Of a DNA stretch of 26,603 bases, positions 1 to 26,603 are shown piece after piece. This DNA is from Psammoneis japonica (taxonomy: Eukaryota), in NCBI GenBank assembly GCA_008632985.1, contig QPGO01000255.1, positions 62,001-88,603 of the forward strand. The letters are read 5' to 3'. Both the position numbers and the translations under genes were made by a program. Under the pieces are notes generated by a model. That model did no database searches, was not told the origin of the DNA, and worked only from the letters and a program-made list of their open reading frames with translations. The number at the start of each line of letters is the position of its first letter. Positions within the stretch are counted from its first letter, which is position 1.

Positions 1-2
1 TC

Positions 3-1892
3 AATGCGGCGTATGTGCGACAATGTGAGGCAGTGATGGGGCCGGCTGCATTATCTTGTGTGAATTTTCCTCAGTTTCCCATGGGCGTGTTAGCCGCGTT
101 GGCTCAAGCGTACGATTCCTTGGGGAGGCCGATCGACCGGGGTGTTGATGCCGAATCAACCTCACAAAACGTTCATGTGTCTACTGATGGTGTCTTCATG
201 GTTGCGCAGAAGAACAACACCACGGCTGCTTCTGGAGAACCGAATCCAAGCCGTGTTCACTTGACTCCTCGACCAATCCCTCGAAAGCTGAAAGATGTTG
301 TGAATGGTCTTGCCTCTCCCGACGAAGAATGGTATGTTCTTTGGCAAGTGGTGTTCGTCGCACACAAATTCGCATCCAAGGTTTTTGAACGCGAATTAGG
401 GTTGGAATCAGTGTATTCTCTAGAGAAGCTATGCCGGGCTACGACTGTAGACATCAATGACGCCGAGCAGGTTGTTGAGACGCAGATGAAGCCTTTTGAC
501 TATCCAGAATTGCCGCAAATAGTTGTGAGGCGGAGTAAACCCTCGCAAGCAACCAGCAAGAAGGCGTCACAGAAGCCCAACTCGAGCACTGGAGAGGCTA
601 CGAAAGTAGACACCAAAGGTGCCAAGGAGGTTGTGGAGACGTCGATGAAGCCTTTTGGATATCCAGAATTGCCGCAAATTGTGAGGCGGGGTAAATCCAC
701 GAAAGCAACCAGCAAGAAGGCGTCACAGAAGCCCGACTCGAGCACTGGAGAGGCTACGAAAGTAGACACCAAAGACGCCAAGGTGGTTGAGGAGATGTCG
801 ATGAAGCCTTTTGGCCATCCAGAATTGCCGCAAATTGTGAGGCGGAGTAAACCCCCGCAAGCAACCAACAAGAAGGCGCCACAGAAGCCCAACCCGAGCA
901 CTGGAGAGGCTACAAAAGAAGAGACCAAAGGTGCCAAGGGGGTTTTGGAGACGTCGATGAATCCTTTTGACTATCCAGAATTGCCGCAAATTGTGAGGTG
1001 GAGTAAACCCCCACAAGCAACCAGCAAGAAGGCGTCGCAGAAGCCCAACCCGAGCACTGGAGAGGCTACGAAAGTAGACACCAAAGACGCCAAGGTGGTT
1101 GTGGAGACGTCGATGAAGCCTTTTGGCTATCCAGAATTGCCGCAAATTGTGAGGCGGAGTAAACCCCCGCAAGCAACCAGCAAGAAGGCGTCACAGAAGC
1201 CCGACTCGAGCACTGGAGAGGCTACGAAAGTAGACACCAAAGACGCCAAGGTGGTTGTGGAGACGTCGATGCTGCCTTTTGACTGTTCAGAATCGCCACA
1301 AATTGTGAGGCGGGGTAAATCCTCGAAAGCAAGCAATGAGGAGAAGTCACGGACGCCCAACTCGAGCCCTGGAAAGGCTACAAATAATGTAGACATCAAA
1401 GACGCAAAGGAGGTTGTGGAGACGTCGACGAAGCCTTATCACCATCTAGAATTGCCTCAAATTGTGAGGCGGCGTAAATCCTCGAAGGCAAGCATTAAGA
1501 AGAAGTCGCAGACACCCAATTCAAGCCCTGGAAAGCCTATGCCGAAAGTTGTATTGTTTCATGGAATTGTTTGGAAAGCTCTAGAAAGTGTTGGTTGGAC
1601 GTTGGATCGAGGCAATCGACCGACGGACTTTTGTTACTTTCCACCCGGCGTTGCTCGCGGCGAAGGATTTAGAAAACGTGAGGATTTCTTTGACAGTGTC
1701 AAGCAGGTCATGAACTTTATCGAGACGGATCCTCGATGGAAGGACAAAGAAGAGGTCGTTGTAGGCTTGAAGATGTTCAGGGCATGCTCTAAGCTGCAGG
1801 ATGAGCTCAGGTTCAAGTCGCTTCTCCCCAAAGGTCAAATGACGGTTGAGTGGTTAGTTAGTCAGGTAGAGAACAAAAAGCAATCAGAGTAA
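3..1892 (+). CDS. Hypothetical Lys/Ser/Thr-rich protein with seven ~52-aa tandem repeats and a globular-looking C-terminal domain; 5' end probably outside the window
   Basis: Reading frame is open from position 3 to TAA at 1890-1892. The repeats are all in frame. The C-terminal segment (WKALESVGWTLDRGNRPTDFCYFPPGV...DFFDSVKQVMNFI) has normal protein composition. Confidence 0.8.
   Translation, partial: NAAYVRQCEAVMGPAALSCVNFPQFPMGVLAALAQAYDSLGRPIDRGVDAESTSQNVHVSTDGVFMVAQKNNTTAASGEPNPSRVHLTPRPIPRKLKDVVNGLASPDEEWYVLWQVVFVAHKFASKVFERELGLESVYSLEKLCRATTVDINDAEQVVETQMKPFDYPELPQIVVRRSKPSQATSKKASQKPNSSTGEATKVDTKGAKEVVETSMKPFGYPELPQIVRRGKSTKATSKKASQKPDSSTGEATKVDTKDAKVVEEMSMKPFGHPELPQIVRRSKPPQATNKKAPQKPNPSTGEATKEETKGAKGVLETSMNPFDYPELPQIVRWSKPPQATSKKASQKPNPSTGEATKVDTKDAKVVVETSMKPFGYPELPQIVRRSKPPQATSKKASQKPDSSTGEATKVDTKDAKVVVETSMLPFDCSESPQIVRRGKSSKASNEEKSRTPNSSPGKATNNVDIKDAKEVVETSTKPYHHLELPQIVRRRKSSKASIKKKSQTPNSSPGKPMPKVVLFHGIVWKALESVGWTLDRGNRPTDFCYFPPGVARGEGFRKREDFFDSVKQVMNFIETDPRWKDKEEVVVGLKMFRACSKLQDELRFKSLLPKGQMTVEWLVSQVENKKQSE
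447..1535 (+). repeat. Coding tandem repeat, 7 copies, 156-bp (52-aa) period
   Basis: Anchor CCAGAATTGCCGCAAAT and variants at 504, 663, 819, 975, 1131, 1287 and 1446, giving spacings of 159, 156, 156, 156, 156 and 159 bp. Confidence 0.97.
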
Positions 1893-1910
1893 GTCGCGTT
1901 ATAATCACAT

Positions 1911-2294
1911 TTATGCGGCAGGAGCAGTTTCCAACGCTGCTTGCATCATTTCTACAATGATTGTCTTTGCGTCCTTTCGAACATTTTGCGAGGGGAGCTG
2001 GAATTGGTCGCTCGCTCGTGGCATCCTTGTCACCATTGTCTTTGCGTCCTTTCGAACATTTTGCGAGGGGAGCTGGAATTGGTCGCTCGCTCGTGGCATC
2101 CTTGTCACGTTGACATACAAGCCTAAACTGTCGGCAGACGCAATGATTGCTGCCGACACATCCATGCCGGGAATGGCATGCGCCTCCATGGCAATAGTCG
2201 ACTCCATGTGATCCTCATTCACGTGATTTACAACATGCGAACCAAAAGCAGAATCATCTATGCGAGGTTGGAGGTTGTCGCACGTCGTCGGCAA
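1911..2294 (-). CDS. Possible short hypothetical protein carrying the 25-aa duplication
   Basis: 127-aa ORF with plausible composition and an in-frame duplication. No recognisable homology. Confidence 0.25.
   Translation of the reverse strand: MPTTCDNLQPRIDDSAFGSHVVNHVNEDHMESTIAMEAHAIPGMDVSAAIIASADSLGLYVNVTRMPRASDQFQLPSQNVRKDAKTMVTRMPRASDQFQLPSQNVRKDAKTIIVEMMQAALETAPAA
1960..2108. repeat. Perfect 74-bp tandem duplication (75-bp period)
   Basis: 1960-2033 is identical to 2035-2108 (ATTGTCTTTGCGTCC...GCATCCTTGTCAC). Confidence 0.97.
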
Positions 2295-2470
2295 TCGGCA
2301 TGATCGTCAAAAATTGTCTGGAATCGCACCGTCGCACTCAGATTTATTTCATCGCTTACCATGGTTCAGGGGAGAGTCTTACCTCCACAGGCTATTTTAT
2401 TTCTGGCTAGGAATCCTGTCTTTACTCTCAAGAGTGTCGATTGCTATTTGAAATGTACATTTTGTAATAG

Positions 2471-4201
2471 TTAGCGCTGACCGTAATCAGACGCGATGCC
2501 TGTTTGTCCCTGTGTGGCAGCCTGAACTTGTGTACCTCCAACGTTGGCTTCTAGGCCCTTGTACTCGCGTTTCCTTAAAAATTCGGAAGCCGCACTCTTG
2601 TACTCTGTGAGCTGACCCTTTCCAGGGAGTGCTGCAAGGTCTACATTGTCGGAAGCATCAATTGTTTTCTTTGATGGCTCGTACTGCCCCGTCACCAACG
2701 AGAAGTACGGAGCATCTTCGTCTCCTTCCAAAGTGTCAGTAGCGTCTGCAACCCGATTATCCTTTGCCAAAAAGTCATTATAATCCAGGCTGTACGCCGT
2801 TGAGCCCCACTCAACATTTCCAAGCGCCATATCGAGTTCCAAAGGAGTAATCACAGGAACGTGAAAGTCTCGTTCATCGTCTAGCAAACTGTTTTCACCA
2901 CAAGCGACAAGCACAAAACAATCAATCTCGCCAAAATTTGCAAGCTTTGCTCCATTGATATTGCCTACAGCAAAGGTATAACAGGCTCGTTCTGCAGCTT
3001 CAATCAAATTTCGTAGCGATGACACCACAGTCTGAAAGTGTCTTTGCGAGAGAGTGCCAACCAAAATTCCAAAGACAGATTCATCGCGGGCTTTCTGAAC
3101 GAGATAAAATCGACGGTTTAACTGGCGATTCAATGTTTGTGGTAAATCAGTCTCAAGTTGCTTGGTTGCCGGAGAGTAAGTCCAGTAGCTGGCTGGTGAT
3201 GGAGGTGACGATATGAATCGTAACAATGTGTTGACATATTGACGACTGCTGCTGGAGGAAGATTCTCCCGGAGATGCGTCACCGATAAATAGCAAAGTAA
3301 CGCTCGAAAGATCCACGTCTCGTGGGATGTGCAAGCCCCCGACAGTAAAAGTCTCGCGATCTGCGGTGTATTCTGATGGATCAACTTTGTCTCCCTCAGC
3401 TTGTGCCGACTCGTTCTGTTGCTCCAAAGGTTTCCAGATCTGATTGTTTTGTGCGCAATCGCTCTGACAGCTGTCTGACGCTTCTTGACAGCATGGCTTT
3501 TTGCTGTCACCATGTTTATCATTACTTTTCGTGGCTGTCGCTGGAGTCGGTATCTTTCCCATGATAACGTCGAGATCTCCAACGTCGTGGAGTAATTTCT
3601 GTAGCCCTTGCATGGCATGAAAGTATCGCACCTCGTAGAGGAGTAGAAATTTGTTGACATTCTGTTCCTCCGCTTTCTCTATTATACATTCTGCACATAC
3701 ATTTACATCCAAGTCGGTAACACCAAAGCCATAAAGCACCGGAAGCGACAAGGCCGGACTAAGACACGCATGTCCGTAATGGACCAATACATCGGCTTGC
3801 AAATGGAGAGCTGAAGTCTCATCGGGGCAACAAGAGCCAAACGTTGTGTCGCCTAAACAAAACACAAGCGGAGGCGGCACGTCCTCTTCTGACGACAATG
3901 CGTTTTCCATGGCCCAGCACACCTCAGGACCGTCCTCCAACAATTCATCCGGTAACTGCAACGCGACTCGACACAAGAAACCATCATATTCATCACCATT
4001 CTTTGTTCGGTCCTTTGTAGCCTCCAACACTTCTTTGCTCAGTCGTTCCATTTCGTAATGCGTTTCAATCGGAACGGAGCCCCTTGGTGAAACGATTTGC
4101 GCCTTGGATTGTTCAGTGTCGGCAGCTTCCGTCATGATGCGTGAACCGTCATCAAACATGAGCTGTGGAGGTGCTGCGGCCTTTTGTTGCTCCTTACTCA
4201 T
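2471..4201 (-). CDS. DPH2: Diphthamide biosynthesis protein 2 (2-(3-amino-3-carboxypropyl)histidine synthase subunit 2)
   Basis: Intronless 576-aa ORF with Dph1/Dph2 family motifs RVALQLPDELL, LGDTTFGSCCPDE...ADVLVHYGHACLS, RRFYLVQKARD..VFGILVGTL, KLANFGEIDCFVLVAC and PVITPLEL. The C-terminus is Dph2-type (PYFSLVTG...AASEFLRKREYKGLE...GQTGIASDY). Confidence 0.95.
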   Translation of the reverse strand: MSKEQQKAAAPPQLMFDDGSRIMTEAADTEQSKAQIVSPRGSVPIETHYEMERLSKEVLEATKDRTKNGDEYDGFLCRVALQLPDELLEDGPEVCWAMENALSSEEDVPPPLVFCLGDTTFGSCCPDETSALHLQADVLVHYGHACLSPALSLPVLYGFGVTDLDVNVCAECIIEKAEEQNVNKFLLLYEVRYFHAMQGLQKLLHDVGDLDVIMGKIPTPATATKSNDKHGDSKKPCCQEASDSCQSDCAQNNQIWKPLEQQNESAQAEGDKVDPSEYTADRETFTVGGLHIPRDVDLSSVTLLFIGDASPGESSSSSSRQYVNTLLRFISSPPSPASYWTYSPATKQLETDLPQTLNRQLNRRFYLVQKARDESVFGILVGTLSQRHFQTVVSSLRNLIEAAERACYTFAVGNINGAKLANFGEIDCFVLVACGENSLLDDERDFHVPVITPLELDMALGNVEWGSTAYSLDYNDFLAKDNRVADATDTLEGDEDAPYFSLVTGQYEPSKKTIDASDNVDLAALPGKGQLTEYKSAASEFLRKREYKGLEANVGGTQVQAATQGQTGIASDYGQR

Positions 4202-5072
4202 CTTGCAAATTCAGATTCTTGCAAGGCATGTGTTAAAATGAAACTTGAGAAGAGAAAGACTCTAGAGATGGGAGCAGTCTTTCACTCGCCCTAATGGTTG
4301 CTATCATTAAAAAGAAACTTAATGCTTGGTGCCTGGTGCTGGTTGCTGTTGCGGTAGGCCCTAGGTTGAAGGTGATGGGTGAGTTTTTTGCGTGATGAGT
4401 GATGAGATTTCCTTCACGCTCCGTGGCGCGACGGACGGACGCTCATCTCGAGAATCGTCTGTCCTCCGACGGCATGAAAAATGACGTCATCCGAAAACCG
4501 ACAAACGAACGCGACGTTATTTTGGAATTTTGAGATTTTTTCAGATTTGGAGATGATCAATGATCAGGTGATCACACCTTGCGTTTTGGTTGATTGATGA
4601 GGTGGGTTCTGCAGCGTTGCCCGGCCCATCGCTGTTTGCAACAGGGTCGTTGATCAGGGGCCGACTCCGGCCTCCACAACTGCCCACTTCTTGCTCCTCA
4701 GCTTGCATCATCGATCTTTGGGTCAACGGATTCTTTCCTTTTTGAACAGGACTGACATTCTGACCGTCCTTCAGGTCAAAGAATTGCGAGATGATGTGCA
4801 CGGCTCAGAGCATTGCTGCGTGATTCATGGAACAAAACTTGGCAAGTTGGATCCCGACTTGCACTTCGAAGAGGAAGCTCTAGAGGCGGTCATGTGTCCC
4901 TGCTTTCGCCGATGAGTTCAACGGGCACAATGCGGCAATTCAAGCTGATGCTCTGACACTTCAAAAGTCAGATGAGGAAGGAAATGAGCAATCCCGTCAA
5001 GCAAGCCATGACAATGATGACGAAGGAGATCCATCTGCACGCATCACGCCATCGCGTCATCCCAACCAAAAG

Positions 5073-5188
5073 GTGAGTCAATCGTTCGGCTCATTGCATT
5101 GGTGGCTTTCCTTCCTTTGTTGCTTGTTCTTTTTGTTTGCCTGGGTTGTCGTTGTCTCACCATGACTTCCGTGCATGTGCCATTCCAG
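5073..5188 (+). other. Putative spliceosomal intron (phase 0)
   Basis: AAG|GTGAGT donor at 5073, T-rich body, TCTCAC branch-like motif at ~5155-5160, and TTCCAG acceptor at 5188 (alternative CAG at 5191). Splicing keeps the flanking frames joined. Confidence 0.65.
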
Positions 5189-5479
5189 CAGGTTCTTGAT
5201 CCCATCCAGCCTGTCATGCTGTTTGAAGATCCCAAGGCAACGCAGAAGTCACTGGAACAGATTGCTGGAGGTGAATTGGGTCATGAACAGGAACTGGTGC
5301 ACCTTGAATTGCTCAACCGTCGCCAAACCGAATGAGTCGAGGACCTTGCATCGAATGCAATCAAATGCAGGGAATCGGGACAAGACGAGCCGATTGAAAA
5401 AGAGAACGAAAGAACCAATCATGCGAGAGGTTGGGTCCTGTGGTTCATTCGTTGCTTCTTTGCAATCGCTTCATTGTGT

Positions 5480-8010
5480 CTGCTTGCTTGGTGCCATGTC
5501 TCTTTGGTTTCATCTTCTGAATCGAAACCGGTTGCGATTCGTCCTTTGGGCGGGATGCCTGTTGCATCGTCTGAGACTTTGATGCTCACTCCGTCCAAAG
5601 CCTCAAAAGCCATCATGATCGCCCCTTCCAGGGCACTTGCGATTGTTCCTTCCAAGGCATTGGCACTGACCATCCCGGACTCCGAGAAGTCTCTGACGAT
5701 TTGTGTTCCGCTTTGGAAGCCGGCATCATTGAAGGCCTTGGCAATCATTTCAAGTCAAGAGCTTGTTGCGTTGGAGGCTGCAACAAGTCGCGTTCCAACT
5801 CGGAAGCTTCTTCCATTGAGAGTGATTGCGCTGCATGTCCCGAGTCGAGGTGTTAGATTGTCGAGGGCTTCTTCTTTTCTTGTCTTGATTCAAGCGAGGC
5901 TCGACGATGCCACATGCGGCGAGGAAGAGGCTGGGCCAGTGACAAGTTGGTGGCCCGCCTTCTACGTTCTTGTCGCTCTCTTCGCAATCTACGTCTGGCT
6001 TCTCTTCTTCTGGCAGATTCACTCTTTGCCTCGAACGATGAACGACTCTCTCTTCCGACTGTCTTCACAATCGGGATGCACGGCTCTGGCGATCAGGCCT
6101 TTTGGTGAATTGATGGTGGCACCATCCAAGGCATTGGCAGTCGTTCCGTTGAAGGAATTGGTGCCTGTCATCCCAGATTTGAGCAAGGCCTTGTCGATTC
6201 GAGTTCCCGTGCCATCTGCTCCAACTGCACCCCTGATAAATTTGTTCACGTGGGTGCTTGTGATGGGCATTGTCTTGATTCTTTTTGGAGTTGTTTGGAA
6301 TCAAAACACGCCTTGTGACAACGAGGAAGGAAGGGATCTGTGCATTCTTCGTGACGGAGACAAGGAAGCTCAGTTCTGGATCGAAGATGTCAAGGAAGTC
6401 AAAGAACCACGATTCTTGCTCTTTTGGATTCGACATTTCTTTGCTGTCGGTTCCTGGATTTTCTTCGTCTGGTGTCTTGCCTCGTCTCCTCGACCAATGT
6501 TCCATTCTGTGAGCTTGTCGCCATCTCATTCTCGACCGACGTCTCTCATGTTGCCCACCGTTGGTGACATGATGACTGTGTCATCCAAGGTGCTTACGAG
6601 AGCGCCCTCAAATGCCGCCCTGATTGTCCCTTCTAAGGCACTGGCGATCGTTCCATCCAAGGCATTGGCGCTGACCATCCCGGAGTCCGAGAAGTCTCTT
6701 GCAGTTTGCGTTCCACTTTGGAAGCCGGCGTCATCGAAGGCACTGACGATCGTTTCAAGTCGTGAGCTTGTTGTGTTGGAGACCGCAGCAAGTCACATTG
6801 CAAGTCGCAAGCTTCTTGTGTCGAAAGCGATCGCAGCGCATGTTCCGAGTCAACACTCCAGGGCTTCTTCATTCATTTGCATGCCTCTGTCATGAGTGCT
6901 GGTTGCAATCGGTTGTGTCTTCATTCAAAAAAGATTCGATGATGCCAGGTGCGGTGAGGAAGAGCCTGGACCAACGATGACTTGGTGGCCTGCCTTCTGC
7001 CTTCTTGTCGCTCTCTTCACAATCTGCGTCTCGCTTCTCTTCTTCTGGTGGTTCCACTCTTTGCCCCGAACGATGAGCGATGCTGTCTGCCGGCTGTCTT
7101 CACATTCAGGATGTGCGGCTTTGTCAATCCGGCCTCTTGGTGAATTGACGGTTGTGCCATCCAAGGCCTTGATGGTCATTCCGTCGAACGCGTTGGCACC
7201 GATGATTCCGGATTCGAGCAAGGCCTTGTCGATTCGAGTCCCAATTTTGGGGCATGCGGCCGCTGCATCTGTTCCAAATGCCGCATCAATTCATGCACAG
7301 AGTCAGGAACACGTGCTGTCAGCCCCATCTACATTCCAGATAATTCCTTCGAAATGGTTGCTTGTGATTGGGCTTGTCTTGACAATCATCATTTGGCTTT
7401 CTTGTGCTCCAACCATGCCCAGTGACATCGATGAAGTGGCGACTCGCCGAGTGCTTTGCGATGGAGACGAGGAGGCTAAGGTGTGGATTAAAGACGACAA
7501 GAAATTCAAAGAACCACGAAGCTTGCCCCTGCTGATTCGTCTTTTTCTTGTTGTCAGTTCCTTGGGCTTTCTGGTCTTGCACCGTGCCTCTTCTTCACGA
7601 TCGATGAGCGGTTCTGTGGCGATGCCGCCATCTCACTTTGGATCGACGGCTTTGGTGGTTCGTCCAAGAGGTGAACTGATGATTGTTCCTGGCAAAGCTG
7701 TCATGGTTGCTCCTTCCAAGGCCTTGGTTGTTGTTTTGTCCACGGCTCTGGCTCTGACCATTCCGGATTCCCAAAAGTCTCAGGCTGTTCGTGTTCCACT
7801 TTGGAAACCGGCATTGTCTGAGGGATTGGTGATCATTTCAAGTCGGCAGCTTGTTGCTTTGGAGGCCATCACAGATCGTTTTCCGCCTCGGAAGTGTCTT
7901 GCATTGAATGCTTTTGGGCTTCACCTTCCGAGTCGAGCTGTTGTGATGTCGAGGTCATCTTCATCTGCTTTGATCAACGCGATTTGGTTGCTGGCAATGG
8001 GGCTTCTTTG
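5480..8010 (+). repeat. Internal tandem duplication, ~2.5 copies of a ~1.0-1.1-kb unit, itself built of related ALAIVPSKAL-type subunits
   Basis: VPLWKPA-encoding anchor at 5705, 6710 and 7793 (periods 1005 and 1083, both multiples of 3). The DDAxCGEEExGP..WWPAF block occurs at ~5900 and ~6935. Confidence 0.9.
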
Positions 8011-8739
8011 GATTGCAGTTCAAAATTGCATCGCTCCTGATGATGACAATGATGAAGAGCCTTTTCTAATTCATCGTGTACACGACGAAGACGCCGTTCA
8101 TCACCAAGACCCGATTCCGCCGCATCCCATGCCACCGGATCCTCCGATCCATCCTCAAGACCCAGGCCCTCCTCTTCAGGCCGAGGATGGCTTGCTGCCA
8201 CAAGATCCCCTGATTCAGCCGCCACCACTGCCACAAGACCCCCATGTTCCTCGTCAACACCCCATCCCAGTCCGCAGTTGTAAGCCACGAGTTCTTCGGC
8301 GCTCCGCCCGTCTTGACAATGCCGTTGGTAGCGTGCACCTTCATTCCGAGAACGCTTGCGTGCTTCGTCGGTCCTCGAGGTTCTCGTGCCGCACTTAAAA
8401 TGCCATTTCTCCAGTCTATTGCGGAAGCTGATAGCAGGCGGAAGCTGATGGCAGCCGGAAACTTCCTCCAGGGCACGTTCACGTGCATTCCTACCGTAAG
8501 GAGTTGGCCACAACTCTACGGCGCGGAGGGCCATTTGTTTGAGCGATTGTCCTGTCTTCAATGGAGCTTGCACGCACCTGCTGAGGCGGGGTAGGCATTC
8601 TTTTGTTTGACCTACAAGCTGCAAGCTTCATTGTTGATGTGCCACTTTTGTTCTTGCCTCGAGATGGAGACGGTATGTTGGTGCTGATTGTCGGACCCGG
8701 CAATTTGGGATATCGTTTTGTATTGTATTCGCATGTTGT

Positions 8740-9385
8740 TGTTGACGGGATTGCATTGCTGTTTCGCTGCGCCATCTTCTTGTTTGCTTTCGTCGTTGCT
8801 ATGATTTGTCATTGTTTTCGGATTTCGTATCGTATCGTTGTTGGAAGTGTGCTTGATGCTTGACCATGTTTGTTGCGTTGCAAATCATAATGTTGCGCTT
8901 CTGTGATTGCCGGTATCGTAGTCGATTTGCTCTTTTTTGCTTTGCTATTGGTGGGGCTCGTTGTCGTTGCTTTGCGGTTGTTATGCTTTTGTTTGCTGAT
9001 TAAGTGGCTGCAATCGTGCGTCTTTTTTTGTGTCGGCATTTGCGGGGTCATCGTCGATGTTTCTGCTGCTCCTTTTGCTGGCTGGCGGTGCTCTCATTGC
9101 CTGTGTTTGCGGGTTTGTTGTTTTCGCTTTGTATTCTTTGCTGCGGGGTTGCATATTACGTCGTCTTGCGTATGTTTTCTCGGTCGTCGTTGTTCTTGCT
9201 CCTGTTTGCTGTTGTTGTATGCTTTGTTTTGCATCGCTGTTGGAAGGTTTAGTCTTTCGTCATTGTCGTTTGCCACTGCCGATTAAGAACTTGTGTCCTT
9301 GACTTGCCAGTCCTTGCTACTCACATATTTCCCTTGTTATAGCTATGGTGGTATTCCGTCTTGATCCTCTAGCTCTCAAGAGGTG
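8740..9385 (+). repeat. T/G-rich dispersed repeat, copy A
   Basis: Shares TCGCTGCGCCATCTT, GCATTTGCGGGGT.ATCGTCGATGTTTCTGCTGCTC, CTGCGGGGTTGCA and TGTATGCTTTGTTTTG.ATCGC with copy B. The last two blocks also occur in copy C. Confidence 0.85.
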
Positions 9386-9409
9386 GTTGTCGGACCCTGC
9401 TTTTCCCAT

Positions 9410-9880
9410 GTTGTTGTTTGACTGCGGATTGTGCTGTTTCGTTTTGTATCGCTGCGCCATCTTGTTTTGTTTGCTGTCTTTTGGTTGCTATTCTTGTCAG
9501 TGTTTGCGGGTTTCGTTTCGTATTGTTGTTGGAATTTTCTTGATGCATGATTGTGTTTGCTGTGGTGCTAAATTACATTGTATTGTGCTTCTTTGATTGC
9601 GGGTGCATTATTTTGTGTTGCTTTGCTGTTGTCTTGCTTTTGTTTTTTGTTCCCTGATATAGTTGCTGCAATGTTTCGTTTTTTTGTACCTGCATTTGCG
9701 GGGTTATCGTCGATGTTTCTGCTGCTCTTGTCATTGGCTGCCTGGCTTTCGTTGCCTGTGTGTGCGTATTTCTTTTTTTCGCTTTGTATTCTCTCTGCGG
9801 GGTTGCACATTTCTCGATCGTCGTTGTTCTTGCGTCGCTTTGTTGTTGGTGTATGCTTTGTTTTGTATCGCGGTTGAAGG
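9410..9880 (+). repeat. T/G-rich dispersed repeat, copy B
   Basis: Collinear diverged copy of 8740-9250. Confidence 0.85.
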
Positions 9881-9934
9881 GTCGTCGATTGTTTCTGCTG
9901 CTCTTGTTGTTGGCTGCTTGGCTTTCGTTGCCCG

Positions 9935-11812
9935 CTACCGGCGGACTCAACCGGTCCCGCTGCCTCAACCGGTCCCGCCGGCTGACTGACGGACGCTCGC
10001 TAGAATTAGTACGTAGCCCTACGCACAAGCCGCCGCGATGGATGAGTTTGAGAGTGCCGCCACAACGCAATGATAACGCAAAGCGACTTCTTTCCGAAGG
10101 ACATGCGATACAATCCTACCCTTGAAGAAAGCTAGAATACTAGAAGCTATACAATCATATCTCTAAAGAACAACAAAATGCTATAAGTCTATAAGTCATT
10201 TCAATGGATTGCTTATCGTCGTCAACGGACAACGCCGAAGATGCCGCGACGAGTCGAAAATCACAAAAAAATTGATCTCTTACCTTTTGCGCCAAGTTCT
10301 ACTCTAGAGTGGCACTGTAGCACTCTAGAGAGTAGTAGCCCTAAATAGAGAGGCCATCCGCACGCACACCCACACTAACTAACTCTACCAGCGAGAAGAA
10401 ACAGCACGTTCGCCCCAACTCCATCTGTGCCCTGGTCCAAATTTCATCCATTGCACTTGTACCTCTCTACACCCGACTAGGAACTGAGTGCTCCAGGATC
10501 TGATTTCCCCATATGAGCAAAGAGTATCAAAAGATATCTGTCATGTAGAACATGGGCCTGGAAATGCCACTGCAAGCTTTAACGGTCAACGACAGTCACA
10601 CTGGAAAATGACAGGCAAAATGAAAATATGAGTGGAACAACGTACACAATAATAATCCATTGGGGTTACATGTCACAGTATACTCACTAGGGCACCTTTT
10701 AAATGTAGAGCTGAGTCGCCTTACTAATTTTTATGCCCCCAAGTAACATCAGCGGTTCGTGGCATCCGCGCATTCAAGAGGAGGCGATGAACCCGCCAAC
10801 ACAAGCCTCAACCTTCCCATTTTACCCATTGCAAAGCCTAGAGTCGTAGTTACACCACAAAGATCTCCCAAAATAACGTGGACAATATTGTGTCTTAGAT
10901 AATGATGATAATGCGGTTGAAGGGTAGGTGGAAAGGGTCAAAAAGGACCAGACACCTGTGCGCATGATCGAGACGCACCAAAAAAGGCTCGTGAGGTATG
11001 CAAGTTTCGTCAAAACGAGTCCAAAACTCAATCAATCACAACATGCTCACAGGGTTACCTTCTTTGGACTATGGAAAGGCTGTCTGACAAATGCCAATGT
11101 CGTGAGTATCCCCGAGACTCCATCGCATCGTTTTGTTCCCACGGCATGCACTTTCAAGAAATTGTTATCGCCGAAAAACGACATGCTGTGATTACGAGCC
11201 GACCAAGACCTTCAAAAACATATCAAGCTTGTCACAAGTCCAAATAAATAGTAAAAATAGATGTACCAAAAGATGTGGAGTGGGATGAAGCACAAGGCTC
11301 CCAAACGGATGCGCTTTTGTGATGACGACGACGTGAAAAAGATGCCAATATTGCAGATGCAATAATCGACCGTACGAGACGATATATCCTCCTATGAAGC
11401 TGTAACAAAGCACAAACAACATCTTTAGTGAGTAGATAAACGGTATAAAATGAGAAAACACAGAAAGAACTTACCACGGCAACGTTGTCGACCATTCAGA
11501 TGTCACCCGTACCGTGCAGCAATCGAGTCACGAGTCGAGGCACGCAACCGTTTGTACCGTGTGTCGCCACCAAAGCCCCCCAGGAAACCAAACCAATGCA
11601 TCAACCTATTTATAACAACGATAGAAAAAGATCCCACATGAAAGATACATCGACCCAACGATGTATGCCATGGCGAGATGCATCAAAGTACAACATGCCG
11701 TTTTCAATGCAAAATCGGGACCGGTTGAGTCCAATCGAATTATTCGACTCTCGTGCTTCACCGTGGTGAAATTTCAGTCACGGACGCCGGGACCGGTTGA
11801 GTCCTCCGGTAG
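9935..11812. mobile_element. Non-autonomous DNA transposon, 1878 bp, 25-bp terminal inverted repeats, CCCG target-site duplication
   Basis: Left TIR CTACCGGCGGACTCAACCGGTCCCG (9935-9959) matches the reverse complement of 11788-11812 with 1 mismatch. CCCG flanks both ends (9931-9934 and 11813-11816). Extra subterminal copies of the core lie at 9964-9977 and 11716-11732. No transposase ORF is recognisable. Confidence 0.88.
11400..11474 (-). other. Putative 75-bp intron inside the TIR element
   Basis: On the minus strand: GTG|GTAAGT donor, CTACTCACTAA branch-like motif and TTTGTTACAG acceptor. Confidence 0.5.
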
Positions 11813-12039
11813 CCCGTGTGTTCGGGTTTCTTGTTTTCGCTTTTTATTCTTTGCTGCGGGGTTGCATATTTCGTCATTCTGCGTGTGCTTTCTCGATCGT
11901 CGTTTTTCTTGCGTCGCTTTGCGTTTGGTGTATGCTTTGTTTTGTATCGCGGTTGGAGGGATTGGTTCTTCCTCTTTGTCGTTCGTCAGTGTCGTGTGTG
12001 AATTGGCGGTCATGTCTTGCTGCGCATCACCATCCTTAT

Positions 12040-12804
12040 CTACTCACCTTTCTTTCCCTGTTATAGCTTCGGTGGGATTCCCCCTTGTAAGACCGGCTCT
12101 CAAGACGTAGGACCAAGGTGAGTGCCTATATTTTCGTGATTGGATGCTTGTTGGTGCGTCTTACTCTTTTTGGTTGTATTCACTGGAGCCTCTACACCAC
12201 CATGTCAAAACATCCATTTCGAGACTACAATCGCCTTCAACTCAATCTGTCCCTCTCACGACGCTCTACTCCATCCACAACGTTTCATTTGTCACCACAA
12301 AACCTCCAAATCGCTCGCCCAATACCTCGAGTTCGTCCTGTCCGTCCTTTACTGAGTTGTTCTCTCTTCACCACGATTTCTCTATGATCACTCTCCACCA
12401 CCACAAATTCCTCTAGTTCGTCATGTTCGTCCTTTATCTCTCTTCCGACTCGTTACTCCCTCCACGATGTTTCATTCGTCACCAAAACTCCTTCACATCG
12501 TTCGTATTCGACATAAACCACCCCCTCACCTCCAATTCCTCCAGTTCGTCTTGTCTACTGTACTGTGTTCCATCTATTCTCCATGATCCTTCTCCACAAG
12601 CTGATCCTTCTCCACAAGCTCCAATACCTCCAGTTCGTCTTGTCCGTCCAGTGTTGCGAGCCGTCCATGCCACTCACTCAATCTACTCGCGAGTAGGGTT
12701 TTGCTAGGCGGTGACACTGAAGGTGAGTAGTGTGTGCTTTTGTCCTATCGTTGCCACATTATTTCTGTTTTCGCTCGTTTCACTAATCACTCGCTGTTTC
12801 TTAG
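12040..12804 (+). other. Chain of splice signals suggesting a multi-exon transcript without a long ORF
   Basis: Acceptor CTCAC..TTCCCTGTTATAG at 12066, donor AAG|GTGAGT at 12118, possible acceptor at 12696 or 12707, donor AAG|GTGAGT at 12723, branch CACTAAT at 12781, and acceptor TTTCTTAG at 12804. Confidence 0.45.
12265..12650 (+). repeat. Degenerate C/T-rich repeats plus an exact 18-bp tandem duplication
   Basis: AATWCCTCNAGTTCGTCNTGT at 12321, 12406, 12534 and 12623. TGATCCTTCTCCACAAGC at 12584 and 12602. Confidence 0.85.
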
Positions 12805-12876
12805 GTTTGGAGTGTGATCCTTCTTGGATTGGATCGCACTCCAAACCGCCGCTCTCTCACCCCCCCCCCCCCCCCC
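12804..12876. other. 17-bp-stem hairpin followed by a C17 homopolymer
   Basis: GGTTTGGAGTGTGATCC (12804-12820) pairs with GGATCGCACTCCAAACC (12831-12847), with one T:G wobble and a 10-nt loop. C run at 12860-12876. Confidence 0.85.
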
Positions 12877-14109
12877 AAGGTCTCCCTCCCTTGATCCCTC
12901 ACAGGTTCGAATTGGGCCGTAGCCTCATGTCGATACACAAGGTTTAAGTAACAGCGGGTCCCGCCCCGCGCCTTACGTTCCTCGAACAAAATGTGGACCA
13001 GGAGTTTATCGACATTTGGCTACGCGACTTTAGTAACCCTTGTCAGGCCGTGCCTTATCTTGTACAGTAGTGCATTGATAAGCTTTTAGAATATGAATAA
13101 GGAACTTCTTTCCTTGTAGGAGCCGGCTAAGGCAATTCAGTCTTCTTTGGATCTAGTTTAATAGCTTGAAAAAATGTTTCTCTAGTAAGCATGTTGAATG
13201 GTTACGTAACAAATCATCTGGTCCATGCCGATTTGTTACATCGTGCGATCGTCTATTGGCTCTTGCATTCGTGGGCGTCGAGGTACAACATGTAAACCCA
13301 CGTCTTCGTTCGTCTCCCTCTTCTTTAGATCTGCACGTCGACAGCCTCAATTTTTCCCTCGAACAGCTAGTTCCAAGATGCAAACGGAACAACGCTTTAC
13401 TCTCCTCTTGACAGTTTCCATACGTCATATCATGGAGTGTCCTTGCTATTCTGAATTGCATGCGCCATCGCCATTTTCCCGTGTCTTTGTTCTCCCTAGG
13501 TTTTCTGTTGCCGACGGCTGCCGACCTCCGTCCAATTGAAAGCACGTTTATGGAAACGCTGTGCCCAAAACACAAGTAAAAAGGGTGAGAAATCTGCATG
13601 AGACAAAACATACCTAAGAAATATGGCATAATAAAGCGGCGTCACGATGCTATAAATACCCAGTACTGCGTACCCAATCTCATTGCCGCACGGTCGCAAT
13701 TTTTAGTCGCAGAGTAAAATAAAAATGCTGCCAATTGTCACTTGGTAAGCTCATCATCCGCTTGGAAGACTAATCTGTGAGTAGTTCAGCATCTTCTGAT
13801 CGACTATGCAGGAAATGTCTTGAGTGTCTATTGCTTTAGTCGTAGCCTCAACCGATCCCTTGCTGATCGATCAACCTGCTTGGAAGCGCATCATCGCGGG
13901 TACGTCGACAAAGAGGGACCCATCTACTGACTTCGCGTGGGAACAATGGTGCGCAGCTCAAATGAATCAGCAGTTCAGGTGGCCGAGCAATTTGCATCAA
14001 ACCAAACTAATAGCCATCAAATAGCCCCTTTCCAACTTCTTTTTGTCTGCCTCCAGTCCTTCGCTTCTGCCTCTGCTGTCACAATTGGCGGCAGCTCCAG
14101 CCCGTCTTT

Positions 14110-14890
14110 TTAAACGCTCGTTTCCAATTCACGTTCCACGTCTTGTCTAGACTGTAAGGGTTGAGTTGAAGAAGCACCTCGTTTTACATTGACATGCAAC
14201 TGTCCTTCACTATCCTTGAACTGCGGTGCCAGCTGTTGCAACGTTTGTTCCCAACGCCCCAGCCGTACGGAAATCTTGCAAAATCCTGCGTGATGCATCC
14301 TCTGGACTCCCGCGGCACTTGGAATCCGCGAAACGAAACAACATGCCTTCTCGTGCAAGGAAACGAATCGATCCATCGTCTGTCGGCTGAAGCTCGAGAG
14401 GATCAAAGCCACAGCGTTCCTTGACTTTGGCCTGCCAGTTTGCAAATGTTGTGTCTTTTTGACAATACCATGAAGCTCGGTAAATCTCGTCGCCCAAGTC
14501 AAACTTATGACAACCGTATGCGACAACAGAGGGGGGTTCCATACTATCCGCGTCATCTTCGTCAAAGAAGGGGTTCGGATACTCAATGTCCTTTCATCAA
14601 GGGCAGAGCTAGAATCGCCATACACGTGTCGGTCAGAGTTTTCCTCGAGACTGACTTGTGGGTTAAGGTGAACGCCGTCCGAGCGCAGGTTTGTATCCCA
14701 CCGGAATGGGGAAAATGTTGCAAATCAAGAAGAGTCGACCGGACATAACACCAATCATTTTTTTTGTTGGCCATTGCTGTAATTTGTAACGTTCCCTGCG
14801 AAGACGTCCACCAAGACGCCGCCTCAGAAGCGAGACTTCTCAGAGGCGTCAAAAGCCAAAACAGTTGCATTACGCCAATACCGCAATGCA
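14110..14890 (-). pseudogene. Probable frameshifted gene relic of unknown function
   Basis: Protein-like stretches in alternating frames: ...EENSDRHVYGDSSSALDE, then KDIEYPNPFFDEDDADSMEPPSVVAYGCHKFDLGDEIYRASWYCQKD... No recognised domain. Confidence 0.3.
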
Positions 14891-15378
14891 ACTCATGGAC
14901 GGAAAGGACACCACGCGGTTACAATAGATCCAATGAAACGTTGCGATAAATCCACAGAGCCTGAGAATCCTCGACCGGGCGTTCAAACAAAACAAGCGGA
15001 GGTAAAACCATGGTTGTCGAAATATATCTATTTGATGAATGGAACACCTGCGCAGCTACGGAAATGGCGACAAACGAAGCTCGTAAGTCTATCATCGAGC
15101 AGTCAAAAGGGATGTATCAAACAACAGATGACTTACCGGTGGTGCTGTAAAATGATGCATGTGTTATATAAGTACCGGAATTGCAACACGGGTGAGCAAC
15201 ATATTTTAGCAACAAGGCTGCTGCCTGGACGAACAGCATGCGTAGTTGAATGACGATTTCAAACATTTATGACCTGTTTCTCCCATTTCTAAGGATTGAC
15301 GTGGTTACAAGTAGAGATCAAGCTTCATGATTGTATTTTACGTGAACGATGTGGATCGGACAAAGACAAGATAAGAAG

Positions 15379-15930
15379 TTAATAGGTCGACGTACCTGCT
15401 TCAGCATCGCTCCAATTACTCTCGTGAACAGGTTCCTCGTCAACAACCTTTGCTACGGCTTTGCTCGTATTGGTTAGCTCGGCCGGCGAATGAGTATCCA
15501 GTGCTGTATTGTAAGAGAGTTGCAAAGGTAAGCTGAAGCACAAAGAGAAGACAAGAAGCAGATAGATACACGCCATTCATCAGAAATCATCTCCACGACG
15601 GTCCATGTTGTAGTCTTGTAGAAGTCGTAATAGAAAGAAGGATTCAACGCCAAGGACACCTGCACATGATTCAGGATACTGGCAATACCGGTAGCCCTTG
15701 AAGTTGATTTGATTGTCGAAGTTCCGACGGCAAATGCTTAGCATATCCTCCAAGTTGATTTCTCGATCCAAGAAGTACGCTACAACTTGTACCGGTGTCG
15801 TCATGGCCATGGTCTTGCCCTCGTCATTGGCTCCAAACAGCTAGGCAGCGATTGTATTCAAGGCAGCTCCTCCTCTCGCCAAATCGTCCACCGAGTAGGG
15901 CTCATCCACCTTTGCCATGTTGTCGAGGCC
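15379..15930 (-). pseudogene. Possible disrupted gene fragment ending in a hydrophobic segment
   Basis: Consecutive short protein-like ORFs (15580-15810, 15474-15665, 15379-15576) in shifting frames, with an in-frame TAG upstream at ~15841. Confidence 0.25.
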
Positions 15931-16242
15931 ACAACGTATCCTTAGTATTCCCGAACACCCGTCTTGGAGTTTCTTACTTTGCGGTGTCAAGAGAGAGTCG
16001 ATCTATAACATATAGCAAAGAAAAAAGCGACAGGAGGGAAGTTGTAAGCAGATATACGGAGAGAAACCTTCCTGACCAGCATATGTACTTCCGGCCATCA
16101 ACAAAGTAGACTGCCGCAGCAACGAGAATGCAGTGTCAAAATACCTACGTTTAAATCTCGGAGTGCAGGTTGTACGCTATCACGAATTTCTACATTTGCG
16201 CTCGAGAGATTACTGAGAAGGATTTGTCGGCATGATCAAACG

Positions 16243-16521
16243 TTACTCCGTTCGTCGGTTCTTCTTCTTCTTCAAGGCTGTATTCATATCGGCCAAGGCA
16301 GAGAAGGCATCTGCGCTTGCCGTAGCACTGTCACCACTGCTGCTCTCCGATAATGCCAACAAGAATGAAACAGCATGGCCATGGCGACACTGCACCGTCG
16401 TTGATACAACACCAAAACCTGTCGCTGGATACAACAGCAATACTGTAACAGCAATGGCGTCGTTGCTCACCACTTCGCTTCGTCGGCGGAACATTCGCAT
16501 CGACATTATGGCACCTGGCAC
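16243..16521 (-). CDS. Possible N-terminal fragment of a gene with a targeting-peptide-like start
   Basis: 92-aa ORF with a hydrophobic stretch followed by a Ser/Thr/Ala-rich segment. No homology recognised. Confidence 0.2.
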   Translation of the reverse strand: MPGAIMSMRMFRRRSEVVSNDAIAVTVLLLYPATGFGVVSTTVQCRHGHAVSFLLALSESSSGDSATASADAFSALADMNTALKKKKNRRTE

Positions 16522-18099
16522 TGTCGTGTGGTCACCAAATAGGTTATGAATTCCAATCGCGCGAATTTGCCTGCGCTTTGTACAATATCGTCAGTGTGTA
16601 TTCAGATTTATTCTTTCCTGAAGACTGCAAATGACATTGTCATTACCGCGGTCTACATCATTGTTGAACTATATAAATCGCATCATGCATTTCAAACATA
16701 CAGCGCCTGACATTGTACATTCGAAAAAATCCGGAGGTTTCTCGTGTTCTTCAGTGTAGAAAATCGAGGGAGATGATGATGATGATGCTTTCATTTTATT
16801 TGAGAAAGGACAGTCAGATCAAGATGTCAGCAGATCTGAGACCTTACAGTTGTCAGTGCCGGCATGTCATGCGGTCTTGTGGATGTGAAGCACAGCTTCT
16901 AGAAACTGGATTCTGTGCTTTCTCCGTGACTCACATTGAACTTTTTCGTGCTGTTGAACTTTTTCTTGAGCCTTCAGCAGTGTTGGAGAGGCTCGGTGCG
17001 AACCAATCATTTTGGTGAGTGCTGGCGGTCCACCAGAGTGAACGGAAATGGAGCTCCCTTTCAAACCAGGAAGTGTCACTCAAAGCAAGACCGCGCCTTT
17101 GCGCTCCACATCGCCATGGGCTGGATTGGAACACATTGCTTTGAAATTGATTTCGTGCCATGCAGGTTCATTGGATTTAAGCCACATCAAGCGTGCTGCA
17201 CTTGTGTCAGCGTGAAGCATGGCTCTGCTGGTGCTTGTGGACAAAAGCAAAAGCGAAAGGCCTTGGTTGGGCTTTCTCGACAAGACTTCTGCTGCGCACT
17301 TGGAGAACACATGCAACCAAACCAATGCACGACAGCTGGCCCCACCGACAAGAGTTGTCAAGGTTGACATGTGCCATCATCAAATGGCAATTTCACTTTG
17401 GAGCACAGTTGCGAACATTTGGACAAGCGGAGAACCACGCATGCCATGTGGTGGAAAAGATCTTGGGAAGAAATTCTGATCCCGTCGGTGGAATTGGATC
17501 CAAACATGAAATGATTGAGATTGTTGTTGGCAACCTTGCATGGAAGCAGCTTGGCTGGAATCCCACCACAAGTCGCTTGGTCAATGCAGTCTGCTGCACA
17601 CTGGCACTCCTTTCAACAATGATGACCACGCTGCAAAACGTGACAAAGGCGCTCACTTGGCACATGCTGTGCTGCTTGGAATTGGACAGTGCTGGTGGAG
17701 ATGTCTGACTCGAGAAAGCAGTCTCTCAAATTGTTGGGTCAACTTGGATTTGCCAGAGGATGCAATGGACAGAGAAATCACAAGGGCGACCCTGACGAGT
17801 GGACATCAAGAAAACCATTTCTCGTGGTTTGCCAGCATGACCAACTCTCTTGCTGGGTCACTCGCCTGGTCACTCAACAACCGCCCCAGCAAAGAAATGA
17901 CCCCCTGAGTGACAAAACGTCATCAACAACTGTCTGACCCCTCTGCCAGCCAGTTGCCTCTAGCCTCAGTTTGGCTTTGCCATGTGATTTCTCAAAATTC
18001 CCCGGGATTGCCACCTTTCACCCTGTTTTTCTGCGGGAAGGGTGAACTTGCCATTTGTCACATGTGGGCTAAATGCGTGCATAAAAAAATGCATTGGCA

Positions 18100-20720
18100 A
18101 CTCCCGTGCTTCCCCTCTTGCACATTTCTGCACGTTCTACATGCCAGGATGTGCGGCAGGAGCCAGACAATCCCCTCCTCCTCTGGACCCGCCTGAGATC
18201 TCTGAAGACGACCTGCTCTCAACACTGAGCAAATGCAAACCAGGAACTGCAGCTGGCCCTTTTGCACACTCAACAGACTTTCTGAAGGCCCGCTCCTTTT
18301 ACAAAACATCTGCCCCCACCAAAACACAAATCCGTCCCCACCTCGTCCCAGCCTTTCGAGACTTTCTCCTCCTCCCACTCACCAACTCTGTCCCTCCCGA
18401 TGCATGCACCATCACTCCTCTCCTCCAACTGCTTTGTTGCCCTTCACAAAGACCCAACCAACCTCAACAAGCTCCACCCCATTGGATGTGACACCACCCT
18501 GCATCGCACAGCAGGCACCCTCACCATGACACAAAATGTCTCCAACTTCACTGACTGCCTCCTTCCTGATGGCCAATTCAGCATCGGTGTAAAAAAGGCG
18601 GGCTCAACCACCTCATTCACACTGCTCACGCCAACATTGAATGATGTCTCAATGTGTCTGTTCCATCGCATGCCTTCCTCTCCCTTGACCTCACAAACTT
18701 TTTCAATGAATGCTCCCGAGACACCTGTCACCAACAACTTGACACCATCCCCCAAATGCAACACACCTGCTGCACATCTTCAATCTTTTCTGCAATGACC
18801 CCAACAAATGCTGGTGTCATGACCCCACTGGCACTTGGCGCTCCTTCCTTCAATCTGAAGGATTCTGCCAAGGATGTCCTTTTGCCTCTCCTTTTGTGGC
18901 GCCAGTCCTCAGAGTCGTCCTCAAACAACTCAACCTTGAACTCTGCCAATGCCTCCCCTCTTCCAACATCACATCTGCAGCTTCCCTCATTGACGACACC
19001 AGCACATGGCTGCCCCACACCTGACTGCCATGGTTCATTGAACATCTCACTGAAATCACCCCTGCACGGTGTCCACCTCAATTGTGACAAAACAACAGCT
19101 GTCCTCACCTTGATCACCAGTGATTCCCCTCTCCCACATCTCCCTCCTGCACATGCCACTGCCTTGCACAAAGCTCTCTCCCTGCTCAACCCTGCCAATG
19201 ACCCCCAACTCTCTCTCCTGAAATTGCCACTGGCAACCGCTTCCTTGGCTGCTTCCTTGGCCAGCCCATCGGAAGCGCGGAATTTGCAAGCACCTTTCTT
19301 GAACAAAAAGCTTCCAAGTTCCAAACCAACCTCAACTGCCTTTTGTCCTGGCTGCATGACATCCAAACAAAAAGCACTCTCTGCCATGCATGTGCCACAT
19401 CCTCCCTTCTACACCTCCTTGCCTCTGACATCTGCTGGCACAACTTTGACCCAGACAACCCCGTTCACACCGCGTGGACATCACCTTTCCAACAAGACAC
19501 TCAGTGCTGCTGTCACAACTTTCTCCAACACCCAACACCTCACCGCTCACCAAGACCCTCTTCCACCACACACATTGCTCCTCTCTCACCTCCCTGCATC
19601 TGCTGTGGCATTGGTCGTCAATCATTGACCATCAGCACCACACCCTTCTTTGCTGCCCAACTGACCCATTCCCTCCGATGCATGTGCAACCCACGGCCTC
19701 ACCACCTCTGCTGATGAACCCCAACTCATGCCCCCCTTCTGTGCCTGTTCCCTCTGCACATGGGCTGCATTGAGACAATCCCTCCATCTGCATCAAGCAC
19801 TCTGTCACCATGGCAATGCTTTGCTGCCACACCTTGACCCCCTGCCTCCCTCTCTTCCTGCTCCAGTTGAATCTTTTCCACTCAAGACGCTCCCTCACGC
19901 CATGTGTCACCTGCACTTTGCCAGCCAACTTAACCACCCGCCATGGCCCGCCACACATCACCACTGCACTCTCATCCATCCTTTCACCCTTGACAAGCCT
20001 CCCATTGCACACTCTCTCCTGTTCCACAGCTTCCCAATGTCTGTTGCCTTCCATCTTCCAACTCACACCACAAGAACGTAAACTGCGCTTGCCCATCTCC
20101 TCTGATCAATCCACCCCCATCCTGTGCCCATCTTGCTCTGGCACAGTTGACCCACATGGTGATCATTCCTTTTGTTGCCACTCTCTTGGTCACAAAACCA
20201 CCCCATCCAACTCCCTGCGTGATGGTCTTTTTGCACTTCTCCAAACTGTTGGACCCCTGTCCGGCCAATGTGCCACCTCCTTGGACAATGTGGTGCTGCT
20301 GTCATTGCTTCCTCAAATGATGCTGGCATCTGCCTTGCACCGTTCACCATTGATCACCTTGGTTCAACCGGCTGCTTTGCCCATTGCCTCCTCTTTGGTG
20401 ACACCCAAACACATCCCCTCCCTCCCCCTCCCTGGAACTTGGAATCCTCTTTACACCGCCCATCTGCTTGTGATGCCTGTGCCAATGCCCAACTCTCCCC
20501 ATCGGGCCTTCTTCCCACTGCCACATCTGCCTGGAAAGCCATCACCTTGACCAGGTTTGGTCTCACACACCACACCACCACCCCAAGCCAGTGGGCCTTT
20601 CAGAATCTCAGTCTCACAGTTGCCAAATCCCTCACTGGCCAACTTCTTTGCTGCTCCATCAAACTTCAATCACAAGTTGCAAATCCAACAAGAGAACCCT
20701 CCCATTCCCCACCTGCATGA
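18100..20720 (+). mobile_element. Degenerate non-LTR retrotransposon, CRE-like (RT, Cys/His knuckle, C-terminal tail)
   Basis: Frameshifted motifs in the expected order: KPGTAAGP, FVALHKDPTNLNKLHPIG, LLPDGQFSIGV, LSLDLTNFFNECSR, QSEGFCQGCPFA, LIDDT, GVHLNCDKT, RKLRLPI...CPSCSGTVDPHGDHSFCC...SNSLRD, and PFTIDHLG. The endonuclease core appears deleted near 20280. Confidence 0.8.
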
Positions 20721-20984
20721 CACCATTTCATCCCACTGTGCTGTCTGCACTCCACACCACACCACTGGGTGACATTGCACACACGTGACCTTCTCACACA
20801 CATGCACTCCAAACTGTTCATGACAAAAACAATCGACCGACCACAACGAAAATGGGCAACACGCCATGGCACATTTGCAACACATTTGTGATGGCTTTTG
20901 CCTGTCAATCATGACACCGTTCAATGCACTCAACAATGTCAATTGAACAGGATCTGTGGCACAAAACACAAGATGAAACATGAT

Positions 20985-21355
20985 TGCTCATGTGCAGAAT
21001 GCCAGTGCAATTGAGGCATCAGTCGTCAGTTGTTCTTTTGTTGTGAAGTCCAAAATGCAAGCCATGAGGTGTGCATGCAGCAAAGGCCAAGGCAAAAGTA
21101 GAACCACGCATGGCCAATGACAACAACATGTCAGATTGAATAGTCTCCCTCATTCTTCCAATTGACACATCTTGCGTGCAGAATGAAGGGGATTGTTCAG
21201 ATCAGCTCTTGTGTCATGCAGTCATGAATGCAAGCCATGAGGCATCTAGAGTGAAGGACAAGGCAAAATTAGAACTTCACATCGCTGACAAAAATGTGTC
21301 AGATTGATTGACAATGTCATTTTTCCCTTGGACCTGTCTCATGTGCAGAATGATG
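20985..21355. repeat. Degenerate tandem repeat, ~170-185-bp period, ~2.2 copies
   Basis: GTGCAGAATG at ~20992, 21176 and 21343. ATGCAAGCCATGAGG at 21055 and 21228. CAAGGCAAAA.TAGAAC and TGTCAGATTGA each occur twice. Confidence 0.8.
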
Positions 21356-21782
21356 CATTGGATCTTTTTTCCTTCTTGTGTTGTGTGGTCCCAAATGCCA
21401 ACAACAAGTGCTCCAGAGCAAAGGCTGGGGCACAGATGGAGCCGCATGTGAGCAATGTCAATGTGCATGATTTAATGGCAAAGTTTGTTCTTCCCTTGCT
21501 CCACCACAAGAGGCCACTTTGTGTCAATTTGTTGATTGCATCCATGGTCGTTGCCCGGCTGTGCTGGATGAAAATGAGAAAAAGGCACACCAGCCTAACC
21601 CAGATCAAACAGGAATCACCGCAATGCACTCATTTTTTGTTCCCCTCCCCAAGCCCGTTTGGTCATTCCTTCCCACCAAATTGCCCTCATTTCCCAGAAA
21701 TTCCCCAAAAGGGCAGGGCAGTTCTCTCTTGCCCTTGCCATTTTGGGGGATGCCAAATGGGTAAAACCAAACTGAGCCTCTG

Positions 21783-22011
21783 GCAATCAAATCACAAGTC
21801 GAGGCATGCAATTGTTTGTGCCACACTGAAGGGCGACCAAAGCCCCCCAAGAAGCCATGCCAGTGCATCAAGCACTTCACAACAACAACAGAAAAGACTC
21901 CCCACAAAAAAAAAGTTGACCCCTCTGTGTCTGCCATGGTGAGATGCATCAAAGTGTGTCAACATCAACAGGTGCCGTTTTGTGCAAAATCTGGAACAGT
22001 CCAGTTGAGTC
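21783..22011 (+). mobile_element. Mutated relic homologous to the right subterminal region (11519-11732) of the TIR element
   Basis: Collinear matches including ACCAAAGCCCCCCA, TGCCATGGYGAGATGCATCAAAGT, TGCAAAATC and GTTGAGTC. Confidence 0.85.
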
Positions 22012-23383
22012 ATTTGCTTCTTGGATGAAGGTCAGATGATGTCCATGAGCCACCCTCATTTTTAAAGGCTGCGGCTTCTTATGTGAGATCTTTTGCAAGT
22101 GAAGCTGCTGCACGGCTTCCTGCATGAGACCTTTTGTGCACACATGGAACTTTGCTCAACTTGCGATCAGCAAAACTTCATCCAACAGCCAAAGCAGAGC
22201 GAGTGCACAATTGTCAGAAACTGGCAGAGAGATGCATCATGTTGTTTTTTGCAGTGTGCAGCCAACACCTTGTGAGCACAAGTCAAGTGCTCACTTGACG
22301 CCAAACCAGCAAGCCCTTCAGGAGGAGTGGGGCCATCGAGTGCAGGCTCAGTTTGAGGCAGGCTCAGTTTCAGTTTTGCGAAGATCTCTGCAAGATCCCA
22401 ACACCAGCTGCAAGGAGAAAGATTGCAAGGAGCAAGCCAAGGTGCGCAGAAGCATTCATGAAAAAGCTTTTTATCAAGAAGAGCAAGCCACAGAGCAAGC
22501 AGAGTGAAACCACGAAAACCAGCTGTTCCTCAACTTTGTGAAAGAATTTTGCAAGAGCAATGCGTGCAACAACAGTGATTTCAACAGCTGCCTTCGTGCC
22601 TTTGCAGCTGCCAGCATGGCTCCTTCTGATGGCAATGATGTTGGCTGTGAGTTCATCTTGTTGACTGTTTTTGGTGTTTTGCAGCAACCCAATTTCTGAC
22701 AACACAAATTGCTTCTGCAATCTGCTTCTCAGAATTGGCGGATGAATGCATGAAGATGATGTGGGTGACGATGCAGCTCACTGTGTGGAAGGTGAAGAAA
22801 AGTGTTGCAACCGTTTGATGGATTTTGTTGCCTGCATTGATCATGTTGCCACCAACCTCAACCAAGACACTGGGTTGCAGTTGAAGTGCTGTTCTCTTGC
22901 TTGCTTGAACAGAGACACAGCTTTCATTCAGAGAGGGCTCATTCTCAGAAGTTGTGTTTTTGCCCCCCAGTCTTTCAAAGCTTGACCACATTCCTGTCAA
23001 AAGTTGACAGCTCCATGTGACACTCTCTTTCCCTCTCATGCAAATCATCATCATCAGCTTTGTTGTCATTCATGGGAACATGAGTGAGTCTGGTTTGTCT
23101 GTTGAAAAAGTCTGCAGAAGCCATCCGACATCAGACCTTTGACTCCATGTCTCTTTGTGGACGATTTCAGAAACTCGGCCTGTTCCACCACTTCAGACAC
23201 ACACGTGGCATCAATTGTTTGCTGTGAACAAAGGGCTGCCTGAATGGCTTTGAGGCATGCAAACCAAAGCTCATCTTTTGGCAATGGCACAACCAATGCA
23301 ATGCATTGGAGTGCATCCATTGAATCTTTTCACAACCCCACACCATCAAAGTTCACTTGTGCCGCTGCCCCCCAAGATGACTG

Positions 23384-23920
23384 GGACATGGCTTCTGTGT
23401 CACAGCACGCTGAAGAGCAATGCAAATCTTCACCACTGAGAAAAGTGCTTTGTCAGCCTTGTTCTGTCTTCTTGGTTGCAAATGTGGCTGCACTGTGTCC
23501 TCCAATGCCATTGCCAAAGGAGGTGGTCACCAAGTTCTTCCCTTCATCCTGCAACTGCATGACAGAACAAGTGCACAACCACGGTGATTTTGTTTGTGAA
23601 CAACAATGCATCCTCCTGCAGCAACTCTGTGGTGTTGGTGAGCCTGCTGCCCCCATGAGATGAGGACATGGCTTCCATGTGGCACTTGTTGTGCTGAAGA
23701 GCAATGCAAAAAATCTCAACCACCATGCATTGCGCTTTGGCAGCCTTGTTCTTTTCAGGCGCAAACATGTCAGCACTGTGCCCTCCAATGCCGTTGCCAA
23801 AGGAGGTGGTTGCCAACCAAGTTCTTTTCTTTCTCCTTGTGCTGCATGACAGAGCAAGTGCACGGCAGCAGCGACTTTGTTTGTGAACAGAAGCATTCCC
23901 TCCTGCAGCAACTCTGTGGC
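23384..23920. repeat. Diverged tandem duplication, ~280-287-bp period
   Basis: GGACATGGCTTC, GCTGAAGAGCAATGCAAA, TTGCCAAAGGAGGTGGT, CTGCATGACAGA.CAAGTGCAC and CTCCTGCAGCAACTCTGTGG each occur twice in the same order. Confidence 0.9.
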
Positions 23921-24099
23921 ATCTGCAAACTGTCGAATGTTGCAAAACAAGAAAATGCGCACAATGGCAGAACCCTGGGAGCAGAAAAACAGAGTGTCTT
24001 TCTTCCGAACTTTTTGCAAATTGCTCTGAATGATTTCCATGCCAGCACTGCTGAAACCCACTTGCATCAAGGACCCGATGCAACTGACGGCAGACATCA

Positions 24100-25470
24100 G
24101 AAACAAACCAAGCGCAGGGAAAGATGGAAGTGTGAGTTTAAAATGTCATTCCACCTGAAGTGATTCCACAACTGCGCAAACTGCAACTTGCGTTTCCATT
24201 CTTTTCAATGCTTCCTTTGTCCAGCACAAGTTCTTTGTCAACAATTGATCTTCTTTGTTTGCAAAGTCTTTGCAATGCACACTGCTCTGACAACCCAGTG
24301 GGTCATCTGCAAGCATCCCGGGCAATTGAGTCATTTGCTCAATGGGAGTCACAGCCAGTGTCATGACCAGACCCACAAATGCTGTGACTCAAAAGAGCCA
24401 AATGAGCAAAACACAAATGGTGGTCAGGAGTTTCACAAGAGCAGCATCACAAATGCACTCACAGTTGGTGAAGCAGCCTGTGGCAGTTCCGCTGTAGATT
24501 GGACTGTCCTTGTTGCCCTTGACTGCAATGTGGAAGAGCTCCCAGTCCCCAGGAATTCACAGACCATGCTTGGCACTTGTTTGCACAAACCAGGCACAGA
24601 GCTTGTAAGAGCAGCATTGAGAGCCTGATTGCAAACCCTCCAATGGCCATTTGACCATGAAGGACAATCATCATGGACAGCCACGTGGTGTCATTTCTCA
24701 GAACAGGCAAAGAATGGCGATGCATTGTCCCATCAATTCACGCATGGTGCCACCAACTTGAGACTCTTGCATCTTGGCATCAAGATTTTGACAAGCCCTT
24801 CTTGACATTGTGCTGGTGCTTCCAGAAAGTTTCTTTTGAACAGAGCCATCAGCAAATTTGCTTGCCGCATGAGCCAACGGATCATTCCTGGAAGCTGTGT
24901 CCTGCACGTTCTCAGGAAGATTGGTGGCAGCAATTTCTTTTCTTCGTTTGGCAACACACCAATGTGAATCAAAAATGACACCACAAAGCCCTTGAAGCCC
25001 TTTTGTTGCATTCTGGTGTGTTGCTTGGCTTGAATGGTCAAAATGGCTCCCAGGGCCAAGATGTTCCATGCATCGGCACTCCCAATCCTTTTGGCGGCAA
25101 CAACTTTCTTTGGGCTCCTTCTGCTTCATTCCAAGTTTGTTGTGAAAAGGCTTTCATCTTCTCACAGCAACACATTGGTTTGAGCCATTGGAACATTGAA
25201 TGTGCCACAGACACCTTGACACAAGCAGTGCCAGGTTTTGACATGCAGCTCTTTCTCCCAAACACGTCCACAAGCAGAATTCCATCCCATGTGATTTGGT
25301 GCATCACAGCAAGAGGCTCAAAATGAGCAGTTCCTGAGTCTTGGTTGTTCCAACTAGAATGACATCCATCTTGACAATCTGATTTTTGTGACAAAGCATG
25401 GTCGCTGGTGCCATCCAATGCCACTGCAAAATCCTTGGACTTGAGTGCATCAAACATTGACAATGTGATG
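24100..25470 (-). mobile_element. Possible hAT-like transposase relic
   Basis: Weak motif resemblance only: FAVALDGTSD (~25401-25430, like the first catalytic Asp motif) and LKLVAPCVN*WD (~24727-24762, like the xRW motif if the TGA derives from CGA). Confidence 0.3.
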
Positions 25471-25924
25471 TAAAATCCAGCTCATGCGTGACCTGCTGAT
25501 TTGCCCTGTTGTTCCTTGGGTGTCCACATGGTGAAATCAAAAGCAGAATGAGCTGCGCCCTCATGCAGAGCACTTTGCCACCACTGCAAGTCTTCCTTGG
25601 CCCACACCACCGTCAATGTGCCACCAACAATGGGCTCTCAGCTGGCTTGCTGCTGCAACTGACTTGAGTCTTCTCTCTTTGCTGCATGCTTTGCTTCTTC
25701 TTCATCATCAATGATGGTGGCTTCATCCACAATCTGCTTTGCAGGTGAGGTCACAATTGCCCTGAATTTATGAGCATCATCCCAAGCACCTTCTCTGTTG
25801 AATGTCCACTGATGAATGACAAATTTTGGCTGGCTGAAAACATGCTTGTTGATTCACTGTTTCACTTGCAAAGAGGAATGAGGTTGTGCATTGCTTGGGT
25901 GGGAGAGGGCAACGCATTCTGCCT

Positions 25925-26603
25925 TGAATGACAAAAATGACATGTCCAGCATGAGACTTGACAGATGCACAAGATCCTGTCTGTCCTCAACAGAGCAGAG
26001 TCTCACAAAATTGGCATCAACACGCCAGCCGATTTGTTGATCTGTGGCAGGGACTGGGATGAGCCCTTTGTCAGCTGCGCCATTCAAGTGTTGAAGAGTG
26101 TGTTTGACAGTGACAGCGTGGGAGGCCTTGAGAAGTGCAGGAGAACCAAGTGACTTGATGGGTGGTGCAAGCGATGTCAAGATGGCTGTCAGACACTGGA
26201 TGCTGCGTCAATGTGCCAACCACAGATCGGCAGTTGCAAGGTTTGTTGTTGCAGACTGGCAGCATTGGGACAATCTAACGGATGTCTGGGACAGATGACA
26301 ATCGTGTGCCAGATGAGAAAGAAAGTGGGCAAAGGAGAGATCATTGGATCTCTCCATGCTGTCCATGCCAGTCTGTCTGACACAAGGGAGTGCACTCCCC
26401 ATCTCGGATGTCTGTCATGCCAAGAGATGGGCCTTCTGTGTCACTGCCAACAGAACCAGAAAGTGCAGGAGTGGGAGCTCCATTGCAGTTTTCCATCATG
26501 GCTGCACAAAGAACTTTCTCAATGAGGCCAGTCTGGGTGAGCAGGAATTGGTCATTTTCCAGCTTCTGGATCTTGACACACAAGAAGTTGCCGACTTCAC
26601 CTT
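25925..26603 (-). mobile_element. Degenerate Ty1/Copia LTR retrotransposon pol fragments (RT C-terminal half and start of RNase H)
   Basis: GEVGNFLCVKI...LLTQTGLIEKVL..MENCNGAPTP; CRSVVG..L...SHLDIACTTHQV; KASHAVTVKHTLQHLNGAADKGLI; VDANF..LCSVED.QD; and, after a frameshift, SVKSHAGHVIF. Confidence 0.88.

Follow-up and report, generated by a model that had tools for sequence, protein, structure and literature searches.

Genes and features of the locus

The analyzed DNA (hereafter, the window) is a stretch of 26,603 nt from Psammoneis japonica (assembly GCA_008632985.1, contig QPGO01000255.1, positions 62,001–88,603 of the forward strand). Its left-hand gene contains seven tandem 156-base repeats (437..1539, plus strand; TRF period 156, 7.0 copies, 87% matches). 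The next gene is DPH2 (2471..4201, minus strand; Pfam PF01866, E = 3.9e-65), whose best named relatives are found in pennate diatoms. It is followed by the block considered here, erased of TpA and retaining CpG (4363..8066, no strand assigned), by an inverted-repeat element (9934..11813, no strand assigned; 26-base terminal inverted repeats, 96% complementary), and by a comparator region depleted of both TpA and CpG, termed domain 2 (16901..26603, no strand assigned). No Pfam family was detected in 13 ORFs of the inverted-repeat element or in 30 ORFs of domain 2 and the intervening DNA, and no Rfam family or tRNA was found at the domain edges.

The block contains most of a gene with a long coding frame (5189..8398, plus strand) that is interrupted by in-frame TGA codons at 5333–5335 and 6893–6895 and ends with a TAA at 8396. 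Upstream of it, a candidate first exon (4884..5072, plus strand) belongs to a 93-codon open segment, with no ATG found at its start, that runs up to a GTGAGT donor at 5073; a candidate 116-base intron (GTGAGT...CAG; 5073..5188, plus strand) would join both frames in phase. Between 5336 and 8398 (1021 codons) the coding frame has one internal TGA, compared with 21–39 in each of the other five frames. The predicted protein contains about eight hydrophobic, membrane-like segments of 19 residues. The frame contains the internal repeat units U1 (5390..6394), U2 (6395..7495), and a partial U3 (7496..8065), all on the plus strand; U1 and U2 are 71% identical over 956 aligned bases, U3 is 62–64% identical to both, and the nine internal indels that separate the units all have lengths divisible by three. 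The frame is real coding DNA or a relic thereof, and the intron is plausibly spliceosomal.

Neither ORF of this gene contains a Pfam family, three pieces of it had no match in PHROGs, and the ESM Atlas provided no usable match. An exhaustive phmmer search of 1.84 billion representative proteins with ORF 5336–6892 yielded no matches, and a word-indexed search of 5.8 billion proteins with ORF 6896–8395, covering lengths of 275–875 only, yielded no relative. Pattern matches were obtained in metagenome contigs (116) and viral contigs (16), none of which was confirmed. The block has no similarity to the rest of the window (blastn, tblastx) and no look-alikes in the other DNA windows compared. Three metagenome loci with DPH2 relatives (36–47% identity) are normal in TpA and CpG, lack anything resembling this gene, and are too distant to serve as outgroups. 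Since no search returned a relative, the gene is an orphan and is probably dying. The sequence-only reading had called it host-like, a description that agrees with the plausible intron and the flank-like G+C content of the block; the lack of relatives, the two in-frame TGA codons, and allele differences in the frame that look unconstrained speak against it, and this part of the reading is unproven.

Two public runs were considered. Contigs of the first (X1, a single run) were placed at 80% likeness, and 65% of the sampled words of the block are present in it. The summed contig depth of the block (216–256 in five bins, 142 in the sixth), which is not a copy number, is like that of DPH2 (188–214), and hence there is no sign of many block copies. 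The inverted-repeat element has a summed depth of 3546–3752, compared with a single-contig depth of about 100 in the block; it is absent in two X1 contigs, which skip from 9929 to 11812, and its presence thus varies between versions. The second run (X2) is from the same sample; its kind was guessed as DNA, and it may be cDNA. It covers DPH2 at a depth of 50–83 and the block at 0–5, a lack of cover that proves nothing on silence, and inside the inverted-repeat element it contains joints whose ends are CT..AC.

Loss of TpA and retention of CpG

The block, about 3.7 kb long, contains only 12 TpA (4518, 4881, 5854, 5963, 5990, 6237, 6595, 6634, 7330, 7341, 7477, and 7489), which corresponds to an observed/expected ratio (o/e) of 0.06; 11 of them lie within 4520–8050, where the sequence-only reading had noticed about a dozen. 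The number expected at random from base content is 216, or 106–135 when scaled by the o/e of the flanks (0.49 on the left and 0.62 on the right, reflecting mild avoidance throughout the window). Approximately nine-tenths of the TA steps are therefore gone, with a Poisson probability of 12 or fewer between 4e-31 and 2e-42. TpG and CpA are increased (o/e 1.30 and 1.38 vs. 1.20 and 1.18 in the left flank), and the other dinucleotides are little changed. The G+C content of the block (0.508; flanks, 0.47–0.49) arithmetically approximates the flank value after allowing for some 100 A:T-to-G:C changes. The surviving TpA sites are biased to pyrimidine-TA-purine contexts, which may be a first hint at an extended motif of the mutator.

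The left edge of the block is sharp, TpA being present at 4355 and 4362 and next only at 4518, and the affected region has definite bounds, with normally mutating DNA next to it: DPH2, at a distance of 160 bases, is unconverted (TpA o/e 0.53, CpG o/e 0.99). The right edge is gradual and falls between 7489 and approximately 8300. The tail of the frame (8067..8398, plus strand) contains five TpA (o/e 0.36) and has a CpG o/e of 1.09, and thus the erased zone ends within the frame. Coding and non-coding parts of the block are equally depleted. As the earlier reading had argued, codon use cannot explain the loss, since it extends to 973 bases of upstream non-coding DNA (4363–5335; two TpA vs. 60 randomly expected) and to the candidate intron, which has none.

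The repeat units record the same substitutions. The pair CA vs. TG is the most common adjacent double difference between U1 and U2 (12 cases) and between U2 and U3 (7); between U1 and U3 it is third (7), behind CT/TG (10) and GA/TG (8), and the other double-transition pairs among the units occur 0–6 times. These differences imply that each unit was hit separately once the duplication had taken place. Alignment of the units contains Tyr/Cys and Cys/Cys/His columns. The only two Tyr codons of the 1021-codon frame, TAC at 5963 and 5990 in U1, align with TGC at 6998 and 7025 in U2, and ORF 6896–8398 is devoid of Tyr, both as originally noticed.

The left-hand gene has a CpG o/e of 0.88, and the CpG deficit of the block falls inside the spread of single genes.

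CpG is represented in the block by 205 dinucleotides (o/e 0.86; flanks, 0.93 and 1.02). In non-overlapping 500-base windows, the mean CpG o/e is 0.86 for the block (n = 7), 1.01 for normal DNA (n = 25), and 0.29 for domain 2 (n = 19); the block is slightly below normal DNA (one-sided Mann-Whitney p = 0.009). Given the values of 0.86 in the block and 0.88 in the left-hand gene, CpG is essentially kept, with a loss of at most about 15%. Decay of methylated CpG is recognized by a CpG o/e far below 1 together with an excess of TpG and CpA, and the block at 0.86 does not have this profile. It also contains a CpG-dense, promoter-like patch inside the TpA-free zone (4400–4599; 19 CpG, o/e 1.77); this patch looks unmethylated, which would fit separate targeting of the block as well as a fast TpA clock.

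In domain 2, by comparison, both dinucleotides are lost: it contains 28 TpA (o/e 0.04–0.05), its TG o/e is 1.86–2.10, and the CpG o/e of its halves is 0.36 and 0.23. The dinucleotide profile thus bears out the proposed contrast between a block with abundant CpG and domain 2. At the edge of domain 2, TpA disappears sharply at 16900, whereas CpG o/e declines gradually inward, from 0.56–0.61 to 0.26–0.31 over about 1.5 kb. All CpG-poor stretches of the window are TpA-free as well, and none has lost CpG and kept TpA.

Two versions of the block and the relative speed of the two processes

In contigs of X1, the block also occurs in a second version, at approximately one-half of the summed depth, which we infer to be the second haplotype. 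The versions were compared at the 40 best-supported of 1573 differences, taken without outgroup polarization. Thirty of these best 40 fall in the block, including 12 positions with TA vs. CA or TG and five CpG transitions. Among the best 40 of 1573, eight sites have CA or TG in the window and TA in the other version, and the reverse was never observed (binomial p = 0.008); at two further sites a CA of the window stands opposite TG. Seven of the eight one-sided sites among these best 40 of 1573 form a patch at 4639..4815 (no strand assigned), in which the second version keeps TpA. Both versions are seen in 4756–4815, the other one at a depth of 113 of 213.7. The patchwise difference between the versions in a single run means that the TpA process has been active recently and acts on individual alleles at this locus. 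The window has CA at six and TG at two of the eight sites (best 40 of 1573), too few for a claim of strand bias or transcription coupling.

Among the best 40 of 1573 differences, TA-type sites differ in 10 of at least 22 cases and CpG sites in 5 of 209 (odds ratio 34, p = 1.5e-8), which gives a rough allele-based TpA/CpG rate ratio of about 25. The composition-based ratio is about 18, or about 14 with the 500-base-window means. TpA erasure would thus be roughly 15–25 times faster per site than CpG decay. The sequence-only reading had proposed that TA mutation outpaces 5mC deamination, precedes it, or runs independently of it; that proposal is supported, and the rates, the edge of domain 2, and the nesting of CpG-poor within TpA-free stretches narrow it, a faster TA mutation alone being enough for the pattern.

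It is possible, though in our view rather doubtful, that the block never carried 5mC and that the mutator was drawn to it separately by a histone mark, small RNAs, or lack of transcription. The CpG o/e of the block, near the 0.88 and 0.99 of the adjoining genes, and the CpG-dense patch inside the TpA-free zone are consistent with such separate targeting. In a Phaeodactylum study, the methylation loss of a DNMT5a knock-out is reported to accompany overexpression of young transposable elements (PMC9998398), and the searches found no transposon signature in the block. The allele differences argue in the opposite direction. CpG transitions are 6.7 times commoner per position than other transitions (5/410 vs. 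6/3250, p = 0.004; best 40 of 1573), and the window version is the loser in four of the five CpG transitions as well as in the eight-to-zero TpA comparison (best 40 of 1573), which hints at methylation and at an allele-specific state shared by the two processes. The slight CpG deficit relative to normal DNA (p = 0.009) and the absence of TpA from all CpG-poor stretches of the window also disagree with separate targeting.

Interpretation and comparison with known systems

The best explanation, to which we assign a probability of roughly 70%, is that a block of diatom chromosome with a decaying orphan gene has been swept by TpA-specific hypermutation, CpG decay being separate and slower. The DNA would be of pennate diatom type, with no sign of extra copies, and the gene would encode a repeat-built, multi-pass membrane-like protein. 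Hypermutation would convert A:T to G:C, turning TA into TG, or into CA when the other strand is hit, most likely by deamination of adenine in 5'-TA-3' on either DNA strand. CpG would still be present in the block because its decay to TpG or CpA is a separate process, about 15–25 times slower per site. Given this rate difference, the block would have become a target recently, or would still be under attack, and domain 2 would be an older target whose two clocks have both run down. The process would work in allele-specific patches and halt about 160 bases from the start codon of DPH2. By the genetic code, changes of TpA to TpG or CpA never make stops and remove TAA and TAG; therefore, a swept gene would stay open while its Tyr codons turn into those for Cys or His. 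Repetition alone would not attract the mutator, and a local state of silent chromatin is its probable trigger.

Integrated viral or horizontally acquired DNA, targeted as non-self as proposed for Bigelowiella, is an improbable alternative. An orphan gene with no relative among 1.84 billion representative proteins or in the other searches, its absence beside DPH2 in all three related metagenome loci (with only 36–47% DPH2 identity), and the sharp left compositional edge would suit a foreign origin. Against it, there is no match in viral contigs or PHROGs, the candidate spliceosomal intron is in phase, the G+C content is close to that of the flanks once A:T-to-G:C changes are allowed for, and no terminal repeats bound the block, the one pair found being weak (28 bases at 75%).

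Still less probable is repeat-induced targeting, in which the three units of about 1 kb would have been recognized, with spill-over to the upstream kilobase. The block does hold a 2.6-unit tandem array, and the CA-vs-TG differences indicate independent hits on the units after duplication. However, the units are merely 62–71% identical, erasure begins 1 kb ahead of the first one, and the main Bigelowiella natans target is single-copy in the available text of the preprint (10.64898/2026.01.13.699255). Furthermore, both the multicopy 1.9-kb inverted-repeat element (TpA o/e 0.78, CpG o/e 1.04) and the seven-copy, 87%-identical array of the left-hand gene (TpA o/e 0.42–0.54 in 1-kb windows) keep TpA, and hence repetition is not sufficient as a trigger. 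Native composition (selection on codons or RNA UpA, or RNA editing of a retro-copied gene) is extremely improbable: TpA is mildly avoided across the window (o/e 0.49–0.62), but the value of 0.06 also applies to the candidate intron and other non-coding DNA, TG and CA are both found as products, the two X1 versions differ exactly at TA vs. CA or TG (best 40 of 1573), and hallmarks of a retro-copy, such as a poly-A tail or terminal repeats, are missing from the block.

A broader reading is offered tentatively, as we consider it unlikely: the mutator may permanently scar any silenced locus, allele by allele, in few-hundred-base patches up to active promoters, earlier than long-term cytosine methylation and with no requirement for it, rather than serve as a defense against transposons or viruses as such. 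If true, it would provide diatoms with a general route to irreversible gene silencing, in which tyrosines are erased and the frame stays open, and each silent domain would carry two clocks, fast TpA and slow CpG, dating its shutdown.

In full-text searches, TpA-specific A:T-to-G:C hypermutation of chromosomal DNA was found in print solely in one 2026 chlorarachniophyte preprint, with no description in diatoms. As the present locus shows, neither extra copies nor a transposon or virus signature need be apparent in the DNA that the process hits, and the recent, allele-specific differences within one run make this locus a natural place to measure it. As the two processes are separable, with a rate gap of about 15–25-fold, the CpG/TpA pair can rank silent domains by age. 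Since TAA and TAG are removed and no stops are made, erased DNA is full of long open frames, which is a warning to annotators.

RIP in Neurospora and other ascomycetes converts CpA to TpA, enriches TpA, makes stop codons, and requires duplicated DNA. Like the process seen in the block, it is a regional hypermutation by transitions at a particular dinucleotide and inactivates genes and transposons. The direction is opposite, however: TpA is depleted here about ten-fold, with one internal stop in 1021 codons, and in the window it is repeated DNA that is spared and DNA without signs of extra copies that is affected. Methylated-CpG decay, seen in domain 2, likewise yields TpG and CpA; in contrast to the process described here, it leaves TpA untouched, is about 15–25 times slower per site, and has barely touched the block. 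ADAR and APOBEC deaminases edit viruses and retroelements on RNA or on single-stranded replication intermediates. A-to-G chemistry, preference for the 5' neighbor, and a defense-like role are common to ADAR/APOBEC/ADAT2 editing and the present case, in which the changes are instead fixed in chromosomal, non-retroelement DNA on both strands. For ADAT2, the available text of the preprint (10.64898/2026.01.13.699255) cites activity on DNA in amphioxus and trypanosomes.

The signature of the block matches TpA hypermutation in B. natans. According to the available text of the preprint, of 231 mutations in a silent, single-copy viral insert in mutation-accumulation lines of this species, 230 were A>G or T>C, all at TpA; the targets are integrated giant-virus and virophage DNA, 81% of the proteins in TpA-poor clusters are unannotated, and an ADAT2-like or other DNA adenine deaminase was proposed, as yet unproven, as the agent (Mettrop et al., bioRxiv 10.64898/2026.01.13.699255). 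As far as that text goes, the two cases agree in the change of TpA to TpG or CpA within bounded regions, in a main target that is single-copy there and has no extra-copy sign here, in the richness of TpA-poor regions in unannotated genes (here, the orphan gene), and in patchiness, which affects some lines there and one version here. They differ in the host, a chlorarachniophyte there and a diatom here; in the extent of loss (Rho 0.45 in the viral insert vs. o/e 0.06); and in the target, which is viral there and lacks any viral or transposon signature here. De novo mutations were measured in B. natans, whereas here the process is read from sequence and version differences. The available text of the preprint never mentions CpG and so does not treat the relation to CpG decay, which at the present locus appears as the slower of two separable processes.

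TpA and CpG content of the block

The window comes from the nuclear genome of a diatom. DPH2 (diphthamide synthesis protein 2; 2471-4201, minus strand; Pfam PF01866, E=3.9e-65), the unconverted neighbor on the left of the block, has its best named relatives in pennate diatoms (Fragilaria, Seminavis, Nitzschia, Cylindrotheca, and Pseudo-nitzschia; 41-50% identity), and its top unnamed match reaches 58%. The left-hand gene, an open frame (3-1892) running past the left end of the window, encodes seven 52-residue tandem repeats (7 x 156 bases, 87% matches) and has no convincing Pfam family.

According to a 1-kb sliding dinucleotide profile and a list of TpA positions for the whole window, the block (4363-8066) contains 12 TpA, as compared with 216 expected from base content alone and 106-135 after scaling by the observed/expected ratios (o/e) of the flanks (0.49 left, 0.62 right; Poisson P(<=12) <=4e-31). 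Both TG (o/e 1.30) and CA (1.38) exceed their flank values (1.18-1.21). The block retains 205 CpG sites (o/e 0.86; flanks 0.93 and 1.02), whereas the ratios for the two halves of domain 2 (16901-26603), where both dinucleotides are lost, are 0.36 and 0.23. The o/e profile thus bears out the sequence-only reading, which had proposed TpA loss with CpG kept, unlike domain 2. Mean CpG o/e in 500-base windows is 0.86 in the block (n=7), 1.01 in normal DNA (n=25), and 0.29 in domain 2 (n=19); the block is slightly below normal DNA (p=0.009), although the left-hand gene nonetheless has 0.88.

The depletion is equally strong upstream of the long frame (2 TpA at 4363-5335 vs. 60 expected at random), as previously noted for the non-coding DNA, and inside its part within the block (10 vs. 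155). The left edge of the block is sharp, and the right edge is graded and lies inside the frame, the tail of which (8067-8398) has a TpA o/e of 0.36. Inside the TpA-free zone, between DPH2 and the gene in the block, is a CpG-dense patch (4400-4599; 19 CpG, o/e 1.77) with the palindrome TGACGTCA; this patch looks like a promoter common to both genes.

The 40 TpA remaining in the two erased domains differ from 513 TpA in normal DNA in their strand-symmetrised 5' neighbor (chi-square p=7.5e-6): T makes up 42% (22% in normal DNA), C 29% (22%), A 10% (27%), and G 19% (30%). The contexts ATAT, GTAT, ATAC, GTAC, and CTAT, together 35% of normal sites, are absent from all 40 survivors. The mutator seems to prefer purine-TA-pyrimidine, and part of the survivors may be new TpA from later mutation.

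The orphan gene and its second version

The frame at 5336-8398 contains one internal TGA vs. 21-39 in the other five frames and is therefore either coding DNA or a recent relic. Most of it consists of three repeat units on the plus strand, U1 (5390-6394), U2 (6395-7495), and U3 (7496-8065), that are 62-71% identical, with all nine internal indels among them being multiples of three; about eight hydrophobic segments are of transmembrane length. A predicted 116-base intron (GTGAGT...CAG; 5073-5188, plus strand) would link an upstream open segment to the long frame in phase, and the extended frame carries in-frame TGA at 5333 and 6893. The gene is an orphan, with no family or relative found by any route tried. 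Its earlier description as host-like holds only as far as the candidate intron and a G+C content that is flank-like after correction for A:T-to-G:C changes. Reasoning from the genetic code, TpA-to-TpG/CpA changes are incapable of creating stops and remove TAA and TAG; hence, the open frame is no proof of a living gene.

The codon pairs proposed previously are present (TAC at 5963 and 5990 opposite TGC at 6998 and 7025), and these two are the only Tyr among 1021 codons, so that the ORF at 6896-8398 indeed has none. Among adjacent double differences, CA vs. TG is the commonest between U1 and U2 (12) and between U2 and U3 (7), and the third between U1 and U3 (7) after CT/TG (10) and GA/TG (8); the remaining double-transition pairs number 0-6. 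Such a pattern is expected if an ancestral TA was hit independently in separate units, and one alignment column reads TGC/TGT/CAC.

A second version of the block was found in Logan contigs of the public run X1, where 65% of the block's sampled words are present. The contigs were placed on 2401-22400 at 80% likeness, and the best-supported 40 of 1573 differences were examined, adjacent pairs being counted together; all counts of differences here and below refer to these 40, 30 of which fall in the block. At eight sites (4639, 4655, 4677, 4756, 4796, 4811, 4815, and 6247) the other version has TA and the window CA or TG, and at none is the reverse observed. The window has CA and the other version TG at 5058/9 and 5565/6. 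CpG transitions number five (lost in the window at 4633, 5125, 6955, and 7019, and in the other version at 5551), transversions creating CpG in the other version three (6339, 7001, and 7410), other transitions six (4660, 4680, 5435, 5935, 6243, and 6993), and other transversions four (5555, 5558, 5913, and 6244).

Single X1 contigs in the block have depths near 100, summing to 216-256, and at 4756-4815 the other version accounts for 113 out of 213.7; this suggests that the two versions are the haplotypes of a diploid. Of the eight sites that keep TA, seven fall in 4639-4815, a patch that looks unconverted in the other version because its TpA density is about normal; erasure therefore works in patches, is specific to the allele, and is recent. 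An in-frame insertion of 39 bases is present in the other version at 5877/5878, where U1 is short of 42 bases found in U2; the insertion is homologous to the TGA-bearing (6893) part of U2 and has TGG at that spot. With 11 codons of the frame changed nonsynonymously and 4 synonymously, near the neutral expectation in this small sample, the orphan gene looks unconstrained.

Relative speed of TpA loss and CpG decay

The suggestion that TA mutation is faster than, earlier than, or independent of 5mC deamination is supported by two estimates. Composition gives a TpA survival of ~0.10 and a CpG survival of ~0.85-0.88, i.e., a per-site rate ratio of ~14-18. Allele differences (TA-type 10 of at least 22, CpG 5 of 209) give a ratio of ~25 (odds ratio 34, p=1.5e-8). 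TpA ends at 16900, at the edge of domain 2, and CpG o/e declines there from 0.56-0.61 to 0.26-0.31 over ~1.5 kb; the 1-kb profile contains no stretch anywhere in the window with CpG lost and TpA retained. Given these ratios, the edge, and the missing class, it is enough to assume a single silent state in which TpA is lost on a fast clock and CpG on a slow one. Per position, CpG transitions exceed other transitions 6.7-fold (p=0.004), and most of them are on the version that lost TpA, a hint that the block is methylated at present. Against this stands the promoter-like patch of high CpG density inside the TpA-free zone, and the two processes may instead be targeted independently.

Repetition as such was rejected as the signal for TpA erasure, since a multicopy inverted-repeat element and the tandem-repeat left-hand gene keep TpA (normal in the latter), and the summed depth of the block, which is not a copy number, is similar to that of DPH2. 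The element (1.88 kb, 9934-11813; terminal inverted repeats of 26 bases with 96% complementarity) is present in many copies, judging by its summed contig depth (3546-3752), and is absent from two X1 contigs that skip from 9929 to 11812. It has a TpA o/e of 0.78 and normal CpG, and none of its 13 ORFs matches a Pfam family. In X2, a run of the same sample, joints with CT..AC ends occur within it, resembling those of a spliced minus-strand transcript. The flanking DNA on both sides of the element (9714-9932, 11809-11960) is repetitive as well (copies of 72 bases, 93% identical, and of 42 and 19 bases, 83-95%; spacing 2058-2079), and a nearby 43-base repeat has copies 176 bases apart; the element therefore lies inside, or has duplicated, a short-period array.

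Within domain 2, summed depth climbs to 939-2284 at 20410-21743, so that a multicopy family accounts for part of the TpA- and CpG-erased DNA; the ORFs there gave no Pfam match. At 18200-20500, depth is low (129-156), as in single-copy DNA, and C greatly outnumbers G on the plus strand (e.g., 123 C vs. 38 G in 300 bases), with a TG o/e of 2.2-2.5 and a CA o/e of only 1.2-1.5, an imbalance that may reflect either a true mutational strand bias or normalization to skewed base content.

Comparison with known systems

Repeat-induced point mutation (RIP) differs from the erasure of the block in both mutation direction, which is opposite, and trigger. In contrast, the TpA signature is the same as that of the hypermutation discovered by mutation accumulation in Bigelowiella natans, as described in a preprint (bioRxiv 10.64898/2026.01.13.699255). 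In that species, two viral inserts gained 231 mutations, of which 230 are A>G or T>C changes, every one at TpA; the rate is ~6e-7 per site per generation in some lines only, the larger of the two targets is a silent single-copy insert, 81% of proteins in TpA-poor clusters are unannotated, and an ADAT2-like deaminase is the proposed agent. The text mentions neither CpG nor diatoms. No account of TpA erasure in diatoms was found in the literature searched. To the process known from that one preprint, the block adds a target that lacks a transposon signature and any sign of extra copies, an allele patch, a TpA/CpG rate ratio, and a context bias of the surviving TpA.

Follow-up and report, generated by a model that had tools for sequence, protein, structure and literature searches.

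Probable footprints of regional TpA-to-TpG/CpA hypermutation in a diatom-like genome

This locus raises the question of what has removed almost every TA dinucleotide from a tract at positions 16720–26603 of the window (the whole stretch of 26,603 nucleotides that was analysed). The tract, to which no strand is assigned and which continues past the end of the window, contains 32 TA, as against 634.8 expected from base composition (observed/expected ratio, o/e, of 0.05). Mononucleotide shuffles (n=1,000) yielded 635±19 TA, with a minimum of 573. Both TG (1007 occurrences, o/e 1.92) and CA (1116 occurrences, o/e 1.61) exceed expectation. The first-pass annotation had reported ~30 TA in ~9.9 kb where several hundred were expected, a strong TG/CA excess and an abrupt onset near 16720, and our counts bear out this description. 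The numbers of TA per 250 bp drop from 14 (16500–16749) to 4 (16750–16999) and then to 1, 0 and 0, with a transition zone at 16720–16900. CpG is depleted alongside TA (o/e 0.28), which the first-pass annotation had overlooked, its loss beginning ~0.3–1 kb deeper into the tract. The depletion is restricted to TA and CG, other NpA or TpN dinucleotides being at no deficit, and the surplus of TG and CA (920) roughly balances the deficits of TA (603) and CG (421). Runs of (TG/CA)n≥4 hold 24 of the 9,703 tract bases; thus, the excess is not of microsatellite origin. The tract is apparently ~10 kb of decayed, non-coding DNA.

Several known processes share part of this signature. Fungal RIP, too, is a hypermutation that introduces transitions at specific dinucleotides, regionally and in DNA that is duplicated or foreign, plausibly as a genome defence. 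However, it acts in the opposite direction, converting CpA to TpA, so that TA rises and stop codons are created, whereas the present process eliminates TA and takes stops away; the o/e values given above for TA, CA and TG led us to reject it. Deamination of 5-methylcytosine also generates a TG/CA excess and accounts for the low CpG of the tract, but it cannot remove TpA and thus does not alone explain the 603 missing TA, nor a second TA-poor block in which CpG o/e is 0.85. APOBEC and ADAR enzymes are comparable in that they hypermutate mobile elements by deamination. The APOBEC footprint (C→T/G→A) was rejected, as the changes here are symmetric, from TA to TG and CA.

The first-pass annotation knew of no characterised system with this signature, yet exactly this spectrum was measured in a 2026 preprint on the chlorarachniophyte Bigelowiella natans, where foreign DNA undergoes hypermutation from TpA to TpG or CpA (Mettrop et al., bioRxiv 10.64898/2026.01.13.699255). 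According to that preprint, 230 of the 231 new mutations that arose in hypermutable regions of mutation-accumulation lines were A→G or T→C, all of these GC-biased mutations fell on TpA, and the de novo mutation rate of the hypermutable region is elevated, at some 1e-7 to 1e-6 per site and generation. It also reports 124 TpA-poor clusters in the genome, and an enrichment of reverse-transcriptase (RT) and DDE (transposase) domains in 324 low-TpA coding sequences. The present case resembles B. natans in the type of change, its occurrence on both strands and its confinement to delimited regions beside normal DNA that are poor in TpA and rich in CpA and TpG. Ten consecutive 1-kb windows (17001–26603) fall within the cluster thresholds of the preprint (Rho_TpA≤0.43, Rho_CpA+TpG≥1.52). 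What is seen here is a footprint, as opposed to the de novo mutations measured in B. natans, and it is closer to saturation (TA o/e of 0.05, versus 0.45 in the giant-virus region of B. natans).

The second TA-poor block, hereafter block 1 (approximately 4363–8280, forward strand), escaped the first-pass annotation and contains 14 TA versus 225 expected (o/e 0.06). It is built of ~1-kb tandem repeat units that are 89–94% identical in purine/pyrimidine code, and it harbours two long ORFs (5336–6895 and 6896–8398) in the same frame with one TGA between them; the frequency of TGA is 0.025 per codon. Tyr makes up 0.4% and 0.0% of the two ORFs, and the ORFs of block 1 and of the tract have 0.0–0.4% Tyr in all, versus 1.6–3.3% in two host ORFs. 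No homologues of block 1 were found by search. Block 1 is an orphan array, once coding, from which the Tyr codons have disappeared. CpG decay is detectable even there. In contrast with B. natans, CpG decay goes together with TA loss in one block and is absent from the other; the main text of the preprint is silent on CpG. TA loss is therefore separable from CpG loss.

Sister units of block 1 illustrate how individual sites were resolved. Units differ in whether a given site reads TG or CA, with 16 aligned pairs of TG facing CA, and some units retain TA, including Tyr codons. Differences between sister copies lie for the most part at TA, TG and CA sites. Comparisons of TA with another dinucleotide oppose TA to TG or CA in six of eight cases; TAC (Tyr) faces TGC (Cys) twice, and TGT (Cys) faces CAC (His) once. 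Over the TA-poor repeat pairs, 25 of 153 double differences are TG/CA, versus 2 of 31 in controls. Identical TG/CA pairs would arise whether the ancestral dinucleotide was CG or TA. Block 1 lies below the TpA threshold of the preprint, but its Rho_CpA+TpG of 1.34–1.35 falls short of 1.52. In addition, its 212 missing TA are partly matched by a TG/CA excess of 165, and GA and TC are raised too. Some native avoidance of TA is thus possible in this block.

The direction of change can be polarised with a pair of paralogues. A repeat copy in the multi-copy part of the tract (21781–22023, forward strand) has no TA, and its TA-normal paralogue (11517–11753, forward strand) has nine TA sites, none of which is kept in the tract copy and six of which are now TG or CA. 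The identity of the pair rises from 74% at the nucleotide level to 90% in purine/pyrimidine code. The first-pass annotation held that its proposal would fall if A→G changes were no more frequent at TpA than at other NpA. In this small sample, they affect 6 of 18 TpA strand-sites and 12 of 102 other NpA (p=0.029). C→T changes were found at 11 of 32 CpG and 8 of 73 other CpN. This was the only polarisable pair found (251 columns, nine TA sites), and hence the direct evidence is thin. The comparisons of paralogues nevertheless point to mutation rather than native composition.

Reads of a public run (X1) bear on the reality of the tract and on its copy number. Contigs assembled from its k-mers at a depth of ~60–70 reproduce the tract with 0.2–0.4% differences; one of 2,509 nt spans 18004–20511 with 9 differing letters, and one of 2,581 nt spans 22678–25258 with 11. 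X1 is the only run that contains the tract, no library type is recorded for it, and it may come from the very sample used for the assembly, so that the confirmation is not fully independent. These circumstances leave some room for a sequencing or assembly artefact, in which modified bases were mis-called in the assembly reads. We consider it highly improbable in view of the k-mer contigs, the restriction of the effect to sharp blocks with normal TA between them, the coexistence in the window of a TA-normal and a TA-free version of a single sequence, and the same signature in the Illumina data of the B. natans preprint. Near-identical X1 contigs differ from the window at 413 places, 318 of them by a transition, with A/T in the window at 201 of these and G/C at 117; among the differences listed outside the TA-poor blocks, 11 of 25 are TA↔CA/TG.

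The bulk of the tract is approximately single-copy at ≥90% likeness in the X1 contigs, so that the repeat-targeted action proposed in the first-pass annotation finds no support in its copy number. However, the summed X1 depth reaches 700–800 at 20611–21944 and 4661 at 25947–26603, versus ~60 for single-copy sequence. As both segments are TA-poor, a TA-free family may have spread. This speaks for native composition, i.e. for elements that were TA-free on arrival, either from a donor or virus with extreme TA avoidance or as transposons that had adapted to a defence directed at TpA before multiplying. That block 1 was once coding, with a TA deficit only partly matched by TG/CA gain, can be cited in the same sense. 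Nevertheless, copies saturated independently would still be at least 90% alike, one tract segment has a TA-normal copy within the same window, and the sister units of block 1 went to TG at some sites and to CA at others while keeping some TA. Moreover, TA is equally absent from parts of the tract with unlike strand composition and copy number. The lowest TA o/e is 0.32, with none below 0.25, in 1,136 windows of 1 kb (0.63 Mb) taken from 78 eukaryotic metagenome loci that surround relatives of the host gene DPH2. Finally, a multi-copy element with three canonical introns (9930–11811, reverse strand) has a TA o/e of 0.7–0.9 at depths of 1294–2563 in X1 and 1073–1815 in X2. Contig joints with CT..AC ends delimit its introns (GTGAGT..CAG and GTAAGT..CAG), and an X1 contig joins 9929 to 11812 across it. 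This element shows that a related family has abundant copies that are not TA-free. Altogether, native composition appears unlikely, and mutation is the better reading.

The surviving TAs point to a flanking-base preference of the mutational process. With the TA-normal parts of the window taken to represent the ancestral context, we counted 1 survivor in R-TA-Y (reference 143), 23 in mixed contexts (reference 290) and 18 in Y-TA-R (reference 79). Thus, R-TA-Y was erased and Y-TA-R was partly spared (p=3.5e-7). The words 'flanking' and 'trinucleotide' are absent from the main text of the B. natans preprint. As the signature is strand-symmetric, a T-A-Y target can equally be read as R-T-A, which would suit a thymine-directed chemistry: mis-repair of the T in TpA, or its modification (for instance oxidation by an enzyme of the TET/JBP type to 5-hydroxymethyluracil), would lead to T→C, which looks no different from A→G on the other strand. 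In some protists, TpA is the favoured site of thymine modification. However, no efficient pathway from modified T to C appears to be known, and the authors of the B. natans preprint prefer adenine deamination, likewise without proof. We therefore regard an attack on thymine as improbable.

The nature of the mutated sequences was examined by several searches. A six-frame read-through of the tract yielded no Pfam family at E≤0.01, and nine tract pieces gave nothing relevant in Pfam at E≤10. HMMER found no match to the tract among 1.84 billion representatives, a PDB search returned no relevant match, and a search of viral contigs gave no support for a viral origin. The CRE-like, Copia and DNA-transposon relics named in the first-pass annotation are thus without support from Pfam, HMMER or PDB. 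The one weak lead is a candidate RT, a C-rich, frameshifted RT-like relic (18049–20834, forward strand) with a GC skew of −0.39 to −0.47 and RT-like motifs divided between frames 1 and 3. In Atlas, RVT_1 clusters make up 27 of its 30 named matches with a score of 0.92, but with just 138 shared features. X1 contigs join 18048 to 20835 and 18128 to 20828 (35 and 26 letters on the shorter side), and the relic is possibly a nested insertion.

An RT-like relic would also be compatible with A-to-I editing of retroelement transcripts by an ADAR- or ADAT-like enzyme, fixed through reverse transcription, the more so as ADAR usually favours U upstream of the edited A according to the Discussion of the B. 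natans preprint. Editing of one strand would nevertheless yield TG on the sense strand only, whereas the tract has a surplus of both TG and CA (1007 versus 1116), and CA even exceeds TG in the RT-like part; we rejected an RNA-level, strand-specific retrocopy footprint of the ADAR type on these counts. In addition, the TA-free state is not confined to the RT-like segment but shared by its flanks and by block 1, which has no RT signal, and the targets described in the B. natans preprint are single-copy integrated DNA viruses. RNA editing is thus very unlikely, and the process most probably acts on DNA.

We therefore interpret the tract and block 1, with a probability of about 0.7, as near-saturated footprints of regional DNA-level TpA→TpG/CpA hypermutation in a diatom-like genome, with the spectrum described in B. 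natans. The first-pass proposal of a regional A→G change at TpA on either strand remains the best reading, the tract copy having lost nine of the nine TAs of its paralogue. A:T would be changed to G:C at TpA on either strand, in delimited stretches of decayed or foreign-looking DNA, and neighbouring host genes would be spared. The agent would be an enzyme working on one DNA strand, with 5'-T-A-Y-3' as its preferred target, or 5'-R-T-A-3' should thymine be the attacked base. The most likely candidate is a putative polynucleotide adenine deaminase converting A to inosine, which is read as G. TadA/ADAT2-type deaminases, including engineered DNA editors, offer a mechanistic resemblance only, in their A→G chemistry. 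The TadA-8e variant ABE10 is reported to prefer adenine in a 'YAC' context, which resembles T-A-Y (PMC13109818). In contrast, amphioxus ADAT2, the sole ADAT2 of a eukaryote with reported DNA editing, acts at GAA and TCG with a preference for hairpin loops, its adenine preference being GAA and not TA (PMC10354150). Hypermutation would be independent of cytosine methylation, since block 1 lost TA and kept CpG, while the tract has also undergone CpG decay of the 5-methylcytosine type. As TA→TG/CA makes no stop codon (TAA would become TGA or CAA, and TAG would become TGG or CAG), missense changes, among them His or Cys in place of Tyr, would ruin the proteins, and long frames would stay open. The R-TA-Y/Y-TA-R contrast, the loss of TA apart from that of CpG and the absence of stop creation are new here.

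The sole host marker tested is DPH2 (2471–4210, reverse strand; Diphthamide_syn, E=3.9e-65). It is unaffected, with a TA o/e of ~0.5 at ~150 bp from block 1. All 10 organism-named matches among its best 120 relatives are diatoms (40–50% identity). The host thus appears to be a stramenopile and not a chlorarachniophyte, which suggests a second lineage, distant from B. natans, for TpA hypermutation. A more tentative proposition, which we hold to be possible but rather doubtful, is that this diatom-like lineage, or diatoms, might have a dedicated defence that deaminates adenine in 5'-T-A-Y-3' of marked repeat or foreign DNA, does not depend on cytosine methylation and disables genes by missense changes while leaving frames open.

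TpA-specific DNA hypermutation of foreign sequence has been described in a single report to date, the B. natans preprint of 2026. Its footprint, close to saturation, in the genome of a diatom-like host would mean that the process is not the quirk of one alga, and would extend it to an ecologically major group in which genetic tools exist for some species. The search for the enzyme would be narrowed to one that targets T-A-Y (or R-T-A) on both strands, within sharply bounded regions and independently of CpG decay. As this type of mutation removes stop codons, long Tyr-less open frames in TA-free DNA may be dead genes, which calls for caution in annotation. If the interpretation is correct, the presence of the process in a stramenopile and a rhizarian would reflect either an old SAR-wide system or repeated invention, and the RIP-like defences of eukaryotes would have a wider range and a more diverse chemistry than the fungal paradigm suggests.

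The tract at 16720-26603, a TA-poor, CpG-poor and TG/CA-rich region that continues past the end of the window, contains 32 TA dinucleotides where base composition predicts 634.8, i.e. an observed/expected (o/e) ratio of 0.05, and it is enriched in TG (o/e 1.92) and CA (o/e 1.61). The first-pass annotation had put the number at ~30 TA in ~9.9 kb, and this estimate holds. Shuffling of the tract (n=1,000) gave a mean of 635 ± 19 TA, with a minimum of 573. The background sample was drawn from eukaryotic metagenomes and covers 78 loci that surround DPH2 relatives (1,136 windows of 1 kb, 0.63 Mb in all); their TA o/e has a median of 0.67 and a minimum of 0.32, and none of the windows falls below 0.25. 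The loss of TA in the tract is real and far beyond chance. Its sudden onset near 16720 was also borne out, as TA counts per 250 bp drop from 14 to 4, 1 and 0 across 16500-17250. Beyond TA, no depletion of further NpA or TpN dinucleotides was found in the tract. The TG/CA excess is not microsatellite-derived, since just 24 of 9,703 bases lie in TG/CA runs.

The initial reading overlooked the CpG deficit of the tract (o/e 0.28) and a second TA-poor block, called block 1 (~4363-8280), with 14 TA versus 225 expected (o/e 0.06) and a CpG o/e of 0.85. Loss of TA can be separated from loss of CpG, block 1 showing the former alone. In the tract, the TG+CA surplus of 920 is close to the TA deficit of 603 plus the CG deficit of 421; in block 1, the TG/CA gain covers the TA deficit in part only. 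CpG o/e is 0.48 at 17-18 kb while TA o/e is 0.03. The CpG-loss boundary, at 16900-17900, thus lies behind the TA-loss boundary.

We compared the window with contigs of three public sequencing runs (X1, X2 and X3). X1 contigs with a k-mer depth of ~60-70 reproduce the tract sequence, with 9 different letters in a contig of 2,509 nt over 18004-20511 and 11 in one of 2,581 nt over 22678-25258. They argue against an artefactual origin of the tract, although X1 may be the source sample and is thus not independent proof. Summed contig depth is ~60-110 over most of the tract, rises to 700-800 at 20611-21944 and reaches 4661 at 25947-26603. The latter segment, at ~70 times the single-copy depth, is a very abundant TA-free repeat at the window end. 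X1 contigs that are 90-99% like the window, and that may represent alleles, paralogues or other strains, show 413 differences from it, including 318 transitions (window A/T in 201, G/C in 117). Forty of 438 differences were displayed; among the 25 of these that lie outside the TA-poor blocks, 11 are exchanges between TA and CA/TG (TA in the window in eight, in the contig in three), and block 1 has two adjacent TG/CA double changes. X2 and X3 leave 17276-25946 and 6604-9938 uncovered, a gap that carries no evidence on expression. No RNA data set was listed as containing the tract.

A search for polarisable repeat pairs, with purine/pyrimidine-recoded and transition-tolerant alignments, yielded a single pair above shuffle nulls, formed by the tract copy 21781-22023 and its TA-normal paralogue 11517-11753. 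Their identity climbs from 74% at the nucleotide level to 90% in purine/pyrimidine code, and hence their differences are mostly transitions. None of the nine TA sites of the normal copy is kept in the tract copy, and six are TG or CA. C-to-T changes affect 11/32 CpG versus 8/73 other CpN. The normal copy sits in a multi-copy TA-normal element (9930-11811, minus strand) with a summed X1 depth of 1294-2563, for a single-copy depth of ~60, so abundant relatives of the tract sequence are not TA-free. This answers one of the refutation tests put forward in the first-pass annotation. In this one pair, A-to-G changes are found at 6/18 TpA strand-sites versus 12/102 other NpA (p=0.029).

The same element, 9930-11811, is covered very strongly in X2 (depth 1073-1815). 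Three joints there, of 87, 103 and 75 nt, are bounded by canonical GT..AG on the minus strand, so that X2 resembles an RNA or cDNA run. No long ORF is present in the exons. One X1 contig links 9929 to 11812, as would be seen for an inserted element. Other X1 contigs link TA-normal positions 12877 and 12387 with tract positions 20975 and 25601, with 18-36 unrelated letters in between, which suggests that the same families are differently arranged elsewhere in the genome.

The flanks of the surviving TAs in both blocks point to a context preference. Relative to the TA-normal parts of the window, taken as reference, one R-TA-Y site survives (143 in the reference), together with 23 mixed (290) and 18 Y-TA-R sites (79); the survival of R-TA-Y versus Y-TA-R differs with p=3.5e-7. 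Attack can occur on either strand of a TA site, and a single-strand target 5'-T-A-Y-3' would fit the survival pattern. A 5'-R-T-A-3' target would fit equally well if thymine were the attacked base.

Conversion of TA to TG or CA cannot give rise to a stop codon; it eliminates TAA and TAG, which together occur at 0.002 per codon in TA-poor DNA versus 0.018 in normal DNA. This removal accounts for the long empty ORFs in TA-poor DNA, and because the change never makes stops, open frames there are no sign of function. Block 1 consists of tandem units of ~1 kb and has two ORFs of 519 and 500 codons in the same frame, separated by one TGA. As TGA occurs at 0.025 per codon in block 1, these lengths are not due to chance, and block 1 was therefore once coding. 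For its ORF 5336-6895, none of 8,000 scored candidates (285-909 residues) was a homologue at E≤0.001, and the ORF matched no metagenome locus and no viral locus.

Sister units of block 1 have 16 TG-versus-CA pairs at the same sites, a pattern that a CG ancestor would also yield, CpG decay being visible in block 1 as well. In eight comparisons TA is kept in one unit, and the partner has TG or CA in six of them. At the codon level there are two TAC (Tyr)/TGC (Cys) pairs and one TGT (Cys)/CAC (His) pair, along with many pairs of the ACA/ATG, GCA/GTG, TCA/TTG and CCA/CTG types. Among the double differences, TG/CA accounts for 25 of 153 in TA-poor repeat pairs versus 2 of 31 in controls, one control pair being an uninformative, trivial 100% self-overlap. 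The ORFs of the two blocks have a Tyr content of 0.0-0.4%, versus 1.6-3.3% for the two host ORFs. We dropped an attempt to polarise the block 1 units three ways by majority rule, as no more than 264 of 570 columns agreed and such a rule mis-polarises a near-saturated process.

The element labels initially given to the tract (CRE-like, Copia and DNA-transposon relics) were not confirmed by Pfam, HMMER or PDB searches; there is a weak reverse transcriptase (RT) lead. Among 22 long ORFs, the sole Pfam match is the host gene DPH2 (2471-4210, minus strand), besides a Prok-E2_B match below threshold in the first ORF. Read through in six frames, 16500-26603 and 4000-16500 gave no family at E≤0.01, and eleven pieces searched at E≤10 gave nothing meaningful. 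ORF 18645-19628 (327 codons) had no HMMER match among 1.84 billion representatives and one irrelevant PDB match (E 0.28). In a language-model feature search, 27 of its 30 named matches were RT clusters (score 0.92), with 138 shared features versus 170 typical of true members, and RT-like motifs are seen in the region, divided over two frames. A frameshifted RT relic at ~18.0-20.8 kb thus counts as a lead rather than a result. Two joins seen in X1 contigs, 18048 to 20835 and 18128 to 20828, with short sides of 35 and 26 letters, suggest that it is a nested insertion; no clear target-site duplication was found there. The tract ORFs 23453-24145 and 21289-21942 matched no viral locus, and Rfam and tRNA scans gave no matches. 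The 17.9-20.9 kb part is strongly C-rich (GC skew ~-0.4), the remainder of the tract being balanced, and all parts are equally TA-free despite their differing composition and depth.

Elsewhere in the window, an open frame of 629 codons (3-1892, plus strand) runs past the window start. It is Lys/Val/Pro/Ser-rich, harbours seven tandem repeats of 156 bp (52 codons, 87% match) at 437-1539, and no Pfam family passes the threshold for it. Between it and DPH2 lies a perfect 75-bp tandem duplication (1960-2108, 2.0 copies, 100% match). The strand is strongly T-rich at 8700-9900 (AT skew -0.65 at 9-10 kb), with repeats pairing 8728-9248 with 9403-9882 and 9099-9384 with 11812-12108; among the differences displayed, near-identical contigs depart from this window copy mostly by TA-to-CA changes.

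We favour, with a probability of about 0.7, a regional DNA-level hypermutation of TpA to TpG/CpA, to which ordinary CpG decay was added in the tract. Fungal RIP acts in the opposite direction, and 5mC decay accounts for the CpG part alone. ADAR-type RNA editing would be expected to leave a strand-specific footprint and does not fit, since the tract has 1007 TG and 1116 CA. The first-pass annotation knew of no characterised system with such a signature, but TpA-specific hypermutation is reported in a preprint on Bigelowiella natans dated 2026-04-14 (Mettrop et al., bioRxiv 10.64898/2026.01.13.699255). According to that preprint, 231 of 302 new nuclear mutations fall inside two integrated viral regions, 230 of these 231 are A-to-G or T-to-C, and all such GC-biased ones are at TpA. 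Its authors count 124 clusters in the genome that are poor in TpA and rich in CpA+TpG, and they find an enrichment of RT and DDE domains among 324 coding sequences with low TpA. The tract passes the preprint's cluster thresholds in 10 consecutive windows. Our literature search on TpA-poor repeats in diatoms or elsewhere found no report besides this preprint, the main text of which has no mention of CpG, diatoms or flanking context; its figures or supplements may hold context data.

The B. natans authors propose an ADAT2-like adenine deaminase as a candidate (10.64898/2026.01.13.699255). A TadA-8e variant is described as favouring a 'YAC' context (PMC13109818), which resembles T-A-Y. Amphioxus ADAT2, the eukaryotic enzyme for which DNA editing has been demonstrated, favours GAA and TCG within hairpin loops (PMC10354150); given this different context, a deaminase may be proposed here as a hypothesis only. 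Two literature matches were discarded as unrelated, namely the 'hypermutation' of the SPLASH paper, which concerns immunoglobulins, and 'YAC' in one review, which stands for yeast artificial chromosome.

The process is already in print for one unrelated alga and is not a new category. The host lineage differs here in being diatom-like: among the best 120 DPH2 relatives, with identities of up to 58%, all 10 with organism names are diatoms (40-50% identity). The present findings extend TpA hypermutation to a diatom-like lineage, and the flanking-base preference and the independence from CpG add constraints on the process.

Follow-up and report, generated by a model that had tools for sequence, protein, structure and literature searches.

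The conversion of TpA to TpG or CpA by hypermutation is already in print, for Bigelowiella natans only. There, an A:T->G:C hypermutation confined to TpA was measured directly in mutation-accumulation lines, which shows that a process of this kind is real, and the preprint describes the affected DNA as that of integrated giant viruses and virophages (Mettrop et al., bioRxiv 10.64898/2026.01.13.699255). The same source reports that clusters poor in TpA and rich in CpA and TpG are enriched for transposon domains, and proposes an adenine deaminase as the agent. Flanking bases are not analysed in its main text; such information may be in Figure 2B ('specific mutation motif') or Table S2. Here, we compare with this and other systems a window of 26,603 nucleotides (the whole stretch of DNA analysed) from Psammoneis japonica.

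RIP, as it occurs in Neurospora and other fungi, changes C to T mostly at CpA, creating TpA. DNA polymerase eta, acting in somatic hypermutation, makes errors at WA motifs, with A->G changes at an A that follows T; WA also includes AA. We know of no block-wise, near-complete erasure by this polymerase. RIP is also named in the discussion of the B. natans preprint (bioRxiv 10.64898/2026.01.13.699255). Among the deaminases, native TadA is reported to depend on UACG and the evolved TadA-8e on UA (PMC12296453), and amphioxus ADAT2, when acting on DNA, to favour GAA where the target is A and TCG where it is C, rather than TA (PMC10354150). ADAR reads a duplex and flips the base, and neighbours on either side therefore matter; it is described as preferring a 5' U and, as a triplet, UAG (PMC11334849).

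Two sharply bounded blocks nearly devoid of TA

The window contains two blocks from which TA has been almost entirely removed. The larger, Domain 2 (16850..26603), reaches the end of the window and is also poor in CpG. Its observed/expected ratios are 0.00-0.10 for TA (per kb, 17001-26603), 0.15-0.48 for CpG, 1.67-2.57 for TG, and 1.34-1.86 for CA, and 29 TA sites remain against about 381 expected. The smaller, Domain 1 (4370..8060), retains 12 TA sites against about 132 expected; across 5001-8000, its TA ratio is 0.05-0.07 and its CpG ratio a normal 0.82-0.84. Overall, erasure is about 92-93% complete, and the TA ratio elsewhere in the window is 0.42-0.90. The depletion of TA is real in both blocks, and it is accompanied by an excess of TG and CA. 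Among NA dinucleotides, only TA has been lost (AA stands at 0.95-1.40, CA is raised, and GA is not depleted), and the only other depleted dinucleotide is CG, in Domain 2. Because Domain 1 is erased without CpG loss, the CpG decay of Domain 2 is a second process, separable from TA erasure. RIP changes C to T and so raises TpA and lowers CpA; the near-absence of TpA and the raised CpA and TpG point in the opposite direction.

The domain edges are sharp, falling within about 100-150 bases. An intact gene with a diphthamide synthesis domain (2471..4201, minus strand; PF01866, E = 3.9e-65) lies 170 bases from Domain 1 and marks its left edge. The gene is not erased (TA ratio 0.53-0.57), and TA remains dense as far as 4362.

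Old repeat copies allow paired comparisons, and they diverge mostly by transitions. An undepleted copy on the plus strand (11517..11692) shows the TA and CG states that have been lost from its counterpart in Domain 2 (21781..21958, plus strand), with which it shares 71% identity in bases and 90% in purine/pyrimidine space. Their differences include GTAC->GTGC, ATAA->ACAA, ATAG->ACAG, and TTAT->TCAC, together with several CG->TG/CA changes. Domain 1 carries internal repeats of about 1 kb on the plus strand, and three diverged units within 5601..7975 (5601-6207, 6606-7242, and 7694-7975) served as a second set of paired copies; identity is 75% in bases and 94% in purine/pyrimidine space. The paired copies differ at TA versus TG/CA, and the Domain 1 units have 16 columns with TG in one copy and CA in another.

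Most bins of Domain 2 are multi-copy in sequencing run X1, with depths of 135-5356 against about 57-68 for single-copy contigs, and some of its parts are erased at about single-copy depth (61-123). A high-copy repeat in the same window (9939..11939, depth 1384-3711) has been left untouched, with a TA ratio of 0.90 in 10001-11000, so that repetition alone would not seem to be the trigger. No Pfam family was found in Domain 2 at E<=0.01 among 40 frames, where matches were at chance level only (E 0.024-0.68); a phmmer search against 1.84 billion proteins gave no match, and an atlas comparison gave only a weak RVT_1 lead. Domain 2 may derive from transposable elements, and this origin is putative. 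Domain 1 holds a gene-like, repeat-bearing reading frame on the plus strand (from translation), with no recognisable retroelement. Changing TA to TG or CA should make no stop codon except through TAA->TGA, so an open frame here is no sign of function. For annotation, TA erasure explains both why long open frames in erased blocks carry no meaning and why remnants of transposons or genes in them are missed by every profile search.

Sequence context of the surviving TA sites

The few TA sites that survive are far from a random sample. A preliminary description had noted about 30 survivors in 16741-26603, none of them in an RTAY context and some 40% in YTAR, and exact counting bears this out: the 32 sites comprise 0 RTAY, 13 YTAR (41%), 9 YTAY, and 10 RTAR. 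The core of Domain 2 (16850-26603) holds 0 RTAY, 13 YTAR, 7 YTAY, and 9 RTAR. Domain 1 had been said to follow the same pattern apart from one GTAC near its edge. It does, with 0 RTAY, 5 YTAR, 5 YTAY, and 2 RTAR; the GTAC (8078..8081), the sole RTAY near a depleted domain, lies just outside 4370-8060, at the right edge, where TA density is recovering. Domain 1 replicates the flank rule first seen in Domain 2.

Undepleted DNA of the window (1-4360 and 8300-16740) served as the flank set; the strips 4361-4369, 8061-8299, and 16741-16849, with TA at 8067, 8079, 8281, 16757, 16797, and 16845, were placed in neither domain nor flank set. Among the 512 TA sites of the flank set, 143 (28%) are RTAY and 79 (15%) are YTAR. 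The earlier assumption of a quarter each does not hold for this background, and since YTAR starts well below a quarter, its excess among survivors is stronger than had been supposed. In 12 normal segments, of which three belong to the window and nine to three related metagenome contigs, RTAY makes up 0.19-0.37 of all TA and YTAR 0.11-0.22. The probability of finding no RTAY is 7.5e-5 in Domain 2, 0.02 in Domain 1, and 1.5e-6 for the pooled 41 survivors, 18 of which are YTAR. When NTAN counts in depleted DNA are set against the background, survivors depart from it (three-class chi-square, pooled, p = 5e-7). The effect of context on survival is strong and beyond chance, in keeping with a mutator that selects by sequence.

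The rule extends to the next base out. Symmetrised over both strands, the +2 position is A at 62% of survivors in Domain 2 and 42% in Domain 1, compared with 30% at flank TA sites, an effect as large as that of the +1 base. Local composition does not explain the excess, as TG and CA sites within the domains have only 23-25% A at this position. Of the 29 Domain 2 survivors, 24 carry a TARA half-site (TAGA or TAAA) on one strand or both, as do 8 of the 12 in Domain 1, but only 142 of 512 flank sites. TAGA (19/82 half-sites, against 79/1024 in background) is the most enriched; with TAAA (18/82), it is about threefold enriched, while TAGG shows no enrichment. At the other extreme, TACC, TACT, and TATT half-sites occur among survivors at 0.16-0.28x, and TATA at 0. 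The spared consensus is T-Y-TA-R-A. It is exemplified by the palindrome TCTAGA at 16898..16903, which recurs at 21245-21250 and 4879-4884 (octamers listed for the three: TTCTAGAA, ATCTAGAG, CTCTAGAG), and by TTTAAA at 22061..22066 and 24137-24142 (TTTTAAAG, GTTTAAAA). The classes were picked post hoc from a small sample (n = 41), and flank DNA, related contigs, and a YR-conserving normalisation stand in for the ancestral TA counts, although none of these is a true ancestor.

A proposed two-sided rule and its rivals

That erasure depended on context is very likely. Probably, the surviving TA sites reflect which sequences are preferred by a TpA->TpG/CpA hypermutation that acts on DNA and follows a two-sided, site-level rule. 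An A:T->G:C hypermutation at TpA would have swept the two blocks, with a per-site rate that peaks at 5'-R-T-A-Y-3' and is lowest at 5'-T-Y-T-A-R-A-3'. The flanks would act jointly on a single rate for the whole TA step, giving a palindrome-like rule of the kind expected from an agent that reads or opens the duplex. The A of each strand would apparently not be targeted independently according to its own 3' neighbour, and the choice of TG or CA as product would carry no visible context bias.

The strongest rival is the TAY->TGY preference originally suggested, in which a TadA-like deaminase of single-strand type targets A in 5'-T-A-Y-3' on each strand independently, so that RTAY offers two targets and YTAR none. 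Its context bias is real: the pooled survivors fall in the predicted order (0 RTAY, 23 mixed, 18 YTAR), with a fitted kY/kR of about 2.7. The three CTAC sites of Domain 1 (5963, 5990, and 7330) all pair with CTGC in the sister unit, and a T before the A, followed by C, is known in the TadA family (PMC12296453). TAY does coincide with the Tyr codon set, as had been remarked, but this has no mechanistic weight.

Its one-sidedness fares worse. Survivors alone cannot separate TAY from RTA, since either rule gives RTAY two targets and YTAR none; only the direction of the products at YTAY and RTAR sites can do so. In paired copies, such mixed contexts yield five events of the TAY->TGY type and four of the opposite type (YTAY->YCAY at 24751, 7414, 8800, and in the 11.6-kb/21.9-kb pair), where a one-sided rule as strong as the fit suggests should give about 73:27; the tally neither favours nor rejects such a rule (P = 0.21, n = 9). 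A composition-based product statistic gives 0.559 in Domain 2 and 0.518 in Domain 1, both within the normal value of 0.559 +/- 0.048, and speaks for neither rule. Among half-sites, TAC is no more sensitive than TAT, and TACG is not the most sensitive half-site (relative survival 0.76, compared with 0.22 for TACC, 0.16 for TACT, and 0-0.62 for TATN).

A one-sided, single-strand preference also implies that the strands are hit independently. With purine/pyrimidine classes alone, additive and multiplicative rates differ by just 1.7 lnL units. With half-site classes P, M, and V, defined after inspection of the survivors, the ratios of survivors to expected sites are VV 0/143, MV 6/194, PV 17/96, MM 3/33, PM 10/32, and PP 5/14. 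On these TARA classes (post hoc, n = 41), the independent-strand, additive-rate model is rejected (G2 12-15, df 3, p 0.002-0.008), and a site-level model in which both flanks scale one rate fits (p 0.27-0.57). The respective lnL values are -16.1 (p = 0.002) and -10.6 (p = 0.35), and the ranking is unchanged across six choices of ancestral counts. Independent strands predict about 2.7 RTAY-type survivors, where none was found, and about 9.7 of PV type, where there are 17. Differences in exposure between segments cannot save this model, because any mixture needs s(PV)^2 <= s(PP)*s(VV), and the observed 0.031 exceeds a product of at most about 0.014. Taken together, a one-sided rule seems rather unlikely, and we lean mildly towards the two-sided one.

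The remaining explanations are far less probable. The survivors could have arisen after erasure, by C->T change at CA/TG or by double CpG deamination, and their context would then reflect the creating process. Most CpG in Domain 2 is indeed gone, and one Domain 1 column has TTAA (7489) opposite TCGA (6382). However, the potential TG/CA sources in Domain 2 are evenly spread (R..Y 504 and Y..R 493 of 2136), so about 24% of new TA sites should be RTAY, and 0 of 29 are; CG sites in the domains lack the +2 A excess (0.21-0.22), the same bias appears in Domain 1 without CpG loss, and TA is kept at the same column in two pairs of old copies (6237/7341 and 21270/21099). Such a late origin is very improbable.

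Equally slim is the chance of a read-out artefact, in which a TA modification in silent chromatin was miscalled as TG or CA according to strand, and the flank rule is the modifying enzyme's motif. This would mimic random product direction, sharp domains, and a palindromic two-sided motif, and the assembly itself may have been built from the sole run that contains the stretch. Yet contigs from this run, at k-mer depths of about 57-68, reproduce two parts of Domain 2, 2509 and 2581 bases long, with only 9-11 differences, from which its reads appear accurate rather than error-prone. At these positions, old copies of a repeat show fixed, copy-specific differences, and Illumina reads of B. natans are reported to give the same spectrum (bioRxiv 10.64898/2026.01.13.699255).

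Still less credible is RNA editing, by which ADAR-like A-to-I hyperediting of double-stranded retroelement transcripts would have been fixed in the genome through reverse transcription. ADAR selectivity is only graded; here, AA, CA, and GA are undepleted. Both strands are affected, as with double-stranded RNA, and a T (U) 5' of the edited A is an ADAR preference (bioRxiv 10.64898/2026.01.13.699255; PMC11334849), but the UAG preference reported in the latter is at odds with TAGA being among the best-spared half-sites. Moreover, the blocks end abruptly beside an intact gene, and Domain 1 is a gene-like repeat frame rather than a recognisable retroelement. Selection against TA in a functional sequence, be it because UpA is nuclease-sensitive or because stop codons are avoided, is the least probable of all: some RNA viruses are short of UpA and CpG together (PMC7879557) and Domain 1 keeps a long open frame, but the depletion is about 20-fold on both strands and in all frames over 9.7 kb with no recognisable gene (Pfam, phmmer), and one segment has an undepleted copy in the same window.

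The agent is presumably an enzyme, and the best guess, offered tentatively, is adenine deamination in DNA by a TadA/ADAT-like or other deaminase, presumably aimed at silenced or repeated DNA. To our knowledge, no natural deaminase acts on adenine in double-stranded DNA. A palindromic rule, the shielding of both strands by one protective flank, and a lack of TG/CA direction bias would be expected of a mutator that reads the intact duplex. A bolder and rather doubtful reading is that a natural duplex-reading adenine DNA editor, or a thymine-modifying enzyme of the same symmetry, is aimed at silent repeat DNA as a mirror image of RIP (A:T->G:C) common to distant algal lineages. Should the process turn out to be natural editing of adenine in double-stranded DNA, it would amount to a new type of genome defence, of practical interest for base editing. 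No clue leads more directly to a mutator than its mutational fingerprint: this one can be matched against what candidate enzymes prefer in vitro, used to spot the same process in other genomes, and put to a clear test, as a single-strand deaminase should leave a direction bias and strands hit independently, whereas a duplex-reading agent should leave no bias and flanks that multiply.

Comparison with known systems

DNA polymerase eta resembles the process in the window in changing A to G where T precedes A, but AA is not depleted here. ADAR shares A to G change on both strands and the 5' U preference, as described for it; it differs in favouring UAG where TAGA is spared, and in its RNA substrate, from which fixation would need retro-copying.

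TadA, ADAT2/3, and the TadA base editors convert A to I, which is read as G, and reportedly depend strongly on a U or T before the A, and a T immediately 5' of the target A is what the loss of TA alone shows in the window. However, these enzymes are described as acting on single-stranded loops, and TadA-8e as having no downstream preference, whereas here both flanks set one site-level rate and TAT and TAC are equally sensitive. An agent of this family would be encoded by a deaminase gene with the HxE-PCxxC site. Two further TadA/ADAT traits, a 3' C(G) and independent strands, are not seen: TAC(G) has no special sensitivity, and independence is rejected (with post hoc classes, n = 41).

RIP is alike in its block-wise, dinucleotide-specific transitions, which ruin repeated or foreign DNA and spare neighbouring genes. 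The window process runs in the opposite direction, destroying TpA and making CpA/TpG, and duplication is not obviously its trigger, since the window's high-copy repeat keeps TA.

The closest match is B. natans. That organism is a chlorarachniophyte, and the lineages concerned are a stramenopile here and a rhizarian in the preprint. Its hypermutable regions are reported to keep many TpA (rho 0.45), in contrast to the near-complete erasure here, and a per-generation rate that is greatly raised, in some lines only, was measured there directly, while the process in the window is known from sequence. In both, as far as the preprint describes its case, the change is TpA->TpG/CpA only (here from dinucleotide ratios and paired copies), the bias is GC-ward, and the process is confined to blocks with normal neighbouring DNA, the foreign or transposable nature of Domains 1 and 2 being putative.

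The erased blocks and their surviving TA sites

The window is eukaryotic DNA and contains two blocks from which the dinucleotide TA has been largely erased, standing instead as TG or CA, both of which are over-represented there. The ratio of observed to expected TA is 0.05–0.07 in Domain 1 (~4370–8060) and 0.00–0.10 in Domain 2 (~16850 to the window end), compared with 0.42–0.90 across the remainder. Block edges are sharp, with dense TA until 4362 and until 16845–16900, and sparse TA beyond. CpG differs between the blocks, being normal in Domain 1 (0.82–0.84 in 5001–8000) and depleted in Domain 2 (0.15–0.48), which shows TA erasure to be separable from CpG decay. The plus strand also has a large excess of C over G at 17500–21000 (GC skew -0.22 to -0.47), far beyond what TA-to-CA changes could yield.

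The TA sites that survive erasure can be classed by their purine (R) or pyrimidine (Y) flanks. A preliminary description of 16741–26603 had reported about 30 survivors, none of them RTAY and about 40% YTAR. Exact counting bears this out, with 32 TA comprising 0 RTAY, 13 YTAR, 9 YTAY, and 10 RTAR. The Domain 2 core (16850–26603) retains 29 TA (0, 13, 7, and 9, in the same order), and Domain 1 retains 12 (0, 5, 5, and 2). As had also been noted, Domain 1 follows the same pattern, and the sole nearby RTAY is a GTAC at its end (8078–8081). The undepleted flanks (1–4360 and 8300–16740) carry 512 TA, of which 143 are RTAY, 79 YTAR, 142 YTAY, and 148 RTAR. The assumption that RTAY and YTAR should each make up a quarter is thus replaced by shares of 28% and 15%.

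Normal background was gauged from twelve 4-kb segments, of which three lie in the window and nine on a set of three metagenome contigs; the RTAY share of these segments is 0.19–0.37 and the YTAR share 0.11–0.22. These contigs encode relatives (36–47% identity) of the diphthamide-synthesis (Dph) protein whose gene lies beside Domain 1; they contain no TA-poor block and serve as background only. The survivors are distributed unlike the background classes (three-class test, p = 5e-7); for both domains together (41 survivors), finding no RTAY at all has a probability of 1.5e-6. The observation of context-biased survivors is confirmed.

Transitions within a pyrimidine–purine step leave such a step in place, so ancestral TA can be estimated per context from each domain's N-YR-N totals and the flank TA fraction. 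The estimates are ~381 ancestral TA for Domain 2 and ~132 for Domain 1, of which 7.6% and 9.1% survive. By class, survival is 0 of ~139 for RTAY, 23 of ~284 for the mixed contexts (YTAY and RTAR), and 18 of ~91 for YTAR.

A flanking-base rule that may read both sides

The context effect extends to a second base. When each TA is read on both strands as two half-sites (82 from the 41 survivors), a purine follows TA in 71% of those from survivors vs 44% in the flanks, and the following (+2) base is A in 56% vs 30%. Local composition does not cause this excess, as TG and CA sites within the domains have A at +2 in only 23–25% of cases. TAGA (19/82) and TAAA (18/82) are enriched about 3-fold among survivors and TAGG is not; TACC, TACT, and TATT stand at 0.16–0.28, and TATA is absent. 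Of the Domain 2 survivors, 24 of 29 have one or more TARA half-sites (P = 1e-9), as do 8 of 12 in Domain 1 (P = 0.0056), compared with 142 of 512 TA in the flanks. Domain 1 thereby replicates a pattern first found in Domain 2. The spared consensus is T-Y-T-A-R-A, exemplified by TCTAGA at 16898, 21245, and 4879 and TTTAAA at 22061 and 24137.

The preliminary description attributed the bias to a one-sided target preference, TAY to TGY. Survivor classes alone do not discriminate here: an A hit in T-A-Y, an A hit in R-T-A, and a duplex rule involving both flanks make the same predictions. Direction was therefore scored in paired copies at mixed sites, where a change of the TAY-to-TGY type is YTAY to YTGY or RTAR to RCAR. 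Five changes are of this type: CTAC at 5963, 5990, and 7330, opposite CTGC in a sister repeat of Domain 1, and ATAA to ACAA and ATAG to ACAG in a Domain 2 segment (21781–21958) that has an undepleted copy in the window (11517–11692). Four are of the opposite type, namely TTAT to TCAC in that copy pair, and 24751, 7414, and 8800 in comparison with paralogous contigs of the public sequencing run X1, which supplied at least three direction-informative rows among the 40 listed of ~1995 differences. Ambiguous sites with adjacent transversions or flank changes were left out (14010/14011, 21141, 21247, a GTAT/GTCT pair, and two poorly aligned TA in the 11.6-kb/21.9-kb pair). The tally of 5:4 is slightly closer to no bias than to the fitted one-sided rule, which predicts 73:27 and is not rejected (P = 0.21). 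Product composition, taken as YTGY plus RCAR against YCAY plus RTGR, is 0.559 in Domain 2 and 0.518 in Domain 1 vs 0.559 ± 0.048 in normal DNA, with the models less than 2 SD apart.

The third comparison was of survival across pairs of half-sites. With TARA half-sites denoted P, other TAR half-sites M, and TAY half-sites V, survivors over expected sites are 0/143 for VV, 6/194 for MV, 17/96 for PV, 3/33 for MM, 10/32 for PM, and 5/14 for PP. A three-parameter model with independent strands, in which rates add, is rejected (G2 12–15, df 3, p 0.002–0.008), whereas a site-level model, also with three parameters, in which the flanks scale a single rate, fits (p 0.27–0.57), for classes picked after the data were seen and n = 41. 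Six different sets of ancestral counts lead to the same outcome; when half-sites are classed only by R or Y, the site-level model leads by just 1.7 log-likelihood units. Unequal exposure of segments cannot save independence, because mixtures need s(PV)^2 <= s(PP)*s(VV), which the data violate. Strand-exposed segments were also considered as the cause of the misfit and rejected, as the protective side alternates along Domain 2 (13 runs vs 11.0 ± 2.2 expected). Overall, the TAY-to-TGY interpretation is partly supported; the model test favours a two-sided, duplex-like rule.

Contents of the blocks and neighbouring repeats

In the single run containing it, Domain 2 is mostly multi-copy (bin depth 135–5356 vs ~57–68 for single-copy contigs), and paralogous contigs differ from it mainly by transitions. 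Differences from the X1 paralogues comprise A>G 362, T>C 406, C>T 315, and G>A 328, with 49–80 of each transversion. In contigs of X1 and of a second run, X2, the counterpart of 24748–25017 is a less mutated paralogue, having TA and CG at positions that read CA or TG in the window. It is the only version in X2 (depth 277.6), and could represent a younger copy or one that is expressed.

Protein searches were aimed at comparing Tyr-to-Cys with Tyr-to-His changes, split by preceding base. Across 12 + 40 + 35 stop-to-stop frames, Pfam recognised the Dph domain alone (PF01866, E = 3.9e-65; intronless frame of 576 residues, 2471–4201, minus strand). Domain 2 gave no family at E<=0.01, with chance-level matches alone (E 0.024–0.68). 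Word-indexed searches among proteins of near length returned no matches for the Domain 2 frame 23456–24145 (minus strand), and phmmer found none for 18645–19625 among 1.84 billion representative proteins. In an atlas search, five of 30 matches fell in a set with RVT_1 in 10% of its members, a weak lead; motifs at 17.9–20.7 kb may be RT-like. No match to a 24-base repeat pattern turned up in a metagenome scan for further copies.

Domain 1 contains a plus-strand frame of ~970 codons (5474–8398) with one in-frame TGA (6893–6895) and only two tyrosines. It consists of three ~1-kb repeats that have diverged and abound in PSKALA-like motifs; the repeats share 75% identity in bases and 94% in purine/pyrimidine space. 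The frame has no Pfam family, and the word-indexed search of its 5474–6892 part found no relatives among near-length proteins; the two candidate identities are a gene copy that was hypermutated and an unknown element. The repeats (5595–7985) have 59 columns with CG against TG or CA and 37 conserved CG columns; where all three copies align, CG is outnumbered at 10 columns and predominates at 4. TG and CA may, on this hint, proceed to CG, that is, that A-to-G change may also occur at CpA.

Repeats also occur outside the blocks. That at 9939–11939 is high-copy (depth 1384–3711 in X1 and 1080–2421 in X2 vs ~60 for single-copy sequence) and retains normal TA (0.90 in 10001–11000), so copy number alone does not cause erasure. 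The plus strand is very T-rich at 8500–10000 (AT skew -0.57 to -0.65), where 8728–9248 and 9403–9882 are repeats with a related piece at 11812–12108. An open frame of 629 residues (3–1892) holds 156-base tandem repeats (437–1549, 84–87% identical), and 1960–2108 is a perfect tandem duplication of 74–75 bases.

Alternative origins and known systems

A modification-dependent miscalling artefact could mimic much of the pattern. It is unlikely, as contigs of even k-mer depth reproduce Domain 2, though the run they come from may be the assembly's own source. There is very little chance that the survivors are TA newly made after erasure: with TG and CA sources even across contexts, about 24% of these would be RTAY, compared with 0 of 29 in Domain 2, and at two columns TA is kept in both of a pair of old copies. 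ADAR-like RNA editing is also very improbable, since its preferred UAG, as described in PMC11334849, is at odds with the sparing of TAGA. A 20-fold depletion of TA that spans every frame of DNA with no recognisable content is beyond what selection against UpA could produce.

The survivor context offers a fingerprint of use in finding the putative enzyme. In passages of PMC10354150, amphioxus ADAT2 acting on DNA favours GAA and TCG. TadA needs UACG and TadA-8e needs UA, according to sections of PMC12296453; the erased blocks share with TadA a T before the target A, but TAC(G) has no special sensitivity in them and their strands are not independent.

A full-text literature search found no published report of TpA erasure in diatoms, and a Phaeodactylum mutation-accumulation paper (PMC6604790) has no occurrence of 'TpA', 'hypermut', or 'transpos'. 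A preprint of 2026 on Bigelowiella natans (bioRxiv 10.64898/2026.01.13.699255) describes the parent process: of 231 new mutations in two viral regions integrated in its genome, 230 were A:T to G:C, all 230 at TpA, and they were confined to some mutation-accumulation lines. Flanking-base analysis is absent from the preprint's main text; Figure 2B and the supplementary tables may contain such data. The kind of process is known from one preprint, and TA erasure in the window is a further case, to which the present analysis adds replication in a second domain, a quantified +2 effect, a direction tally, and a model test favouring a two-sided, duplex-like rule over TAY to TGY.

Follow-up and report, generated by a model that had tools for sequence, protein, structure and literature searches.

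Probable TpA-to-CpA/TpG hypermutation together with CpG decay in a repeat-rich domain of the diatom Psammoneis japonica

The same repeat segment carries ordinary numbers of TA and CG dinucleotides at one place in a stretch of diatom DNA and almost none at another, and this raises the question of which copy has changed, by what process, and what singles out its surroundings. The window, by which we mean the whole 26.6-kb stretch (26,603 nucleotides) that was analysed, is nuclear DNA of the diatom Psammoneis japonica. An earlier note on this DNA had presented the two copies as an unmutated and a mutated version of one element, forming an internal before/after pair, and had concluded that the family loses TA and CG only when it lies inside a depleted domain.

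The baseline for composition was taken from a conserved single-copy gene and from the middle of the window. The gene is an open reading frame on the minus strand (2471-4201) for the diphthamide synthesis protein DPH2 (Pfam PF01866, E = 4e-65); its top matches are 58% identical, and the best matches named to organism come from the diatoms Fragilaria, Seminavis and Nitzschia at about 50%. TpA O/E is 0.53 and CpG O/E is 0.99 in this coding sequence, and the middle region (8400-17000) gives 0.62 and 1.01. Two domains depart from these values. Domain 1 (4363-8280) holds 14 TA in 3918 bp, with TpA O/E of 0.07 and CpG O/E of 0.82, while domain 2 (16901-26603) holds 28 TA and 161 CG in 9703 bp, with O/E values of 0.05 and 0.27 respectively. 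CA and TG have O/E values of 1.61 and 1.95 in domain 2, where they number 1116 and 1007, and of 1.40 and 1.31 in domain 1. Domain 1 is sharply bounded on both sides and domain 2 on its left, to within about 100-300 bp in each case; domain 2 reaches the window end, so that it measures at least 9.7 kb and its right border lies beyond the window. Comparisons of dinucleotide deficit and surplus used as reference the undepleted middle taken as 8281-16900. Against this reference, the deficit of TA and CG in domain 2 amounts to 8.1% of dinucleotides and is nearly matched by a surplus of CA and TG of 7.1%. GC is 0.513 in domain 1, higher than the 0.469 of the middle region.

Repeats are also found in the DNA of ordinary composition. 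A 156-bp tandem repeat (seven copies, 87% matches, 437-1539) lies within an open frame at 3-1892, and a perfect 75-bp sequence is present twice at 1960-2108. In 1-kb windows over these two repeats TpA O/E is about 0.4-0.6, like the single-copy baseline; a tandem arrangement is thus not in itself enough for TA erasure. T-rich dispersed and tandem repeats, 72-77% identical, were observed in the undepleted middle (9099-9384, 9751-9881, 11809-12108 and 8728-9248/9403-9882), where the AT skew falls to -0.65; one of their copies directly follows the undepleted copy of the segment considered here.

This segment, of about 235 bp, occurs as copy A (11519-11751) and, inside domain 2, as copy B (21783-22021), both on the plus strand and both delimited by BLAST and global alignment. 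Self-BLAST of the window matched 11519-11731 to 21783-22011 with 71% identity over 232 columns (E = 7.8e-25), and more sensitive settings extended the match to the full coordinates, where 173 columns out of 247 agree (E = 5e-31). The pair that the earlier note described is thus real, and its right end, placed at 11695 and 21960, was about 55-60 bp too short. Homology starts abruptly at 11519/21783 and fades near 11751/22021. With sensitive BLAST nothing else in the undepleted middle resembles any part of the two depleted domains; a search of the window by nhmmer with a two-copy profile brought up no further copy, and the conserved blocks of the pair gave 0 matches in metagenomes. The flanks of the two copies share no similarity, including 11300-11518 against the left flank of copy B, and because they are unrelated copy B is taken to be a fragment of a larger family unit around copy A. 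The segment is a non-coding repeat, and all frames of its region are closed on the minus strand. We considered the pair as an RNA gene and rejected it: no Rfam match was obtained at the gathering threshold over the whole window or at E up to 1 over 11200-12200, no tRNAs were found, and folding gave z-scores of -0.03 and -1.8.

Copy A has 9 TA and 16 CG, whereas copy B has 0 TA and 3 CG. The O/E values in copy A are 0.58 for TpA, 1.29 for CpG, 1.14 for CA and 1.32 for TG, and those in copy B are 0.23 for CpG, 1.63 for CA and 2.15 for TG, at equal GC (0.468 and 0.469). Among ungapped dinucleotide columns, 2 of 22 TA or CG of copy A are retained in copy B as against 127 of 196 other dinucleotides (Fisher p = 4e-7). 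Nine of the 16 CG of copy A read TG (6) or CA (3) in copy B and 2 are kept, and of its 9 TA four read CA, one or two read TG depending on gap placement, and three read AC, AA and TC. A letter-by-letter check bore out the local comparisons of the earlier note: the four differences between 11609-11628 and 21876-21895 are three TA>CA and one CG>CA, the seven between 11519-11558 and 21783-21822 are four CpG transitions, one TA>TG and two other transitions, and the changes GGCG>GGTG and AAAGTAC>AAAGTGT are present in the alignment.

These changes are part of a much larger divergence. The alignment has 225 aligned columns with 52 substitutions (31 transitions and 21 transversions), a divergence of 23%, and 22 gap columns. 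Read from A to B, 13 of the 52 substitutions are TA>CA, CG>TG or CG>CA, and none belongs to these classes in the reverse direction; with local re-alignment 15 fall in the class of TA>CA/TG and CG>TG/CA. The other 39, including all 21 transversions, and the 22 gap columns are unrelated to the processes proposed below. Copies A and B are old copies. They do not form a clean before/after pair, because of the 23% divergence, the indels, the small number of changes of the TA/CG class and the three TA sites that read AC, AA and TC, and the labels "unmutated" and "mutated" were to this extent overstated.

The surroundings of the copies were compared with contigs of two public runs, here called X1 and X2. 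X1 comprises 141 Mb of contigs, the longest of 315 kb, and contains 73% of the sampled words. Its depth places copy A within a multi-copy family (11300-12027, where 11300 is the start of the examined stretch), since the summed depth is about 4000 over 11300-11663 and 2145 over 11664-12027, whereas single contigs have 55-65; position 11608 is covered by 29 contigs. GC in the kilobase around copy A is 0.46-0.48. Although multi-copy, this family is undepleted; being repeated is thus not enough on its own to draw the depletion. Next to copy A lies an intron-like stretch on the minus strand (11400-11475) with GT..AG bounds, which is skipped in X2: two contigs with a depth of 1908 join 11399 to 11475, and the ends read CT..AC on the plus strand. 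X2 contigs also skip 13559-13673, again GT..AG on the minus strand, and X1 carries the unskipped form at 13204-14086. Since its contigs skip such GT..AG-bounded stretches and X1 does not at 13204-14086, X2, which is recorded as "DNA?", resembles RNA or a transcriptome. The DNA beside copy A thus looks to be transcribed and spliced, as judged from these contigs; no convincing protein frame was found across the first junction (11400-11475). X2 has no contigs over 17852-22200, and a third run, X3, has none over the stretches compared; these blanks carry no evidential weight.

Several unrelated segments lie within domain 2. They comprise a pair of multi-copy families, an insert of 2.8 kb and a stretch whose depth is that of a single contig. 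The insert (18049-20834, plus strand) was recognised from an X1 contig that joins 18048 to 20835, and it is strongly skewed in composition, with 38% C and 15% G. It is possibly a relic of a reverse-transcriptase element, as suggested by a protein atlas in which 26 of 30 matches were RVT_1 clusters (best score 0.92, 138 shared features), a result that we treat as a lead only. For the frame at 18645-19625, phmmer gave 0 matches at E <= 0.001 among 1.84 billion representatives. Pfam searches gave nothing relevant to the depleted domains in 12 ORFs of the window, no relevant match in any of 115 stop-to-stop frames (from 153 of at least 70 aa from position 4300 on, with 38 shorter or nested frames left out), and nothing relevant in 6 frames with the cut-off relaxed to E = 10. 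Neither Pfam nor phmmer thus confirmed a protein domain of a transposon or virus in the two depleted domains. The left flank of copy B belongs to a second multi-copy family (20764-21855, X1 summed depth 1460-2505), which is unrelated to the flank of copy A and contains an internal repeat (21034-21186/21207-21353). The stretch that follows (21856-22200) has an X1 summed depth of 68, near the single-contig value.

Domain 1 contains an open frame on the plus strand (5336-8395), in which 1019 codons are open with a single TGA at 6893. The frame contains 2 tyrosines in 1021 residues, and its TA density by codon phase is 0.7, 1.3 and 2.6 per kb as against 11-13 in DPH2. It has three internal repeats of about 1 kb each that are 67-76% identical, no Pfam match, and, for 5336-6892, no homologue at E <= 0.001 among 8000 candidates scored. 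Because domain 1 lost TpA (0.07) with CpG almost intact (0.82), the two losses are separable, and the frame suggests that TA erasure preserves open frames.

Taken together with the domain map, the pair upholds the view that the composition of copy B is not intrinsic to its family, as the same sequence bears TA and CG outside the domain and is TA-free and CG-poor inside it. Copy B matches domain 2, and copy A matches DPH2 and the middle region, so a bias by location is likewise borne out. In the claim that the family loses TA and CG only inside the domain, the contrast by location stands, and the word "only" goes further than one pair can carry.

The direction of change is less directly given. 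Read from A to B, substitutions fall in 23 of 49 columns of the TA or CG of copy A as against 29 of 176 others (4.5-fold, p = 3e-5). In the B-to-A reading they fall in 23 of 101 columns in CA or TG of copy B as against 29 of 124 others and show no concentration (p = 1.0), because copy B abounds in CA and TG, at which any transition yields TA or CG. Such a lack of concentration is also what would be expected if the ancestor had already been depleted like copy B, and if the lineage of copy A had escaped, amplified and regained TA and CG by undirected substitution. In simulations of 52 random substitutions on copy B, a mean of 8.5 TA was reached, with a probability of 0.49 of at least 9. One TA of copy A was demonstrably gained there as well: at position 11608 copy B has C, and so do the 29 X1 contigs and the two X2 contigs without exception, which makes the TA at 11607/8 a gain by transversion that is peculiar to copy A. 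At position 11705 the window reads CA and 6 X1 contigs read TA. The CpG content of copy A is the main obstacle to such a recovery, since the same simulations gave a mean of 9.7 CG and a probability of 0.018 of at least 16, or 0.004 jointly with TA. Recovery would also need nearly all of the divergence to lie on the lineage of copy A, as the joint probability drops to 0.00015 with three quarters of the divergence on that lineage and below 5e-5 with half on each. Moreover, the TpA and CpG values of copy A equal those of a single-copy gene, and a depleted ancestor would itself require the same erasing process. We therefore judge this history unlikely. In the opposite direction, random substitutions on copy A reached the state of copy B in 0 of 20000 simulations.

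The pair alone thus leaves its TA differences without polarity and is as a whole polarised only weakly, through CpG. Polarity rests on context, because depletion is domain-wide, copy A is at baseline and mechanisms of loss are known. We consider loss in copy B to be the likely history for several reasons. The depletion is set by location and is common to 9.7 kb of unrelated neighbours; the values of copy A equal those of the conserved single-copy gene (TpA 0.58 versus 0.53); and the deficit of TA and CG in domain 2 is nearly matched by its surplus of CA and TG. GC also behaves as predicted, being unchanged where both processes would have acted (copies A and B) and raised where only TA was lost (domain 1). 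Finally, loss processes are known for both TA and CG, and to our knowledge no process makes CpG. Repeats within a domain add a further observation on products: CA is set against TG in 26 of 46 adjacent double transitions as against 5 of 17 in control repeats, a count in which ancestral TA and ancestral CG are inseparable.

The reading that best fits these observations, and that we hold to be probable, is TpA-to-CpA/TpG hypermutation together with CpG decay of a repeat-rich diatom domain. Copy B would be an old fragment of the multi-copy repeat family of copy A, sited in a domain that is rich in repeats and measures 9.7 kb or more, in which two context-specific DNA mutation processes have come near to completion. 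The first would consist of A:T-to-G:C transitions confined to TpA (TA>CA and TA>TG), most simply by enzymatic deamination of adenine on either strand. The second would be decay of CpG to TpG or CpA, as deamination of methylated cytosine would produce. Copy A, which lies in undepleted DNA with transcript-like spliced forms in X2, would have retained an ordinary genomic content of TA and CG. Chromatin state rather than repetition may then direct the processes to their targets.

A change at the RNA level could in principle leave a similar mark, if transcripts that had been hyper-edited from A to I in an ADAR-like manner were reverse-transcribed and inserted, so that copy B arrived TA-poor. The possible reverse-transcriptase relic in domain 2, itself an atlas lead only, would suit this origin, and so would the 5'-U preference of ADAR, which fits a TA context and is discussed in the preprint of Mettrop et al. 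(bioRxiv 10.64898/2026.01.13.699255). The footprint, however, is not confined to an element: depletion is continuous over adjoining unrelated segments, including the stretch at single-contig depth. Both products are present in domain 2 and in copy B (4 CA and 1-2 TG at its TA sites), which is not the pattern of one strand, and domain 1 is a tandemly repeated open frame without retroelement features. We know of no ADAR outside animals, and consider this origin very unlikely.

The earlier note had named a RIP-like gain of TA in copy A as the scenario that would overturn its reading, and such a gain does not fit, since copy A has no TA excess and RIP makes no CpG. RIP in Neurospora and other Pezizomycotina makes TpA from CpA, lowers GC and makes no CpG. 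Had C-to-T changes at CpA created the TAs of copy A, copy B would retain the original CA and TG. Copy A does belong to a multi-copy family, four sites read TA in copy A and CA in copy B, and many diatoms are reported to have relatives of the RIP methyltransferase (DNMT4; PMC9998398). Nevertheless, TpA in copy A (0.58 versus 0.53-0.62) is not in excess and its CA and TG (1.14 and 1.32) are not depleted, its 13 extra CpG would be left unexplained, and the kilobase around it is not AT-rich. The anomalous composition lies on the side of copy B and extends over 9.7 kb; the anomalous copy has no TA, and GC is equal in the two copies, so the excess of TpA from CpA and the AT enrichment of RIP are lacking. 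Nor are all repeats affected, as the family of copy A, at about 60 times the single-contig depth, has normal TA and the repeat at 437-1539 is undepleted. We regard a RIP-like origin of these TAs as extremely improbable.

The hypermutation proposed here nevertheless resembles RIP: in both, transitions in a particular context would be concentrated locally in DNA that is non-genic or repeated, riddling its coding capacity and leaving neighbouring genes untouched. It runs in the opposite direction, erasing TpA, and unlike RIP it cannot create stop codons; domain 1 retains a frame of 1019 codons with one TGA. It also differs from RIP in having spared the multi-copy family around copy A.

The possibility of an artefact, either base-calling or polishing errors at modified bases (heavily modified DNA can give systematic consensus errors in long-read assemblies) or a chance similarity of the copies, is negligible, since X1 contigs agree with the window inside domain 2, the match of the copies has an E-value of 5e-31, and no such artefact makes the 21 transversions and the indels between them.

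The locus would add a new lineage to a type of local hypermutation that has only recently been described. In mutation-accumulation lines of Bigelowiella natans, an integrated NCLDV and an integrated virophage together gained 231 mutations, of which 230 were A>G or T>C changes, each of them at a TpA, and the mutation rate of this integrated viral DNA was about 1000 times that of the genome, as reported in the preprint of Mettrop et al. (bioRxiv 10.64898/2026.01.13.699255). The same preprint describes clusters elsewhere in the genome that are depleted in TpA and enriched in CpA and TpG, defined by thresholds of at most 0.43 for Rho TpA together with at least 1.52 for Rho CpA+TpG, notes that TpA-depleted coding sequences are enriched in transposon domains, and proposes an ADAT2-like deaminase. 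Domain 2 (TpA 0.05, CA 1.61, TG 1.95) passes these thresholds. The dinucleotide signature is that of the B. natans data given there, with TpA lost and CpA and TpG gained, on both strands, over kilobase-scale regions beside normal DNA.

The two cases differ in several respects. The host is here a diatom, a stramenopile, whereas B. natans is a chlorarachniophyte and thus a rhizarian. Erasure is near complete here (TpA 0.05-0.07), as against a Rho TpA of 0.45 given for the NCLDV region in the preprint. In domain 2, although not in domain 1, it is combined with a strong loss of CpG that is unlike B. natans. Here repeats and a tandemly repeated open frame would be the targets, and no viral gene is recognisable among them. 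Direction and rate were measured in the mutation-accumulation lines that the preprint describes; for the diatom they are deduced from composition and homology. Full-text searches naming diatoms or algae brought up no report of TpA erasure from diatoms; a paper that surfaced under diatom hypermutation (PMC9258296) was irrelevant to it.

The second component has a more familiar counterpart in the CpG decay of methylated transposons, and transposon methylation is reported in diatoms (PMC9998398). Domain 2 and copy B match such decay with CpG O/E values of 0.23-0.27 and a surplus of TG and CA. The combination of CpG deficit and TpG/CpA surplus was not observed in domain 1, where CpG is 0.82. CpG decay cannot explain the loss of TpA, which domain 1 underwent at that CpG level.

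A wider proposal, which we offer tentatively and would not yet favour, is that diatoms possess a DNA mutator directed to chromatin domains that rewrites TpA to TpG or CpA, presumably by adenine deamination, and acts domain-wide and independently of the decay of methylated CpG. Its targets would be chosen otherwise than by copy number, since the multi-copy family around copy A, for which X2 suggests transcription, is spared. If this were true, TpA erasure would, together with Bigelowiella, be a widespread genome defence in SAR lineages that mirrors fungal RIP. If domain 2 is rightly read as hypermutated, the TpA-erasing signature is present, far more completely, in another major lineage of algae that is only distantly related to Bigelowiella, and this would argue for a conserved, enzyme-driven DNA-editing defence over a single-species oddity. 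TA-free domains would then mark the targets of the process, and a comparison of domain 1 with domain 2 would separate TA erasure from the decay of methylated CpG. Families that, like this one, are represented within such domains as well as beyond them are the material with which the process could be polarised and dated genome-wide. As TAA and TAG stops are erased and none is created, TA-free domains will also yield long spurious or fossil open frames in annotation.

The depleted text of domain 2 can be followed in the contigs of X1, which is possibly from the same sample as the assembly. One contig of 998 nt covers 21666-22200, including copy B, with 2 differing letters in 535 nt, and contigs reproduce 18004-20511 (2.5 kb) with 9 differences and 1 gap, which argues against an assembly artefact. 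Of ten listed differences between the window and X1 in domain 2, nine set TA or CG against CA or TG, and in eight of these nine the window holds CA or TG. At 22080-22081, near copy B, the window has one of the few TAs left there, and the only X1 contig covering the site reads TG. Over 50 bp at 17723-17771 the window departs at 7 places from a second X1 contig, whose depth is roughly half that of its surroundings; at 5 of the 7 the window has CA or TG and the contig has TA or CG. This contig may represent a less mutated allele or a paralogue.

Follow-up and report, generated by a model that had tools for sequence, protein, structure and literature searches.

Background

Targeted mutation of A:T to G:C has one published example, a rhizarian alga described in a preprint of 2026 that establishes no enzyme. 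In Bigelowiella natans, integrated NCLDV and virophage DNA undergoes TpA-specific hypermutation, and new mutations were measured (Mettrop et al., bioRxiv 10.64898/2026.01.13.699255). According to that preprint, the de novo rate is raised about 1000-fold, only some lines are active, and the authors mention RIP and propose ADAT2 without proof (bioRxiv 10.64898/2026.01.13.699255). The changes are described there as TpA to TpG or CpA only, on both strands and in foreign DNA only, and the TpA-poor genes include some with RT and DDE domains. Its main text mentions no diatom, stramenopile, retrotransposon, LTR or trinucleotide. No report of TpA hypermutation in diatoms was found in the literature covered, which did not extend to subscription journals.

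Three other systems offer comparisons. The RIP of ascomycete fungi changes C to T, creates TA and stop codons, and depends on the sexual cycle and a methyltransferase of the RID type. The hypermutation by AID and polymerase eta is described as a targeted and position-dependent mutation of DNA with A:T changes at TA, which is started by deamination of C and has WA hotspots that include AA (PMC7884765). Decay of CpG through 5mC is the third, and methylation by DNMT5a is described in the diatom Phaeodactylum tricornutum (PMC9998398).

The locus presented here, in Psammoneis japonica, resembles that in Bigelowiella in that A to G and T to C changes are found only at TpA and on both strands, and in their confinement to foreign or mobile DNA with host genes spared, in this window and the retrieved loci. 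The two differ in that the host here is stramenopile-type and the targets are LTR retrotransposons and dead gene copies, and in that the loss of TA is near-complete here, whereas the preprint gives a Rho of 0.45 for its region. Hits here follow a 5' gradient and prefer TAY, and the differences are fixed here but new mutations there. RIP is also a dinucleotide-specific process of transitions on both strands that disables repeats after insertion and leaks into flanks, but its direction is opposite (here A:T to G:C), and here partner copies escape, as do 3' halves that are just as repeated. Fungal RIP was rejected because neither C:G to T:A transitions nor mutation of all paired copies along the repeat was found; with these two tested features absent, the process belongs with the Bigelowiella kind.

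Results

The Copia relic and its conserved sites

The window is the whole analysed stretch of 26,603 nucleotides (contig QPGO01000255.1, positions 62,001 to 88,603), and its end at 26603 is also the end of the contig. A fragment of Copia RT and RNase H extends between about 25827 and the end of the contig; frameshifts, a deletion and an insertion of 169 bp break it up (Table 1). It can be aligned with full-length copies, which have paired LTRs and an integrase placed before RT, as expected of Ty1/Copia (PF07727, RVT_2), and the succession of RVT_2 reverse transcriptase and RNase H was found through alignment to relatives with PF07727. Unlike a complete element, the window carries the broken RT/RNase H fragment only; the LTR pair and the gag-integrase-RT order are known from the relatives.

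Table 1. Positions in the window of the features discussed in the text
Feature	Position	Strand	Remarks
TA-erased, CG-poor block enclosing the relic	16901..26603		28 TA in 9.7 kb; CG observed/expected 0.15-0.48
Edge of second TA-erased block	4639..4881		Near-identical partner on contig C81 kept TA; 7/8 TA changed
Decayed host-like gene copy	22866..25196	+	TA-normal partner on contig C112 (L213); 75% identity
Decayed host-like gene copy	25203..25817	-	TA-normal partner on contig C248 (L205); 81% identity
End of Copia RT and beginning of RNase H, containing frameshifts and a deletion	25827..26248	-	Contains the four motifs and the EAEY site; relatives carry PF07727
169-bp piece of a high-copy repeat, inserted in RT coding sequence	26249..26417		39 other matches, 90-95% (among 40 scored of 196 candidates); absent at the same place in L032 and L108
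C-terminal part of Copia reverse transcriptase, cut by contig end	26428..26603	-	tblastn against Copia ORFs of L108 and L093: 67% identity, 58 aa
Tyr site of SRTGY, His (CAT)	25942..25944	-	17 sister copies: CAT 11, TGT 5, CGC 1
Tyr site of LRYL, His (CAC)	26088..26090	-	17 sister copies: TAC 1, TGC 3, CAC 13
Tyr site of DIAY, Cys (TGC)	26167..26169	-	17 sister copies: TGC 15, CAC 2
Tyr site of YRS, Cys (TGC)	26230..26232	-	17 sister copies: TAC 1, TGC 14, CAC 2

A sequence-only reading of the interval 25925-26270 had named four Copia motifs in which Tyr appears as Cys or His and Arg as His, Gln or Trp. All four were found on the minus strand: CRSVVG at 26232-26215 (TGC CGA ...), DIACTTHQVTWF at 26178-26143, KHTLQHLNGA at 26105-26076 and SHAGH at 25956-25942. 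The frame of KHTLQHLNGA differs from that of the other three, so the motif reading crosses frameshifts that had gone unmentioned.

Among the 120 best outside relatives, Tyr predominates at each site: 117 have Tyr and none Cys in YRS, 118 Tyr and none His in LRYL, and 102 Tyr and 8 His in SRTGY, while DIAY is more variable (Tyr 73, Phe 32, His 13, Cys 1). A fifth site, EAEY, lies just beyond the studied interval at 25916-25914 and is TGC in the window but Tyr in 118/120. The replacement of conserved Tyr by Cys or His is thus borne out, as the relatives for the most part carry Tyr. The Arg sites are likewise conserved in the same relatives: Arg 99 and His 17 in KR, Arg 112 and Gln 4 in LRY, Arg 117 and Trp 1 in ARF, and Arg 113 and His 2 in SRTG. 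Arg of YRS is retained in the window (CGA), and the G of the "GT" following LRYL is not conserved (59/120). Two of the eight amino acid changes also occur naturally in some relatives, and because His is a natural variant in DIAY, TGY and KR (13, 8 and 17 of 120) the changes there are weak when taken singly; this does not apply to the other changes. Two homologue searches returned almost no named diatom species, and the proteins were mostly Tyr-intact.

Sister copies from the same genome (18 tried, 17 used, one being without a motif match) show a mixture of TAY, TGY and CAY at the Tyr sites, and mostly CGN at the Arg sites. The four changed Arg codons are CGN in the sister copies but CAC, CAA, TGG and CAT in the window, and at 54 CG-type sites the window keeps CG at 4 and has TG or CA at 36. 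The suggestion that the Arg changes fit CpG decay therefore stands. In the window, none of 23 TA-type sites is TA, and 14 are TG or CA. The sister copies are only about 72% identical to the relic, so they are cousins and not parents of it, and none of 38 other matches (best 67-77% identity) proved to be an unhit member of the subfamily to which the relic belongs. The YVDD site of RT is HVDD in the three sister copies inspected. Seven near-identical copies (L032-L038, 98.6-100%), in which a host-like gene is joined to a decayed Copia fragment, were seen on several contigs.

Blocks without TA and decayed gene copies

Not one TA is present in 25925-26270. The relic is an unexceptional target of a process that is itself striking. 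The ratio of observed to expected TA per kb is 0.00-0.10 in the erased block around it, compared with 0.42-0.90 in the gene-bearing parts of the window, and the edges of the erased block are sharp. The few TA surviving in 16901-26603 are often in the context TNTANA (TCTAGA, TTTAAA, TGTAAA); such contexts were hit in 6/24 cases in the young Copia family F2 described below. In the gene-bearing part, the gene at 2471-4210 has DPH2 proteins of Fragilaria, Seminavis, Nitzschia and Cylindrotheca as its best-matching named relatives (41-50% identity), which points to a pennate diatom as the likely host.

The erased block also contains two decayed copies of host-like genes with TA-normal partners elsewhere. 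Compared with its partner, the copy at 25203-25817 has changed 18 of 24 TA to TG or CA and kept 2, and 25 of 32 CG have become TG or CA; the copy at 22866-25196 has changed 63 of 70 TA and kept 2. In the two copies together, TA has become TG or CA at 81/94 sites and is kept at 4, CG has become TG or CA at 131/171, and AA has become AG at 16/212, in counts that omit one 73-bp segment free of TA and include two segments that overlap in the C112 partner. No Pfam family scored above the cut-off for either partner gene (L205, L213). Motifs in L213:3302-4180, the partner of window 22866-25196, resemble those of nucleotide cyclases, and Pfam gave no match there.

A second block, at about 4.5-8 kb, is without TA but keeps CG near 0.83 of expectation. 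The loss of TA is independent of the loss of CpG. Compared with the near-identical stretch on contig C81, which may be an allele or a duplicate, the changes of TA at the edge of this block (Table 1) give way to 2/25 in 3680-4518 and 0/88 in 701-3488.

These comparisons bear on a process set off by pairing of repeats, like RIP but with reverse polarity. Such a process would explain why repeats are the main target, why edges are sharp and why both strands are hit. However, the C81 stretch and the partners of the host-like genes keep their TA, the equally repeated 3' halves and 3' LTRs of the elements described below are spared, three copies of the same family are unhit, and the target in Bigelowiella is single copy according to the preprint. 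As to whether a homologous copy is required, the partners are spared, but 4681-4875, a flank that is hit, consists in part of a low-copy repeat. Tandem repetition alone does not attract the mutator, because a host-like ORF at 437-1549 with tandem repeats of about 150 bases has normal TA. Pairing of homologous copies is a very improbable cause.

Other parts of the window are also repeated. A large block (4889-9932 and 11809-14595) is common with contig C245 at 88-95% identity, and in 8067-9890 many TA are kept in the window but lost in the C245 copy. Two long Tyr-poor frames with internal repeats of about 1 kb are found at 5336-8398; they have no Pfam family, TA is erased and CG is kept. The decayed TA-erased frames at 19364-20706 resemble an ORF beside L104 and have a Cys/His motif, presumably that of non-LTR retrotransposons.

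Direction and timing of the change

Twenty full-length Copia elements were retrieved and their LTR pairs compared. The two LTRs of one element are identical at insertion. Among 169 differences within the 20 pairs, 124 are TA against TG or CA, 14 are CG-type, 11 are TG against CA and 20 are other. The change hence takes place after insertion and in DNA.

In the young family F2, three copies keep TA, with LTR pairs that are 99.6-100% alike, whereas four hit copies on four contigs have lost TA at 260/405 sites in the first 3 kb and at 24/552 beyond. The peak is over gag, where 27 of 28 TA at 1.0-1.5 kb are lost in three of the four hit copies. The hits are largely independent between copies, since the direction to TG or CA differs in 118/350 comparisons, and the process acts in cis. 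Three of the four hit copies adjoin TA-poor DNA at one end and their 3' LTRs are spared even so. A spread from TA-poor neighbours was ruled out as the cause of the gradient because 3' ends beside such blocks are spared. The 5' gradient rests on this one family. In the older families F1 and F7 the hits are more even, and LTRs that adjoin normal DNA often escape, though not in every case (for example L110); F1 is near star-like at other sites. Loss of TA on both strands, as had been proposed from the codon changes, is thus shown by LTR pairs, by hit and unhit copies of a young family and by the decayed host-gene copies.

The timing also bears on A-to-I editing of the element RNA, or an error of reverse transcription, which would be fixed at insertion. 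ADARs are described as favouring a 5' U (PMC10661471), two genes with an editase domain are present in the genome, and TG is in excess over CA on the coding strand of F2 overall (163:97). Against this, the LTRs within a single element disagree at TA, which largely refutes the idea; both TG and CA occur within each copy, the strand excess is gone in palindromic contexts, copies and flanks of host genes are hit as well, and a G at +1 is disfavoured. The features of ADAR-type hyper-editing, namely one strand per molecule, action before insertion and a UAG preference, were looked for and are absent. An origin in RNA is scarcely credible.

In F2 the gag and pol frames are in register with one TGA between them (L104:1923-1925) in all seven copies, the reference included, which suggests read-through of a stop codon.

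Sequence context and strand symmetry

The base after the edited A has a clear influence. In F2 the hits are 130/266 for C, 63/180 for T, 43/202 for G and 24/162 for A, and in the LTR pairs 47/131, 39/138, 20/126 and 18/151; the four bases differ less in metagenome pairs (C 37/65, T 38/87, G 38/120, A 26/84). These counts pool non-independent exposures and are descriptive. In F2, F1 and F7 as well as the LTR pairs, a pyrimidine is favoured by a factor of two to three, and TAC and TAT are hit in preference to TAA and TAG. Since Tyr codons are TAY, they are the best target. No filter of selection is apparent, as the hits in F2 are 77/105 in Tyr codons, 94/130 in NTA and 86/140 in NNT|A.

In palindromic contexts the ratios of TG to CA are 36:31, 33:49 and 37:41, and the excess of TG on the coding strand is gone. 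A strand bias caused by transcription was ruled out for this reason. The direction to TG or CA is overdispersed within contexts (chi2 213.5, df 126), and LRYL is His in most sister copies (Table 1) while the four-base context predicts Cys, which indicates that a longer context or some shared descent contributes.

Two further explanations meet at these data. Error-prone repair synthesis of the polymerase-eta type, or biased mismatch repair in methylated repeats, would fit the report that, in somatic hypermutation, WA motifs (W = A or T) are hotspots of mutation by polymerase eta (PMC7884765). The gradient from the 5' end resembles that of somatic hypermutation. Yet the hit F2 copies show AA to AG at 3/681 sites compared with TA to TG at 163/405, and TT to CT at 1/464. 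Transversions are not in excess, C changes are not raised, and no processive one-strand tracts were found in any of the four copies. Neither is there a pull from nearby CG: hits within 5 bases of CG number 103/158, compared with 154/217 farther away, and the density of CG along F2 is 15-38 per 500 bases and slightly higher in the hit half. Such repair is a rather improbable source of the pattern.

The other explanation is a modified base at TpA in repeats (a methylated A, or an oxidised or otherwise modified T) that mispairs or deaminates, so that mutation is a by-product, as in CpG decay of 5mC. The strict dinucleotide specificity, the symmetry of strands and the distributive hits are what a palindromic mark would give, and the sink dinucleotides are those of CpG decay. 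However, near-saturated loss of TA, together with about 3% loss of CG and near-identical LTRs, would need a rate far above passive decay. We know of no TpA mark in diatoms. A mark of this kind is unlikely, though the most plausible of the rivals, which in descending order are the marked base, error-prone repair, pairing of homologous copies and RNA editing. Decay of 5mC itself probably accounts for the Arg changes and the loss of CG in the old block and has the same products (TG and CA), but it acts on CG and is far behind the loss of TA (19/687 CG changed to TG or CA in the hit F2 copies).

The pattern in other data

Contigs of run X1, which may be the same sample as the assembly, match the erased block and cover 25253-26082 with 2 differing letters. 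The 25 differences listed between X1 and the block comprise 15 of CG type, 3 at which a residual TA reads TG, 1 site with TG against CA and 5 others. In metagenomes, 8/68 loci of Copia relatives (30-56% protein identity) have TA below 0.35 of expectation. Two pairs have TA as TG or CA at 45/55 and 20/27 sites, with AA to AG at 2/151 in the first; these are from six pairs picked for strong contrast, and many other pairs show little.

An artefact of base calling or assembly, or a functional Copia clade with Cys and His at these sites, is almost certainly not the explanation. The natural His in DIAY and TGY and the possible identity of the X1 sample with that of the assembly speak for it, but the X1 contigs agree with the erased block, the metagenome contigs carry the same scar, and the same sequence is hit in some copies and unhit in others. 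Cys and His also alternate at a single site between near-identical copies.

Discussion

We lean towards reading the Cys and His in place of Tyr as the protein shadow of a mutation of TpA to TpG or CpA after insertion, probably caused by a host deaminase acting on the adenine of TpA and followed by slower CpG decay. A host enzyme would deaminate this adenine in silenced chromatin on both strands, and replication would then turn the resulting inosine permanently into G; sites would be changed gradually, only a few at once, in the course of many divisions. The targeting would begin in the 5' LTR and gag part of a new insertion and spread over the silenced block, with CpG decay later giving the Arg changes. 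The purpose might be defence. Because TA to TG or CA cannot make a stop from a sense codon, elements would be disabled by missense with their frames open. Deamination of adenine in DNA is what we infer here; damage to the A or to the paired T would leave the same sequence.

By analogy, the TAY preference would be nearer to TadA and ADAT2 than to ADAR. An engineered TadA variant is described as editing A in YAC (PMC13109818), and TadA and ADAT2 are listed with ACG, while ADARs prefer UAG (PMC10661471). A more tentative proposal, which we regard as possible, is that diatoms and rhizarians share a genome defence not yet described, in which a DNA adenine deaminase of the TadA/ADAT fold acts at TAY, is loaded at the 5' LTR and gag of new insertions, spreads in cis over the silenced block and disables elements by removing tyrosine without making stops. 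If true, such an enzyme would amount to a genomic adenine base editor of natural origin.

Naturally occurring deaminases of DNA adenine are wanted as editing tools. Diatoms can be edited (PMC9998398), so a second lineage with saturated transposons would make the enzyme findable, and the context preference and the 5' gradient are direct tests of the class of enzyme and of its targeting. Mutation at TpA also distorts the dating of LTRs, the annotation of repeats and the calling of genes, since frames stay open while Tyr is lost.

The genome has 9 matches to PF00383, 4 to PF02137 and 27 to PF00145. An ADAT2-like gene (L117), expected of any eukaryote, an organellar-type TadA-like gene and two editase-domain genes were labelled from reading their translations. 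Judged from these predictions, the deaminase set looks like the usual complement with a second editase-domain gene. Atlas and PDB searches returned only the editase family, and no fusion of a deaminase with a chromatin domain was found in the frames read. The second gene with an editase domain (PF02137), a candidate, is at C79:344558-345390 (L190, L191) in addition to that on C40; the frames read showed no RNA-binding domain. A deaminase domain and a 2OG-Fe(II) dioxygenase are found in one open frame at L116:313-1785 on the minus strand.
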